Shown here piece by piece: positions 1 to 64,000 of a stretch of DNA of 64,000 nucleotides. The first letter of the stretch is position 1. Every line of letters starts with the position of its first letter. The notes beneath the pieces were generated by a model. That model had not been told where the DNA came from, made no database searches, and saw only the letters and a list, made by a program, of their open reading frames with translations. Both the position numbers and the translations under genes were made by a program. The stretch comes from Squalus acanthias (Eukaryota). The stretch is from NCBI GenBank assembly GCA_030390025.1, contig JASTWF010000325.1, positions 372,001 through 436,000 on the forward strand, read 5' to 3'.

Positions 1-1044
1 CCTGCTCGTCGTCCTCCTCCTCCCTCCTCTCCCTCTTCCTCCTCCTGAGGTGGTCCCGCAATCCCTGGTGGCAAGGGCTGGGCCCTCATGATGGCCAAGT
101 TGTGGAGCATTCAGCAGACCACGACTGGGACACCCGCTCCGGTGAGTACTAGAGGGCTCCTCCCGAGCGGTCAAGGCAGCAGAACCGTTGCTTGAGCACC
201 CCGATGGTCTGCTCGATGATGTTCCTGGTGGCAGCATGGCTCTCATTGAGTGCTGGGCAGGAGTGTTGGGGTTGCAGAGAGGAGTCATGAGCCAGGTGGA
301 GAGCGGATAGCCCTCGTGTCTGAGCAGCCAGCCACGAGCTTGACCTGGTGGCTGGAAGAGAGCTGGCACACTGGCCTGGCGCAGGATGAAGGCATTGTGG
401 CTGCTGCCAGGATAGCGGGCATTCACATTGAGGATTCGCTGTCTGTGATCACACACCAACTGCACATTAAACGTCTTTGCAGTTACAGAAGATCTCAGGA
501 TTGTTGTGCGGTGTCCGCAAAGCCACATGGGCGCAGTCAATGGCGCCCTGCACCATGGGGAATCCCGCTATCCTGGCAAAGCCACATACACGCTCGTCCT
601 GCTTCTCTCTGGTGATGGGGAAGGAAATGTAGTCCCTTCTCCTACTGTAGAGAGCCTCTGTGACCTCCCAGATACAGCGGTGAACTGCGAGATGTTTGCA
701 GTCTCCTGTTGCAGACTGGAAGGATCCGCTGGTGAAGAATTGAAGGCGACGGTGACATTGACTGCCACGGAGAGCCGTGGTCGCCCTGATCTGAGGCTGG
801 AGGTCTGGTTGCAGGAGGTGGCAGAGTCTGTGACCACCTCCTTGGTGAAGCGGAGCCTTCTAATACACTGCTCCTCACTTAATTGGAGGTAGGAGAAGTG
901 CTCTCGGAATACCCTCGGAGGGTAAGGCCTCCTGTTGAGAGCCCTGATGGCTCTCCTGCTCCCTCTGGCCACATGTTCCACTCTTTCTCGCTCCCTCCGC
1001 TGTAGATCCTGGAGGGCCAGGTCGACTGCCAGTACAGTCCCCAT
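1..1044 (-). pseudogene. Degenerate PIF/Harbinger DDE transposase (HARBI1-like)
   Basis: Minus-strand frames give RRPYPPRVFREHFSYLQLSEEQCIRRLRFTKEVV at the N-terminus and NESHAATRNIIEQTIGVLKQRF..LDRSGGAL..HNLAI at the C-terminus, with frameshifts and stops. ATG at 1044-1042. Confidence 0.85.
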
Positions 1045-1222
1045 TAACGTAAAAAGTGTAGCAGTGTTGAGGCTGCCGCGAAACACGAATTAAGGCTGAA
1101 TCCATGTGTGTTAAACAAGAGACTTTTTAATCAACTGCGTGGTAAAAAATGGCTGAACAGACTGCTCCCAGAATTCTCTGGAAAAATCCTGAGGCCCCGC
1201 CCACTCCTGCCTTAAAGGTAAG

Positions 1223-2115
1223 GGGGTAAAAATTCACTTGGTTGCGCCACCCGTTAGCGCCTTAAGAGGGCGCTAATGGGGCGCAAAGCCGCTAACGCCC
1301 GGGCGCAGCGATGTTTGCGCCGCTCGAGAACTTAACTTGAGATTGTGCGGCGGCGCTAAAACTTACCGCTGCGACCACCTGCGCGCGCAGATTGTGACGT
1401 CATTCCATGGTGCAACGCCCTTGGGGCGCCCCGTAGCGGAAATTGAGTGGCGCCCCCTGCCTTACCGCCTGGCGCTTCCAACGACCAGAAGACTGGAACG
1501 CTATCAATCGCTGTGGGGCTGGGGGGGGCGCTATTTAAAGGGGGCCTCTTCCTGTCTTTTATTGTTGGTGGCATTTTTGAACTACGCATTCTGAGAGAGA
1601 GAGGGAGAGACTTCTGGAGAGATTCAACGTTGGGTGAAGGAGTTTTGGGTACTGAGCAGCACTTTGCAGGTTCATTTTGATTTGCCATTCCTTGTATCGA
1701 TTTAGCAGAGACCGTGGGAGCTGCACTCTGAGCTCTTTGCCTGGTGCTCTCCATTGTTCTTTCCAGCACATTTGATGTGCAAGTCTCTCCAGGCCGAGAT
1801 TCAAGGCAGCAATGAACAGGATGTGGATGGAAAGCAAGATTAACCATCCCCTTTAAGAACTGGCCCGTGCCATTGTGTGTGTGTTCCATTGCTGACTGAC
1901 ATTACATGAGCTTCGCCAGCGCTCCGAGTTAGCGCCTCACTGCTCGGCCTTTGCGCCTTAAGAGAGGTGTGCAGCGCCTGCTTTAGCGCTCCACTCACCT
2001 CCCGGGGCGGTAAAAGTGAAGTTTCCCGTCAGTGCCGATAATTAGCGCCAGGCGCTAATATTTGCGTCCGGACGATATTTGCGCCCCAAATGGGGCGCGA
2101 CCTAATTTCTACCCC
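1223..2115. mobile_element. Non-autonomous PIF/Harbinger element (MITE), copy 1, inside the Gypsy LTR
   Basis: TIRs GGGGTAAAAATT / AATTTCTACCCC and 3-bp TSD AAG (1220-1222, 2116-2118). The other LTR shows the empty site. Near-identical copy at 57183-58075. Confidence 0.92.
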
Positions 2116-2220
2116 AAGGTGCCTTAAAGGGAAGGTGCATCGATATATTGTCCACGGACGGAAATGTGGATAATGCCGGTTTAGGTGGCGATCCGCCACA
2201 CAGCTCCCCCCAGAATCCGC

Positions 2221-3100
2221 TTAGGAGGTGTGGACGAGACGGTGCGGCGGTCTGATGGGCCGGCCGGAGCGGCTTTTGTAGGACGCCGGTGGACGTGGAA
2301 TGGCCGGGCGTGGAGCTGCCGGGTGAACCGGCTTGAGGGCAGGTCGGCCGCGTGGAGGTGGACGGGCTACAGGGACCTGCTCACAGGGCTCCGAGTGTGC
2401 TGGCTTGAGTCGGTCAACCGACACTTTTTCGGTCCTGTCGCCCACTTGCAGGGTGAAAAATTTGACCCAGCCTGTAGCACCTTGTAGGGCCCATCGTACG
2501 GGGGTTGAAGGGGTCCGCGGTGGGCGTCGTGCCGGACTGAAAACAAACCGTGCCTGGTGCAGTTTTAGTGGGACGTGTGAGGTGGATTTGTCGTGTCGGG
2601 CAATGGGCACCGGGGCGAACTGCAGCGCCGGTGAGGCGAAGTTGTGGCGTTGCTGGTCGGCTGACCAGGGTGTCGTGGCGGTGGGCAGGAACTCGCCGGG
2701 TACGTGCAGCGGCTGACCGTACACGAGCTCTGCTGCCGATGCGTGGAGGTCTTCTTTAACCGCGGTGCGCAGGCCGAGGAGGACCCACGGAAGTCGGTCG
2801 GTCCAGGCGCCGTCCTGGAGGCTGGCTTGAAGAGATGCCTTCAAGGATCTGTGGAACCGCTCACACAGTCCGTTGGCTTGGGGGTGGTACGCTGTGGTGC
2901 GGTGAGTGGTCACCCCGAGATTGCGTGCGATGGCGGTCCAGGGTTCAGAGGTAAATTGCGGACCTCTGTCCGACGTCATGTCGGAGGGGACGCCGAACCG
3001 TGCGACCCAGGTGCTGACGAAGGCTCTGGCGATGTCGGCGGTGGTGGTAGAGGTCAGTGGAATTGCCTCGGGCCAGCGTGTGGTGCGATCAACGATGGTC
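2221..3100 (-). pseudogene. Gypsy integrase core and C-terminus (frameshifted)
   Basis: TIVDRTTRWPEAIP...MTSDRGPQFTSE...HRTTAYHPQANGLCERFHRSLK...VSVDRLKPA. Confidence 0.9.
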
Positions 3101-3814
3101 TGGTAATCTGGTCTGCTGCAAGTTGAGCGTAGTCGACTGCCAGGTATGCGGCGTGGATGGCGGGGCGGGAGAGGCAGTCGGCTACCACATTGTCTCGGCC
3201 GGAGACGTGTTGGATGTCAGTGGTGAACTCGGACACCGCTGCGAGCTGGCGCTGCTGCCTGGCGGACCAGGGGTCGGTTTTGTCATCCGTGACGAACAGT
3301 AGGGAGCCCACGTGGCCCACGGCCATCGCGGGGGCTGGTACGGGGGCGGACTTGAAAGAGCAGGGAGGTGTGCACCGTTGTGCCCTGGCGCCGAACCGTG
3401 CGTGGTAGTAACAGTGGCCCGGGTTAGTGGGGCACGAAGGCCCCGTGGGCCTGGTGACAGGCCCTTGTGGCCGCGTGCTGGATGGTGAGGGGCGCGCCCA
3501 GGCATTGGCTGCCAGGTCCGGAGTGACGTCGCGGCTGGAGTGAGCGGACAGCAGCTTGTCGGCCTCATCAGCCAGGGCTTCCAGGTTCGTGAGGCCGGAC
3601 GCCACGATCGCTGGGCAGATGCTGAGAGGGAGCTGGCGGATGAACAGCGTGCGGAAGAGGGATCCGGGTGGGCTCTCGTCGGTGAGGGAGAGGAGGTCTG
3701 ACGGTGAGGCATCACCGAGGCCTGGAAGGTCGAGGAGGTGGCAGTTTCGCTGATATGCCGAGGCCGTAAATTTTTTAAGGAGCGCTGTCTTGAGATGTGC
3801 GTACTTGCCTTCAT

Positions 3815-4107
3815 AGAAACATAGAAACTAGGAGCAGGAGTAGGCCATTCGGCCCATCGAGCCTGCTCCACCATTCAATACGATCATGGCTGATCATCCA
3901 AATCCAGTACCCTGTCCCTACTCTCTCACACAGAATCCCCATCGAGCCTGCACCGACACATATCCCACCCTGTCCCCGTAACCCCACATATTTAATTCCC
4001 CCTAACATATCCCATCCTATCCCCGTAACCCCACATATTTAATCCCCCCCTAATACTAAGGGTCAATTTATCATAGCCAAATCAACCTCACCCGCACATT
4101 TTTGGAC
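3815..4107 (-). mobile_element. 5'-truncated SINE with CR1-type 3' tail inserted in Gypsy gag
   Basis: (catagaaa)n tail plus a CR1 3' stem region. It splits the gag sequence PPDE|GKY and has TCAT duplicated at 3811-3814/4108-4111. Confidence 0.75.
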
Positions 4108-4587
4108 TCATCTGGTGGGTTCTGCAGCGTACTCCAAACCTTCGAAACTGTGGCGCTACCGAGTGATGTGACGAGATAGTCGTACTTCGTCCCATCTGTG
4201 GTGATGCGTTGCAGCCAGAAGCGAGATTCAGCTTGGAGAAACCAGGCTTCGGGCTGGTTTTTCCAAAACTCCGGCAGTTTCACGGAAACTGCATTCGTGT
4301 CCGCCATTGCAGTGCTCGGAATACGTTCTGAGCGTCGGGGTCACCAATGTTGAGGCTGCCGCGAAACACGAATTAAGGCTGAATCCATGTGTGTTAAACA
4401 AGAGACTTTTTAATCAACTGCATGGTAAAAAATGGCTGAACAGACTGCTCCCAGAATTCTCTGGAAAAATCCTGAGGCCCCTCCCACTCCTGCCTTAAAG
4501 GTAAGGTGCCTTAAAGGGAAGGTGCATCGATATATTGTCCACGGACGGAAATGTGGATAATGCCCGTTTAGGTGGCAATCCGCCACA

Positions 4588-5069
4588 GCAGCTTGATATT
4601 TTGTAAGAATAAATGTAACTACTTTTTAGCGACCACAGCACTCCAGATACAAGAGAACCTTTAAATTACTGAATTAAACTGTTTCACAATGTCAAACTGA
4701 CAAGAAAGCAATGAAACTCCCTGAACCGGACAGCTGTGACTCAGTACTCGTGATCCCTTTAAATAACGTCCCTGGAGCCAGCTTCTGCCTGCTTGATGCC
4801 TCCTCTCCCTGTCGCTGTCAGGGTGAGGCGCTAAGGTAGCGTAAATCAATTTTGCAGATTGGGTGCCCAGTGAGCTGATGTCACGCTCTGCCTGGCGTTG
4901 AAGTCCCCGGCGGTAACTCGTACCGGCGGCGCAATGGGGAGGGGCGGGCCGGGCCGAATTTGCCGTGTGTCGCTGGACTCTCCTCTCCCCCAGCGCTATT
5001 GCATCAGCGCCCTGTTACCGCCCTCTGCAGGCGCTAATGGGAGGTGCTAACCAACCAATTTTTTCCCCC
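4588..5069 (-). mobile_element. 5' non-coding end and TIR of the same Harbinger element
   Basis: Resumes after the Gypsy TSD and ends in aaccaattttttccccc, matching the GGGG(A/T)AAAAATT termini of the Harbinger MITEs in this window. Confidence 0.55.
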
Positions 5070-5399
5070 ACAGTGTCCAGCTCTTAGCCTTCCCACCACA
5101 ACAACACCTCAGGGCGAAGACTCGGGCCAGGGAGGCAGCCTGCTGGAGGGGGGCCACAGACTGACAGACACGACCCAGTACATTTCGCAACCAGATACAT
5201 GGGGGCAAAATGTTCCAGTGTGAGGCACTCGCCCTGAAATATGAGAGTCTAAAAGGACTGAGTGTGACACAGCAATCTCTGAATTTCCTTAATATTGTTC
5301 AACACATGGAAACTGGGCTTCCCCACTGCACCTGGAGAGTTAACGCCCTCCTGTCCAGTTACATTATTTTAATTCCTTTCTTGCGTCACATATTAGCAG

Positions 5400-5527
5400 C
5401 TGGGAGTGTTTGATGGGACAGTGTAGTGGGAGCTTTACTCTGTATCTAACCCGTGCTGTACCTGCCCTGGGAGTGTTTGATGGGACAGTGTAGAGGGAGC
5501 TTTACTCTGTATCTAACCCGTGCTGTA
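5400..5527. repeat. ~67-bp tandem minisatellite (2 copies)
   Basis: tgggagtgtttgatgggacagtgtag..ggagctttactctgtatctaacccgtgctgta repeated twice. Confidence 0.85.
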
Positions 5528-5657
5528 ATTAATCATTAATGAATATAATTCGTGTGTGTGCGTGCGTGCGTGCGTGCGTGCGCGCGCGCTGATTGTTGAG
5601 TGGTCTGAAGCTGGTCTCAGTGTTTGTACTCTGTAACACTCTCCCTTCTCCCCGCAG

Positions 5658-5876
5658 GATGTGAAGGCTCAATCCTCCCTCCCATTACTGGGTTATGAAG
5701 TCAGCCTGCTGAGTGCCAGCGATGGTGCCTACAGTTTCCAGCTCAGCCAGTCCAAGCAGGTGTACACGTTCAGCGCAGAGAGTGAAGAGCTGCGTGCCCA
5801 CTGGGTCCAGCTCATGAGCCAGCTGGCGAGTGGGACGTGCCCTGGTGAGGAGGAGATCTTCGGCCTTTCGGAATGA
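5658..5876 (+). CDS. FGD2: Last coding exon of an FGD-family RhoGEF (C-terminal PH domain), FGD2-like
   Basis: Pyrimidine tract and cag acceptor ending at 5657. DVKAQSSLPLLGYEV...FQLSQSKQVYTFSAESEELRAHWV resembles the second PH domain of FGD proteins, closest to FGD2 from memory. TGA at 5874-5876. Confidence 0.8.
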   Translation, partial: DVKAQSSLPLLGYEVSLLSASDGAYSFQLSQSKQVYTFSAESEELRAHWVQLMSQLASGTCPGEEEIFGLSE

Positions 5877-6219
5877 TTAGAGCCTTTCAGGAAGTCCTTC
5901 TGTCATCGAGCTTCAGTCCATGTCTGCTCAACGAACATCACAAGTTGAGGGATGTGGGGGCATTCTGCACTCCCAGGGTCTCAAACAGACCATAATCCTC
6001 GCCCCAATCCTCCAACCCCCTCTGCCCTTCGAGCTCTAAATTCACCCTCTAACTTCCTCTATGTAGTTATTGTAAAGGGACGGAGAGGTGAGTGAGTTAC
6101 ACTCCTGTCTGATCTCTATTTTATGCGGTCACACATTCTGAAGTCCCTTCATCTGAACACAGCACTAACGAGGTGGTCCGTGCCCTTGGTGCTGCCCTTT
6201 ACTCCCATGGCAGTCAATG

Positions 6220-6350
6220 CTGTTGGTTTAACATCTCATCCAAAAGATGGCATCTCTGCCAGTGCAGCACTCCATTAGCACTGTACTGGGAGTGTGGGTC
6301 TGGATTATGGGCTCCAGTCTCTTTACTCTTGCACCCATGATGGAACCTGG
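6220..6350 (-). mobile_element. Degenerate SINE fragment in the FGD-like 3' UTR
   Basis: ggtttaacatctcatccaaaagatggcatctc..cagtgcagcactcc resembles the body of shark Deu-type SINEs (recognition from memory). Confidence 0.4.
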
Positions 6351-6639
6351 TCTTGGGCATTGCTGGGAATCACTGAGAATGAGGATGTTTGATGCTATTT
6401 TAATGATGGATTCAGTGGCTGGAAATTCTAACTTGGAAAAAGAAAATATTTGCTGAGAAAGCTGGCCTCACTCCACTGCAGAGAGAGAGTTGCGATCTGA
6501 GGAGGAGGATCCTGGAGGGTGAAGGAGCTGTAAATCGAACCTTGAACAGACGCCGACCATTCTGTCCTTCATCAGAAGGTGGATGAAGGGTGACTTGCCC
6601 CTCCCGACACTTCTGATTCCACTTTGTCTTAAACTTGCA

Positions 6640-6645
6640 AATAAA
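6640..6645 (+). promoter_or_regulatory. Candidate polyadenylation signal of the FGD-like gene
   Basis: AATAAA about 765 nt after the stop codon, followed by GT-rich sequence. Confidence 0.5.
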
Positions 6646-7651
6646 TCCTTTCGCTATAAAACACTGTGACCTGTGTATGATATTCTGGCAGGTGATTGAA
6701 AATGTGATCCCAGTCTGCCGAAGTCCCTAGAGGAGGAAAGATCAGGCATTGAAGGTGCACCAGGCACCTTGCCCTGGATAATCCAAAGTGCTTCCCATCC
6801 AGTCAGTCAGGACTCGTGTCCCAGGGTCAGTCAACATCTGCGAGGGCAAAGCTGGAAGAAGGTGCAGCTTCTGTATCGGAGGGAGTGCGGGCCCCTCATG
6901 GGCAACAGTGGGAGCGCTTACAGTCCAGTTTGGAACGGAACATTAGTCAGAAACATCCCAAAATTACATCCCAGGAGGTCACCTCAGAGTAAGAGTGAGG
7001 AGCTGGAGAGTAGGGATAATGGGTATGTACTCCAAGTGACAGGATGTGACTAGTGGTGTCCTCCAGCGCTCTGGACTGGGGCCACAGCTTTTCTTTATTC
7101 CTTCATCCAAGTCATTTGTAAATATAGAGAGCTGTATATCAAAGTTTGCTGGCAACACTAAGTAAGGTGGCACAGTAAAGGAGCAGAAAGTTGCAGTGGG
7201 TCATTAGTAGATTATGTGGGAACGGTAGCATATTGGTTATGTTACTGAACTAGTAATCCAGAGGCCTGGACTAATGAGCTGGAGACATGAGTTCAAATCC
7301 CACCATGGCAGCTGGGGAATTTAAAATTCAGTTAATTAAATAAATCTGGAATAAAAAGCTAGTATCAGTAATCAGACCATGAATTTACCGGATTGTTGTA
7401 AAAACCCATCTGGTTCACTGATCTCTTAGATAAGGAAATCTGCCGTCCTTACCCGGTCTGGCCTATATGTGACTCCAGACCCACCAGTTGACTCTAAACT
7501 GCCCTCAGATGGCCTAGCAAGCCACTCAGTTGTACCAAACCGCTACGATAAACTATAATAAAACCGGACAGACCACCTGGCATCCGATTTGGACATGACA
7601 AAAGCACACCCAGCCCAGTCGACCCTGCAAAGTCCTCTTCACTAACATCTT

Positions 7652-8676
7652 GCAAGAAATATAAAAACAGACAGTAAGAGCTTCTACAAGTATATAAAAA
7701 GGAAGAGAGTAGCTAAAGTAAACGTTAGTCCCCTAGAGGATGAGACTGGGGAATTAATAATGGGAAACGAGGAAATGGCATAGACTTTTAACAAATATTT
7801 TGTATGTCTTCATGCTGTATCGGCGCATTCTGTAGTCTTTCTCCATTTAAATAATATTTTTCTTTTCTATTCCTACCAAAGTGGATAACTTCACATTTTC
7901 CTACATTATACTCCATCTGCCAAATAGAAAAGAAAAAAAAACTACAGAATGCTGTGGTACAGAGGGATTTGGGTGTCCTCGTACATGAAACACAAGAAGT
8001 TAACATGCAGGCGCAGCAAGTAATTAGAAAGGCAAATGGAATGTTGGCCTTTATTTCAAGGGGGATGGAGTATAAAAATAGGGAAGTCTTGCTACAACTG
8101 TATAGGACGCTGGTGAGACCACACCTAGGGTACTGCGTACAGTTGTGGTCTCCTTATTTAAGGAGGGATATACTTGCATTGGAGGTAGTTCAGAGAAGGT
8201 TCACTAGATTGATTCCGGAGATGAAGGGGTTCTCTTATGAAGAAAGGTTGAGCGGGTTGGGCCTATACTCACTGGAGTTTAGAAGAATGAGAGGGGATCT
8301 TATTGAAACATAAGATTCTGAGGGGGTTGGACAGGGTAGATGCAGAGAGGATGTTTCCCCTCATGGGGGAATCTAGAACTCGGGGGCATAGTTTCAGAAT
8401 AAGGGGTCGCACGTTTAAGATGGAGATGAGAAGGAATTTCTTCTGAGGGTCGTGAGTCTTTGGAATTCTTTACCCCAGAAAGCTGTGGAGGCGGAGTCAT
8501 TGAATATATTGAAGGCTAAGATAGGCAGATTTTTGAACTACAGGGGAGTCAAGGGTTATAGGGAACAGGCAGAAAGTTGAAGTTAAGTCCAAGATCAGAT
8601 CAGCCATGATCTTATTGAATGGAGGAGCAGGCTCGAGGGGCCAAATGGCCTACTCCTGCTCCTATTTCTTATGTTG
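7652..8676 (+). mobile_element. CR1 3' fragment with an internal inversion, inserted in the tRNA-headed LINE
   Basis: QRDLGVLVH...RPHL.YC...RRMRGDLIE and a CR1 3' tail. 7815-7925 is an inverted RT piece. Confidence 0.85.
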
Positions 8677-8882
8677 ATGTGCCAAAATTGGGAGAGCTGT
8701 CCCACAGCCTAGTTAAACAACATAGTCATACTCACAGAATCATACCTTTCAGCCAATGTCCCAGAGTCCTCCATCACTGCCCCACAGGCAGGACCGGCCC
8801 ACCAGAGGTAGCAACAGTGGTATACAGTCAGGAGGGAGTGGCCCTGGGAGTCCTCAACATTGACTCCAGACCCCATGAAACC

Positions 8883-8983
8883 CAGCTCTGATGGAAGGTC
8901 ATCGACCTGAAACGTTAACTCTGTTTCTCTCGCCACAGATGCTGCCTGACCTGCTGAGTATTTCCAGCATTTTCTGTTTTTAT
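8883..8983 (+). mobile_element. Short Penelope-derived non-autonomous insert with a degenerate hammerhead motif
   Basis: ctgatggaa-ggtc-atc-gacc-tgaaacgtt, flanked by direct repeat cccatgaaacc (8872-8882/8984-8994). Confidence 0.6.
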
Positions 8984-11940
8984 CCCATGAAACCTCCTGC
9001 TGATTACCACCTACTGCCCTCCCTCAGCTGATGAATCAGTACTTCTCCATGTTGAACACCACTTGGAAGAAGCACTGAGGGTACCAAGGGCACAGAATGT
9101 ATTCGGGGTCGGGGACTTCAATGGCTCGGTAGCACCACTACTGACTGAGCTGGCTGAGTCCTGAAGGACATAACTGCCAGTCTGGGCCTGCGACAGGTGG
9201 TGAGGGAACCAACACAAGGGAAAAACCGACTTGACCTCGTCCTCACCAATCTACCTGTCACAGATGCATCTATCCATGACATTACTGGTAGGAGTAACCA
9301 CCGCACAGTCATTGTGGAGACGAAGTCCCATCTTTACACTGAGGACACCCTCCATCGTGTTGTGTGGCACTACCACCGTGCTAAATGAGATAGATTCAGA
9401 ACAGATCTAGTAGCTCAAAACTGGGCATCCATGAGGCACTGTGGGCCATCAGCAGCAGCAGAATTGTATTCCACCACAATCTGTAACCTCGTGGCCCGGC
9501 ATATCCCTCACTCTACCATTACCATCAAGCCAGGGGACCAACCCTGGTTCAATGAGGAGTGCAGAAGAACATGCCAGGAGCAGCACCAGGCGTACCTAAA
9601 AATGAGGTGCCAACCTGATGAAGCTGGACCACATGCATGCTAAACAGCGGAAGCAGCATGCTATAAACAGAGCTAAGCGATCCCACAACCAGCGGATCAG
9701 ATCAAAGCTCTGCAGTCCTGTCACATCCATTCGTGAATGGTGGTGGACAATTAAACAACTAACGGGAGGAGGAGGCTCCATGAATATCCCCATCCTCAAT
9801 GAGCCAGAAGTGCCGAGTTGATGATCAACCTTGGCCTATTCCTCTGGTCCCCACCATCACAGAATCCAGTCTTCAGCCAATTCAATTCACACCACATGCT
9901 ATCAAGAAACGGCTGAGCGCACTGGATATAGACCCCAACAACATCCCAGCTGCAGTGCTGAAGACTTGCGCTCCAAAACTAGCCGCGCCTCGAGCCAAGC
10001 TATTCCAGTACAGCTACACCACTGGCATCTACCCGACAAAGTGGAAAATTGCCCAGGTATATCCTGTCCACAAAAAGCAGGACAAATCCAATCTGGCCAA
10101 TTACTGCCCCATCAGTCTACTCTCAATCATCAGCAAAATGATGGAAGGTGTCATTGACAGTGCTGTCAAGCGGCAATTACTCACTAATAACCTGCTCACT
10201 GATGCTCAGTTTGGTTTTCACCAGGACCACTCGGCTCCAGACCTCATTACAGCCTTGGTCTAAACATGGGCAAAAGAGCTGAATTCCAGAGGTGAGGTGA
10301 GATTGACTGCCCTCGACATCATGACAGCATTTGACTGAGTGTGGCATCAAGGAGCCGCAGTAAAATTGAAGTCAATGGGAATCGGGGCAAACTCTCCACT
10401 GGCTGGAGTCATACCTAGCACAAAGAAAGATGTTTGTGGTTGTTGGAGGCAAATCATCTCAGCCCCAGGACATCGCTGCAGGAGTTCCTCAGGGCAGTGT
10501 CCTAGGCCCAACCATCTTCATCTGCTTCATCAATGGCCTTCCCTCCATCATAAGGTCAGATGTGGGGATGTTCGCTGATGATTGCACAGTGTTCAGTTCC
10601 ATTCGCAACTCCTCAGATAATGAAGCAGTCCGTGCCTGCATGCAGCAAGACCTAAACAACATTCAGGCTTGGGCTGATAAGTGGCAGGTAACATTCACAC
10701 CAAAAAAGTGCCAGGCAATAACCATCTTCAACAAGAGAAAGCCTAACCACCTCCACTTGATAATCAATGGCATTACCATTGTCAAATCCCCCACCATCAC
10801 TATCCTGAGAGTCACCATTGACCAGAAACTTAACTGCCCCAGCCACATAAATACAGTGGCTACAAGAGCAGATCAGAGGCTGGGTATTTTGCGGCAAGTG
10901 ACTCACCTCCTGACACCCCAAAGCCTTTCCACCATCTACAAGGCACAAGTCAGGAGTGTGATGGAATCCTCTCCACTTGCCTGGATGAGTAGCAGCTCCA
11001 TCAATAATCAAGAAGCCTGACACCATCCAGGACAAAGCAGCCCGCTTGATTGGCACCCCATCCACCCCCTTAAACATTCACTCCCTCCACCACTGGCACA
11101 CCGTGGCTGCAGTGTGTACCATCTACAAGATGCACTGCAGCAACTCGCCAAGGCTTCTTCGGCAGCACGTCCCAAACTCATGACCTCTACAACCTAGAAG
11201 GACAAGGGCAGCAGGCGCATGGGAACATTACCACCTCCAAGTTCCCTTTCAAGTCACGTACCATCCTGACTTGGAAATATATCGCCGATCCTTCATCGTC
11301 GCTGGGTCAAAATCCTGGAACTCCCTCCCTAACAGCACTGTGGGAGTACCTTCACCACACGGACTGCACAGTTCAAGACGACTCACCACCACCTTCTCAA
11401 GGGCAATTAGGGATGGGTAATAAATTCTGGCCTTGCCAGCGACACCGACATCCTGTGAATGAATAAAAAAAGTGAGCAAAACTGTGGCAGATGGAGTTCA
11501 TTGTAGGAAAGTGTGAGTTCATCCACTTTGGACCCAAGAAAGATAGATCAGAGAAGCTAGGAACTGTGATGGAGCAGAGATATTTAGGGGTCTAAGTACA
11601 GAAGTCACTAAAGGTTAGTGGACAGGTACAAAAATTGAAAAGGCTAGTGGAATGTTGGCCTTTATCTCAAGGGAGCGGGAATACAAAGGGGTGGAAGTCG
11701 TGCTTCAGTGATTTCTGGTTAGATCTAATCTGGAGTAACTGCATTCAGTTCATGGCACTGCGCCTCAGGAAGGATATATTGTCCTTGGCAGATTCACCAG
11801 AATGATACCGGGAGTAAAAGGATTAAATTAGGAGGCAGGTTGCATAGACTAGGGTTGTATTCCCTTGAAAAGATTAAGGGGTGAGATAATTGAGGTGTTT
11901 AAGATGACTAAAGCATTTGATAGGGTAAAGAGAAACTAGT

Positions 11941-12465
11941 TTAACAACAACTTGCATTTATATAGCACCTTTTAATGTAGTAAAATGTCCCAAGGCGCTT
12001 CACAGGAGCGTTATCCAACAAATTTGACACCAAGCCACATAAAGAGATATTAGGACAAGTGACAAGGTAAGTTTTAAGGAGTGTCTTAAAGGAGAGGCGG
12101 AGAGGTTTGGAGAGGGAATTCCAGAGCTTAGGGCCCAGGCAGCTGAAGGCACGGCCGCCAATGGTGGAGCGATTAAAATTGGGGACGCGCAAGAGGCCAG
12201 AACTGGAGGTGAGCAGAGATCTCAGAGGGTTGTGCGACTGGTGGAGGTTACAGAGATAGGGAGGGGGCGAGGCCATGGAGGGATTTAAACACAAAGATGA
12301 GAATTTTGAGGCATTGCCGGACCAGCAGCCAATGTAGGTCAGTGAGCACAGGGGTAATGGGTGAACGGGGCTTGGTGCGAGTTAGGATACGGGCAGCAAA
12401 GTTTATGGAGGGTGGAAGATGGGAGGCCGGGCAGGAGTGCATTGGAGTAGTTAAATCTAGAGCTT
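11941..12465 (-). mobile_element. L2 LINE 3' fragment
   Basis: ITPVLTDLHWL..., GGRAFSCLGPKLWNSL, FKTLLKTYL and an L2-type tail (cgctatataaatgcaagttgttgtt-like). Confidence 0.85.
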
Positions 12466-13129
12466 CTGCTAGGGGTAGTCCAGAACAAGGGTGCATAACC
12501 TTAGAATTAGAGCTCGGCCATTCAAGGGTGATGTCAGGAAGCACTTCTTCACACAAAGGGGAGTGGAAATCTGGAACTCTCTGTCCCAAAAAGCTGTAGA
12601 GGCTGGGGGTCAATGGAAAATTTCAAAACTGAGATTGATAGATTTTTGTTGGGTAAGGGTATTAAGGCGGGTAAATGGAGTTAAGATACAAAGCATCCAT
12701 GATCTAATTGAATGGTGGATCAGGCTCGAGGGGCTGAATGGCCCACTCCTGTTGCGGTGAGATTTTGGTCTCGCACACCACCAATACCCACCCCCACAAG
12801 TGTTTTCTGCTTGAATCCAGCTTTTATCATTGGTTTGATCACGAGTTAAAGTCTGTGACTGGCCGTATACTGAACACTGGCCAGGCTTAACATGGACCAA
12901 GAGATGCTTTCTGTTCACCCAGATAAATTCCTGTCACTCCCCATCTGAGGATCTAGAGTCTGGTCTAGATGATGATATTATTGAATGTGATAACAAGGCC
13001 TATGTATTTGACAGACTTGTATTCGGAGCTCCTGCAAACACAACTAACGTCTTGTCAGCCACTTAGTGTTTAATGAGCCTCGTTCACACCGACGTAATGA
13101 TACAAAGCCGGTACACGAAGTAGGAACAC

Positions 13130-13220
13130 AGCCTAACTATAAGGCCCAATTAGGCCAGCAGGCTAATTACAAGGTTCGATTCGGCCAGGAGCCTAACTAC
13201 AAGGCCCGATTAGGCCAGGA
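13130..13220. repeat. 30-bp tandem repeat, 3 copies
   Basis: gcctaactayaaggcccrattaggccag units. Confidence 0.7.
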
Positions 13221-13462
13221 TAGAGTCACAGTAACTGTGCAGTTCTTCCAGTCTCTCCTCCTGTTCTGGAGTTTCCGTATGGCCTGCATTCCAGCACCAT
13301 CTGCAGCTGGCTGAAATCTCTTGCATTCTCAAACAGTTACCTCGCAACCCTCAGCGACGGTGACAGAATTCCAAATACACACAAAATAAACTAGACAGTA
13401 ACTAGGCTTTGTTGTTGGAGGGTGACTCCCTCCCCTTCGGCACGCGAGGTTAGCCTTCGGCG

Positions 13463-13672
13463 TCAGCAGCAGTCCGATGGCGGATCCGCTGGGGCCTGAA
13501 GTGAGAGGCTGTCTTCAGGTTCCATTGGTGCAAAGCGGCCGTTCAGCAGGTTCAGCGCTGCACTCTCCAGCTCACTGTGATCCATCCGACAAGCTTCCGC
13601 TATCTCGCGCACTGTCACTGCCACGAAGGCTGGGTCACTGGCCAGTTCCTGTAGGCCTTGGGCCTCCAGCAC
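13463..13672 (-). CDS. CACNA1S: Last coding exon of L-type Ca channel alpha-1 (distal C-terminal domain)
   Basis: Acceptor tctctctcttctgtcaag. VLEAQGLQELASDPAFVAVTVREIAEACRMDHSELESAALNLLNG matches the conserved Cav1 distal C-terminal motif (VL..EGLG..A.DP.F.......LADAC.M...E.E.AA..LL.G). Paralog assignment comes from the upstream exons. Confidence 0.85.
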   Translation of the reverse strand: MLEAQGLQELASDPAFVAVTVREIAEACRMDHSELESAALNLLNGRFAPMEPEDSLSLQAPADPPSDCC

Positions 13673-13819
13673 CTTGACAGAAGAGAGAGAGATGTGAGAA
13701 ATACAAGAGGCACAAGCACTTCCCCATCTCCATTGGCCAACTGGAGGGAGCAGGGGAAGGGGCTGGTTCCTCTGACCTCATGGAACACCTACATGCTGGG
13801 TTCAAAGGTCAGGAAAAAT

Positions 13820-14060
13820 TAATCAGAATGATACCGGGTCTGACAGGGTTAAATTATGAGGACAGGTTGCACAGGCTAAGCTTGTATTCCCTCGAGTATA
13901 GAAGATTTATGGGGTAATCTAATTGAGGTGTTTAAGATGATTAAAGGAGTTGATATGGTAGATAGAAAGAAACTATTCCCTCTGGTGGCGGAGTCCAGAA
14001 CAAAGGGGCAAAACCTTAAAATTAGAGCTAGGCCATTTAGGAGTGATTTCAGGAAGCAGT
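13820..14060 (+). mobile_element. CR1 3' fragment
   Basis: Degenerate RMIPG..LNYEDRL..LYSLE...TRG..LKI segment. Confidence 0.7.
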
Positions 14061-15931
14061 GACCACTTCATGTTGCCCCTGGATACCCCGGGCCTTCCCC
14101 AGAGGGGCGGAGCTCGCACTGTGCTTGCAAGAGGAGCAGCCAGAGTTTGTATGTTAATGAGATGGGTGGAGGCTTTTCCAGCCTCTCCCTCCCACACCCC
14201 CACCCCCGCTCCCCATGACCTCTCACGGCCTAAGCCCACCCAGATACAGGAGACCCCAAGAAACTGCTGCTGCTGTGTATGACAGGCCCCTCCACCCCCC
14301 CCCCCCCACCCCCCAATCAGAGGACATGGCAGGAGGCTGAAGAGGATTCCCCAGGTAAGTAGAGATGGTTTTATTTTTGCACCCACCAGATGCTCAGGCC
14401 TCACGGAATGTAGCTGCTGCAGGGGGTGACTCACAATCCTTGCAGGGACACTGCCAGTAAACTGTCCGAATTGTGCTCTCAAAAGAGAGTCTCAGTCAAG
14501 ATGGTCACACAACATGGTATCGTTAGTTGAACTGAATGCTGGGAGATCTAAACTAATTAAGACCATGAAGATGTTGACCAGAGATAAGACAACCAACATT
14601 AAGCACTGGCTCAGGAATAGCTTGTTCGTGGGATTTCAATATGTCATGGAAAGTTCAAGAAGTTAGGGGAGTGAAAATTGGACTTGGCATGTTTATGTAT
14701 CCGTGTCTCATTAACTGAGTTTCCAGTGACTGTTAGAAATGATGAACATTAAAAGAAGTGAACCCTTCGGACACACACACGTCACTCAGATTGGCCAATT
14801 AAGAGGGGTTTTCTTTGAATTTCGGTTCTGTAAGAGTATGCTTGGCCAGACCTCTTACCAAACTCTCTCTGTCTACGTTAGATTCTCTTTGTTAGTTTGA
14901 AGATTCTTCTCTAGTTTTCCTCTGTAGTAATTTTCATTTAACTTGTAGAAGGGACCTTCCCAAGTACAAAGAGCTTCTAGAAGTCAAATTGACGGCCATA
15001 GCAACCAGTTAAGGCAGACATAAGTGTGTCACTTAACTGTATGAGACCAAGGAAGGTGAGGTTTAAGCCAGGGAGCTCAGATAGTCAGTCGAGCAGAAGG
15101 TGGGTCAGCCAGAACAGAGGATTCGAGTGGAACAGATAATCCTGCCACTGAAGGTGGGACATCAATGGAACGTTCCAGAGCCAGAACCACCATAATAGGG
15201 GAGGAAGATCAACTCAATCACACCACTCATAAGGACAAGGTCGTGGACACTCTGGAAATAATTAGTAACCACCAGCATATAGACTTCATTCGATAGACTG
15301 GCTGTCCAATGGTGTTAACATGTCAGCGATCTAAGGACGTTACTTCTAAAGTAATCTCACTAATCTGCTGTAGTCCCACTCACTGATTTCTATTATAACT
15401 TAAAAATGCAATCCAGTTAATGCTGAATTGCAGCGAGACGCTGAGCTGCTTCTACAACCTCTGCCAGTCAATAAACTGTTGGAAGACTTGCTGTCAAATG
15501 GCTTTGAATTAACCCATCAGTGCCTCAGTAGCTTGTGGCTATCCGAATAGCGGCTTGACACCTGAACCCAAATCCAATACAAAACTGGGTGACGTAAGAG
15601 GTTCAGTGAGCCAAACTCAGGCATCTCTCCGTCCTACCCCCGAGCAGAGTAACGGTTCTCAGTGAGGAGGGTAGGGACTCGTCTGGTGCCTCAGCAGATA
15701 TATAACAGGATACTGAATCCAGGGAACTGACAGGCTGCACCTGGGGTACAACCAGGCCATGTTCCTGCCCGGTACACCACACCCGGTTAAGGGGCTCGCA
15801 GCACCACAGCACAAGGAGGACAATCAACACCACAGTTTATTCATGATGTGGAGATGCCAGTGTTGGACTGGGGTGGACAAAAGTGAGAAGTCGCACAACA
15901 CCAGGTTATAGTCCAACAGTTTTATTTGAAA

Positions 15932-15969
15932 TCACAAGCTTTCGGAGCTGCTGCCCCTTCATCAGGTGA
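15932..15969 (-). ncRNA. Minimal type I hammerhead ribozyme in Penelope pLTR
   Basis: TCAC-CTGATGA-A-GGGGC agca GCTCC-GAAA-GCT-T-GTGA. Confidence 0.75.
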
Positions 15970-16288
15970 AGTGAAGGAATACGAATCGGCAAAGCATATA
16001 CAGACAGAGAACAATGCCTGTGTAGCGTACAATGTCAGACGACTACAGTTAATCTTCCTGACTGCCTTTTATCACACCTCGGCAGAGAAACAATCAGGTC
16101 AGTCAGGAAGACATTATATCAAAGACATCGCAAAATACAACTGAGACAATGAGGTGGGGTCACAGGGGGTCTAATGTGTCAGATGCTGCAGTCTGTATGG
16201 AAAACCATAAACTTTAAACTTTTTACTTTTTTTTTTACTGGAAATCACATCTGTGAACAAGCCAATGACGACTCGAGTCTGGATGACT

Positions 16289-18525
16289 CTACGTCATGTA
16301 GCGTGACATGAACCCAAGATCCCGGTTGAGGCCGTCCTCATGGGTGCGGAACTTGGCTATCAGTTTCTGCTCGATGATTTTGCATTGTCGTGTGTCTCGA
16401 AGGCCGCCTTGGAGAACGTTAACCCGCAGATCCGAGGCTGAATGTCTTTGACTGCTGAAGTGTTCCCCAACTGGGAGGTAACACTCCTGCCTGGCAATTG
16501 TTGCGCGGTGTCCGTTCATACGTTGTCGCAGTGTCTGCATGGTCTCGCCGATGTACCATGCTCCGGTGCATCCTTTCCTGCAACGTATGAGGTAGACAAC
16601 GTTGGCCGAGTCACATGAGTATGTACCATGTACCTGGTGGGTAGTGTCCTCACGTGTGATGATGGTATCTGTGTTGATGATCTGGCATGTCTTGCAGAGG
16701 TTGCCGTGGCAGGGTTGTGTGGTGTCGTGGTCGCTGTTCTTCTGACAGCTGGGTAATTTGCTGCGAACGATGGTACTTTTGAGGTTAGGCGGCTGCTTGA
16801 AGGCGAGTAGTGGAGGCGTGGGGATGGCCTTAGCAAGGTGCTCGTCGTCATCGATGACATGTTGAAGGCTGCGAAGAACATGGCGTAGTTTCTCCGATCT
16901 GGGGAAGTACTGGACGACGTAGGGTACCCTGTTGGTTGTGTCCCGTGTTCGCCTTCTGAGGAGGTCTATGCGATTTTTCGCTGTGGCCCGTCGGAACTGT
17001 CGATCGATGAGTCGAGCGTCATATCCCGTTCTTACGAGGGCGTCTTTCAGCGTCCGTAGGTGTCCATCGCGTTCCTCCTCGTCTGAGCAGATCCTGTGTA
17101 TTCGCAGGGCTTGTCCATAGGGGATGGCTTCTTTAACGTGGTTAGGGTGGAAGCTGGAGAAGTGGAGCATCGTGAGGTTGTCCGTGGGCTTGCGGTAGAG
17201 TGAAGTGCTGAGGTGTCCGTCTTTGATGCAGATTCGTGTGTCCAGGAATGAAACCGATTCTGAGGAGTAGTCCATGGTGAGTTTGATGGTGGGATGGAAC
17301 TTGTTGATGTTATCGTGTAGTCTTTTCAGTGATCCTTCGCCGTGGGCCCAAAGGAAGAAAATGTCGTCGATGTTTCTGGTGTACAGCGTTGGTTGGAGGT
17401 CCTGTGCAGCGAAGAAGTCTTGCTCGAACTTGTGCATGAAGATGTTGGCGTATTGGGGTGCGAATTTGGTCCCCATGGCTGTTCCGTGTGTTTGGGTAAA
17501 AAACTGGTTGTCGAAGGTGAAGACATTGTGGTCAAGGATGAAGCGAATGAGTTGTAGGATTGCGTCTGGAGATTGGCTGTTGTTGGTGTTGAGTACTGAG
17601 GCTGTCGCAGCGATGCCGTCATCGTGGGGGATACTGGTGTAGAGTGCCGATACGTCTATCGTGGTGAGGAGTGTTCCTGGTTCAACTGGTCCATGGGTGT
17701 TGAGTTTGTGTAAGAAGTCTGTGGTGTCGCGACAGAAGCTGGGGGTTCCCTGTACGATGAGTTTCAGGATGCCCTCGACGTATCCAGAGAGGTTCTCACA
17801 CAGGGTGCCATTGCCTGATACGATAGGACGTCCGGGTGTGTTGGCTTTGTGTATCTTTGGGAGGCAGTAGAAGTCTCCCACGCGGGGAGTACGTTGGATG
17901 AGAGCGCGTAGGATGCTTTGAAGGTCTGGATCGAAGGTCTTGATCAGTCTATTGAGTTGGCGGGTGTGTTCTTTGGTCGGATCTGTGGGTAACTGTCTGT
18001 AGTGTTCCAGGTTGTCCAGTTGTCGGTATGCTTCTTTGCAATAGTCCATTCTATTCTGTATGACGATGGCTCCTCCTTTGTCCGCTGGTTTGATGACGAT
18101 GTTGCAGTTGGTCTTGAGAGCATGGATGGCGTTGCGTTGTGCTTGGGTGACATTCTGGACTGTCTTGGAAGTGCGGCTGATGAATCTGGCGTTGATGCAT
18201 CTCCTGACAGCTTGAGCATACATGTCAAGCTTAGGGCAGCGACCCTCCGGAGGGGTCCAATTTGACTCTTTCTTCCTCGGTTGCTGCACTGCGAGTCCCT
18301 CTGTTTGCTGTTCCGGATCATTGATTGTCTCATTAGGTTCGCTGCTGACATCTTGGGATTCGTGGAAGAATTCCCGGATCCTCATTCTCCTGATGAATTC
18401 CTGTGTCTGCCGCGAGACCGATGGGGTCCATTTTGGTGGTGGGGCAGAAAATGAGCCCTCGGCTGAGAACTTCGATTTCGTCTGGTTGAAGGGTGTGGTC
18501 AGACAAGTTGACAATGGACTTCCCT
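16289..18525 (-). pseudogene. Penelope RT + CCHH linker + GIY-YIG endonuclease, 5'-truncated
   Basis: IKPADKG, LPKIHK..PGRPIVS, DVSALYT, GTAMG, RNIDD (normally RYIDD), PCHGNLCKTC..H, VVYLIRC...YIGET. Frameshift near 18405; the upstream frame reads IVNLSDHTL...LSRGLIFCPT. Confidence 0.92.
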
Positions 18526-19057
18526 GTGGTTGCCAGGCAGGATTGTTGCCTCCCAGTCGGGGAACACTTCAGCAGTCAAGGACATTCAGCCTCGGATCTG
18601 CGGGTTAACGTTCTCCAAGGCGGCCTTCGAGACACACGACAACGCAAAATCATCAAGCAGAAACTGATAGCCAAGTTCCGTACCCATGAGGACGGCCTCA
18701 ACCGGGATCTTGGGTTCATGTCACGCTACATGTAACCCCACCTGACGTAGAGTCATCCAGACTCGAGTCGTCGTTGGCTTGTTCACAGATGTGATTTCCA
18801 GTAAAAAGTTTAAAGTTTATGGTTTTCCATACAGACTGCAGCCTATGCCACATTAGACCCCCTGTGACCCCACCTCATTGTCTTAGTTGTATTTTGCTAT
18901 GTCTTTGATATAATGTCTTCCTGGCTGACCTGATTGTTTCTCTGCCGAGGTGTGATAAAAGGCAGTCAGAAAGATTAACTGTAGTCATCTAACATTGTAC
19001 GCCGCACAGGCATTGATCTCTGTCTATATATGCTTTGCCGATTCGTATTCCTTCACT

Positions 19058-19095
19058 TCACCTGACGAAGGAGCAGCAGCTCCGAAAGCTTGTGA
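19058..19095 (+). ncRNA. Minimal type I hammerhead ribozyme in Penelope pLTR
   Basis: TCAC-CTGACGA-A-GGAGC agca GCTCC-GAAA-GCT-T-GTGA. Confidence 0.8.
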
Positions 19096-20182
19096 TTTCA
19101 AATAAAACTGTTGGACTATAACCTGGTGTTGTGCGACTTCTCATTTTTGTCCACCCCAGTCCAACGCCGGCATCTCCACATCATAACTATACAGAGTCAC
19201 TGTTTATTCAGGGTAAGGGTCACTCACTGTGTAACTGTACAGAGTCACTGTTTATTCAGGGTAAGGGTCACTCACTGTGTAACTGGACAGAGTCACTGTT
19301 TATTCAGGGTAAGGGTCACTCACTGTGTAACTGGACAGAGTCACTGTTTATTCAGGGTAAGGGTCACACTCTGTAACTGTACAGAGTCACTGTTTATTCA
19401 GGGTAAGGGTCACTCTCTGTAACTGTACAGAGTCACTGTTTATTCAGGGTAAGGGTCACTCACTTGTAACTGGACAGAGTCACTGTTTATTCAGGGTAAG
19501 GGTCACTCACTGGAACTGTACAGAGTCACTGTTTATTCAGGGTAAGGGTCACTCACTGTGTAACTGTACAGAGACACTGTTTATTCAGGGTAAGTGTCAC
19601 TCACTGTGTAACTGTACAGAGTCACTGTTTATTCAGGGTAAGGGTCACTCACTAACTGTACAGAGTCACTGTTTATTCAGGGTAAGGGTCACTCACTAAC
19701 TGTACAGAGTCACTGTTTATTCAGGGTAAGGGTCACTCACTGTGTAACTGCACAGAGTTACTGTTTATTCAGGGTAAGGGTCACTCACTGTGTAACTGTA
19801 CAGAGTCACTGTTTATTCAGGGTAAGTGTCACTCACTGTGTAACTGTACAGAGTCACTGTTTATTCAGGGTAAGGGTCACTCACGGTGTAACTGTACAGA
19901 GTCACTGTTTATTCAGGGTAAGTGTCACTCACTGTGTAACTGTACAGAGTCACTGTTTATTCAGGGTAAGGATCATTCACTGTGTAACTGTACAGAGTCA
20001 CTGTTTATTCAGGGTAAGGGTCACTCACGAACTGTACAGAATCACTGTTTATTCAGGATAAGGGTCACTCACTGTTTAACTGTACAGAGTCACTGTTTAT
20101 TCAGGGTAAGGGTCACTCACTGTAACTGTACAGAGTCACTGTTTATTCAGGGTAAGGATCATTCACTGTGTAACTGTACAGA

Positions 20183-21778
20183 AATGAGAAGTCGCACAAC
20201 ACCAGGTTATAGTCCAACAGATTTATTTAATTTTACAAGTATTCGGAGCTGTCGCTCCTTCGTCAGGTAAGTTAGCAATGAGAGAATCTCCCAGAATTCA
20301 CAATTTAAACCCAGACAAAATCTATTCACATTATTCGCTACAACAAAGAGCACAGCCAAGACAATGAGATGTGTCCCAGGGGGTCCAACGTGTCAAACCA
20401 CCTGCTGGCTGCATATCCTGTCAATTTGTGTTCTTGTGTTAGCCTTTTTTAAAAAAAAAAACAAAAAAAACACCTGGGAAGACCGGCCATGATGTCAAGT
20501 CACGTTCTGTATCGTGACATGAACCCGATATCGCGATTGAGGCCATCCTCATGAGTGCGGAACTTGGCTATCAGTTTCTGCTCTATGATTTTGCGCTGTC
20601 GTGTATCTCGAAGGCCGCCTTGGAGAACGCTTACCCGCAGATCCGAGGCTGAATGCCCCTCTCGTAAGAACGGGATATGACGCTCGACTTGTCGATCGAC
20701 AGTTCCGACGGGCCACAGCGAAAAACCGCATAGACCTCCTCAGAAGACGAACACGGGACACAACCAACAGAGTACCCTACGTCGTCTAGTACTTCCCCGG
20801 AGCGGAAAAACTACGCCATGTTCTTCGCAGCCTTCAACATGTCATCGATGACGACGAACACCTTGCTAAGGCCATCCCCACGCCTCCACTACTCGCCTTC
20901 AAGCAGCCGCCTAACCTCAAAAGTACCATCGTTCGCAGCAGATTACCCATCTTTCAGGAGAACAGCAACCAAGACACCACACAACCCTGCCACGGCAACC
21001 TCTGCAAGACATGCCAAATCATGGACACAGATACCATCATTACACGTGAGGACACTACCCACCAGGTACACGGTACATACTCATGTGACTCGGCCAACGT
21101 TGTCTACCTGATACGTTGCAGTAAAGGATGCTCCAGAGCATGGTACATCGGCGAGACCATGCAGACACTGAGACAACGTATGAACGGACACCGCGCAACA
21201 ATCGCCAGGCAGGAGGGTTGCCTCCCAGTCGGGGAACACTTCAGCAGCCAGGGGCATTCAGCCTCGGATCTGCGGGTAAGCGTTCTCCAAGGCGGCCTTC
21301 GAGATACACGACAGCGCAAAATCATAGAGCAGAAACTGATAGCCAAGTTCCGCACTCATGAGGATGGCCTCAATCGCGATATCGGGTTCATGTCACGATA
21401 CAGAACGTGACTTGACATCATGGCCGGTCTTCCCAGGTGTTTTTTTTGGTTTTTTTTTTTTGGTTTTTTTTTAAAAAGGCTAACACAAGAACACAAATTG
21501 ACAGGATATGCAGCCAGCAGGTGGTTTGACACATTGGACCCCCTGGGACACATCTCATTGTCTTGGCTGTGCTCTTTGTTGTAGCGAATAATGTGAATAG
21601 ATTTTGTCTGGGTTTAAATTGTGAATTCTGGGAGATTCTCTCATTGCTAACTTACCTGACGAAGGAGCGACAGCTCCGAAAGCTTGTAAAATTAAATAAA
21701 TCTGTTGGACTATAACCTGGTGTTGTGCGACTTCTCATTTTTGTCCACCCCAGTCCAACGCCGGCATCTCCACATCAT
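20183..21778 (+). mobile_element. Second Penelope insertion (3' part of ORF plus inverted pLTR)
   Basis: GIY-YIG region at 20660-21410. 20183-20660 is an inverted copy of ~21250-21740. TSD aactgtacaga (20172-20182/21779-21789). Confidence 0.92.
21652..21689 (+). ncRNA. Minimal type I hammerhead ribozyme in second Penelope
   Basis: TTAC-CTGACGA-A-GGAGC gaca GCTCC-GAAA-GCT-T-GTAA. Confidence 0.8.
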
Positions 21779-22074
21779 AACTGTACAGAGTCACTGTTTA
21801 TTCAGGGTAAGGGTCACTCACTGTGTAACTGTACAGAATCACTGTTTATTCAGGGTAAGGGTCACTCACTGTAACTGGGCAGAATCACTGTTTATTCAGG
21901 GTAAGGGTCACTCACTGTGTAACTGTACAGAGTCACTGTTTATTCAGGGTAAGGGTCACTCACTGTGTAACTGTACAGAATCACAGTTTATTCAAAGGGT
22001 CACTCACTGTGTAACTGTTTTCCTGTAAACTGCAAATTGCTGGCCGTCTTAATTTTCACTGATTGTCCCGAGTG

Positions 22075-22877
22075 AGATTGTGATGTGGATTCTGTGGGAG
22101 ATTGGGATGTGAGGGATTCTGTGGGAGACTGGGATGTGAGGGATTCTGTGGGAGATTGTGATGTGAGGGATCTGTGGGAGATTGTGATGTGGATTCTGTG
22201 GGAAATTGGGATGTGAGGGATTCTATGGGAGATTGGGATGTGAGGGATTCTGTGGGAGATTGGGATGTGAGGGATTCTGTGGGAGATTGGGATGTGAGGG
22301 ATTCTGTGGGAGATTGGGATGTGAGGGATTCTGTGGGAGATTGGGATGTGAGGGATCTGTGGGAGATTGGGATGAGAGGGATTCTGTGGGAGATTGGGAT
22401 GAGAGGGATTCTGTGGGAGATTGGGATGTGAGGGATTCTGTGGGAGATTGGGATGTGAGGGATTCTGTGGGAGATTGGGATGTGAGGGATTCTGTGGGAG
22501 ATTGGGATGTGGATTCTGTGGGAGATTGTGATGTGAGGGATTCTGTGGGAGATTGGGATGTGAGGGATTCTGTGGGAGATTGGGATGTGAGGGGTCTGTG
22601 GGAGATTGGGATGTGGATTCTGTGGGAGATTGTGATGTGAGGGATTCTGTGGGAGATTGGGATGTGGATTCTGTGGGAGATTGTGATGTGAGGGATTCTG
22701 TGGGAGATTGGGATGTGAGGGATTCTGTGGGAGATTGGGATGTGAGGGATCTGTGGGAGATTGGGATGTGAGGGATCTGTGGGAGATTGGGATGTGAGGG
22801 ATCTGTGGGAGATTGGGATGTGAGGGATCTGTGGGAGATTGGGATGTGAGGGATTCTGTGGGAGATTGGGATGTGAA
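22075..22877. repeat. ~27-bp G-rich minisatellite
   Basis: gggagattgggatgtgagggattctgt units. Confidence 0.95.
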
Positions 22878-22904
22878 GGACAGTGTAGAATATAATGATT
22901 ATAC

Positions 22905-22997
22905 CTGTTGTACAATCCTGTTGATGTGGGACGTGCTGTCTCGCTCCTTATTCTCCGAGCTGCCATGGAGTTCACAGATTCCGCTCCCAGCAGTGCT
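22905..22997 (-). CDS. CACNA1S: Penultimate coding exon of the CACNA1S-like gene
   Basis: cag/gt boundaries, 93 nt, phase 0-0. STAGSGICELHGSSENKERDSTSHINRIVQQ joins in frame to VLEAQGL (cf. Cav1.1 ALLIQK|ALVRGGL). Confidence 0.75.
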
Positions 22998-23322
22998 CTG
23001 GGTAAACACAGTAAGCTCTTTATATTACCGTGAACGCTGCACTACCCTTCACTGACCCGCGGTATATCATACACCAGACACTTGCTGGTGCATATGCTTG
23101 GATTAACAAGTAAACACAGCGCTGGATGTCCTTGGATTGATTGTATACTCGCAGCCCTCCCATGGGGACGCTCCGATTCAGTCACCGGATGCGCGCGGCC
23201 AACAATATTGTTTCATCCCATGTGAAGGGAAGACAGCAGGGCCACTGGTTTATCGTCTCTTTATTGCACCTTTTACTGCAATATTATCAACTCAGCTCTG
23301 TCACTCTTACCTCGCAAGGTTC

Positions 23323-26300
23323 AGTGTGTGAGAGATACAGATACCGTACCGCGAGTGTGTGATATACAGATACTGTACCGCGAGTGTGTGATATACAGAT
23401 ACTGTACCGCGAGTGTGTGATATACAGATACCGTACCCGGTGTGTGAGATAGATACCGTACCCGGTGTGTGATATACAGATACCGTACCCGGTGTGTGAT
23501 ATACAGATACCGTACCCCGTGTGTGAGAATACAGATACTGTACCCCGTGTGTGAGAATACAGATACTGTACCGCGAGTGTGTGATATACAGATACTGTAC
23601 CGCGAGTGTGTGATATACAGATACCGTACCCCGTGTGTGTGATATACAGATACCGTACCCCGTGTGATATACAGATACTGTACACCGTGTGTGTGATATA
23701 CAAATACTGTACCCCGTGTGTGTGATATACAGATACTGTACCCCGTGTGTGTGTGATATACAGATACCGTACCCCGTGTGTGCGATATACAGATATCATA
23801 CCCCGTGTGTGTGATATACAGATACCGTACCCAGTGTGTGTGATATACAGATACTGTACCCCGTGTGTGTGATATAAAGATACTGTACCCCGTGTGTGTG
23901 ATATAAAGATACTGTACCCCGTGTGTGTGATATAAAGATACTGTACCCCGTGTGTGTGATATAAAGATACTGTACCCCGTGTGTGTGATATACAGATACA
24001 GTACCCCGTGTGTGATCTTCAGATACTGTACCCCGTGTGTGATATACAGATACTGTACCCCGTGTGTGTGCTATACAGATACTGTACCCCGTGTGTGTGA
24101 TATACAGATACTGTACCCCGTGTGTGATATACAGATACTGTACCCCGTGTGTGTGATATACAGATACTGTACCCCGTGTGTGATATACAGATACCGTACC
24201 CCGTGTGTGTGATATACAGATACTGTACCCCGTGTGTGTGATATACAGATACCGTACCCCGTGTGTGATATACAGATACCGTACCCCGTGTGTGTGATAT
24301 ACAGATACTGTACCCCGTGTGTGTGATATACAGATACTGTACCTCGTGTGTGATATACAGATACCGTACCCCGTGTGTGATATACAGATACTGTACCCCG
24401 TGTGTGTGATATACAGATACCGTACCCCGTGTGTGTGATATACAGATACTGTACCCCGTGTGTGTGATATACAGATACTGTACCCCGTGTGTGTGATATA
24501 CAGATACTGTACCCCGTGTGTGATATACAGATACTGTACCCCGTGTGTGATATACAGATACTGTACCCCGTGTGTGTGATATACAGATACTGTACCCCGT
24601 GTGTGTGCTATACAGATACTGTACCCCGTGTGTGTGTGATATACAGATACTGTACCCCGTGTGTGTGATATACAGATACTGTACCCCGTGTGTGTGATAT
24701 ACAGTTACTGTACCGCGAGTGTGTGATATATACAGATACTGTACCGCGAGTGTGTGATATACAGATACTGTACCACGTGTGTGTGATATACAGATACCGT
24801 ACCCCGTGTGTGTGATATACAGATACCGTACCCCGTCTGTGTGATATACAGATACTGTACCTCGTGTGTGTGATATACAGATACCGTACCCCGTGTGTGT
24901 GATATACAGATACCGTACCCCGTCTGTGTGATATACAGATACTGTACCTCGTCTGTGTGATATACAGATACCGTACCCCGTGTATGTGATATACAGATAC
25001 CGTACCCAGTGTGTGATATACAGATACCGTACCCCGTGTGTGATATACAGATACTGTACCCCGTGTGTGATAGACAGATACTTTACCCCGTGTGTTTGAT
25101 ATACAGATACCGTACCCCGTTTGTGAGATATACAGATACCGTACCCAGTGTGTGATATACAGATACCGTACCCCGTGTGAGATATACAGATACCGTACCC
25201 CGTGTGAGATATACAGATACCGTACCCCGTGTGTGATATACAGATACTGTACCCCGTGTGTGTGATATACAGATACAGTACCCCGTGTGTGTCCCATACA
25301 GATACCGTACCCCGTGTGTGATATACAGATACTGTGCCCCGTGTGTGTAATATAAAGATACTGTACCCCGTGTGTGTTATACAGATACTGTACCCCGTGT
25401 GTGATATACAGATACTGTACCCCGTGTGTGTTATACAGATACTGTACCCCGTGTGTGATATACAGATACTGTACCCCGTGTGTGATATACAGATACCGTA
25501 TCCAGTGTGTGATATACAGATACCGTACCCCGTGTGAGATATACAGATACCGTACCCCGTGTGTGATATACAGATACTGTACCCCGTGTGTGTGATATAC
25601 AGATACTGTACTCCGTGTGTGATATACAGATACTGTACCCCGTGTGTGTGATATACAGTTACCGTACCCCGTGTGTGTGATATTAAGATACTGTACCCCG
25701 TGTGTGATATACAGATACCGTACCCCGTGTGTGATATACAGATACCGTACCCCGTGTGTGATATACAGATACCGTACCCCGTGTGTGATATACAGATACC
25801 GTACCCCGTGTGTGATATACAGATACTGTACCCCGTGTGTGATATACAGATACTGTGCCCCGTGTGTGTGATATACAGATACAGTACTCCGTGTGCGAGA
25901 TATACAGATACCGTACCCAGTGTGTGATATACAGATACAGTACCCCGTGTGAGATATACAGATACCGTACCCCGTGTGTGATATACAGATACTGTACCCC
26001 GTGTGTGTGATATAAAGATACTGTACCCCGTGTGTGTTATACAGATACTGTACCCCGTGTGTGATATACAGATACTGTACCCCGTGTGTGATATACAGAT
26101 ACCGTACCCCGTGTGTTATATACAGATACTGTGCCCCGTGTGTGATATACAGATACTTTACCCCGTGTGTTTGATATACAGATACCGTACCCCGTTTGTG
26201 AGATATACAGATACCGTACCCAGTGTGTGATATACAGATACTGTACCCCGTGTGTGTGATATACAGATACTGTACCCCGTGTGTGATATACAGATACTTT

Positions 26301-29300
26301 ACCCCGTGTGTTTGATATACAGATACCGTACCCCGTTTGTGAGATATACAGATACCGTACCCAGTGTGTGATATACAGATACTGTACCCCGTGTGTGTGA
26401 TATACAGATACTGTACCCCATGTGTGATATACAGATACTGTACCCAGTGTGATATACAGATACTGTACCCAGTGTGTGTGATATACAGATACTGTACCCC
26501 GTGTGTGTGATATAAAGATACTGTACCCCGTGTGTGTTATACAGATACTGTACCCCGTGTGTGATATACAGATACTGTACCCCGTGTGTGATATACAGAT
26601 ACCGTACCCCATGTGTTATATACAGATACTGTGCCCCGTGTGTGATATACAGATACTTTACCCCGTGTGTTTGATATACAGATACCGTACCCCGTTTGTG
26701 AGATATACAGATACCGTACCCAGTGTGTGATATACAGATACTGTACCCCGTGTGTGTGATATACAGATACTGTACCCCGTGTGTGATATACAGATACTGT
26801 ACCCAGTGTGATATACAGATACTGTACCCAGTGTGTGTGATATACAGATACTGTACCCAGTGTGATATACAGATACTGTACCCAGTGTGTGTGATATACA
26901 GATACTGTACCCAGTGTGATATACAGATACTGTACCCAGTGTGTGTGATATACAGATACTGTACCCAGTGTGATATACAGATACTGTACCCAGTGTGTGT
27001 GATATATAGATACTGTACCCCGTGTGTGTGATATACAGATACTGTACCCCGTGTGTGTGATATACAGATACCGTACCCCGTGTGTGATATACAGATACTG
27101 TACCCCGTGTGTGTGATATACAGATACTGTACCCCGTGTGTGATATACAGATACTGTACCCCGTGTGTGTGATATACAGATACTGTAACCCGTGTGTGAT
27201 ATACAGATACTGTACCCCGTGTGTGATATACAGATACTGTACCCCATGTGTGATATACAGATACTGTACCCCGTGTGTGTCCCATACAGATACTGTACCC
27301 CGTGTGTGTGTGATATACAGATACTGTACCCCGTGTGTGTGATATACAGATACTGTACCCCGTGTGTGTGATATACAGTTACTGTACCGCGAGTGTGTGA
27401 TATATACAGATACTGTACCGCGAGTGTGTGATATACAGATACTGTACCACGTGTGTGTGATATACAGATACCGTACCCCGTGTGTGTGATATACAGATAC
27501 CGTACCCCGTCTGTGTGATATACAGATACTGTACCTCGTGTGTGTGATATACAGATACCGTACCCCGTGTATGTGATATATAGATACCGTACCCAGTGTG
27601 TGATATACAGATACCGTACCCCGTGTGTGATATACAGATACTGTACCCCGTGTGTGATAGACAGATACTTTACCCCGTGTGTTTGATATACAGATACCGT
27701 ACCCCGTTTGTGAGATATACAGATACCGTACCCAGTGTGTGATATACAGATACCGTACCCCGTGTGAGATATACAGATACCGTACCCCGTGTGAGATATA
27801 CAGATACCGTACCCCGTGTGTGATATACAGATACTGTACCCCGTGTGTGTGATATACAGATACAGTACCTCGTGTGTGTCCCATACAGATACCGTACCCC
27901 GTGTGTGATATACAGATACTGTGCCCCGTGTGTGTGATATAAAGATACTGTACCCCGTGTGTGTTATACAGATACTGTACCCCGTGTGTGATATACAGAT
28001 ACTGTACCCCGTGTGTGATATACAGATACCGTATCCAGTGTGTGATATACAGATACCGTACCCCGTGTGAGATATACAGATACCGTACCCCGTGTGTGAT
28101 ATACAGATACTGTACCCCGTGTGTGTGATATACAGATACTGTACTCCGTGTGTGATATACAGATACCGTACCCCGTGTGTGTGATATTAAGATACTGTAC
28201 CCCGTGTGTGATATACAGATACCGTACCCCGTGTGTGTGTGATATACAGATACCGTACCCCGTGTGTGATATACAGATACCGTACCCCGTGTGTGATATA
28301 CAGATACCGTACCCCGTGTGTGATATACAGATACTGTACCCCGTGTGTGATATACAGATACTGTGCCCCGTGTGTGTGATATACAGATACAGTACTCCGT
28401 GTGCGAGATATACAGATACCGTACCCAGTGTGTGATATACAGATACAGTACCCCGTGTGAGATATACAGATACCGTACCCCGTGTGTGATATACAGATAC
28501 TGTACCCCGTGTGTGTGATATAAAGATACTGTACCCCGTGTGTGTTATACAGATACTGTACCCCGTGTGTGATATACAGATACTGTACCCCGTGTGTGAT
28601 ATACAGATACCGTACCCCGTGTGTTATATACAGATACTGTGCCCCGTGTGTGATATACAGATACTTTACCCCGTGTGTTTGATATACAGATACCGTACCC
28701 CGTTTGTGAGATATACAGATACCGTACCCAGTGTGTGATATACAGATACTGTACCCCGTGTGTGTGATATACAGATACTGTACCCCATGTGTGATATACA
28801 GATACTGTACCCAGTGTGATATACAGATACTGTACCCAGTGTGTGTGATATACAGATACTGTACCCAGTGTGATATACAGATACTGTACCCAGTGTGTGT
28901 GATATACAGATACTGTACCCAGTGTGATATACAGATACTGTACCCCGTGTGATATACAGATACTGTACCCCGTGTGTGTGATATACAGATACTGTACCCA
29001 GTGTGATATACAGATACTGTACCCAGTGTGTGATATACAGATACCGTACCCCGTGTGTGATATACAGATACCGTACCCCGTGTGTGATATACAGATACTT
29101 TACCCCGTGTGTTTGATATACAGATACCGTACCCCGTTTGTGAGATATACAGATACCGTACCCAGTGTGTGATATACAGATACTGTACCCCGTGTGTGTG
29201 ATATACAGATACTGTACCCAGTGTGATATACAGATACTGTACCCAGTGTGATATACAGATACTGTACCCAGTGTGTGTGATATACAGATACTGTACCCAG

Positions 29301-30805
29301 TGTGATATACAGATACTGTACCCAGTGTGTGTGATATACAGATACTGTACCCAGTGTGATATACAGATACTGTACCCAGTGTGTGTGATATACAGATACT
29401 GTACCCAGTGTGTGTGATATACAGATACTGTACCCAGTGTGATATACAGATACTGTACCCAGTGTGTGTGATATACAGATACTGTACCCAGTGTGATATA
29501 CAGATACTGTACCCAGTGTGTGTGATACAGATACTGTACCCAGTGTGATATACAGATACCATACCCCGTGTGTTATATACAGATACTGTACCCAGTGTGT
29601 GTGATACAGATACTGTACCCAGTGTGATATACAGATACTGTACCCAGTGTGTGTGATATACAGATACTGTACCCAGTGTGTGTGATATACAGATACTGTA
29701 CCCAGTGTGTGTGATATACAGATACTGTACCCAGTGTGATATACAGATACTGTACCCAGTGTGTGTGATATACAGATACTGTACCCAGTGTGATATACAG
29801 ATACTGTACCCAGTGTGTGTGATATACAGATACTGTACCCAGTGTGTGTGATATACAGATACTGTACCCAGTGTGATATACAGATACTGTACCCAGTGTG
29901 TGTGATATACAGATACTGTACCCAGTGTGATATACAGATACTGTACCCAGTGTGTGTGATACAGATACTGTACCCCGTGTGTGATATACAGATACTGTAC
30001 CCAGTGTGTGTGATATACAGATACTGTACCCAGTGTGTGTGATATACAGATACTGTACCCAGTGTGATATACAGATACTGTACCCAGTGTGTGTGATATA
30101 CAGATACCGTTCCCCGTGTGTGTGATACAGATACTGTACCCAGTGTGATATACAGATACTGTACCCAGTGTGTGTGATATACAGATACTGTACCCAGTGT
30201 GTGTGATATACAGATACTGTACCCCGTGTGTGTGATACAGATACTGTACCCCGTGTGTGATATACAGATACTGTACCCCGTGTGTGATATACAGATACTG
30301 TACCCCGTGTGTGTGATACAGATACTGTACCCCGTGTGTGATATACAGATACTGTACCCCGTGTGTGATATACAGATACTGTACCCCGTGTGTGTGATAC
30401 AGATACTGTACCCCGTGTGTGATATACAGATACTGTACCCCGTGTGTGATATACAGATACTGTACCCCGTGTGTGTGATACAGATACTGTACCCCGTGTG
30501 TGATATACAGATACTGTACCCCGTGTGTGTGATACAGATACTGTACCCCGTGTGTGATATACAGATACTGTACCCCGTGTGTGATATACAGATACCATAC
30601 CCCGTGTGTGTGATATACAGATACTGTACCCCGTGTGTGTGATATACAGATACTGTACCCCGTGTGTGTGATATACAGATACCGTACCCCGTGTGTGATA
30701 CAGATACTGTACCCCGTGTGTGTGATACAGATACCGTACCCCGTGTGTGATACAGATACTGTACCCCGTGTGTGTGATACAGATACTGTACCCCGTGTGT
30801 GTGTT
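23323..30805. repeat. 7.5-kb minisatellite, ~25-31-bp unit
   Basis: gatatacagatac(t/c)gtaccc(c/a)gtgtgt(gt) units. Confidence 0.97.
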
Positions 30806-30815
30806 AAATACCATT

Positions 30816-31575
30816 GGGGAAATATTCGGTATTGACCATTTTGGGGTGCTAATTAGTGCCGGCGACGGTGAAATTGAGTTTTAGAGTCGTAAGAGGGATG
30901 TGGATCACTAAATCAACTGCTGCACACTTCTCTTAGGGCGCTAGCATCGGAATGCAGGGCGCTACGTTCAGCACTAAATCAACTGCTGCACACTTCTCTT
31001 AGGGCGCTAGCATCGGAATGCAGGGCGCTACGTTCAGAGCGCTACTCAAGTTCCGGCGCTGTCAATTAGAAAGTACTCAGACAGGCTGGCGCCTTCCAGT
31101 TCTTAAAGGGGAGGGTCAATGATGCTGCACAGCCTCACTCTGATCATTGCTGCTTGTGAACTGGGCCTGCAAGGAGCTGCAAGCCTTCACCTAAGAAGTA
31201 ATGGCTGATCAGAGGACGTAGGAATGTTCAGAGCAATACAAGTGAAGAAACTGTTAGAGCAGCAACAAAGCAAAAATGAGAAAATTTGAACGCAGCCAAA
31301 ACACTATCTGACAAGCCAGCGACGAATCTGACCTCCCAATGAACCGGTAAGTGTTCCCTTTAAATAGCGCCCCGGGAGCAGCAATCCCAGGTATCAACGC
31401 CTGCTGTTTCTGTCGTTCTCAGCGTCAGGCGGTAAGTCAGGGGAAGCGACTGAACTTCGCATCTGGGGCGCTAACGGGGCGCTGCACACTCACTGACGTC
31501 ACGGTCTGTGCGGCGCTAGAGGGCCAGGCGCTGAGTGTTAGCGCCGGTGCTAAATGCCGACTCAATTTTGCGGGC
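30816..31575. mobile_element. Older Harbinger-like MITE with an internal 66-bp tandem duplication
   Basis: Begins ggggaaatatt and ends aattttgcgggc. CG-rich gcgcta/tagcgc subterminal motifs and a cttaaagggga motif resemble the other MITEs. Duplication at 30906-31037. No clear TSD. Confidence 0.5.
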
Positions 31576-31985
31576 GGTGTTGGAATCACTGTGCCCGGGC
31601 CATAGGTTAGATGTTGAACAATCCCCAGTGAGCCAGACTGCACCGGCCCAGACACTCAGTGATTAATTGGACACTAGAAGAGGAGACTAAGCCTTGCTGG
31701 GTTCATGGGGTGGTGAAATGCTGGGCGTCCATGGGTGCGTGAGGCCTCCTGTGGAGTATTATGTGCTGTCTGAGGGGAATCAGCTGTCGTGCAGTGTCGC
31801 AGGTCCCAGCTGGGCGGTCTATGTAGAGATGCGGTGCTGAGACCTCGGAGGTGACTTTGAGTTCCCGCTGGTGTTGACCCACTACCCTGCCACCCCACCC
31901 CACCCCCCCATGATTGCCATGGTCCTTCACAGGGGCAGATGGCCCCCAGCACCTCCCCCACTGTCCTGCTCTTGGTTCCCATTAC

Positions 31986-32092
31986 CTCTTGGCCGAGGCA
32001 TTGCAGTGCTGATGCTGTTGTCTCTCGCTTTACTCTCTTGGTGTCTGTTGTTTTTGAGAAGGGTTTCTTCACTGGACACGTCATATTCCGCT
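31986..32092 (-). CDS. CACNA1S: Internal coding exon of the CACNA1S-like gene
   Basis: tag/gtaatg boundaries, 107 nt, phase 1-0. ERNMTCPVKKPFSKTTDTKRVKRETTASALQCLGQE; the phases bridge the neighbouring exons exactly, and ASALQCL resembles the Cav1 ASFHLECL motif. Confidence 0.6.
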
Positions 32093-32171
32093 CTAGAATC
32101 ATCAGAATAGCACACTGGTTACTAATCGACACACAACACTCTTACACATCAAACAAGGAGGTTCAAAAGAA

Positions 32172-32447
32172 AAGACAAGTCTTGCATTTCTATAGCTCCC
32201 TGCATGACCTCAGGACGTCCCAAAGCGCTTTAAAGCCAATGAAGTATTTTTGAACTGTAGCCACTGTTGTAGTTTAGGAAATGCAGCAGCCAACTTGCGT
32301 ACAGCAAACTCCCACAAACAGCAATGTGATAATCTGTTTTAGTGATGTTTTGTGACGGCCTAGATTTGTGCGCTCATGTCTCTGGAGTGGGACTAGAACC
32401 CACGAACTTCTGACTCAGAGGAGAGAGTGCTGCCACTGAGCCATGGC
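32172..32447 (-). mobile_element. tRNA-derived SINE with L2-like tail (Deu-SINE-like), internally deleted
   Basis: Minus-strand head tggctcagtggcagc...gggttctagtcc; tail gctatagaaatgcaag. Confidence 0.7.
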
Positions 32448-32544
32448 GGACACTGTAAAATACACGTTGGTGCTGGTCTATCAGTTTCTGTCACACAGGA
32501 GATTCTGTGCAGTTCATCATTGTAGAAGTGCTGTCTGGGTCCGC

Positions 32545-33196
32545 GTCACTCTGTACCATCACCAGGGGGCCCTGGAAATGAAGAGTAGAGTCACTCTGTA
32601 CCATCACCCAGGGGGCCCTGGAAATGAAGAGTAGAGTCACTCTGTACCATCACCCAGAGGGCCCTGGAAATGAAGAGTAGAGTCACTCTGTACCATCACC
32701 CTGGGGGCCCTGGAAATGAAGAGTAGAGTCACTCTGTACCATCACCCAGGGGGCCCTGGAAATGAAGAGTAGAGTCACTCTGTACCATCACCCAGAGGGC
32801 CCTGGAAATGAAGAGTAGAGTCACTCTGTACCATCACCCAGAGGGCCCTGGAAATGAAGAGTAGAGTCACTCTGTACCATCACCCAGGGGGCCCTGGAAA
32901 TGAAGAGTAGAGTCACTCTGTACCATCACCCAGGGGGCCCTGGAAATGAAGAGTAGAGTCACTCTGTACCATCACCCAGGGGGCCCTGGAAATGAAGAGT
33001 AGAGTCACTCTGTACCATCACCCAGAGGGCCCTGGAAATGAAGAGTAGAGTCACTCTGTACCATCACCCTGGGGGCCCTGGAAATGAAGAGTAGAGTCAC
33101 TCTGTACCATCACCCAGGGGGCCCTGGAAATGAAGAGTAGAGTCACTCTGTACCATCACCCAGAGGGCCCTGGAAATGAAGAGTAGAGTCACTCTG
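32545..33196. repeat. 46-bp minisatellite (~14 copies)
   Basis: agagtcactctgtaccatcacccagggggccctggaaatgaagagt units. Confidence 0.95.
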
Positions 33197-33399
33197 GCAC
33201 TTGAACCGATGGACAAACTGGTTACAGTATTTTCCAGCACAGAAACGAGGCATTCAGCCCAACTGGTCCAGTTAATGCTCCACACGAGCCTCTTTCCACC
33301 CTCCTTCATCTAACCCTTCTCAGGTTCAGCTTCACTCTCTTGATGCCAGGGCAACCCCTGACTGAACTACTGCTGGAGCTCACTGTGCCCTGCGCAAGC

Positions 33400-33728
33400 C
33401 TTCATAGAATCATACAGCACAGAAGGAGACCATTCAGCCCATCGTGCCTGTGCAGGCTCTTTGAAAGAGCTATTCAAATAGTCCCACTCCCCTGCTCTTT
33501 CCCCATAGCCCTGCAAATCTCTCCTTCAAGTATTTATCGAATTGCCTTTTGAAAGTTATTATTGAATCTGCTTCCACCACCCTTTCAGGCAGCACATTCC
33601 AGATCACAACAACTTGCTGTGTAAAAATAATTCTCATCTCCCCCTGGTTCTCTTGCCAATTATCTTCAATCTGTATCCTCTGGTTACCGACCCTCCTGCC
33701 ACTGGAAACAGTTTCTCCCTATCTACTC
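33400..33728 (-). mobile_element. CR1 3' end fragment
   Basis: catagaatcatacagcacagaagg..ccattcagccc CR1-type tail plus a decayed ORF2 end. Confidence 0.65.
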
Positions 33729-33729
33729 C

Positions 33730-35845
33730 ACACCACGATGGCTGGACCATCATGGCTAAACACTTCTTCCCCCCCTCCCCTACCCACAACCCCGTCCCCC
33801 ACATCCATGTAATCCCCAGGGAGAGGCAAAAAAACAGAAAAAACCCGGGGCCAATAAGGGAAAAAGTACCCTGTAAAATTCCTCTCCGACCCGCTCAGAC
33901 GATCAAAGCCAATCCAGGAGATCACGCGATCCAAGTGTTATTTATAAATGATGGCCCAGAAATTGATCTCGCTCTGTTCCCGCGGGGGTAAGGCTTCCCC
34001 GCGATCTCTCACTCCGCTTGTGCTTTTTCAGATCCAGCTCGCACGAACTTGATGTTCCAGACATCAGCTGGGCAGTGCTTGCGTATCCCACCGGCGTAGT
34101 GAATTCGTGCGAGCTGTGGGATCACGTGACTCAGTTAGAGCCAATGGCAGCACACCATCTTCCATTCATAAGTTTCACATACGTGCTGTGAAATCTATGA
34201 ATCTTACACCCCCCCAAAATAACAGCTAAACCTCAATTAAATTTTTTTTAGAAACCATCACATTAATAAAATAATTATAGTTAAATAAATTAACCATTTT
34301 AAATAAAAAATTAAATTTTTGAAAAAATTTAAAATCTTTTAAAAAGTTATAAAAATAAACTTACCTGTCTTTAAAGTCTCTAAAAAAGATATACCTGTTA
34401 AAAAAAATTCAAAAAAATACTTAATTCACTACTTACCTTGTTAAAAGTGGGTCTTACTCCTCCTTTTTCCATTTCTAAAATCTTCCGTACTTACCTGCGT
34501 GTCCAAAGCATGAAGTGCACAGCGTGCGCGCAGCCTGTAGCGCGCACGCGATGCACCGAGGAACCGGCCCCTTTTCAAAAGACCAAGTGCCGCTTTTCAG
34601 CGCATGCGCAGGGCATGCAGAAAACCGGCAATTGGAGTGGGAATACGCGAGAGTACGCAGTGCGTACTCTCGCGTCGCGGGATGAATTTTTGGCCCCATG
34701 TGATCTCTGCCCCAGTCAAGAACGGGTCCGATCCCTCTTGAAGGCAATGCAGAGAGTCAGCACCCACCCTACCAGCCGGCAATGTATTCCAGAGGCTCAC
34801 TACTCTCTGGGAAAAGAACCGCCTAACATCCAGTTTATTCCTACTCTTACACAAAATAAACTCATGTCCCCAGTCCTCCCCAATCTGTTAAACTGGAATA
34901 ATCAACAGGGACGCGCTTTCCAGCCCATTAACGATTTTATAGATCTCTATCAGATTGCTTCAAAGTCTACGCTATTCTAAAGTAAATAGACCAAGGTCCT
35001 TGAACCTATCTGAGTAGCGGACATTCTCTACGCTAGGAATCATTCTTGTAGCTCTCCTCTGGATTTTTCCAAGGCCACTATATCACCCACCATGTGGGGG
35101 GACCAAAGTACTGCAGATGCAGTCTGACCAGCAACTTGTATAATGACAGAATGGTGTCCTTTGATTTAAACTGAATATTAATACACCCGAGTACCTTGTT
35201 AGCTTTAGCTACAGCTTCTCCACATTGGTCATGAACCTTCAGTGATCTGTGCACAATAACACCTGGATACTTTTCTCTCTCAGCCTCTTTCAGTATTGTT
35301 CCCTGCAAATGATATGTGTGTTCTGTGTTGGCCCGCCCAACATGCATGACACTACATTTATCTAAATGAAACGCCATTTGACATTTTGTGACTCACTCCC
35401 CAAGCACATCTCAATCTTTTTGGATTTGATTGCACTCCTCTACCATCTTAACCCTTGCACAGATTTTGGTATCCTCTGCAAACTTACTGACCATACTCCC
35501 AACACACTGTCCAGGTCATTAATACAGACCGTGAAGAGTAGCGGGCCTAGGACCGATCCCTGGGGGACACCACTAGTAACATGTCTCCAAGCTGAATCAC
35601 ATCTGCTAACTACAACATTTTGGCTGCAGGATTTGAGCCAAATCCTTATCCGGCGTTTCAATTTCGACTGATACCACAAGATTCCATCTTGTGAAGTAAC
35701 CCAGTGTGAGGAACTTTATCAAAGGCTTTCTGAAAGTCCAGGTAGACAATGTCTACTGGACTTCCCTCATCCACTACCCTAGTGACTTCCTCAAAAAACT
35801 CATAAAGGGCATCTCTTACTATCCCTTTTAGCATCTTCCCATTAC
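33730..35845 (-). mobile_element. CR1-group LINE 3' part, interrupted by a MITE
   Basis: [26 protein letters not shown] and RRFFSQRVVSLWNTLP at 34700-35845. The likely 3' UTR lies at 33730-33950. Confidence 0.75.
33952..34697. mobile_element. Harbinger-like MITE with AT-rich core
   Basis: Imperfect TIRs ggcccagaaattga / tgaatttttggcccc, ATG at both flanks, CG-rich ends and an AT-rich middle. Confidence 0.6.
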
Positions 35846-38800
35846 AAAAATGTTATGGCTGTTCGAGGCCAATTATCTCAGCCCCAGGACATCACTGCAA
35901 GAGTTCCTCAGGGCAGTGTCCCAGGCCCAACCATCTTCAGCTGGTTCATCAATGACTTTCCCTCCATCATAAGGTCAGATTGCAGACTGATGATTGCAAC
36001 TCCCCAGATAATGAAGCAGTCCATCCCTGCATGCAGCAAGACCTGGACAACATTCAGGCTTGGGCTGATAAGTGGCAGGTAACATTCGCGCCACACAAGT
36101 GCCAGGCAATGACCATCTCCAACAAGAGACAGACTAACCACCTCCCCTCGACAGTCATTGTCGTCAAATCCTCCACCATCAACGGTAGCATAGTGGTTAT
36201 GTTACTGGGCTAGCAATCCAGAGGCCTGGACTAATGATCCAGAGACGCGAGTTCAAATCTCACCACGGCAACTGGGGAATTTAAATTCAATTAATTAAAT
36301 AAATCTGGAATAAAAAGCTAGTATCAGTAATGGTGGCCTTGAAACTATTGCTTCACTAATGTCCTTTAGGGAAGGAAATCTGCCGTCCTTACCTGGTCTG
36401 GCCTATATGTGACTCCAGACCCACAGCAGAGTGGTTGATTCTTAACTGCCCTCTGAAATGGCCGAGCAAGCCACTTAGTTGTAACAAACCGCTACGACAC
36501 ACAATAAGAATAAAACCGGACGGACCACCCGGCATCAGCACCGGCTACGAACACGACAACGGCCCACCCAGCCCAGTCGACCCTGCAAGGTCCTCCTCAC
36601 CAACATCTGGGGACTTGCCCCAAAATTGGGAGAGTTGTTCAACAGACTAGTCAAACAACAGCCTGACACAGTCATACTCACGGAATCATACCTTTCAGCC
36701 AATGTCCCAAACTCCTCCATCACCATCCCTGGGTATGTCCTGTCCCACCGGCAGGACAGACCCACCAGGGGTGGCGGCACAGTGGTATACAGTGGGAAGG
36801 AGTGGCCCTGGGAGTCCTCAACATTGACTCCGGACCCCATGAAGTCTTCAGGTCAAGCATGGGCAAGGAAACCTCCTGTTGATTACCACCTACTGCCCTC
36901 CCTCAGCTGATGAATCAGTACCCCTCCATGTTGAACACCACTTGGAAGAAGCACTGAGAGTAGTAATGGCACAGAATGTACTCTGGGTGGGGGACTTCAA
37001 TGTCCATCACCAAGAGTGGCTCAGTAGCAGCACTACTGGCCGAGTCCTGAAGGACATTGTAGGCTTCAATCTGGGCCTGCGACAGGTGGTGAGAGAACCA
37101 ACATGAGGGAAAAACCTACTTGACCTCGTCCTTACCTGTCGCAGATGCATCTGTCCATGACAGTATTGGTAGCAGTGACCACCACACAGTCATTGTGGAG
37201 ACAAAGTCCCGTCTTCACACTGAGGACACCCTCCATCGTGTTGTGTGGCACTACCACCGTGCTAAATGGGATAGATTCAGAACCGATCTATCAGCTCAAA
37301 ACTGGGCATCCAAGAGGCGCTGTGGGCCATCAGCAGCAGCAGAATTGTATTCCACCACAATCTGTAACCTCATGGCCCGGCATATCCCTCACTCTATGAT
37401 TATCATCAAGCCAGGGGACCAACCCTTGTTCAATAAGGAGTGTAGAAGAGCATGCCAGAAGCAGCACCAGGCGTACCTAAAAATGAGGTGCCAACCTGGG
37501 GAAGCTGCAACACAGGACTACATGCATGCGAAAAAGCGGAAGCAGCATGCTGTAGACAGGACTAAGCGATCCCACAATCAACGGATCAGATCAAAGCTCT
37601 GCAGTCCTGCCACATCCAGTCGTGAATGGTGGTAGACCATTAAACAATTAACGGGAGGAGGAGGCTCCATGAATATCCCCATCCTCAATGATGGTGGAGT
37701 CCAGCACGTGAGTGCAAAAGACAAGGATGAAGCGTTTGCAACCATCTTCAGCCAGAAGTGCCAAGTGGATGATCCATATCGGCCTTCTCCTGAGGTCCCC
37801 AACACAGAAGCCAGTCTTCAGCCAATTCGATTCACTCCACGTGATATCAAGAAATGGCTGAGCGCATTGGATACAGCAAAGTTATGGGCCCTGACAACAT
37901 CGTGCTGAAGACTTGCGCCGCAGAACTAGCCGCGCCCTTAGCCAAGCTGTTCCAGTACAGCTATAACACTGGCATCTATCCGACAATGTGGAAAACTGCC
38001 CAGGTATGTTCTGTCCACAAAAAGCAGGACAAATCCAATCTGGCCAATTACCGCCCCATCAGTCTACTTTCAATCATCAGCAAAGTGATGGAAGGTGTTG
38101 TCGACAGTGCTATCAAGCAGCACTTACTCACCAATAACCTGCTCGCCGATGCCCAGTTTGGGTTCCGCCAGGACCACTCGGCTCCCAACCTCATTACAGC
38201 CTTGGTCCAAACATGGACAAAAGAGCTGAATTCCAGAGGTGAGGTGAGAGTGACTGTTCTCGACATCAAGGCAGCATTTGACTGAGTGTGGCATGAAGGA
38301 GCCCCAGTAAAACTGAAGTCAATGGGAATCGGGGGGGAAAACTTCCACTGGCTGGAGTCATACCTAGCACAAAGGAAGATGGTCGTGGTGGTTGAAGGTC
38401 AATCATCACAGCCCCAGGACATCGCTGCAGGAGTTCCTCAGGGCAGTGTCCTAGGCCCAACCATCTTCAGCTGCTTCATCAATGACCTTCCCTCCAACAT
38501 AAGGTCAGAAATGGGGATGTTCGCTGATGACTGCACAGTGTTCAGTGCCATTCACAACTCCTCAGATAATGAAGCCGTCTGTGCCCGCATGCAACAAGAC
38601 CGAGACGACATTCAGGCTTGGGCTGATAAGTGGCAGGTAACATTTGCGCCACACAAGTGCCAGGCAATGACTATCTCCAACAAGCGAGAGTCTAACCACC
38701 GCCCCTTGACATTCAACAGCATTACCATCGCCGAATCCCCCACCATCAACATCCTGGGGGTCACCATTGACCAGAAACTTAACTGGACCAGCCACATAAA

Positions 38801-40155
38801 TACTGTGGCAACAAGAGCAGGTCAGAGGCTAGGTATTCTGCAGCGAGTGTCTCAGCTCCTGATTCCCCAAAGCCTTTCCACCATCTAGAAGGCACAAGTA
38901 AGGAGAGTGATGGAATACTCTCCACTTGCCTGGATGAGTGCAACACTCAAGAAGCTTGACACCATCCAGGACAAAGCAGCTCGCTTGACTGGCATCCCAT
39001 CCACCACCTTAAACATTCACTCCCTCCACCACCGGCATACTGTGGCTGCAGTGTGTACCATCTACAAGATGCACTGCAGCAACTCGCCAAGGCTTCTTCG
39101 GCAGCACCTCCCAAACCCGCAACCTCTTCCACCTAGAAGGACAAGGGCAGCAGGCGCATGGGAACACCACCACCTCCAAGTTCCCCTCCAAGTCACTCAC
39201 CATCCTGACTCAGAAGTATGTCGCCGATCCAAAATCCTGGAACTCCCTCCCTAACAGCACTGTGGGAGTACCTTCACCACACGGACTGCAGCGGTTCAAG
39301 AGGTGGCTCACCACCACCTTCTCAAGGGCAATTAGGGATGGACAATAAATGCTGGCCTTGCCAGCGATGCCCACATCCCATAAAAAACGAATTAAAAAAA
39401 AATCCTGGGGGTCACCATTGACCAGAAACTTAACTGGAACAGCCACATAAATACTGTGCCTACAAAAGCAGGTCATTGGCTGGGTTTTCTGCTGCAAGTG
39501 TCTCACCTCCTGACTCCCCAAAGCCTTTCCACCATCTACAAGGCACAAGTCAGGAGTGTGATGGAATACTCTCCACTTGCCTGGATGAGTGCAGCTCCAA
39601 CAACACTCAAGAAGCTCGACACCATCCAGGACAAAGCAGCCTTGCCACATATCAGTCCAAGCCTGAATGTTGTCCAGGTCTTGCTGCATGCAGGCACAGA
39701 CTGTTTCATTATCTGGGGAGTTTCAATCATAAGCGAACATGATTGGCACCCCATCCACCACCTTAAACAGTCACTCCCTCCACCATCGGCGCATCGTGGC
39801 TGCAGTGTGTACCATCTACAAGATGCACTGCAGCAACTCGCCAAGGCTTCTTCGACAGCAACTCCCAAACCTGCGACCTCTACCACCTAGAATGACAAGG
39901 GCAGCAGGGTCATGGGAACACCACCACCTCCAAGTTCCTCTCCAAGTCACACACTTGACTTAAAAAGATATCATTGTCGCTGGGTCAAAATCCTGGAACT
40001 CTCTACCTAACAGCACTGTGGGAGTACCTTCACCACACGGACTGCAGCGGTTCAAGAAGGCGGCTCACCACCACCTTCTCAAGGGCAACTAGGGAAGGAC
40101 AATAAATGCTGGCCTTGCCAGCGACGCCCAAATCCCAGGAATTAATTTAAAAAAA
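35846..40155 (+). mobile_element. 5'-truncated host copy of the tRNA-headed LINE family (35846-36183 + 39401-40155)
   Basis: The RT sequence ...ccaccatcaac|atcctgggggtcacc... is split by the full-length copy. An inverted RT piece lies at ~39641-39740. Confidence 0.8.
36181..39400 (+). mobile_element. Full-length tRNA-headed APE-RT LINE, copy 2
   Basis: Box A TAGCATAGTGG (36186-36196) and box B GTTCAAATC (36251-36259). APE (PDTVILTES, VGDFNVHH, SDH) and RT ([27 protein letters not shown]), then an A-rich tail. Several stops and frameshifts. Confidence 0.9.
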
Positions 40156-40339
40156 CAATGCCACCCTTTCAGACTGTTAATCAGCCTGTGAATCTTTCCA
40201 CTACTTCCCTTGGGGAATAGAGTGAAGATACTATTTGTTTATCATTGTGAAATGTTTAAACCAACGTGTCACAAACAGGCAGCCAGTCACAAATAATTTG
40301 CCCCTTTCACACCACAATAGCAGAACTGAGAGCTTATAA

Positions 40340-41085
40340 CCATCAGGAAAGATTAAACAGGCTGGGGTTCTTTTCTCTAGAAAAGTGAAGACTGAGGGGT
40401 GACCTGATAGAGGTCGTTAAAAGTATGAAAGGGATTTGATCGGGTAGACGTGGAGAAGATGTTTCCACTTGTGGGGTGTCAAAAACTAGGGGCCATAAAT
40501 ATAAGACAGTCACTAATAAATCCAATAGGGAATTCAGGAGAAACCTCTTTATCCAGAGAGTGGGGAGAATGTAGAACTCGCTACCACATTCTTTTTCGTT
40601 CATGGGATGTGGGCGTCATTGGCAAGGCTGGCGTTTATTGCCCATCCGTAATTGCCCTTGGAAGGTGGTGGTGAGCAGTCTTCTTGAACCGCTGCAGTCC
40701 GTGTGGTGAAGGTGCTCCCACAGTGCTGTTAGGGAGGGAGTTCCAGGATTTTGACCCAGCGACGATGAAGGATCAGCGATATATTTCCAAGTCAGGATGG
40801 TGTGTGACTTGGAGGGGAACTTGGAGGTGGTGGTATTCCCATGCGCCTGCTGCCCTTGTCCTTCTAGGTGGTAGAGGTTGCGGATTTGGGAGGTATTTGA
40901 GGCGAATAGCAGTGATGCATTTAAGGGGAAATTAGATAAGTACATGAGGGAGAAAGGAATAGAGGATATGCTGATATGGTTAGATGAAGTAGGGTGGGAG
41001 TTGGCTCATGTGGAACATAAACACCGGGATAGACCAGTTGGGCCGAATGGCCTGTTTCTGTGCTGTAAATACTACGTAATTCTAT
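40340..41085 (+). mobile_element. CR1 3' fragment with an antisense 3' fragment of the tRNA-headed LINE inserted (40590-40893)
   Basis: CR1 ORF2 end and tail on both sides; the middle is the reverse complement of ~39110-39390. Confidence 0.75.
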
Positions 41086-41183
41086 TTAATATGAATACAA
41101 GAACAGTGGTCTGAGCCACAGTACCCAGAGAGTCTCGAACTGTATCTGCTACATTCCTGAGGTTATCAATGGGGATTATTATT

Positions 41184-41430
41184 GACAAAATTGAGAGGTC
41201 GCACAACACCAGGTTATAGTCCAACAGTTTTATTTGAAATCACAAGCTTTCGGAGCTATCGATTGCTCCTTCCTCAGGTGAAGTAAATTAGATACAGAAT
41301 CGCCAAAGGAAGGAGCAATCGATAGCTCCGAAAGCTTGTGATTTCAAATAAAACTGTTGGACTATAACCTGGTGTTGTGCGACCTCTCAATTTTGTCCAC
41401 CCCAGTCCAACACCGGCATCTCCGCATCAT
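41184..41430. mobile_element. Mini-Penelope: two inverted pLTR ends only
   Basis: 41184-~41273 and ~41308-41397 form a perfect inverted repeat. Same terminus (..catctccgcatcat) as the other Penelopes. TSD gattattatt(ga). Hammerhead on the - strand at 41240-41281. Confidence 0.88.
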
Positions 41431-42028
41431 GATTATTATTGAGCCCTAGCAGATTACACAGTGAGGGCTGGTTACAGAATTATTTGAAAGGAGAATAAAA
41501 GTAAAAGAACAAAAGGCTAAACAAGATAATAAGGGAATGCTTACAGGCAGTGGTGAAGACTACTGAGGTAAACCGTTAAATAGCAGCAACGGGTCAGAGT
41601 CAGCAAACACCCTGAGCCGTTGCCTAGGTAACTCCAATAACAGACAGCCGAGTGTCCCCAATGATTGTTGGAATAGTAACTATGTTACACAGACTGGGTC
41701 TTCACAGCTTCACTGTAGCTCAGATTAAGCGGGAATGATTTCACTGCACTCAACTTCAGCTCCCAACCTGAGTAACATGGCCTGCACAAGCTGACGCCCC
41801 TCCCCGAGGTCGACTTAACACTTTGTTCCTCTTTTCACACAATTCTGTAGATAGTGGTGTCTAGACCATATTTTAGCATCTCTCTTGGACTCTTCAAGAG
41901 GGCCTGGAAGCCTGATTTGGAGAATTAGTGAGGTATTCTGTTAAATAGGGTGTTCTTTGGGGAGGGATGAGGAAGAGCTATGTCTGATTCTTGTTACTCA
42001 ACTCTTACATACGGTGCAAGTTACTCAC

Positions 42029-42135
42029 CTGGCACTGGAATCGGGCGCTGCCCGGCCCGGGCCAAACAGGCTCCATGTTCACCAGTGAAGTCAAAGGTTG
42101 CAATTTCCTTCTTGAACTCATCTTCATAATAAACC
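42029..42135 (-). CDS. CACNA1S: Internal coding exon of the CACNA1S-like gene
   Basis: tgcag/gtgagt boundaries, 107 nt, phase 2-1. VYYEDEFKKEIATFDFTGEHGACLARAGQRPIPVP (cf. Cav1.1 VHYEREF). Confidence 0.75.
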
Positions 42136-42146
42136 CTGCAATGGAG

Positions 42147-45100
42147 TGCCAGAGTCAGTCAGAGTGAGAGCGCCAGGGTCAGAGTGAGAGTGTCAGGGTC
42201 AGAGTGAGAGTGTCAGGGTCAGAGTGTCAGGGTCAGGGTCAGAGTGAGAGCGTCAGGGTCAGAGTGAGAGCGTCAGGGTCAGAGTGAGAGCGTCAGGGTC
42301 AGAGTGAGAGCGTCAGGGTCAGAGTGAGAGCGTCAGGGTCAGAGTGAGAGTGTCAGGGTCAGAGTGAGAGCGTCAGGGTCAGAGTGAGAGTGCCAGGGTC
42401 AGTCAGAGTGAGAGTGTCAGGGTCAGAGTGAGAGTGTCAGGGTCAGAGTGAGAGCGTCAGGGTCAGAGTGAGAGTGTCAGGGTCAGAGTGAGTGTGTCAG
42501 GGTCAGAGTGAGAGTGTCAGGGTCAGAGTGAGAGCGTCAGGGTCAGAGTGAGAGCGTCAGGGTCAGAGTGAGAGCGTCAGGGTCAGAGTGAGAGCGTCAG
42601 GGTCAGAGTGAGAGCGTCAGGGTCAGAGTGAGAGCGTCAGGGTCAGAGTGAGAGCGTCAGGGTCAGAGTGAGAGCGTCAGGGTCAGAGTGAGAGCGTCAG
42701 GGTCAGAGTGAGAGTGTCAGGGTCAGAGTGAGAGCGTCAGGGTCAGAGTGAGAGTGTCAGGGTCAGAGTGAGAGTGTCAGGGTCAGAGTGAGAGTGTCAG
42801 GGTCAGAGTGAGAGTGTCAGGGTCAGAGTGAGAGTGTCAGGGTCAGAGTGAGAGCGTCAGGGTCAGAGTGAGAGTGTCAGGGTCAGAGTGAGAGTGTCAG
42901 GGTCAGAGTGAGAGTGTCAGGGTCAGAGTGAGAGCGTCAGGGTCAGAGTGAGAGCGTCAGGGTCAGAGTGAGAGCGTCAGGGTCAGAGTGAGAGCGTCAG
43001 GGTCAGAGTGAGAGTGTCAGGGTCAGAGTGAGAGTGTCAGGGTCAGAGTGAGAGCGTCAGGGTCAGAGTGAGAGTGTCAGGGTCAGCGCGTTAGGGTCAG
43101 TCAGAGTGCCAGGGTCAGAGTGAGAGCGCGAGAGTCAGAGTGAGAGCGTCAGGGTCAGAGTGAGAGTGTCAGGGTCAGAGTGAGAGCGCCAGGGACAGAG
43201 TGAGAGTGTCAGGGTCAGAGAGAGAGCGTCAGGGTCAGAGTGAGAGCGTCAGGGTCAGTCAGAGTGAGAGCGTCAGGGTCAGAGTGAGAGTGTCAGGGTC
43301 AGAGTGAGAGCGTCAGGGTCAGAGTGAGAGCGCCAGGGTCAGTCAGAGTGAGAGTGTCAGGGTCAGAGTGAGAGTGTCAGGGTCAGAGTGAGAGTGTCAG
43401 GGTCAGAGTGAGAGCGCCAGGGTCAGAGTGAGCGCGTCAGGGTCAGAGTGAGAGTGTCAGGGTCAGAGTGAGAGTGAGAGTGCCGGGGTCAGAGTGAGCG
43501 CGTCAGGGCCAGAGTGAGAGTGTCAGGGTCAGAGTGAGAGAGTCAGGGTCAGAGTGAGAGAGTCAGGGTCAGAGTGAGAGCGTCAGGGTCAGAGTGAGAG
43601 CGTCAGGGTCAGAGTGAGAGCGTCAGGGTCAGAGTGAGAGTGTCAGGGTCAGAGTGAGAGTGTCAGGGTCAGAGTGAGAGCGCGAGAGTCAGAGTGAGAG
43701 CGTCAGGGTCAGAGTGAGAGTGTCAGGGTCAGAGTGAGAGTGTCAGGGTCAGAGTGAGAGCGTCAGGGTCAGAGTGAGCGCGTCAGGGTCAGAGTGAGAG
43801 TGTCAGGGTCAGTCAGAGTGAGAGTGTCAGGGTCAGAGTGAGAGCGTCAGGGTCAGTCAGAGTGAGAGTGTCAGGGTCAGAGTGAGAGTGTCAGGGTCAG
43901 AGTGAGAGTGTCAGGGTCAGAGTGAGAGCGCCAGGGTCAGAGTGAGCGCGTCAGGGTCAGAGTGAGAGTGTCAGGGTCAGAGTGAGAGTGTCAGGGTCAG
44001 AGTGAGAGTGTCAGGGTCAGAGTGAGAGTGTCGGGGTCAGAGTGAGCACGTCAGGGTCAGAGTGAGAGTGCCAGGGTCAGAGTGAGAGTGCCAGAGTCAG
44101 TCAGAGTGAGAGTGTCAGGGTCAGAGTGAGAGTGTCAGGGTCAGAGTGAGAGCGTCAGGGTCAGAGTGAGAGCATCAGGGTCAGAGTGAGAGCGCCAGGG
44201 TCAGAGTGAGAGTGTCAGGGTCAGAGTGAGAGCGCCAGGGTCAGAGTGAGAGCGCCAGGGTCAGAGTGAGAGTGTCAGGGTCAGTGTGAGAGTGTCAGGG
44301 TCAGAGTGAGAGCGCCAGGGTCAGAGTGAGAGCGCCAGGGTCAGAGTGAGAGCGTCAGGGTCAGAGTGAGAGTGTCAGGGTCAGGGTCAGAGTGAGAGTG
44401 TCAGGGTCAGTCAGAGTGAGAGTGTCAGGGTCAGTCAGAGTGAGAGTGTCAGGGTCAGAGCGAGAGCGTCAGGGTCAGAGTGAGAGCGTCAGGGTCAGAG
44501 TGAGAGTGTCAGGGTCAGAGTGAGAGTGTCAGGGTCAGAGTGAGAGTGTCAGGGTCAGAGTGAGAGTGTCAGGGTCAGAGTGAGAGTGAGAGTGTCAGGG
44601 TCAGAGTGAGAGTGTCAGGGTCAGAGTGAGAGTGTCAGGGTCAGAGTGAGAGTGTCAGGGTCAGAGTGAGAGTGTCAGGGTCAGAGTGAGAGTGAGAGTG
44701 TCAGGGTCAGAGTGAGAGTGTCAGGGTCAGAGTGAGAGCGTCAGGGTCAGAGTGAGAGTGTCAGGGTCAGAGTGAGAGTGTCAGGGTCCGAGTGAGAGTG
44801 TCAGGGTCAGAGTGAGCGCCTCAGGGTCAGTCAGAGTGAGAGTGTCAGGGTCAGAGTGAGAGCGCCAGGGTCAGAGTGAGAGCGTCAGGGTCAGAGTGAG
44901 AGTGTCAGGGTCAGAGTGAGAGTGTCAGGGTCAGAGTGAGAGTGTCAGGGTCAGAGTGAGAGTGTCAGGGTCAGAGTGAGAGCGTCAGGGTCAGAGTGAG
45001 AGTGTCAGGGTCAGAGTGAGAGCGTCAGGGTCAGAGTGAGAGTGTCAGGGTCAGAGTGAGAGTGTCAGGGTCCGAGTGAGAGTGTCAGGGTCAGAGTGAG

Positions 45101-45590
45101 CGCCTCAGGGTCAGTCAGAGTGAGAGTGTCAGGGTCAGAGTGAGAGCGCCAGGGTCAGAGTGAGAGCGTCAGGGTCAGAGTGAGAGTGTCAGGGTCAGAG
45201 TGAGAGTGTCAGGGTCAGAGTGAGAGTGTCAGGGTCAGAGTGAGAGTGTCAGGGTCAGAGTGAGAGCGTCAGGGTCAGAGTGAGAGTGTCAGGGTCAGAG
45301 TGAGAGCGTCAGGGTCAGAGTGAGAGTGTCAGGGTCAGAGTGAGAGTGTCAGGGTCAGAGTGAGAGCGCCAGGGTCAGAGTGAGAGCGTCAGGGTCAGAG
45401 TGAGAGTGTCAGGGTCAGAGTGAGAGTGTCAGGGTCAGAGTGAGAGTGTCAGGGTCAGAGTGAGAGCGCCAGGGTCAGAGTGAGAGCGTCAGGGTCAGAG
45501 TGAGAGTGTCAGGGTCAGGGTCAGAATGTCAGGGTTCAAGCGTCAGGGTCCATCTGTCAAGGCCAGAGCGTCAGGGTCAGAGGGTCACGC
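42147..45590. repeat. 20-bp minisatellite
   Basis: gtcagggtcagagtgagag(t/c) units. Confidence 0.97.
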
Positions 45591-45820
45591 AGTTCCCTGT
45601 AGGGTCAATACTCTTTAAATGATCATTGAGACAATGCAAAATCAGGGGCTGACACATTCCCTTTAAGAAACTTGGTCAACAGAATCCTCCATTACTACCG
45701 GCCTCCCACCAATACGTCCAATAGGATGACCTCTCCCAAGTATCCCATCCCCAATTAGCAACTTATTAAGGAGGCCAGGGATGAATTCCCTGATCCACAG
45801 GAAGGAGGGAACATTCTTAC

Positions 45821-45843
45821 TGCTCTGGGATCGAATCCACAGT
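45821..45843 (-). CDS. Candidate 23-nt micro-exon (alternative acceptor would start the exon at 45925)
   Basis: tgctgttttcag acceptor and gtaaga donor. TVDSIPE+CA ends in phase 2, compatible with exon 42135. No homology support. Confidence 0.3.
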
Positions 45844-46017
45844 CTGAAAACAGCAGCGTAGACACATCACTGCGCTCAGCATCCAAGCTCCAATGGAGCC
45901 AGCGTCGATCTCTCCACTCACTGCCCTACAGGTGCTGAAAGTAGCTACTTCCCTAAACGTAGAGTCTGTACCCCAATCCGAACACCAGTCATTCCTGGTG
46001 CCAGAGCCCAGCTGGAG

Positions 46018-46858
46018 CTCTGACCCCGGTTCGCCCTGACCCCGGCTCCCCCTGACCCCGGCTCACCCTGACCCCGGCTCCCCCTGACCCCGGCTCCCCC
46101 TGACCCCGGCTCCACCTGACACCGGCTCCCCCTGACACCGGCTCCCCCTGACCCCGGCTCCCCCTGACCCCGGCTCCCCCAGACCCCGGCTCCCCCAGTG
46201 CCCGGCTCCCCCTGACCCCGGCTCCCCCTGACCCCGGCTCCCCCTGACCCCGGCTCCCCCTGACCCCGGCTCCCCCTGACCCCGGCTCCACCTGACACCG
46301 GCTCCCCCTGACACCGGCTCCCCCTGACCCCGGCTCCCCCTGACCCCGGCTCCCCCAGACCCCGGCTCCCCCAGTGCCCGGCTCCCCCTGACCCCGGCTC
46401 CCCCTGACCCCGGCTCCCCCTGACCCCGGCTCCCCCTGACCCCGGCTCCCCCTGACCCCGGCTCCACCTGACACCGGCTCCCCCTGACACCGGCTCCCCC
46501 TGACCCCGGCTCCCCCTGACCCCGGCTCCCCCAGACCCCGGCTCCCCCAGTGCCCGGCTCCCCCTGACCCCGGCTCCCCCTGACCCCGGCTCCCCCTGAC
46601 CCCGGCTCCCCCTGAGCCCGGCTCCCCCTGACCCCGGCTCCCCCTGACCCCGGCTCCCCCAGAGCCCGGCTCCCCCTCACCCCGGCAAGCCCTGACCCTG
46701 GCTCCCCCAGTGCCCGGCTCCCCCTGACCCCGGCTCCCCCTGACCCCGGCTCCCCCTGACCCCGGCTCCCCCTGACCCCGGCTCCCTCTGACCCCGGCTC
46801 CCCCAGTGCCCGGCTCCCCCTGACCCCGGCTCCCCCTGACCCCGGCTTTCTCTGAGCC
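46018..46858. repeat. 15-bp C-rich minisatellite
   Basis: ctgaccccggctccc(cc) units. Confidence 0.97.
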
Positions 46859-46960
46859 CAGCACGTTGCTCAGCTGTCCGGATCACTGAAAGTGAGGGAT
46901 TATTCAAACAGCAAAATCAAACACCCCAACATTTCAGGGACCAAGTCAGCGCGTAGCATC

Positions 46961-49900
46961 TGTGTGAAAGGGTGGGGAGTTGGATGGGGTAGTGTGTTTG
47001 TGAAAGGGTGGGGAGTTGGATGGGGTACCGTGTGTGTGTGAGGGTGGGGAGTTGGATGGGGTACAGTGTGTGAAAGGGTGGGGAGTTGGATGGAGTACAG
47101 TGTGTGTGAAAGGGTGGGGAGTTGGATGGGGTACAGTGTGTGTGAAAGTGTGGGGAGTTGGATGGGGTACAGTGTGTGTGAAAGGGTGGGGAGTTGGATG
47201 GGGTACAGTGTGTGTGAGAGGGTGGGGAGTTGGATGGGGTACAGTGTGTGTGAAAGAGTGGGGAGTTGGATGGGGTACAGTGTGTGTGAGGGTGGGGAGT
47301 TGGATGGGGTACAGTGTGTGTGAAAGGGTGGGGAGTTGGATGGGGTCCAGTGTGTGTGAGGGTGGGGAGTTGGATGGGGTACAGTGTGTGTGAGAGGGTG
47401 GGGAGTTGGATGGGGTACAGTGTGTGTGAGAGGGTGGAGAGTTGGATGGGGTACAGTGTGTGTGAAAGAGTGGGGAGTTGGATGGGGTACAGTGTGTGTG
47501 AGGGTGGGGAGTTGGATGGGGTACAGTGTGTGTGAAAGGGTGGGGAGTTGGATGGGGTACAGTGTGTGTGAAAGGGTGGGGAGTTGGATGGTGTACAGTG
47601 TGTGTGTGAGGGTGGGGAGTTGGATGGGGTACAGTGTGTGTGTGAGGGTGGGGAGTTGGATGGGGTACAGTGTGTGTGTGAAAGGGTGGGGAGTTGGATG
47701 GTGTACAGTGTGTGTCAAAGGGTGGGGAGTTGGATGGGGTACAGTGTGTGTGAGGGTGGGGAGTTGGATGGGGTACAGTGTGTGTCAAAGGGTGGGGAGT
47801 TGGATGGGGTAGTGTGTGTGTGAAAGGGTGGGGAGTTGGATGGGGTACAGTGTGTGTGAGGGTGAGGAGTTGGATGGGGTGCAGTGTGTGTCAAAGGGTG
47901 GGGAGTTGAATGGGGTACAGTGTGTGTGAGGGTGGGGAGTTGGATGGGGTACAGTGTGTGTGAGGGTGGGGAGTTGGATGGGGTACAGTGTGCGTGAAGG
48001 TGGGGAGTTGGATGGGGTACAGTGTGTGTGAGGGTGGGGAGTTGGATGGGGTACAGTGTGTGAAAGGGTGGGGAGTTGGATGGGGTAGTGTGTGTGTGAA
48101 AGGGTGGGGAGTTGGATGGGGTACCGTGTGTGTGTGAGGGTGGGGAGTTGGATGGGGTACAGTGTGTGAAAGGGTGGGGAGTTGGATGGAGTACAGTGTG
48201 TGTGAAAGGGTGGGGAGTTGGATGGGGTACAGTGTGTGTGAAAGGGTGGGGAGTTGGATGGGGTACAGTGTGTGTGAGGGTGGGGAGTTGGATGGGGTAC
48301 AGTGTGTGTGAAAGGGTGGGGAGTTGGATGGGGTACAGTGTGTGTGAAAGGGTGGGGAGTTGGATGGTGTACAGTGTGTGTGTGAGGGTGGGGAGTTGGA
48401 TGGGGTACAGTGTGTGTGTGAGGGTGGGGAGTTGGATGGGGTACAGTGTGTGTGTGAAAGGGTGGGGAGTTGGATGGGGTACAGTGTGTGAAAGGGTGGG
48501 GAGTTGGATGGTGTACAGTGTGTGTCAAAGGGTGGGGAGTTGGATGGGGTACAGTGTGTGTGAGGGTGAGGAGTTGGATGGGGTACAGTGTGTGTCAAAG
48601 GGTGGGGAGTTGGATGGGGTACAGTGTGTGTGAGGGTGAGGAGTTGGATGGGGTACAGTGTGGGTCAAAGGGTGGGGAGTTGGATGGGGTACAGTGTGTG
48701 TGAGGGTGAGGAGTTGGATGGGGTGCAGTGTGTGTCAAAGGGTGGGGAGTTGGATGGGGTACAGTGTGTGTGAGGGTGGGGAGTTGGATGGGGTACAGTG
48801 TGTGTGAGGGTGGGGAGTTGGATGGGGTACAGTGTGCGTGAAGGTGGGGAGTTGGATGGGGTACAGTGTGTGTGAGGGTGGGGAGTTGGATGGGGTACAG
48901 TGTGTGAAAGGGTGGGGAGTTGGATGGGGTACAGTGTGTGAAAGGGTGGGGAGTTGGATGGGGTACAGTGTGTGTGAAAGGGTGGGGAGTTGGATGGGGT
49001 ACAGTGTGTGTGAAAGGGTGGGGAGTTGGATGGGGCACAGTGTGTGTGTGAGGGTGGGGAGTTGGATGGGGTACAGTGTGTGTGAAAGGGTGGGGAGTTG
49101 GATGGGGTACAGTGTGTGTGAAAGGGTGGGGAGTTGGATGGGGTACAGTGTGTGTGAGAGGGTGGGGAGTTGGATGGGGTACAGAGTGTGTGAGGGTGGG
49201 GAGTTGGATGGGGTACAGTGTGTGTGAGGGTGGGGAGCTGGATGGGGTACAGTGTGTGTGAGGGTGGGGAGTTGGATGGGGTACAGTGTGTGAAAGGGTG
49301 GGGAGTTGGATGGGGTACAGTGTGTGTGTGAGGGTGGGGAGTTGGATGGGGTACAGTGTGTGAGAGGGTGGGGAGTTGGATGGGGTACAGTGTGTGTGAG
49401 AGGGTGGGGAGTTGGATGGGGTACAGTGTGTGTGAGGGTGGGGAGTTGGATGGGGCACAGTGTGTGTGAAAGGGTGGGGAGTTGGATGGGGTACAGTGTG
49501 TGTGAAAGGGTGGGGAGTTGGATGGGGTACAGTGTGTGTGAGAGGGTGGGGAGTTGGATGGGGTACAGTGTGTGTGAGGGTGGGGAGTTGGATGGGGTAC
49601 AGTGTGTGAAAGGGTGGGGAGTTGAATGGGGTACAGTGTGTGTGAAAGGGTGGGGAGTTGGATGGGGTACAGTGTGTGTGAGAGGGTGGGGAGTTGGATG
49701 GGGCACAGTGTGTGTGTGAGGGTGGGGAGTTGGATGGGGTACAGTGTGTGTGAAAGGGTGGGGAGTTGGATGGGGTACAGTGTGTGTGAAAGGGTGGGGA
49801 GTTGGATGGGGTACAGTGTGTGTGAGAGGGTGGGGAGTTGGATGGTGTACAGTGTGTGTGAGGGTGGGGAGTTGGATGGGGTACAGTGTGTGTGAGGGTG

Positions 49901-51082
49901 GGGAGCTGGATGGGGTACAGTGTGTGTGAGGGTGGGGAGTTGGATGGGGTACAGTGTGTGAAAGGGTGGGGAGTTGGATGGGGTACAGTGTGTGCGTGAG
50001 GGTGGGGAGTTGGATGGGGTACAGTGTGTGAGAGGGTGGGGAGTTGAATGGGGTACAGTGTGTGTGAGAGGGTGGGGAGTTGGATGGGGTACAGTGTGTC
50101 TGAAAGAGTGGGGAATTGAATGGGGTACAGTGTGTGTGTGAAAGGGTGGGGAGTTGGATGGTGAACAGTGTGTGTGAAAGGGTGGGGAGTTGGATGGGGT
50201 ACAGTGTGTGAGAGAGGGTGGGGAGTTGGATGGTGTACAGTGTGTGTGAAAGGGTGGGGAGTTGGACGGGGTAAAGTGTGTGTGTGTGTGGGGAGTTGGA
50301 TGGGGTACAGTGTGTGTCAAAGGGTGGGGAGTTGGATGGGGTACAGTGTGTGTGAGGGTGAGGAGTTGGATGGGGTACAGTGTGTGTCAAAGGGTGGGGA
50401 GTTGGATGGGGTACAGTGTGTGTGAGGGTGGGGAGTTGGATGGGGTACAGTGTGTGTGAGGGTGCGGAGTTGAATGGGGTACAGTGTGTGCGTGAAAGGG
50501 TGGGGAGTTGGATGGGGTACAGTGTGTGTGTGAGGGTGGGGAGTTGGATGGGGTACAGTGTGTGAAAGGGTGGGGAGTTGGATGGGGTACAGTGTGTGTG
50601 TGAGGGTGGGGTGTTGGACGGGGTACAGTGTGTGTGTGTGAGGGTGGGGAGTTGGATGGGGTACAGTGTGTGTGAGGGTGGGGAGTTGGATGGGGTACAG
50701 TGTGTGTGAGGGTGGGGAGCTGGATGGGGTACAGTGTGTGTGAGGGTGGGGAGTTGGATGGGGTACAGTGTGTGAAAGGGTGGGGAGTTGGATGGGGTAC
50801 AGTGTGTGTGTGAGGGTGGGGAGTTGGATGGGGTACAGTGTGTGAGAGGGTGGGGAGTTGGATGGGGTACAGTGTGTGTGAGAGGGTGGGGAGTTGGATG
50901 GGGTACAGTGTGTCTGAAAGAGTGGGGAGTTGAATGGGATACAGTGTGTGTGTGAAAGGGTGGGGAGTTGGATGGTGAACAGTGTGTGTGAAGGGTGGGG
51001 AGTTGGATGGGGTACAGTGTGTGAGAGAGGGTGGGGAGTTGGATGGTGTACAGTGTGTGTGAAAGGGTGGGGAGTTGGAGGG
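46961..51082. repeat. ~32-38-bp G-rich minisatellite
   Basis: gggtggggagttggatggggtacagtgtgtgtga(aa) units running into the gap. Confidence 0.97.
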
Positions 51083-51282
51083 NNNNNNNNNNNNNNNNNN
51101 NNNNNNNNNNNNNNNNNNNNNNNNNNNNNNNNNNNNNNNNNNNNNNNNNNNNNNNNNNNNNNNNNNNNNNNNNNNNNNNNNNNNNNNNNNNNNNNNNNNN
51201 NNNNNNNNNNNNNNNNNNNNNNNNNNNNNNNNNNNNNNNNNNNNNNNNNNNNNNNNNNNNNNNNNNNNNNNNNNNNNNNNNN
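51083..51282. other. Assembly gap
   Basis: 200 N. Confidence 1.
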
Positions 51283-52235
51283 CCCCACCCTCACCCACAA
51301 CCCCACCCTCATCCTCACACTTACCCTCACCTCACCCCACCCTCATCCTCACCCTCACCCTCACCCCTACCCTCACCCTCACCCTCACCCCCAACCTCAA
51401 CCTCACCCTCACCCCCACCCTCACCCTCACCCCCACCCTCACCCTCACTCTCACCCTCACCCCACCCTCACCTCACCCCACCGCACCCCCACCCAACCTC
51501 ACCCCCACATCACCCCACCCTCACCCTCGCCCTCACCCCACCCTCACCCCCACCCTCACCCTCACCTCACCCTGACCCCACCCCCACCCTCACCCCACCC
51601 CCACCCTCACCTCCACCCCCACCCTCACCCAAACCCTCACCCTCACCCTCACCCCCACCCTCACCCCCCACCCTCACCCACAACCCCACCCTCATCCTCA
51701 CACTTACCCTCACCTCACCCCACCCTCATCCTCACCGTCACCCTCACCCCTACCCTCACCCTCACCCTCATCCCCAACCTCAACCTCACCCTCACCCCCA
51801 CCCTCACCCTCACCCCCACCCTCACCCTCACTCTCACCCTCACCCAACCCTCACCTCACCCCACCCCACCCCCACCCAACCTCACCACCACCTCACCCCA
51901 CCCTCACCCTCACCCTCACCCCACCCTCACCCCCACCCTCACCCTCACCCCCACCCTCACCCTCACGCTCACCCTCACCCAACCCTCACCCCACCCCACC
52001 TCCACCCAACCTCACCCCCACCTCACCCCACCCTCACCCTCACCCTCACCCCACCCTCACCCCCACCCTCACCCTCACCTCACCCTGACCCCACCCCCAC
52101 CCTCACCCCACCCCCACCCTCACCTCCACCCCCACCCTCACCCAAACCCTCACCCCCACCCTCACCCTCACCTCACCCTGTCCCCCCCTCACCTCCACCC
52201 CCACCATCACCCTCACCCCACCCCCACCCTCACTC
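51283..52235. repeat. Degenerate (CACCCT)n repeat
   Basis: caccct/cacccc hexamers. Confidence 0.95.
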
Positions 52236-52855
52236 CCCTTGACCTCTAAGGGACACACATTTACTTTCGCTAATCTCTTCCTTTTTACATACCTCTGGCC
52301 TTTACAATCTGTTTTTATGTTTCTTGCTACTTTACTCTCATATTTTATTTTCTCTCGCTTTATCAATTTCTTGGCCCTCCTTTTCTGAATTCGAAAATCC
52401 TCCCAATCCCCAGACTTACTACTCTTCCTTTGATCTAATACTATCTTTAACTTCTCTTGTTAGCCATGGTTGGACCACTTTTCCCACAGGGTTCTTATTC
52501 CTTAAGGAAATGTATATTTGTCATGAATTATGAATTAATTCTTTAAATGTTTGCTTTTGCTTATTTACCATCATATCTTTTAATCTACTTTCCCAATCTA
52601 CCTCAGCCAGCTCACCCCCTCATACATGCGTAGTTTGCTTTGTTCAGAATTAAGACCCTAGTTTCGGACTTAACTAAATCACTCCCAAACTCAATATAAA
52701 ATTCTTTCATATTATGATCACTCTTCCCCGAGGATCCTTTAGTATAAGGTTATTAATTAAACCTATATCATTGCACAATACTAGATCTAAAATAGTCAGT
52801 TCCATAGTTGGTTCCTTGACATACTGATCTCAAAAACTATCTTGAATGCATTCCA
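52236..52855 (-). mobile_element. CR1 ORF2 internal fragment
   Basis: IKREKIKYESKVARNIKTDCK..RYVKRKRLAKVNV.PL. Confidence 0.8.
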
Positions 52856-52859
52856 TGAA

Positions 52860-53775
52860 CACATATGTGCAGCCATCAAGAAATGTGCAGCCAATGGGAT
52901 ATGGACAGCTAATGGGATAAGTGCAGCCAAGGAGATATCTGCAGCCAACAAGATATATGCAGCCAATGGGATAGTTGCAGCCAATGGGATAGTTGCAGCC
53001 AATGAAATATTTGCAGCCAATGAGATATGTACAGCCAGTGGGCTGTGTGCAGCCAGTGCAGTCAGTGGGACATGTTTATACAGTCCAGCTAGTGGGACAC
53101 TTTCAGCCAGTGCGACATGTGCAGCCAATGGAACATGTGTGGCCAGTGCAGCCAGTGAGACATTTTTAGTCAGTGCAGCCAGTGGTACATGTTTAACCAG
53201 TGCAGACAGTGGGATATGTGTAGCCATTACAGCCAGTGGTGTGTAGCCGGTGCAGTCATTGGGATGTGTGCATCCTGTGCAGTCAGTGTGACATGTGAAT
53301 CCAGTGCAGCCAGTGGAACATGTGTAGCCAGTGCAGCCAGTGGGGCATGTATAGCCAGTGCAACAAATGCAGCCAGTGCAGTCATTGGGACATGTGTATG
53401 CAGTGCAGCCAGTGGCATATGTATAGCCAATACAGTTAATGTGACATGTGAAGCCAATGGGTCGTGTGTAGCCAATGGGATATGTACAGCCAATGAGTCA
53501 TGTGTAGCCAGTGCTGCCAGTGGAACATGTGTCATAATTGCAGCCAGTGGTTTGTAGACGGTGCAGTCAAAGGGACATGTGCATCCAATGCAGCCAGTGA
53601 GCCAAGTGTAGCTGATGCAGTTGCGGGGACATGTATAGCCAATGAAATCAGCAGGACATGTGGAGCCAGTACAGTCAGTGGGACATGTGTTAGCCAGTGT
53701 CACATATGTAGCCAGTGGGAGCTGTGCAGCCAGTGAGGGATGTGTTAGCCGGTACAGTCAGTGGAACATGTGCAG
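52860..53775. repeat. Degenerate 18-bp satellite
   Basis: atgtgcagccagtgggac-like units, same family as 63213-64000. Confidence 0.85.
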
Positions 53776-53776
53776 C

Positions 53777-53890
53777 ATCTCTACCTCTCGTTCCTCCTTT
53801 AAGGCACTCCTTAAAACCTACCTCTTTTGGTCATCTGCCCTAATATCTCTTTATGTGGCTCAGTGTTAAATTTTGTTTGATAACACTCCA
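53777..53890 (+). mobile_element. L2 3' fragment, truncated at the provirus junction
   Basis: tttaaggcactccttaaaacctacctc...tttgtttgataacactcc matches the L2 at 11941-12100 in reverse. Confidence 0.7.
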
Positions 53891-54999
53891 TGCTCCTCCC
53901 TTGAGTCTGTGAACAGGAGCAAATCATCCACGTACTGCACTATCTGATTGGGCTGACTAAACTCCTTTAAACTTCCTGCCATACACTGATGGAAAATACT
54001 GGGGCTGTTGTGGAAACCTTGTGGCAAACAGTCCCATGTGTACTGTTGTCCTTTGAAAGTAAAGGCAAACTTGTACTGGTCCTCTCGCCGCAACGGGATG
54101 GACCAAAAACCGTTCGAGATATCCAGCACCGTGAACGTGGTCGCGGACGCTGGGATACTCCCTATTAGGTCAGCAACTGCTGCTACTGTGGGCGCGCAGG
54201 CGGGGATGTTACTGTTAAGGACTCTGTAGTCCACCGTGGCCCTCCACGAATTATCCGGCTTCCTCACCGGCCATAATGGGGAGTTCACGTGTGTGGCTAT
54301 CGGTCTCAACACGCCCTGCTGCACCAATGAGGACATTGCTGTCTCCATGTCGGGTTCTGCTTCTTTGGGGAAGTTATACTGCTTTTGGGGCCGGGTCATG
54401 GGGTCCCCATCTACGCTGACCTCAAACCCGGTAACCCTTCCACAATCATGCTTGTGGGTTGCAAACGCGTGCATATTATCTGACACGTACGTTTGCATGC
54501 CCGTTGGGACATCCGCGACCATCAGCCCGAGGTCGTAACCTCCAGATGGCTTCATGGTACACAGGGCCCCTTTTCCTTCCTTCCCTGGGATTACAGCTAC
54601 CTTGCCTTTCCCACCCTTGGCTCCCCAGAGACAGTGATTCCTAAGGTCCACGAGGATCCCGTGTTCCGCTAGGAGATCCGATCCGAGGATATCTCTCCCA
54701 CCCCCCTCTTGCCATTTCGTCAGTATGCACTTTCATGTGGTGTGGAGTGCTCCTAAATGAATGGAGAGCGGAATGGAGAACGCGCCAGCCTGCTCTTTTC
54801 CCGTGAACCCCGCTAATGTGAATGGGACCTTGGTAGACAGTGGTGAGTCAAAGGGGCTATCTGTATGGATCACGGTGCATGAAGCTCCCGTATCCAACAA
54901 GTAACTACCCTTCTGCTTCTCTACCTCCATCTCTACCAGGGGTCTTTTCCACGCATCATAGCTGAGCGGACACAGGTAAATGGGCTGCGCAGGCTTTAG
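53888..54999 (-). pseudogene. pol: aspartic protease and RT N-terminal half
   Basis: LLDTGASCT, ILGSDLL, FATHKHDCG, PQKQY, NSPLWPVRKPDNSWRATVDYR, LDISNGFWSIPL, LPQGFHNSP, QYVDDLL. One in-frame TGA at 54733-54735; truncated after DSREEH. Confidence 0.92.
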
Positions 55000-56823
55000 T
55001 CATTGGGTACCGGTGGACGGGGTTGTGGCATCTGTGGGGCCGGTAACGACTGCCACTTTCCCGTGCGAAATCATAAGGGACCGCATGGCTCCCAACATTG
55101 ATTCTATCGCATCGGGATGGATAGGCACACCAGCTCCTTTCTCAGAGACAGGCGCTTGGGTTCGGACTGCGGGAGCTTTTTCCCTGGAATCCTTCCAGGG
55201 ATTCCTGCAGTTTTTACGCCAGTGACCTGTCTTCCCGCACCCGTAACAAACACCACTGGTTTGTGGGGCGCGATTTCCCTCCTGATGCCACTCTTTCTGA
55301 GCCGGAGCTGCGTGCTTTGCCTCATGCACCTTTCCCTTAAGGGGACGCGCTCCCGTGCTCCTAGTGTTCTGATACCCTATGGTGAGTCGATTCAGGACAG
55401 ACTCCTCCGTGGTGTCGGGGTTAGTGGGATCAAACCACGCTCTGGCCTGCTCCCTGATGGCTGGCAAGCTGTTGGCTACCATGCACCTGAGCCAATGAGC
55501 TTTCCCGGCGCCGTGCAGATAGCTGCGCTCTGGCGCACCTGGGCAGCTACGCTGGTATACTGGCCACAGTCTGTCGGCAAAAACCCGCAGGGGTTCTCCC
55601 TCCATCTGTACGGTCTGACCCAATCTGACGAACGGACCCTCGTCATCCGCCCTTAACACTTCTAGGACCTCGTCCCGTAACTCCTCATAGGTTTTATTTC
55701 CCTTCTTGCTCTCATCGGAGAGACACTGAAGGATCGAGCTATCTAAAGAAAACAGCAACATTTTGGTCTTTTCCTCATCGTCGCAGCCATTAATCGCTGC
55801 GGTCTGTTCTACTTCCCTAAAATGTACGGAAGGGTCTTCTGACTCGGACAGCTTCCGTACATGGCTAATCATTGCTCTCAGCTGGTGTGAGCTGTGGGGC
55901 AATACAAGTTGGTTCAGAACATCCCCGTCTGCCCCATCTGCCCCATTCGGGCCTCTCTTATGACCTCGGACCGGACACATCAGTCCTGGTCTCGACGCTA
56001 CCTCCGGGGATTGTCCTACCTCGGGAACCTTCTTCTCTATTTCCACCACTTCCTCCCTTACCCAGGTTGCCGAATAGCTGGGTGGCGCGGAGGGCATAGT
56101 GGTAGATACCTCTTCTGCTTTTTCCGGTAGGGATTTGGGGAATTCCCTACCCACCTGTGGCTGGCTCGCTGACGGGCTGATGAGACACACCAAGCCGTTT
56201 GCCTTATTCAGGGACTCCCTTAGGTTCTCTATCTCCCTCTGGCAAACACTGTGGTCGGCTCCCTCATGCCTATCCTCGAGAGCCATCTTGTATGCCGCCC
56301 TAACTCCCCTCAAGCTTTCTTCCTGGGCTTTTATCTGGTTAGCTAGGCGGATACACCGTTCTCTAATCCTTCCCTCGTTTAATTTTGCTTCCATGACCTG
56401 ACATTCTAGGTAATCAATTTTAGCCTCGTGGTGGTTGGCTACTATTTGGCGTTCCTGATGCAACGCATTCAATGATGCGATGAGTTTCTGTCCTCCCGTG
56501 ACCTTTTCCTCCATCTCAGTTTCCAATCCCCTGATCTGAGCTGCCTGTGCTGCAATGACCTGGTCCGAAAGTTGGACTTGCTTCTTGTACCACATCAGCC
56601 AGACCGCTTTCTCTACCGACTTCTTATGATCTTTACTGCCTGTCCATTTGATGGCGGCGTCTAGCGGACGCTTATCCATCAGTAGGTCACATATCCACTT
56701 TTTGGTTAAGTTAACCTTCCCAAACACATAGTCGGCTACCTTATCATCCATCACATTTCGCCTATTCAAACCAGGGTCTAAAACATTACTCTCCTGCTGC
56801 CAGAGTCCTGCCGCGGTCGCCAT
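55000..56823 (-). CDS. Intact gag ORF (coiled coil, capsid-like region, CCHC knuckle)
   Basis: About 607 open codons from ATG 56823, with CYGCGKTGHWRKNC. Directly upstream of and in frame with the protease. Confidence 0.88.
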   Translation of the reverse strand: MATAAGLWQQESNVLDPGLNRRNVMDDKVADYVFGKVNLTKKWICDLLMDKRPLDAAIKWTGSKDHKKSVEKAVWLMWYKKQVQLSDQVIAAQAAQIRGLETEMEEKVTGGQKLIASLNALHQERQIVANHHEAKIDYLECQVMEAKLNEGRIRERCIRLANQIKAQEESLRGVRAAYKMALEDRHEGADHSVCQREIENLRESLNKANGLVCLISPSASQPQVGREFPKSLPEKAEEVSTTMPSAPPSYSATWVREEVVEIEKKVPEVGQSPEVASRPGLMCPVRGHKRGPNGADGADGDVLNQLVLPHSSHQLRAMISHVRKLSESEDPSVHFREVEQTAAINGCDDEEKTKMLLFSLDSSILQCLSDESKKGNKTYEELRDEVLEVLRADDEGPFVRLGQTVQMEGEPLRVFADRLWPVYQRSCPGAPERSYLHGAGKAHWLRCMVANSLPAIREQARAWFDPTNPDTTEESVLNRLTIGYQNTRSTGARPLKGKVHEAKHAAPAQKEWHQEGNRAPQTSGVCYGCGKTGHWRKNCRNPWKDSREKAPAVRTQAPVSEKGAGVPIHPDAIESMLGAMRSLMISHGKVAVVTGPTDATTPSTGTQ

Positions 56824-57182
56824 TTTCTGTAAGGGGGCGTGTCTCAGACGGTGCTGGTGCGAGGTTAGGCCTTCGTTGCCTATACTATTGCTTGCTCTGG
56901 TCTCCGGCCAGCCTTTTTGCAATAAGCACCTGTGAGTGGTTCGACCCACTCGCCCTTACGGTTCTAACACTGGACTTAGGTGCAGGGAGCAGTAATGCAG
57001 AGAAAAACTCAAATAGACCCGGTTGAATAGTACAAAATGGAAATCTTTATTGCATGGCATCTAAAATCATGAAATACATGTCATAGGCGCAAATCAAAGA
57101 TAGTACAAGTATACATACATTCATAAAGCTTGGTCTATGGAAATGGAGAACACACGGCACATCGTAAAAAGGGGAACACATT

Positions 57183-58075
57183 GGGGTAAAAATTCAGTTG
57201 GTTGCGTCTCCCGTTAGCGCCTTAAGAGGGCGCTAATGGGGCGCAAAGCCGCTAACGCCTGGGCGCGGCGATGTTTGCGCCGCTCGGGAACTTAACTAGA
57301 GATTGTGCGGCGGCGCTAAACTTTACCGCTGCGACCACCTGCGCGCGCAGATTGTGACGTCATTCCATGGTGCAACGCCCTTGTGGCGCCCCGGAGCAGA
57401 AATTGAGTGGCGCCCCCTGCCTTACCGCCTGGCGCATCCAACGACCAGAAGACTGGAACGCTATCAATCGCTGTGGGGCTGGGGGGGGCGCTATTTAAAG
57501 GGGGCCTCTTCCTGTCTTTTATTGTTGGTGGCATTTTTGAACTACGCATTCTGAGAGAGAGAGGGAGAGACTCCTGGAGAGATTCAACGTTGTGTGAAGG
57601 AGTTTTGGGTACTGAGCAGCACTTTGCAGGTTCATTTTGATTTGCCATTCCTTGTATCGATTTAGCAGAGACTGTGGGAGCTGCACTCTGAGCTCTTTGC
57701 CTGGTACTCTCCATTGTTCTTTCCAGCACATTTGATGTGCAAGTCTCTCCAGGCCGAGATTCAAGGCTGCAATGAACAGGATGTGGATGGAAAGCAAGAT
57801 TAACCATCCCCTTTAAGAACTGGCCCGTGCCATTGTGTGTGTGTTCCATTGCTGACTGACATTACATGAGCTTCGCCAGCGCTCTGAGTTAGCGCCTCAC
57901 TCCTTGGCCTTTGCGCCTTAAGACAGGTGTGCAGCGCCTGATTTAGCGCTCCACTCACCTCCCGGGGCGGTAAAAGTGAAGTTTCCAGTCAGTGCCGATA
58001 ATTAGCGCCAGGCGCTAATATTTGCGTCCAGACGATATTTGCGCCCCAAATGGGGCGCGACCTAATTTTTCCCCC
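57183..58075. mobile_element. Non-autonomous PIF/Harbinger element, copy 2, inside the provirus LTR
   Basis: Colinear with 1223-2115; TIRs GGGGTAAAAATT / AATTTTTCCCCC; TSD ATT (57180-57182, 58076-58078). Confidence 0.92.
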
Positions 58076-58400
58076 ATTATCTCTTAACCTTATTAAAAAC
58101 CACCCTCCCTTTAACAATACCTACACTACATCTGGATTTGTAGGATCGGAAATCATGCTCACCACTCGTTTTACTTCGGAGATTTTAAAGTGAGGCACTC
58201 AGCTCCTTTCGCTGCAGCACCTGACTGTCACGTGTTTGGAAGGGTTTTCTGCACCCCACTTGTTTACTTTCGCTGCTGCGAAAAGCAGGCCAGACTCCCT
58301 GTTGTCATGAAGAACTCGACGGAACTCGGACACAATTCAAAGAAGAGTCTTCCTGTGTGTGGTACAGGTTGTAGTCGGTAGAACTCAAAGAAGAGTCCTG

Positions 58401-58408
58401 TATTTATA
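58401..58408 (-). promoter_or_regulatory. Candidate LTR TATA box
   Basis: TATAAATA on the - strand inside the inferred LTR, with AATAAA downstream at ~57047-57052. Confidence 0.5.
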
Positions 58409-59228
58409 ATTTTTGGGCGCGGTCGGGGTTCACTGACCGTGGCGGCACGTGGAACTTCTTCTCGCCTTCTTCTCGTCTTCTTCTTGTCTCGTCTCCTCGG
58501 GCCTCCGGGTCCAGACACCGTTTACCGACACTCGGGATGGTGTACCCTGTTACTTGCCCTTGTCGGGGCGGCTCGTACCGATTGAGCTCCACCCAACACT
58601 CGAATAACCAACCAGTACGGCTAAGAGTCAAGAGTCAACAAAGTCCAGAGAGAAAATCAAGAGCCCACAAGTCAAGCGAGTTCATGAAGAGGCAAGCGAA
58701 ATAAGAGAGGGATGGACATTTGTTCTCTATAGTTATAGTGATGTGTCCACTTATCTCCCGCTCAAATCTTAATGTTTGTCCTTTGTGTAATATTTGGCGC
58801 TCAAAACTCCCAGCATGGGGCGATTATCTTCTTTACCGGGTTTCAGTAGCACCTGAAACTGGCCAACTATCCGTTAATGTTTTCCCCATTGTTGACCCAG
58901 CCAGGATGTGTATGAATCGTCTCCTCGACTGGTTTTGGGGGCCCCCGAATACCGACTTAATCACCCGTCAATGTCTCTCTCATTGTAGAGCCGGGGGGGT
59001 ATTTGTGTATTGATGTGTCTGGATGGGCCTTCGATTGCCCAGTACAATGATCCTTACTGTGCATAGGAAAACGATTCCAGCACTTATATCATTGCTATTG
59101 TTCACAATGCAACGGGTTGCATCCTGTCTTTATCAATTTTTACCAAGTATGATCCAATCTTATACTGAATGTATATTCGACGCCATCTTGTCTGCCCACT
59201 GTGTTTCTGGAAGCTTCTGCCACGATGC

Positions 59229-59997
59229 CGAGAACTTTGTGGATTACTCATTTAGTGAGTTGAACACACCGCGGGTAAAGGCTAGGTCAGACAGTAAATG
59301 GGTGACCAAGAGGCAGGGCAATATCAGGAAGGTAGTGCAGGAGTCCCCTGCGGTCGTCTCCCTCCAAAACAGATATACCGTTTTGGATACTGTTGGGGGA
59401 AATGACCTACCAGGGGAAGGCACCAGCAGCCAGGTTCATGGCACCATGGCTGGCTCTGCTGCACAGCAGGGCGGGAAAAAGAGTGGTAGAGCTATAGTGA
59501 TAGGGGACTCAATTGTAAGGGGAATAGACAGGAGTTTCTGTGGCCGCAACCGAGATTCCAGGATGGTATGTTGCCTCCCTGGTGCAAGGGTCAAGGATGT
59601 CTCGGAGCGGCTGCAGAACATTCTGGAAAGGGAGGGTGAAGAGCCAGCTGTCGTGGTGCATGTAGGTACCAACGATATAGGTAAAAAGCAGGAAGAGGTT
59701 CTACAAGCAGAATTTAGGGAGCTAGGAGCTAAATTGAAAAGTAGGACCTCAAAGGTAGTAATCTCTGGGTTGCTACCAGTGCCACGTGCTAATCAGAGTA
59801 GCATGAACAGGATAGCGAGATTAAATACGTGGCTTGAGCAGTGGTGCAGGAGGGAGGGATTCAAATACCTGAGGCATTGGAACCAGTTCTGGGGGAAGTG
59901 GGACCTGTACAAAAGGGACGGTCTGCACTTGGGCAGGACTGGAACCGATGTCCTCGGGGTAATATTTGCTAAGGCAGTTCGGGAGGATTTAAACTAA
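59229..59997 (+). CDS. CR1 ORF1 C-terminal SGNH/GDSL esterase domain
   Basis: IVIGDSIVRG, CLPGARV, HVGTND, DGLHL motifs. Confidence 0.9.
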
Positions 59998-60044
59998 TAT
60001 GGCAGGGGAATGGGAACCTATGTAGCGAAACAGGGGGAAGTAAT

Positions 60045-62983
60045 ATGCAGTCAGAAACAAATGTTAGAAGGGTGAGAAACAATAAGGGAAATCCGAGTAA
60101 ACAAAGGCAAGAAACACAAAGGGCCATACTAAATCATAAGTCTAAAAGGACAAAGGGTGTTAATAAAACAAGCCTAAAGGCTCTGTGTCTTAATGCAAGG
60201 AGTATCCGTAATAAGGTGGATGAATTGACTGTGCAAATTGATGTTAACGGATATGATGTGATTGGGATTACAGAGACGTGGCTCCAGAACAATCAAGGCT
60301 GGGAACTGAATATCCAGGGGTATTCAACATTCAGGAAGGATAGAATAAAAGGAAAAGGGGGTGGGGTAGCATTGCTGGTTAAAAAGGAGATTAATGCAAT
60401 AGCTAGGAAGGACATTAGCTTGGAGGATGTGGAATCAATATGGGTTGAGCTGCAGAACACCAAAGGGCAGAAAACGTTAGTGGGGGTTGTGTACAGACCT
60501 CCAAACAGTAGTAGTGAGGTGGGGGAGGGTATGAAACAGGAAATCAGAGTTGCATGCAAAAAAGGCGCTGCAGTTATCATGGGTGACTTTAATATGCATA
60601 TAGATTGGGCTACTCAAACTGGAAGCAATACGGTGGAGGAGGATTTCCTGGAGTGTTTAAGGGATGGTTTCCTAAACCAATATGTTGAGGAACCAACTAG
60701 AGGGGAGGCCATCCTGGACTGGGTGTTGTGTAATGAGGAAGGACTAATCAGCAATCTTGTGGTGCGAGGCCCCTTGGGGAAGAGTGACCATAGTATGGTG
60801 GAGTTCTACATTAGGATGGAGAAGGAAACAGTTAAGTCAGAGACCATGGTCCAGAACTTAAATAAGGGCAACTTTGAGGGTATGAGGCGTGAATTGGCGA
60901 GGTTAGATTGGCAAGCGATATTTAAGGGGTTATCAGTGGAAGGGCAATGGCAGACATTTAGAGATCGCATGGATGAACTACAACAATTGTACATCCCTGT
61001 CTGGCGTAAAAATAAAAAAGGGAAGGTGGCTCAACCATGGCTAACAAGGGAAATCAGGGATAGTATTAAAAGCGAGGAAGTGGCATACAAATTGGCCAGA
61101 AGTAGCAGCAAACCCGGGGACTGGGAGAACTTCAAAACTCAGCAGAGGAGGACGAAGGGTTTGATTAGGGCAGGGAAAATAAAATATGAAAGGAAGCTTG
61201 CGGAGAACATTAAAACGGACTGCAAAAGCTTCTATAAATATGTAAAAAGAAAGAGGTTAGTAAAAACAAACGTAGGTCCCCTGCAGTCAGAAACAGGGGA
61301 AGTCATAATGGGGAACAAAGAAATGGCAGATCAATTGAACAAGTACTTTGGTTCGGTGTTTACTGTGGAGGACACAAACAACCTTCCAGAAATAAAAGGG
61401 GTCAGAGGATCTGGTAAGAGGGAGGAGCTGAGGGAAATCCTTATCAGTCGGGAAAAGGTGTTGGGGAAATTGATGGGACTGAAGGCTGATAAATCCCCAG
61501 GGCCTGATGGTCTGCATCCCAGAGTACTGAAGGAGGTGGCCTTGGAAATAGTGGATGCATTGACGATCATTTTCCAACATTCCTTAGACTCTGGATCAGT
61601 TCCAAAGGAGTGGAGGGTGGCTAATGTAACCCCTCTTTTTAGAAAAGGAGGGAGGGAGAAAGCAGGGAATTATAGACCGGTCAGCCTGACATCGGTGGTG
61701 GGTAAAATGATGGAATCAATTATTAAAGATGTCATAACAGACCATTTGGAAAGTGGCGACATGATAGGTCCAAGTCAGCATGGATTTGTGAAAGGGAAAT
61801 CATGCTTGACAAATCTTCTGGAATTTTTTGAGGATGTTTCCAATAGGGTGGACGGGGGGGGGAACCAGTAGATGTGGTGTATTTGGACTTTCAGAAGGCC
61901 TTCGACAAGGTCCCACACAAGAGATTGGTGTGCAAAGTTAAAGCACATGGGATTGGGGGTAATGTGTTGACGTGGATTGAGAACTGGTTGGCACACAGGA
62001 AACAAAGAGTAGGAGTAAATGGGTACTTTTCAGAATGGCAGGCAGTGACCAGCGGGGTACCGCAGGGTTCGGTGCTGGGGCCCCAGCTGTTTACATTATA
62101 TATTAATGATTTGGACGAAGGGATTAATTGTAATATCTCCAAATTTGCGGATGACACTAAATTGGGAGGCAGTGTGAACAATGAGGAGGATGCTAGGAGG
62201 CTACAGAGTGACTTGGACAGGTTGGGTGAATGGGGAAATGTATGGCAGATGAAGTACAATGTGGATAAATGTGAGGTTATCCACTTTGGTGGTAAAAATA
62301 GGGAGGCAGACTATTACCTGAATGGTGGCAGATTAGGGAAAAGGGAGGTGCAACGAGACCTGGGCGTCATGGTACATCAGTCACTGAAGGTGGGAAGGCA
62401 AGTGCAGCAGGCAGTCAAGAAAGCAAATGGCATGATGGCCTTCATAGCAAGGGGATTTGAGTACAGGAGTAGGGAGGTGATGCTACAGTTGTACAGGGCC
62501 TTGGTGAGGCCACACCTGGAGTATTGTGCGCAGTTTTGGTCTCCTAACTTGAGGAAGGACATTCTTGCTATTGAGGGAGTGCAACGAAGGTTCACTAGAT
62601 TGATTCCTGGGATGGCCAGACTGACATATCAAGAAAGACTGGATCAATTGAACTTGTATCCTCTGGAGTTCAGAAGAATGAGGGGGGATCTTATAGAGAC
62701 GTTTAAAATCCTGACTGGTTTAGACAAATTAGATGCGGGCAGAATGTTTCCAATGTTAGGGAAAACTAAAACCAGGGGTCACAGTCTAAGGATAAAGGGG
62801 AAGCCATTTAAGACTGAGATGAGGAGGAACTTCTTCACCCAGAGAGTGGTGAATCTGTGAAATTCTCTACCACAGAAGGTTGTTGAGGCCAGTTCGCTAA
62901 ATATATTCAAAAGGGAGTTAGATATAATACTCACAACTAGGGGGATCAAGGGGCATGGCGAGAAAGCAGGAATGGGGTACTGA
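60045..62983 (+). pseudogene. CR1 ORF2 (APE + RT)
   Basis: [52 protein letters not shown]. One frameshift in the G run at ~61853-61862 and a TGA at 62858-62860. Confidence 0.93.
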
Positions 62984-63212
62984 GGTAGCATGTTCAGCCA
63001 TGAACGCATTGAATGGCGGTGCAGGCTCGAAGGACCGAATGGTCTACTCCTGCACCTATTTTCTATGTTTCTATGTTTCTATGATGCGCGGCGGCCATTT
63101 TACAGGCTTCTGTGTCCTTTATTATCAGGACAGCATTTCGTTTAATAAAACTGATCACACGAATCTGCTTCTCTTATGTTATTTTGAATCGCGATAATTG
63201 CGAAACTTTACA

Positions 63213-64000
63213 CATGTGCAGCCATTGAGACATGTGCAGCCATTGGGACATGTGCAACCATTGAGACATGTGCAGCCATTGAGACATGTGCAGCCATTGG
63301 GACATGTGCAACCATTGAGACATGTGCAGCCATTGAGACATGTGCAGCCAGTTTAGTCAGTTTGACATGTGAATCCATTGGGGATGTGCAGCCAGTGGGA
63401 GATGTACAGCCACTGGGAGATGTGCAGCCAGTGGGAGATGTGCAGCCACTGGGAGATGTGCAGCCAGTGGGAGATGTGCAGCCAGTGGGAGATGTGCAGC
63501 CACTGGGAGATGTACAGCCACTGGGAGATGTGCAGCCAGTGGGAGATGTGCAGCCAGTGGGACATGTGCAGCCACTGGGACATGTGAAACCAGTGGGAGA
63601 TGTGCAGCCAGTGGGAGATGTGCAGCCAGTGGGACATGTGCAGCCACTGGGACATGTGAAACCAGTGGGAGATGTGCAGCCAGTGGAAGATGTGCAGCCA
63701 GTGGGACATGTGCAGCCACTGGGACATGTGCAGACAGTGGGAGATGTGCAGCCACTGGGACATGTGCAGCCAGTGGGACATGTGCAGCCACTGGGAGATG
63801 TGCAGCCAGTGGGACATGTGCAGCCAGTGGGAGATGTGCAGCCAGTGGGACATGTGCAGCCAGTGGGACATGTGAAACCAGTGGGAGCTGTGCAGCCACT
63901 GGGACATGTGAAACCAGTGGGAGATGTGCAGCCAGTGGGACATGTGAAACCAGTGGGAGATGTGCAGCCAGTGGGACATGTGCAGCCAGTGGGACATGTG
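63213..64000. repeat. 18-bp satellite
   Basis: atgtgcagcca(g/c)tggga(g/c) units running to the window end. Confidence 0.97.

Follow-up and report, generated by a model that had tools for sequence, protein, structure and literature searches.

UGA-CUA as a candidate stop-codon readthrough signal at the gag–pol junction of a SnRV-like endogenous retrovirus in Squalus acanthias

Retroviruses that keep gag and pol in one reading frame, separated by an in-frame stop codon, are known among the gamma- and epsilonretroviruses and from snakehead retrovirus (SnRV), SSSV, ZFERV and RMEV, according to the available sections of a 2026 review (PMC13517186). Those sections give UGAAGA, UGACGA and UGAAGU as retroviral UGA contexts, and they attribute UGA-CUA, a type II readthrough hexamer for which 3′ structure is only conditionally needed, to alphaviruses and a triatovirus; they also state that the type I signal is absent from animal viruses. 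In HEK-293T cells, UGA-CUA alone yields 1.5% readthrough and CUAG genes reach about 31%, as reported in the accessible part of PMC4132726. The excerpted text of a preprint (bioRxiv 10.64898/2026.07.14.738498) adds that, of 765 variants, all but CUAA lowered readthrough, this exception being in MAPK10, one of three genes, and that glutamine codons before the stop vary widely in effect. SnRV-like endogenous retroviruses (ERVs) belong to clade Huo (Xu et al. 2018, PMC6001957) and are already known from the elephant shark (PMC4422223), as the consulted passages of both papers indicate. Lokiretroviruses were found in none of the 6 chondrichthyan genomes screened by Wang and Han (2021, PMC7947760). 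Here we describe a SnRV-like element from S. acanthias whose Pol was very probably made by type II readthrough of a UGA codon.

The window, a 64,000-nucleotide stretch of the S. acanthias assembly, contains the 5′ half of an endogenous retrovirus, lying entirely on the minus strand; this copy is defunct, and no host function is evident for it. Its gag ORF (55000–56823) encodes 607 amino acids plus the stop. The N-terminal part is coiled-coil-like, the middle is probably capsid-like, and one CCHC knuckle lies at about 55248–55207 (Pfam, E = 0.0012, under the curated cut-off); homologues were found. PSAP and PPSY motifs overlap in Gag at 56094–56074 (minus strand), and we take them to resemble late-domain motifs. 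The segment immediately upstream (56824–57182, minus strand) is likely to be a 5′ leader or LTR remnant, with an AATAAA at 57051–57046.

The gag frame ends in ACC CAA TGA and runs on in the same frame as CTA AAG CCT (55008–54991, with TGA at 55002–55000). The initial annotation had read this junction, and the 23 open codons that follow, correctly, leaving the minus strand unstated. These codons (54931–54999, minus strand) run up to an ATG at 54930; an open run of this length has a chance of about 0.33 for random codons by hand arithmetic and is unremarkable. Past that ATG the pol frame stays open until a second in-frame TGA (54733–54735, minus strand) within the protease, and then continues through reverse transcriptase (RT) to about 53881. 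The protease domain (54658–54951, minus strand; Pfam RVP, E = 3.3e-5) has its catalytic DTG at 54894–54886, 36 codons past the gag stop, and the RT core (53881–54420, minus strand; Pfam RVT_1, E = 7e-26) carries YVDD at 53934–53923. Gag and protease–RT therefore occupy one frame with a single stop between the CCHC knuckle and the DTG, which is a readthrough-type layout. Searches of the window turned up neither RNase H, integrase nor env sequence belonging to the element, nor its 3′ LTR. A full-length Pol relative that is 81% identical (P0008) matches the window only at 54930–53881, bar an unrelated integrase near 3,000, and precomputed Pfam matches place in it the tether, RNase H and integrase that are absent from the window copy.

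A decayed copy that carries another nonsense codon invites the reading that TGA 55002–55000 is also a chance lesion, in a gag–pol ORF that was once fused. Ten of 24 lokiretrovirus consensus entries are headed as fused gag–pol genes, and fused layouts are therefore reported among fish retroviruses. Against this reading, homologous Gags down to 34% identity stop at the same place: those at 59, 57, 58 and 47% identity all terminate with Gln at a shared alignment column, and the one at 34% extends a column further and does not end on Gln. The skate Rhinoraja longicauda supplies the best match (58%), which by itself would point to a cartilaginous fish as the probable host; three of the four members of the Rhinoraja cluster stop at the shared column, the fourth being a 334-amino-acid early-ending form. 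Among 8,000 longer candidates scored, no full-length fused Gag–Pol was found, with one partial match at 18% coverage, which is weak evidence.

Four runs, from four studies and under three organism labels, were taken from the 20 listed, and their contigs, aligned over 54560–55260, supplied related copies at the DNA level; one run (X1) is possibly the source sample of the window itself. At the second TGA, 54735–54733, all depth in all four runs (4, 1, 3 and 5 contigs) has a different letter, and P0008 reads through the protease uninterrupted at that point, so this stop is a lesion private to the window copy. At the junction, no variant in CAA-TGA-CTA (55005–54997) is among the best 40 of 96 variant entries, within which a majority change would have ranked, and minor variants are possible; no indels are listed among the variants of the four runs. 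Invariance of these 9 nt is by itself not significant (P = 0.27–0.6 at the observed variant density), and the evidence for a kept stop lies instead in the contrast with the internal TGA: a true lesion differs in all depth, whereas the junction stop has no well-supported variant under any of the three organism labels. Third codon positions account for 16 of the 24 pol variant places among those listed (p = 0.0009), and the pol frame was therefore under selection. In three runs a more distant subfamily, about 80% identical, can be aligned over 54916–55005, from the protease start up to the CAA codon, and diverges thereafter, which is suggestive only. A metagenome scan with the junction peptide returned 139 candidate stretches, none of them confirmed. 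Judged by these copies and homologues, the junction stop is a feature of the family and not a lesion of one copy; chance nonsense is largely refuted and hardly credible. The initial annotation had proposed comparing the two stops in other copies, and the outcome it anticipated, UGA-CUA kept and the TGA at 54733 not, is what the four runs and the Gag homologues show as far as these data allow.

The candidate readthrough site (54996–55005, minus strand) comprises CAA, UGA (55002–55000) and, in the window copy, CUAA. UGA followed by CUA satisfies the Beier–Grimm definition of type II (UGA then CUA or CGG). In the four runs, the base at +7 is G in 88, 98, 97 and 99% of summed contig depth (22, 7, 25 and 12 contigs), so that related copies read UGA-CUAG; CUAA is the window copy's own tetramer, and most related copies have CUAG. 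Across both strands of the window, 13 of 2,808 TGA triplets are followed by CTA, the junction included, and 2 of 2,808 by CTAG. The description of UGA-CUA as a leaky context in the initial annotation agrees with its type II status (PMC13517186) and its 1.5% readthrough in isolation (PMC4132726), within the consulted text of both sources. Selenocysteine decoding of the junction UGA is unlikely.

In an active virus, one genomic RNA would have encoded both Gag and Pol in a shared frame interrupted by a lone UGA. The majority of ribosomes would halt at the UGA and release Gag; at a few percent of them a near-cognate tRNA would insert an amino acid, giving Gag–Pro–Pol. The leak would be set chiefly by the local UGA-CUA(G) context, a Beier–Grimm type II signal that can act without 3′ structure. 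The in-frame layout, the family-wide position of the stop, the CUAG context of related copies and selection on the pol frame are direct observations; that ribosomes read through the stop, how often they did so, with which residue and independently of structure, is inferred. Seven folds around both stops revealed no 3′ structure beyond that of shuffled sequences (z = −0.95 to +0.76). The fold of the 100 nt past the junction, which the initial annotation had suggested as a check, likewise predicts none (z = +0.76); this null result says little, because the MoMLV control element misses the threshold in the same test (z = −0.51).

Where Pol begins bears on a second explanation, which we regard as the main rival: a foamy-style arrangement in which Pol is translated separately, from a spliced mRNA starting at AUG 54930, with the UGA serving simply as the end of gag. 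This AUG is flanked by G at −3 and +4, presumably a good Kozak context, and P0008 retains it. A CAG at 54964–54962 follows a stretch of 72% pyrimidines, and among solved structures the best match is a foamy Pol. However, AUG 54930 falls within the protease profile. In P0001 the RVP match begins at residue 18 and the first Met is residue 25, so the last 7 of the 23 post-stop codons match the start of the RVP profile upstream of the first AUG. The same AUG lies just 12 codons before the catalytic Asp, compared with about 20–24 in six foamy loci, and after the CAG two out-of-frame AUGs precede it. Among the joints and loose ends listed, a listing that leaves out 46 loose ends, none fits the acceptor, the RNA status of the data being a guess; one contig spans the junction gap-free in a run guessed to be RNA, which we do not count as evidence. 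A spliced pol mRNA would also leave the CUAG context unexplained, and the tree places the RT apart from the foamy clade (99/100). On balance we consider a spliced pol mRNA unlikely.

A third possibility is that ribosomes reach pol by termination–reinitiation at an AUGA, or by shifting frame in the vicinity of the stop. An out-of-frame AUG (A at 55003) does overlap the gag stop, and late gag contains two heptamers of the G-GGA-AA type (55279 and 55184). The overlapping AUG is out of frame with pol, however, and opens a frame of 15 codons (55003–54956, minus strand) that is then shut; and pol is in frame 0 with gag, so a single shift cannot reach it. We therefore hold these routes to be very improbable, more so than splicing. 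The junction stop lies 36 codons from the catalytic Asp, within the 27–41 codons seen in 8 selected in-frame relatives (a set that leaves out L018 and L019, in which gag and pol are in different frames, and takes L007 and L003 as its only gamma-like loci). Production of Pol by readthrough is the best explanation because of the context data, the start of the protease profile, the stop-to-Asp spacing and the out-of-frame AUG. The view of the initial annotation that Pol is made by UGA suppression is thus supported as an interpretation, and we think it highly probable.

We then considered which retroviruses the element resembles. Over 170 amino acids of the RT core, identity is highest among named viruses, at 48% and with motifs in common, to a locus (L001) that is SnRV itself: its RT string equals the SnRV row in the accessible supplement of PMC7947760, and its junction is UAG-GGC. 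Identity is 38–42% to six foamy loci and 34–37% to four gamma/epsilon-like loci. In a 37-row RT tree, the window copy and P0008 pair (100/100) and lie apart from both the foamy clade (99/100) and the gamma/epsilon clade (100/97), and the backbone that carries SnRV has no supported clade joining the element, with the bootstrap not settled; a 60-row tree agrees. The foamy clade in these trees consists of six loci, fish foamy-like elements being absent, and the trees have no lokiretrovirus rows because a loki-motif scan of viral contigs gave 0 matches. The element is accordingly best described as being of SnRV-like (class III/clade Huo) grade, a label of grade only, with clade membership unsupported by the tree.

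Three other assignments were rejected. A gamma- or epsilonretrovirus is ruled out by the position of the RT outside that clade (100/97), and a foamy virus (clade Tu) by the RT (99/100) and the Met-to-Asp distance of 12. Lokiretroviruses and Odin elements are set apart by the RT signature CPFGYxNSPAEF/IYVDD and a long protease–RT spacer, both present in lokiretroviruses and both absent here in a by-eye comparison with the published loki sequences available (PMC7947760). The element thus belongs to neither the gamma/epsilon nor the loki group that the initial annotation had cited for readthrough; its nearest named relative is SnRV.

The window contains several further repeats. An 893-bp MITE-like insert, bounded by terminal inverted repeats and flanked by a 3-bp target duplication, lies upstream of gag (57183–58075), and a second copy, 97% identical, is found at 1223–2115; both have GGGG...CCCC ends and 3-bp target duplications. 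The 97% repeat near 57,183 had been a candidate for a second LTR and was rejected as this MITE-like insert. A transposase remnant at 1–1089, which we assume to be Harbinger-like, adjoins the MITE-like copy at 1223–2115, and an unrelated gypsy-like element is represented at 2221–3827 (minus strand) by fragments that include an integrase core. Upstream of the provirus is a near-complete LINE (59014–62860, plus strand) with endonuclease and RT frames, presumably CR1-like. Many minisatellite arrays (12–48-bp units) occur in 42000–53800 and 63200–64000, including an 18-bp array just past the truncated provirus end, and an assembly gap of Ns lies near 51,100.

If Pol was made as we propose, retroviral gag–pol readthrough would extend to UGA-CUA(G), a signal that needs no known pseudoknot. 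The junction is also a short sequence directly suited to reporter testing. Gene callers split such genes. The skate Gags P0003, P0006 and P0007 are annotated as stand-alone uncharacterized proteins, and the related frog and coelacanth Pols P0011, P0013, P0014 and P0015 as host 'NYNRIN-like' proteins. Screens that drop ORFs with internal stops may mis-score elements of this kind.

Two further SnRV-like elements, distinct from one another, were observed in metagenome loci. One (L014:2915–2923 and L015:2467–2475) joins a gag frame of 601 codons to an in-frame pol frame of 1,180 codons through UAG-CAA-UUA, a perfect type I (tobacco mosaic virus) signal. The other (L016:159–167 and L017:1280–1288) has an in-frame UAG-CGC junction and an env-sized ORF downstream. 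Taken with the loki sequences, the type I junction suggests that fish retroviruses have repeatedly swapped signals and kept the stop. We lean, by a small measure, towards the broader view that the deep-branching retroviruses of fish form a so far unrecognised source of readthrough signals, in which the in-frame stop is conserved and signals of types I, II and III are exchanged; in this view the element's family and, separately, many lokiretroviruses would use the UGA-CUA(G) signal of vertebrate host genes.

Lokiretroviruses provide a parallel at the junction. In the supplement of PMC7947760, read by eye and in the part available, six consensus sequences (Ofa, Dcl, Lro, Cne, Pyo and Sau) have an in-frame gag–UGA-CUA(G/A)–pol arrangement: five of the seven entries in which gag has a heading of its own (Ofa, Dcl, Lro, Pyo and Sau), plus Cne. 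CAA precedes the stop in one of the six, and the gag of Loki-Tfu ends differently. The initial annotation had stated that readthrough is described for loki and Odin elements. The terms readthrough, stop codon, suppression and frameshift have 0 mentions in the main texts of the loki (PMC7947760) and Odin (PMC9040795) papers, and no paper joining lokiretroviruses with gag–pol readthrough was found in the open-licence literature; the layout itself is present in those six loki sequences. No report of UGA-CUA at a retroviral gag–pol junction was found in the open-licence literature, a scope that excludes Repbase and the original SnRV paper, and the consulted portions of work on Troyka, frameshifting, invading ERVs and frog LTRs contain nothing on the element's junction.

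Alphavirus UGA-CUA and the vertebrate UGA-CUAG genes (AQP4, MAPK10, OPRK1, OPRL1 and MDH1) share the stop and 3′ tetranucleotide of most related copies; the candidate signal of the element differs from these type II cases in lying at a retroviral gag–pol junction. XtERV-S, a class III ERV of Xenopus, has an in-frame TGA between gag and pol for which suppression has been proposed, according to the available text of PMC8278194. MoMLV, WDSV, SSSV, ZFERV and RMEV follow the same logic, the stop lying in frame after the Gag knuckle and before the DTG of the protease, and MoMLV differs in using UAG-GGA with a pseudoknot. SnRV and the SnRV-like ERVs (clade Huo, including elephant shark CmiERV lineage I) resemble the element in that a single stop separates gag and pol in a shared frame, and the SnRV Gag is likewise coiled-coil-like with a CCHC knuckle, at a similarity that is only marginal (E = 0.009). 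The junction of SnRV is UAG-GGC (type III), whereas that of the element's family is UGA-CUA(G) (type II). Readthrough is thus known for retroviruses of this kind, and the UGA-CUA(G) signal appears to be a new variant of it for retroviruses.
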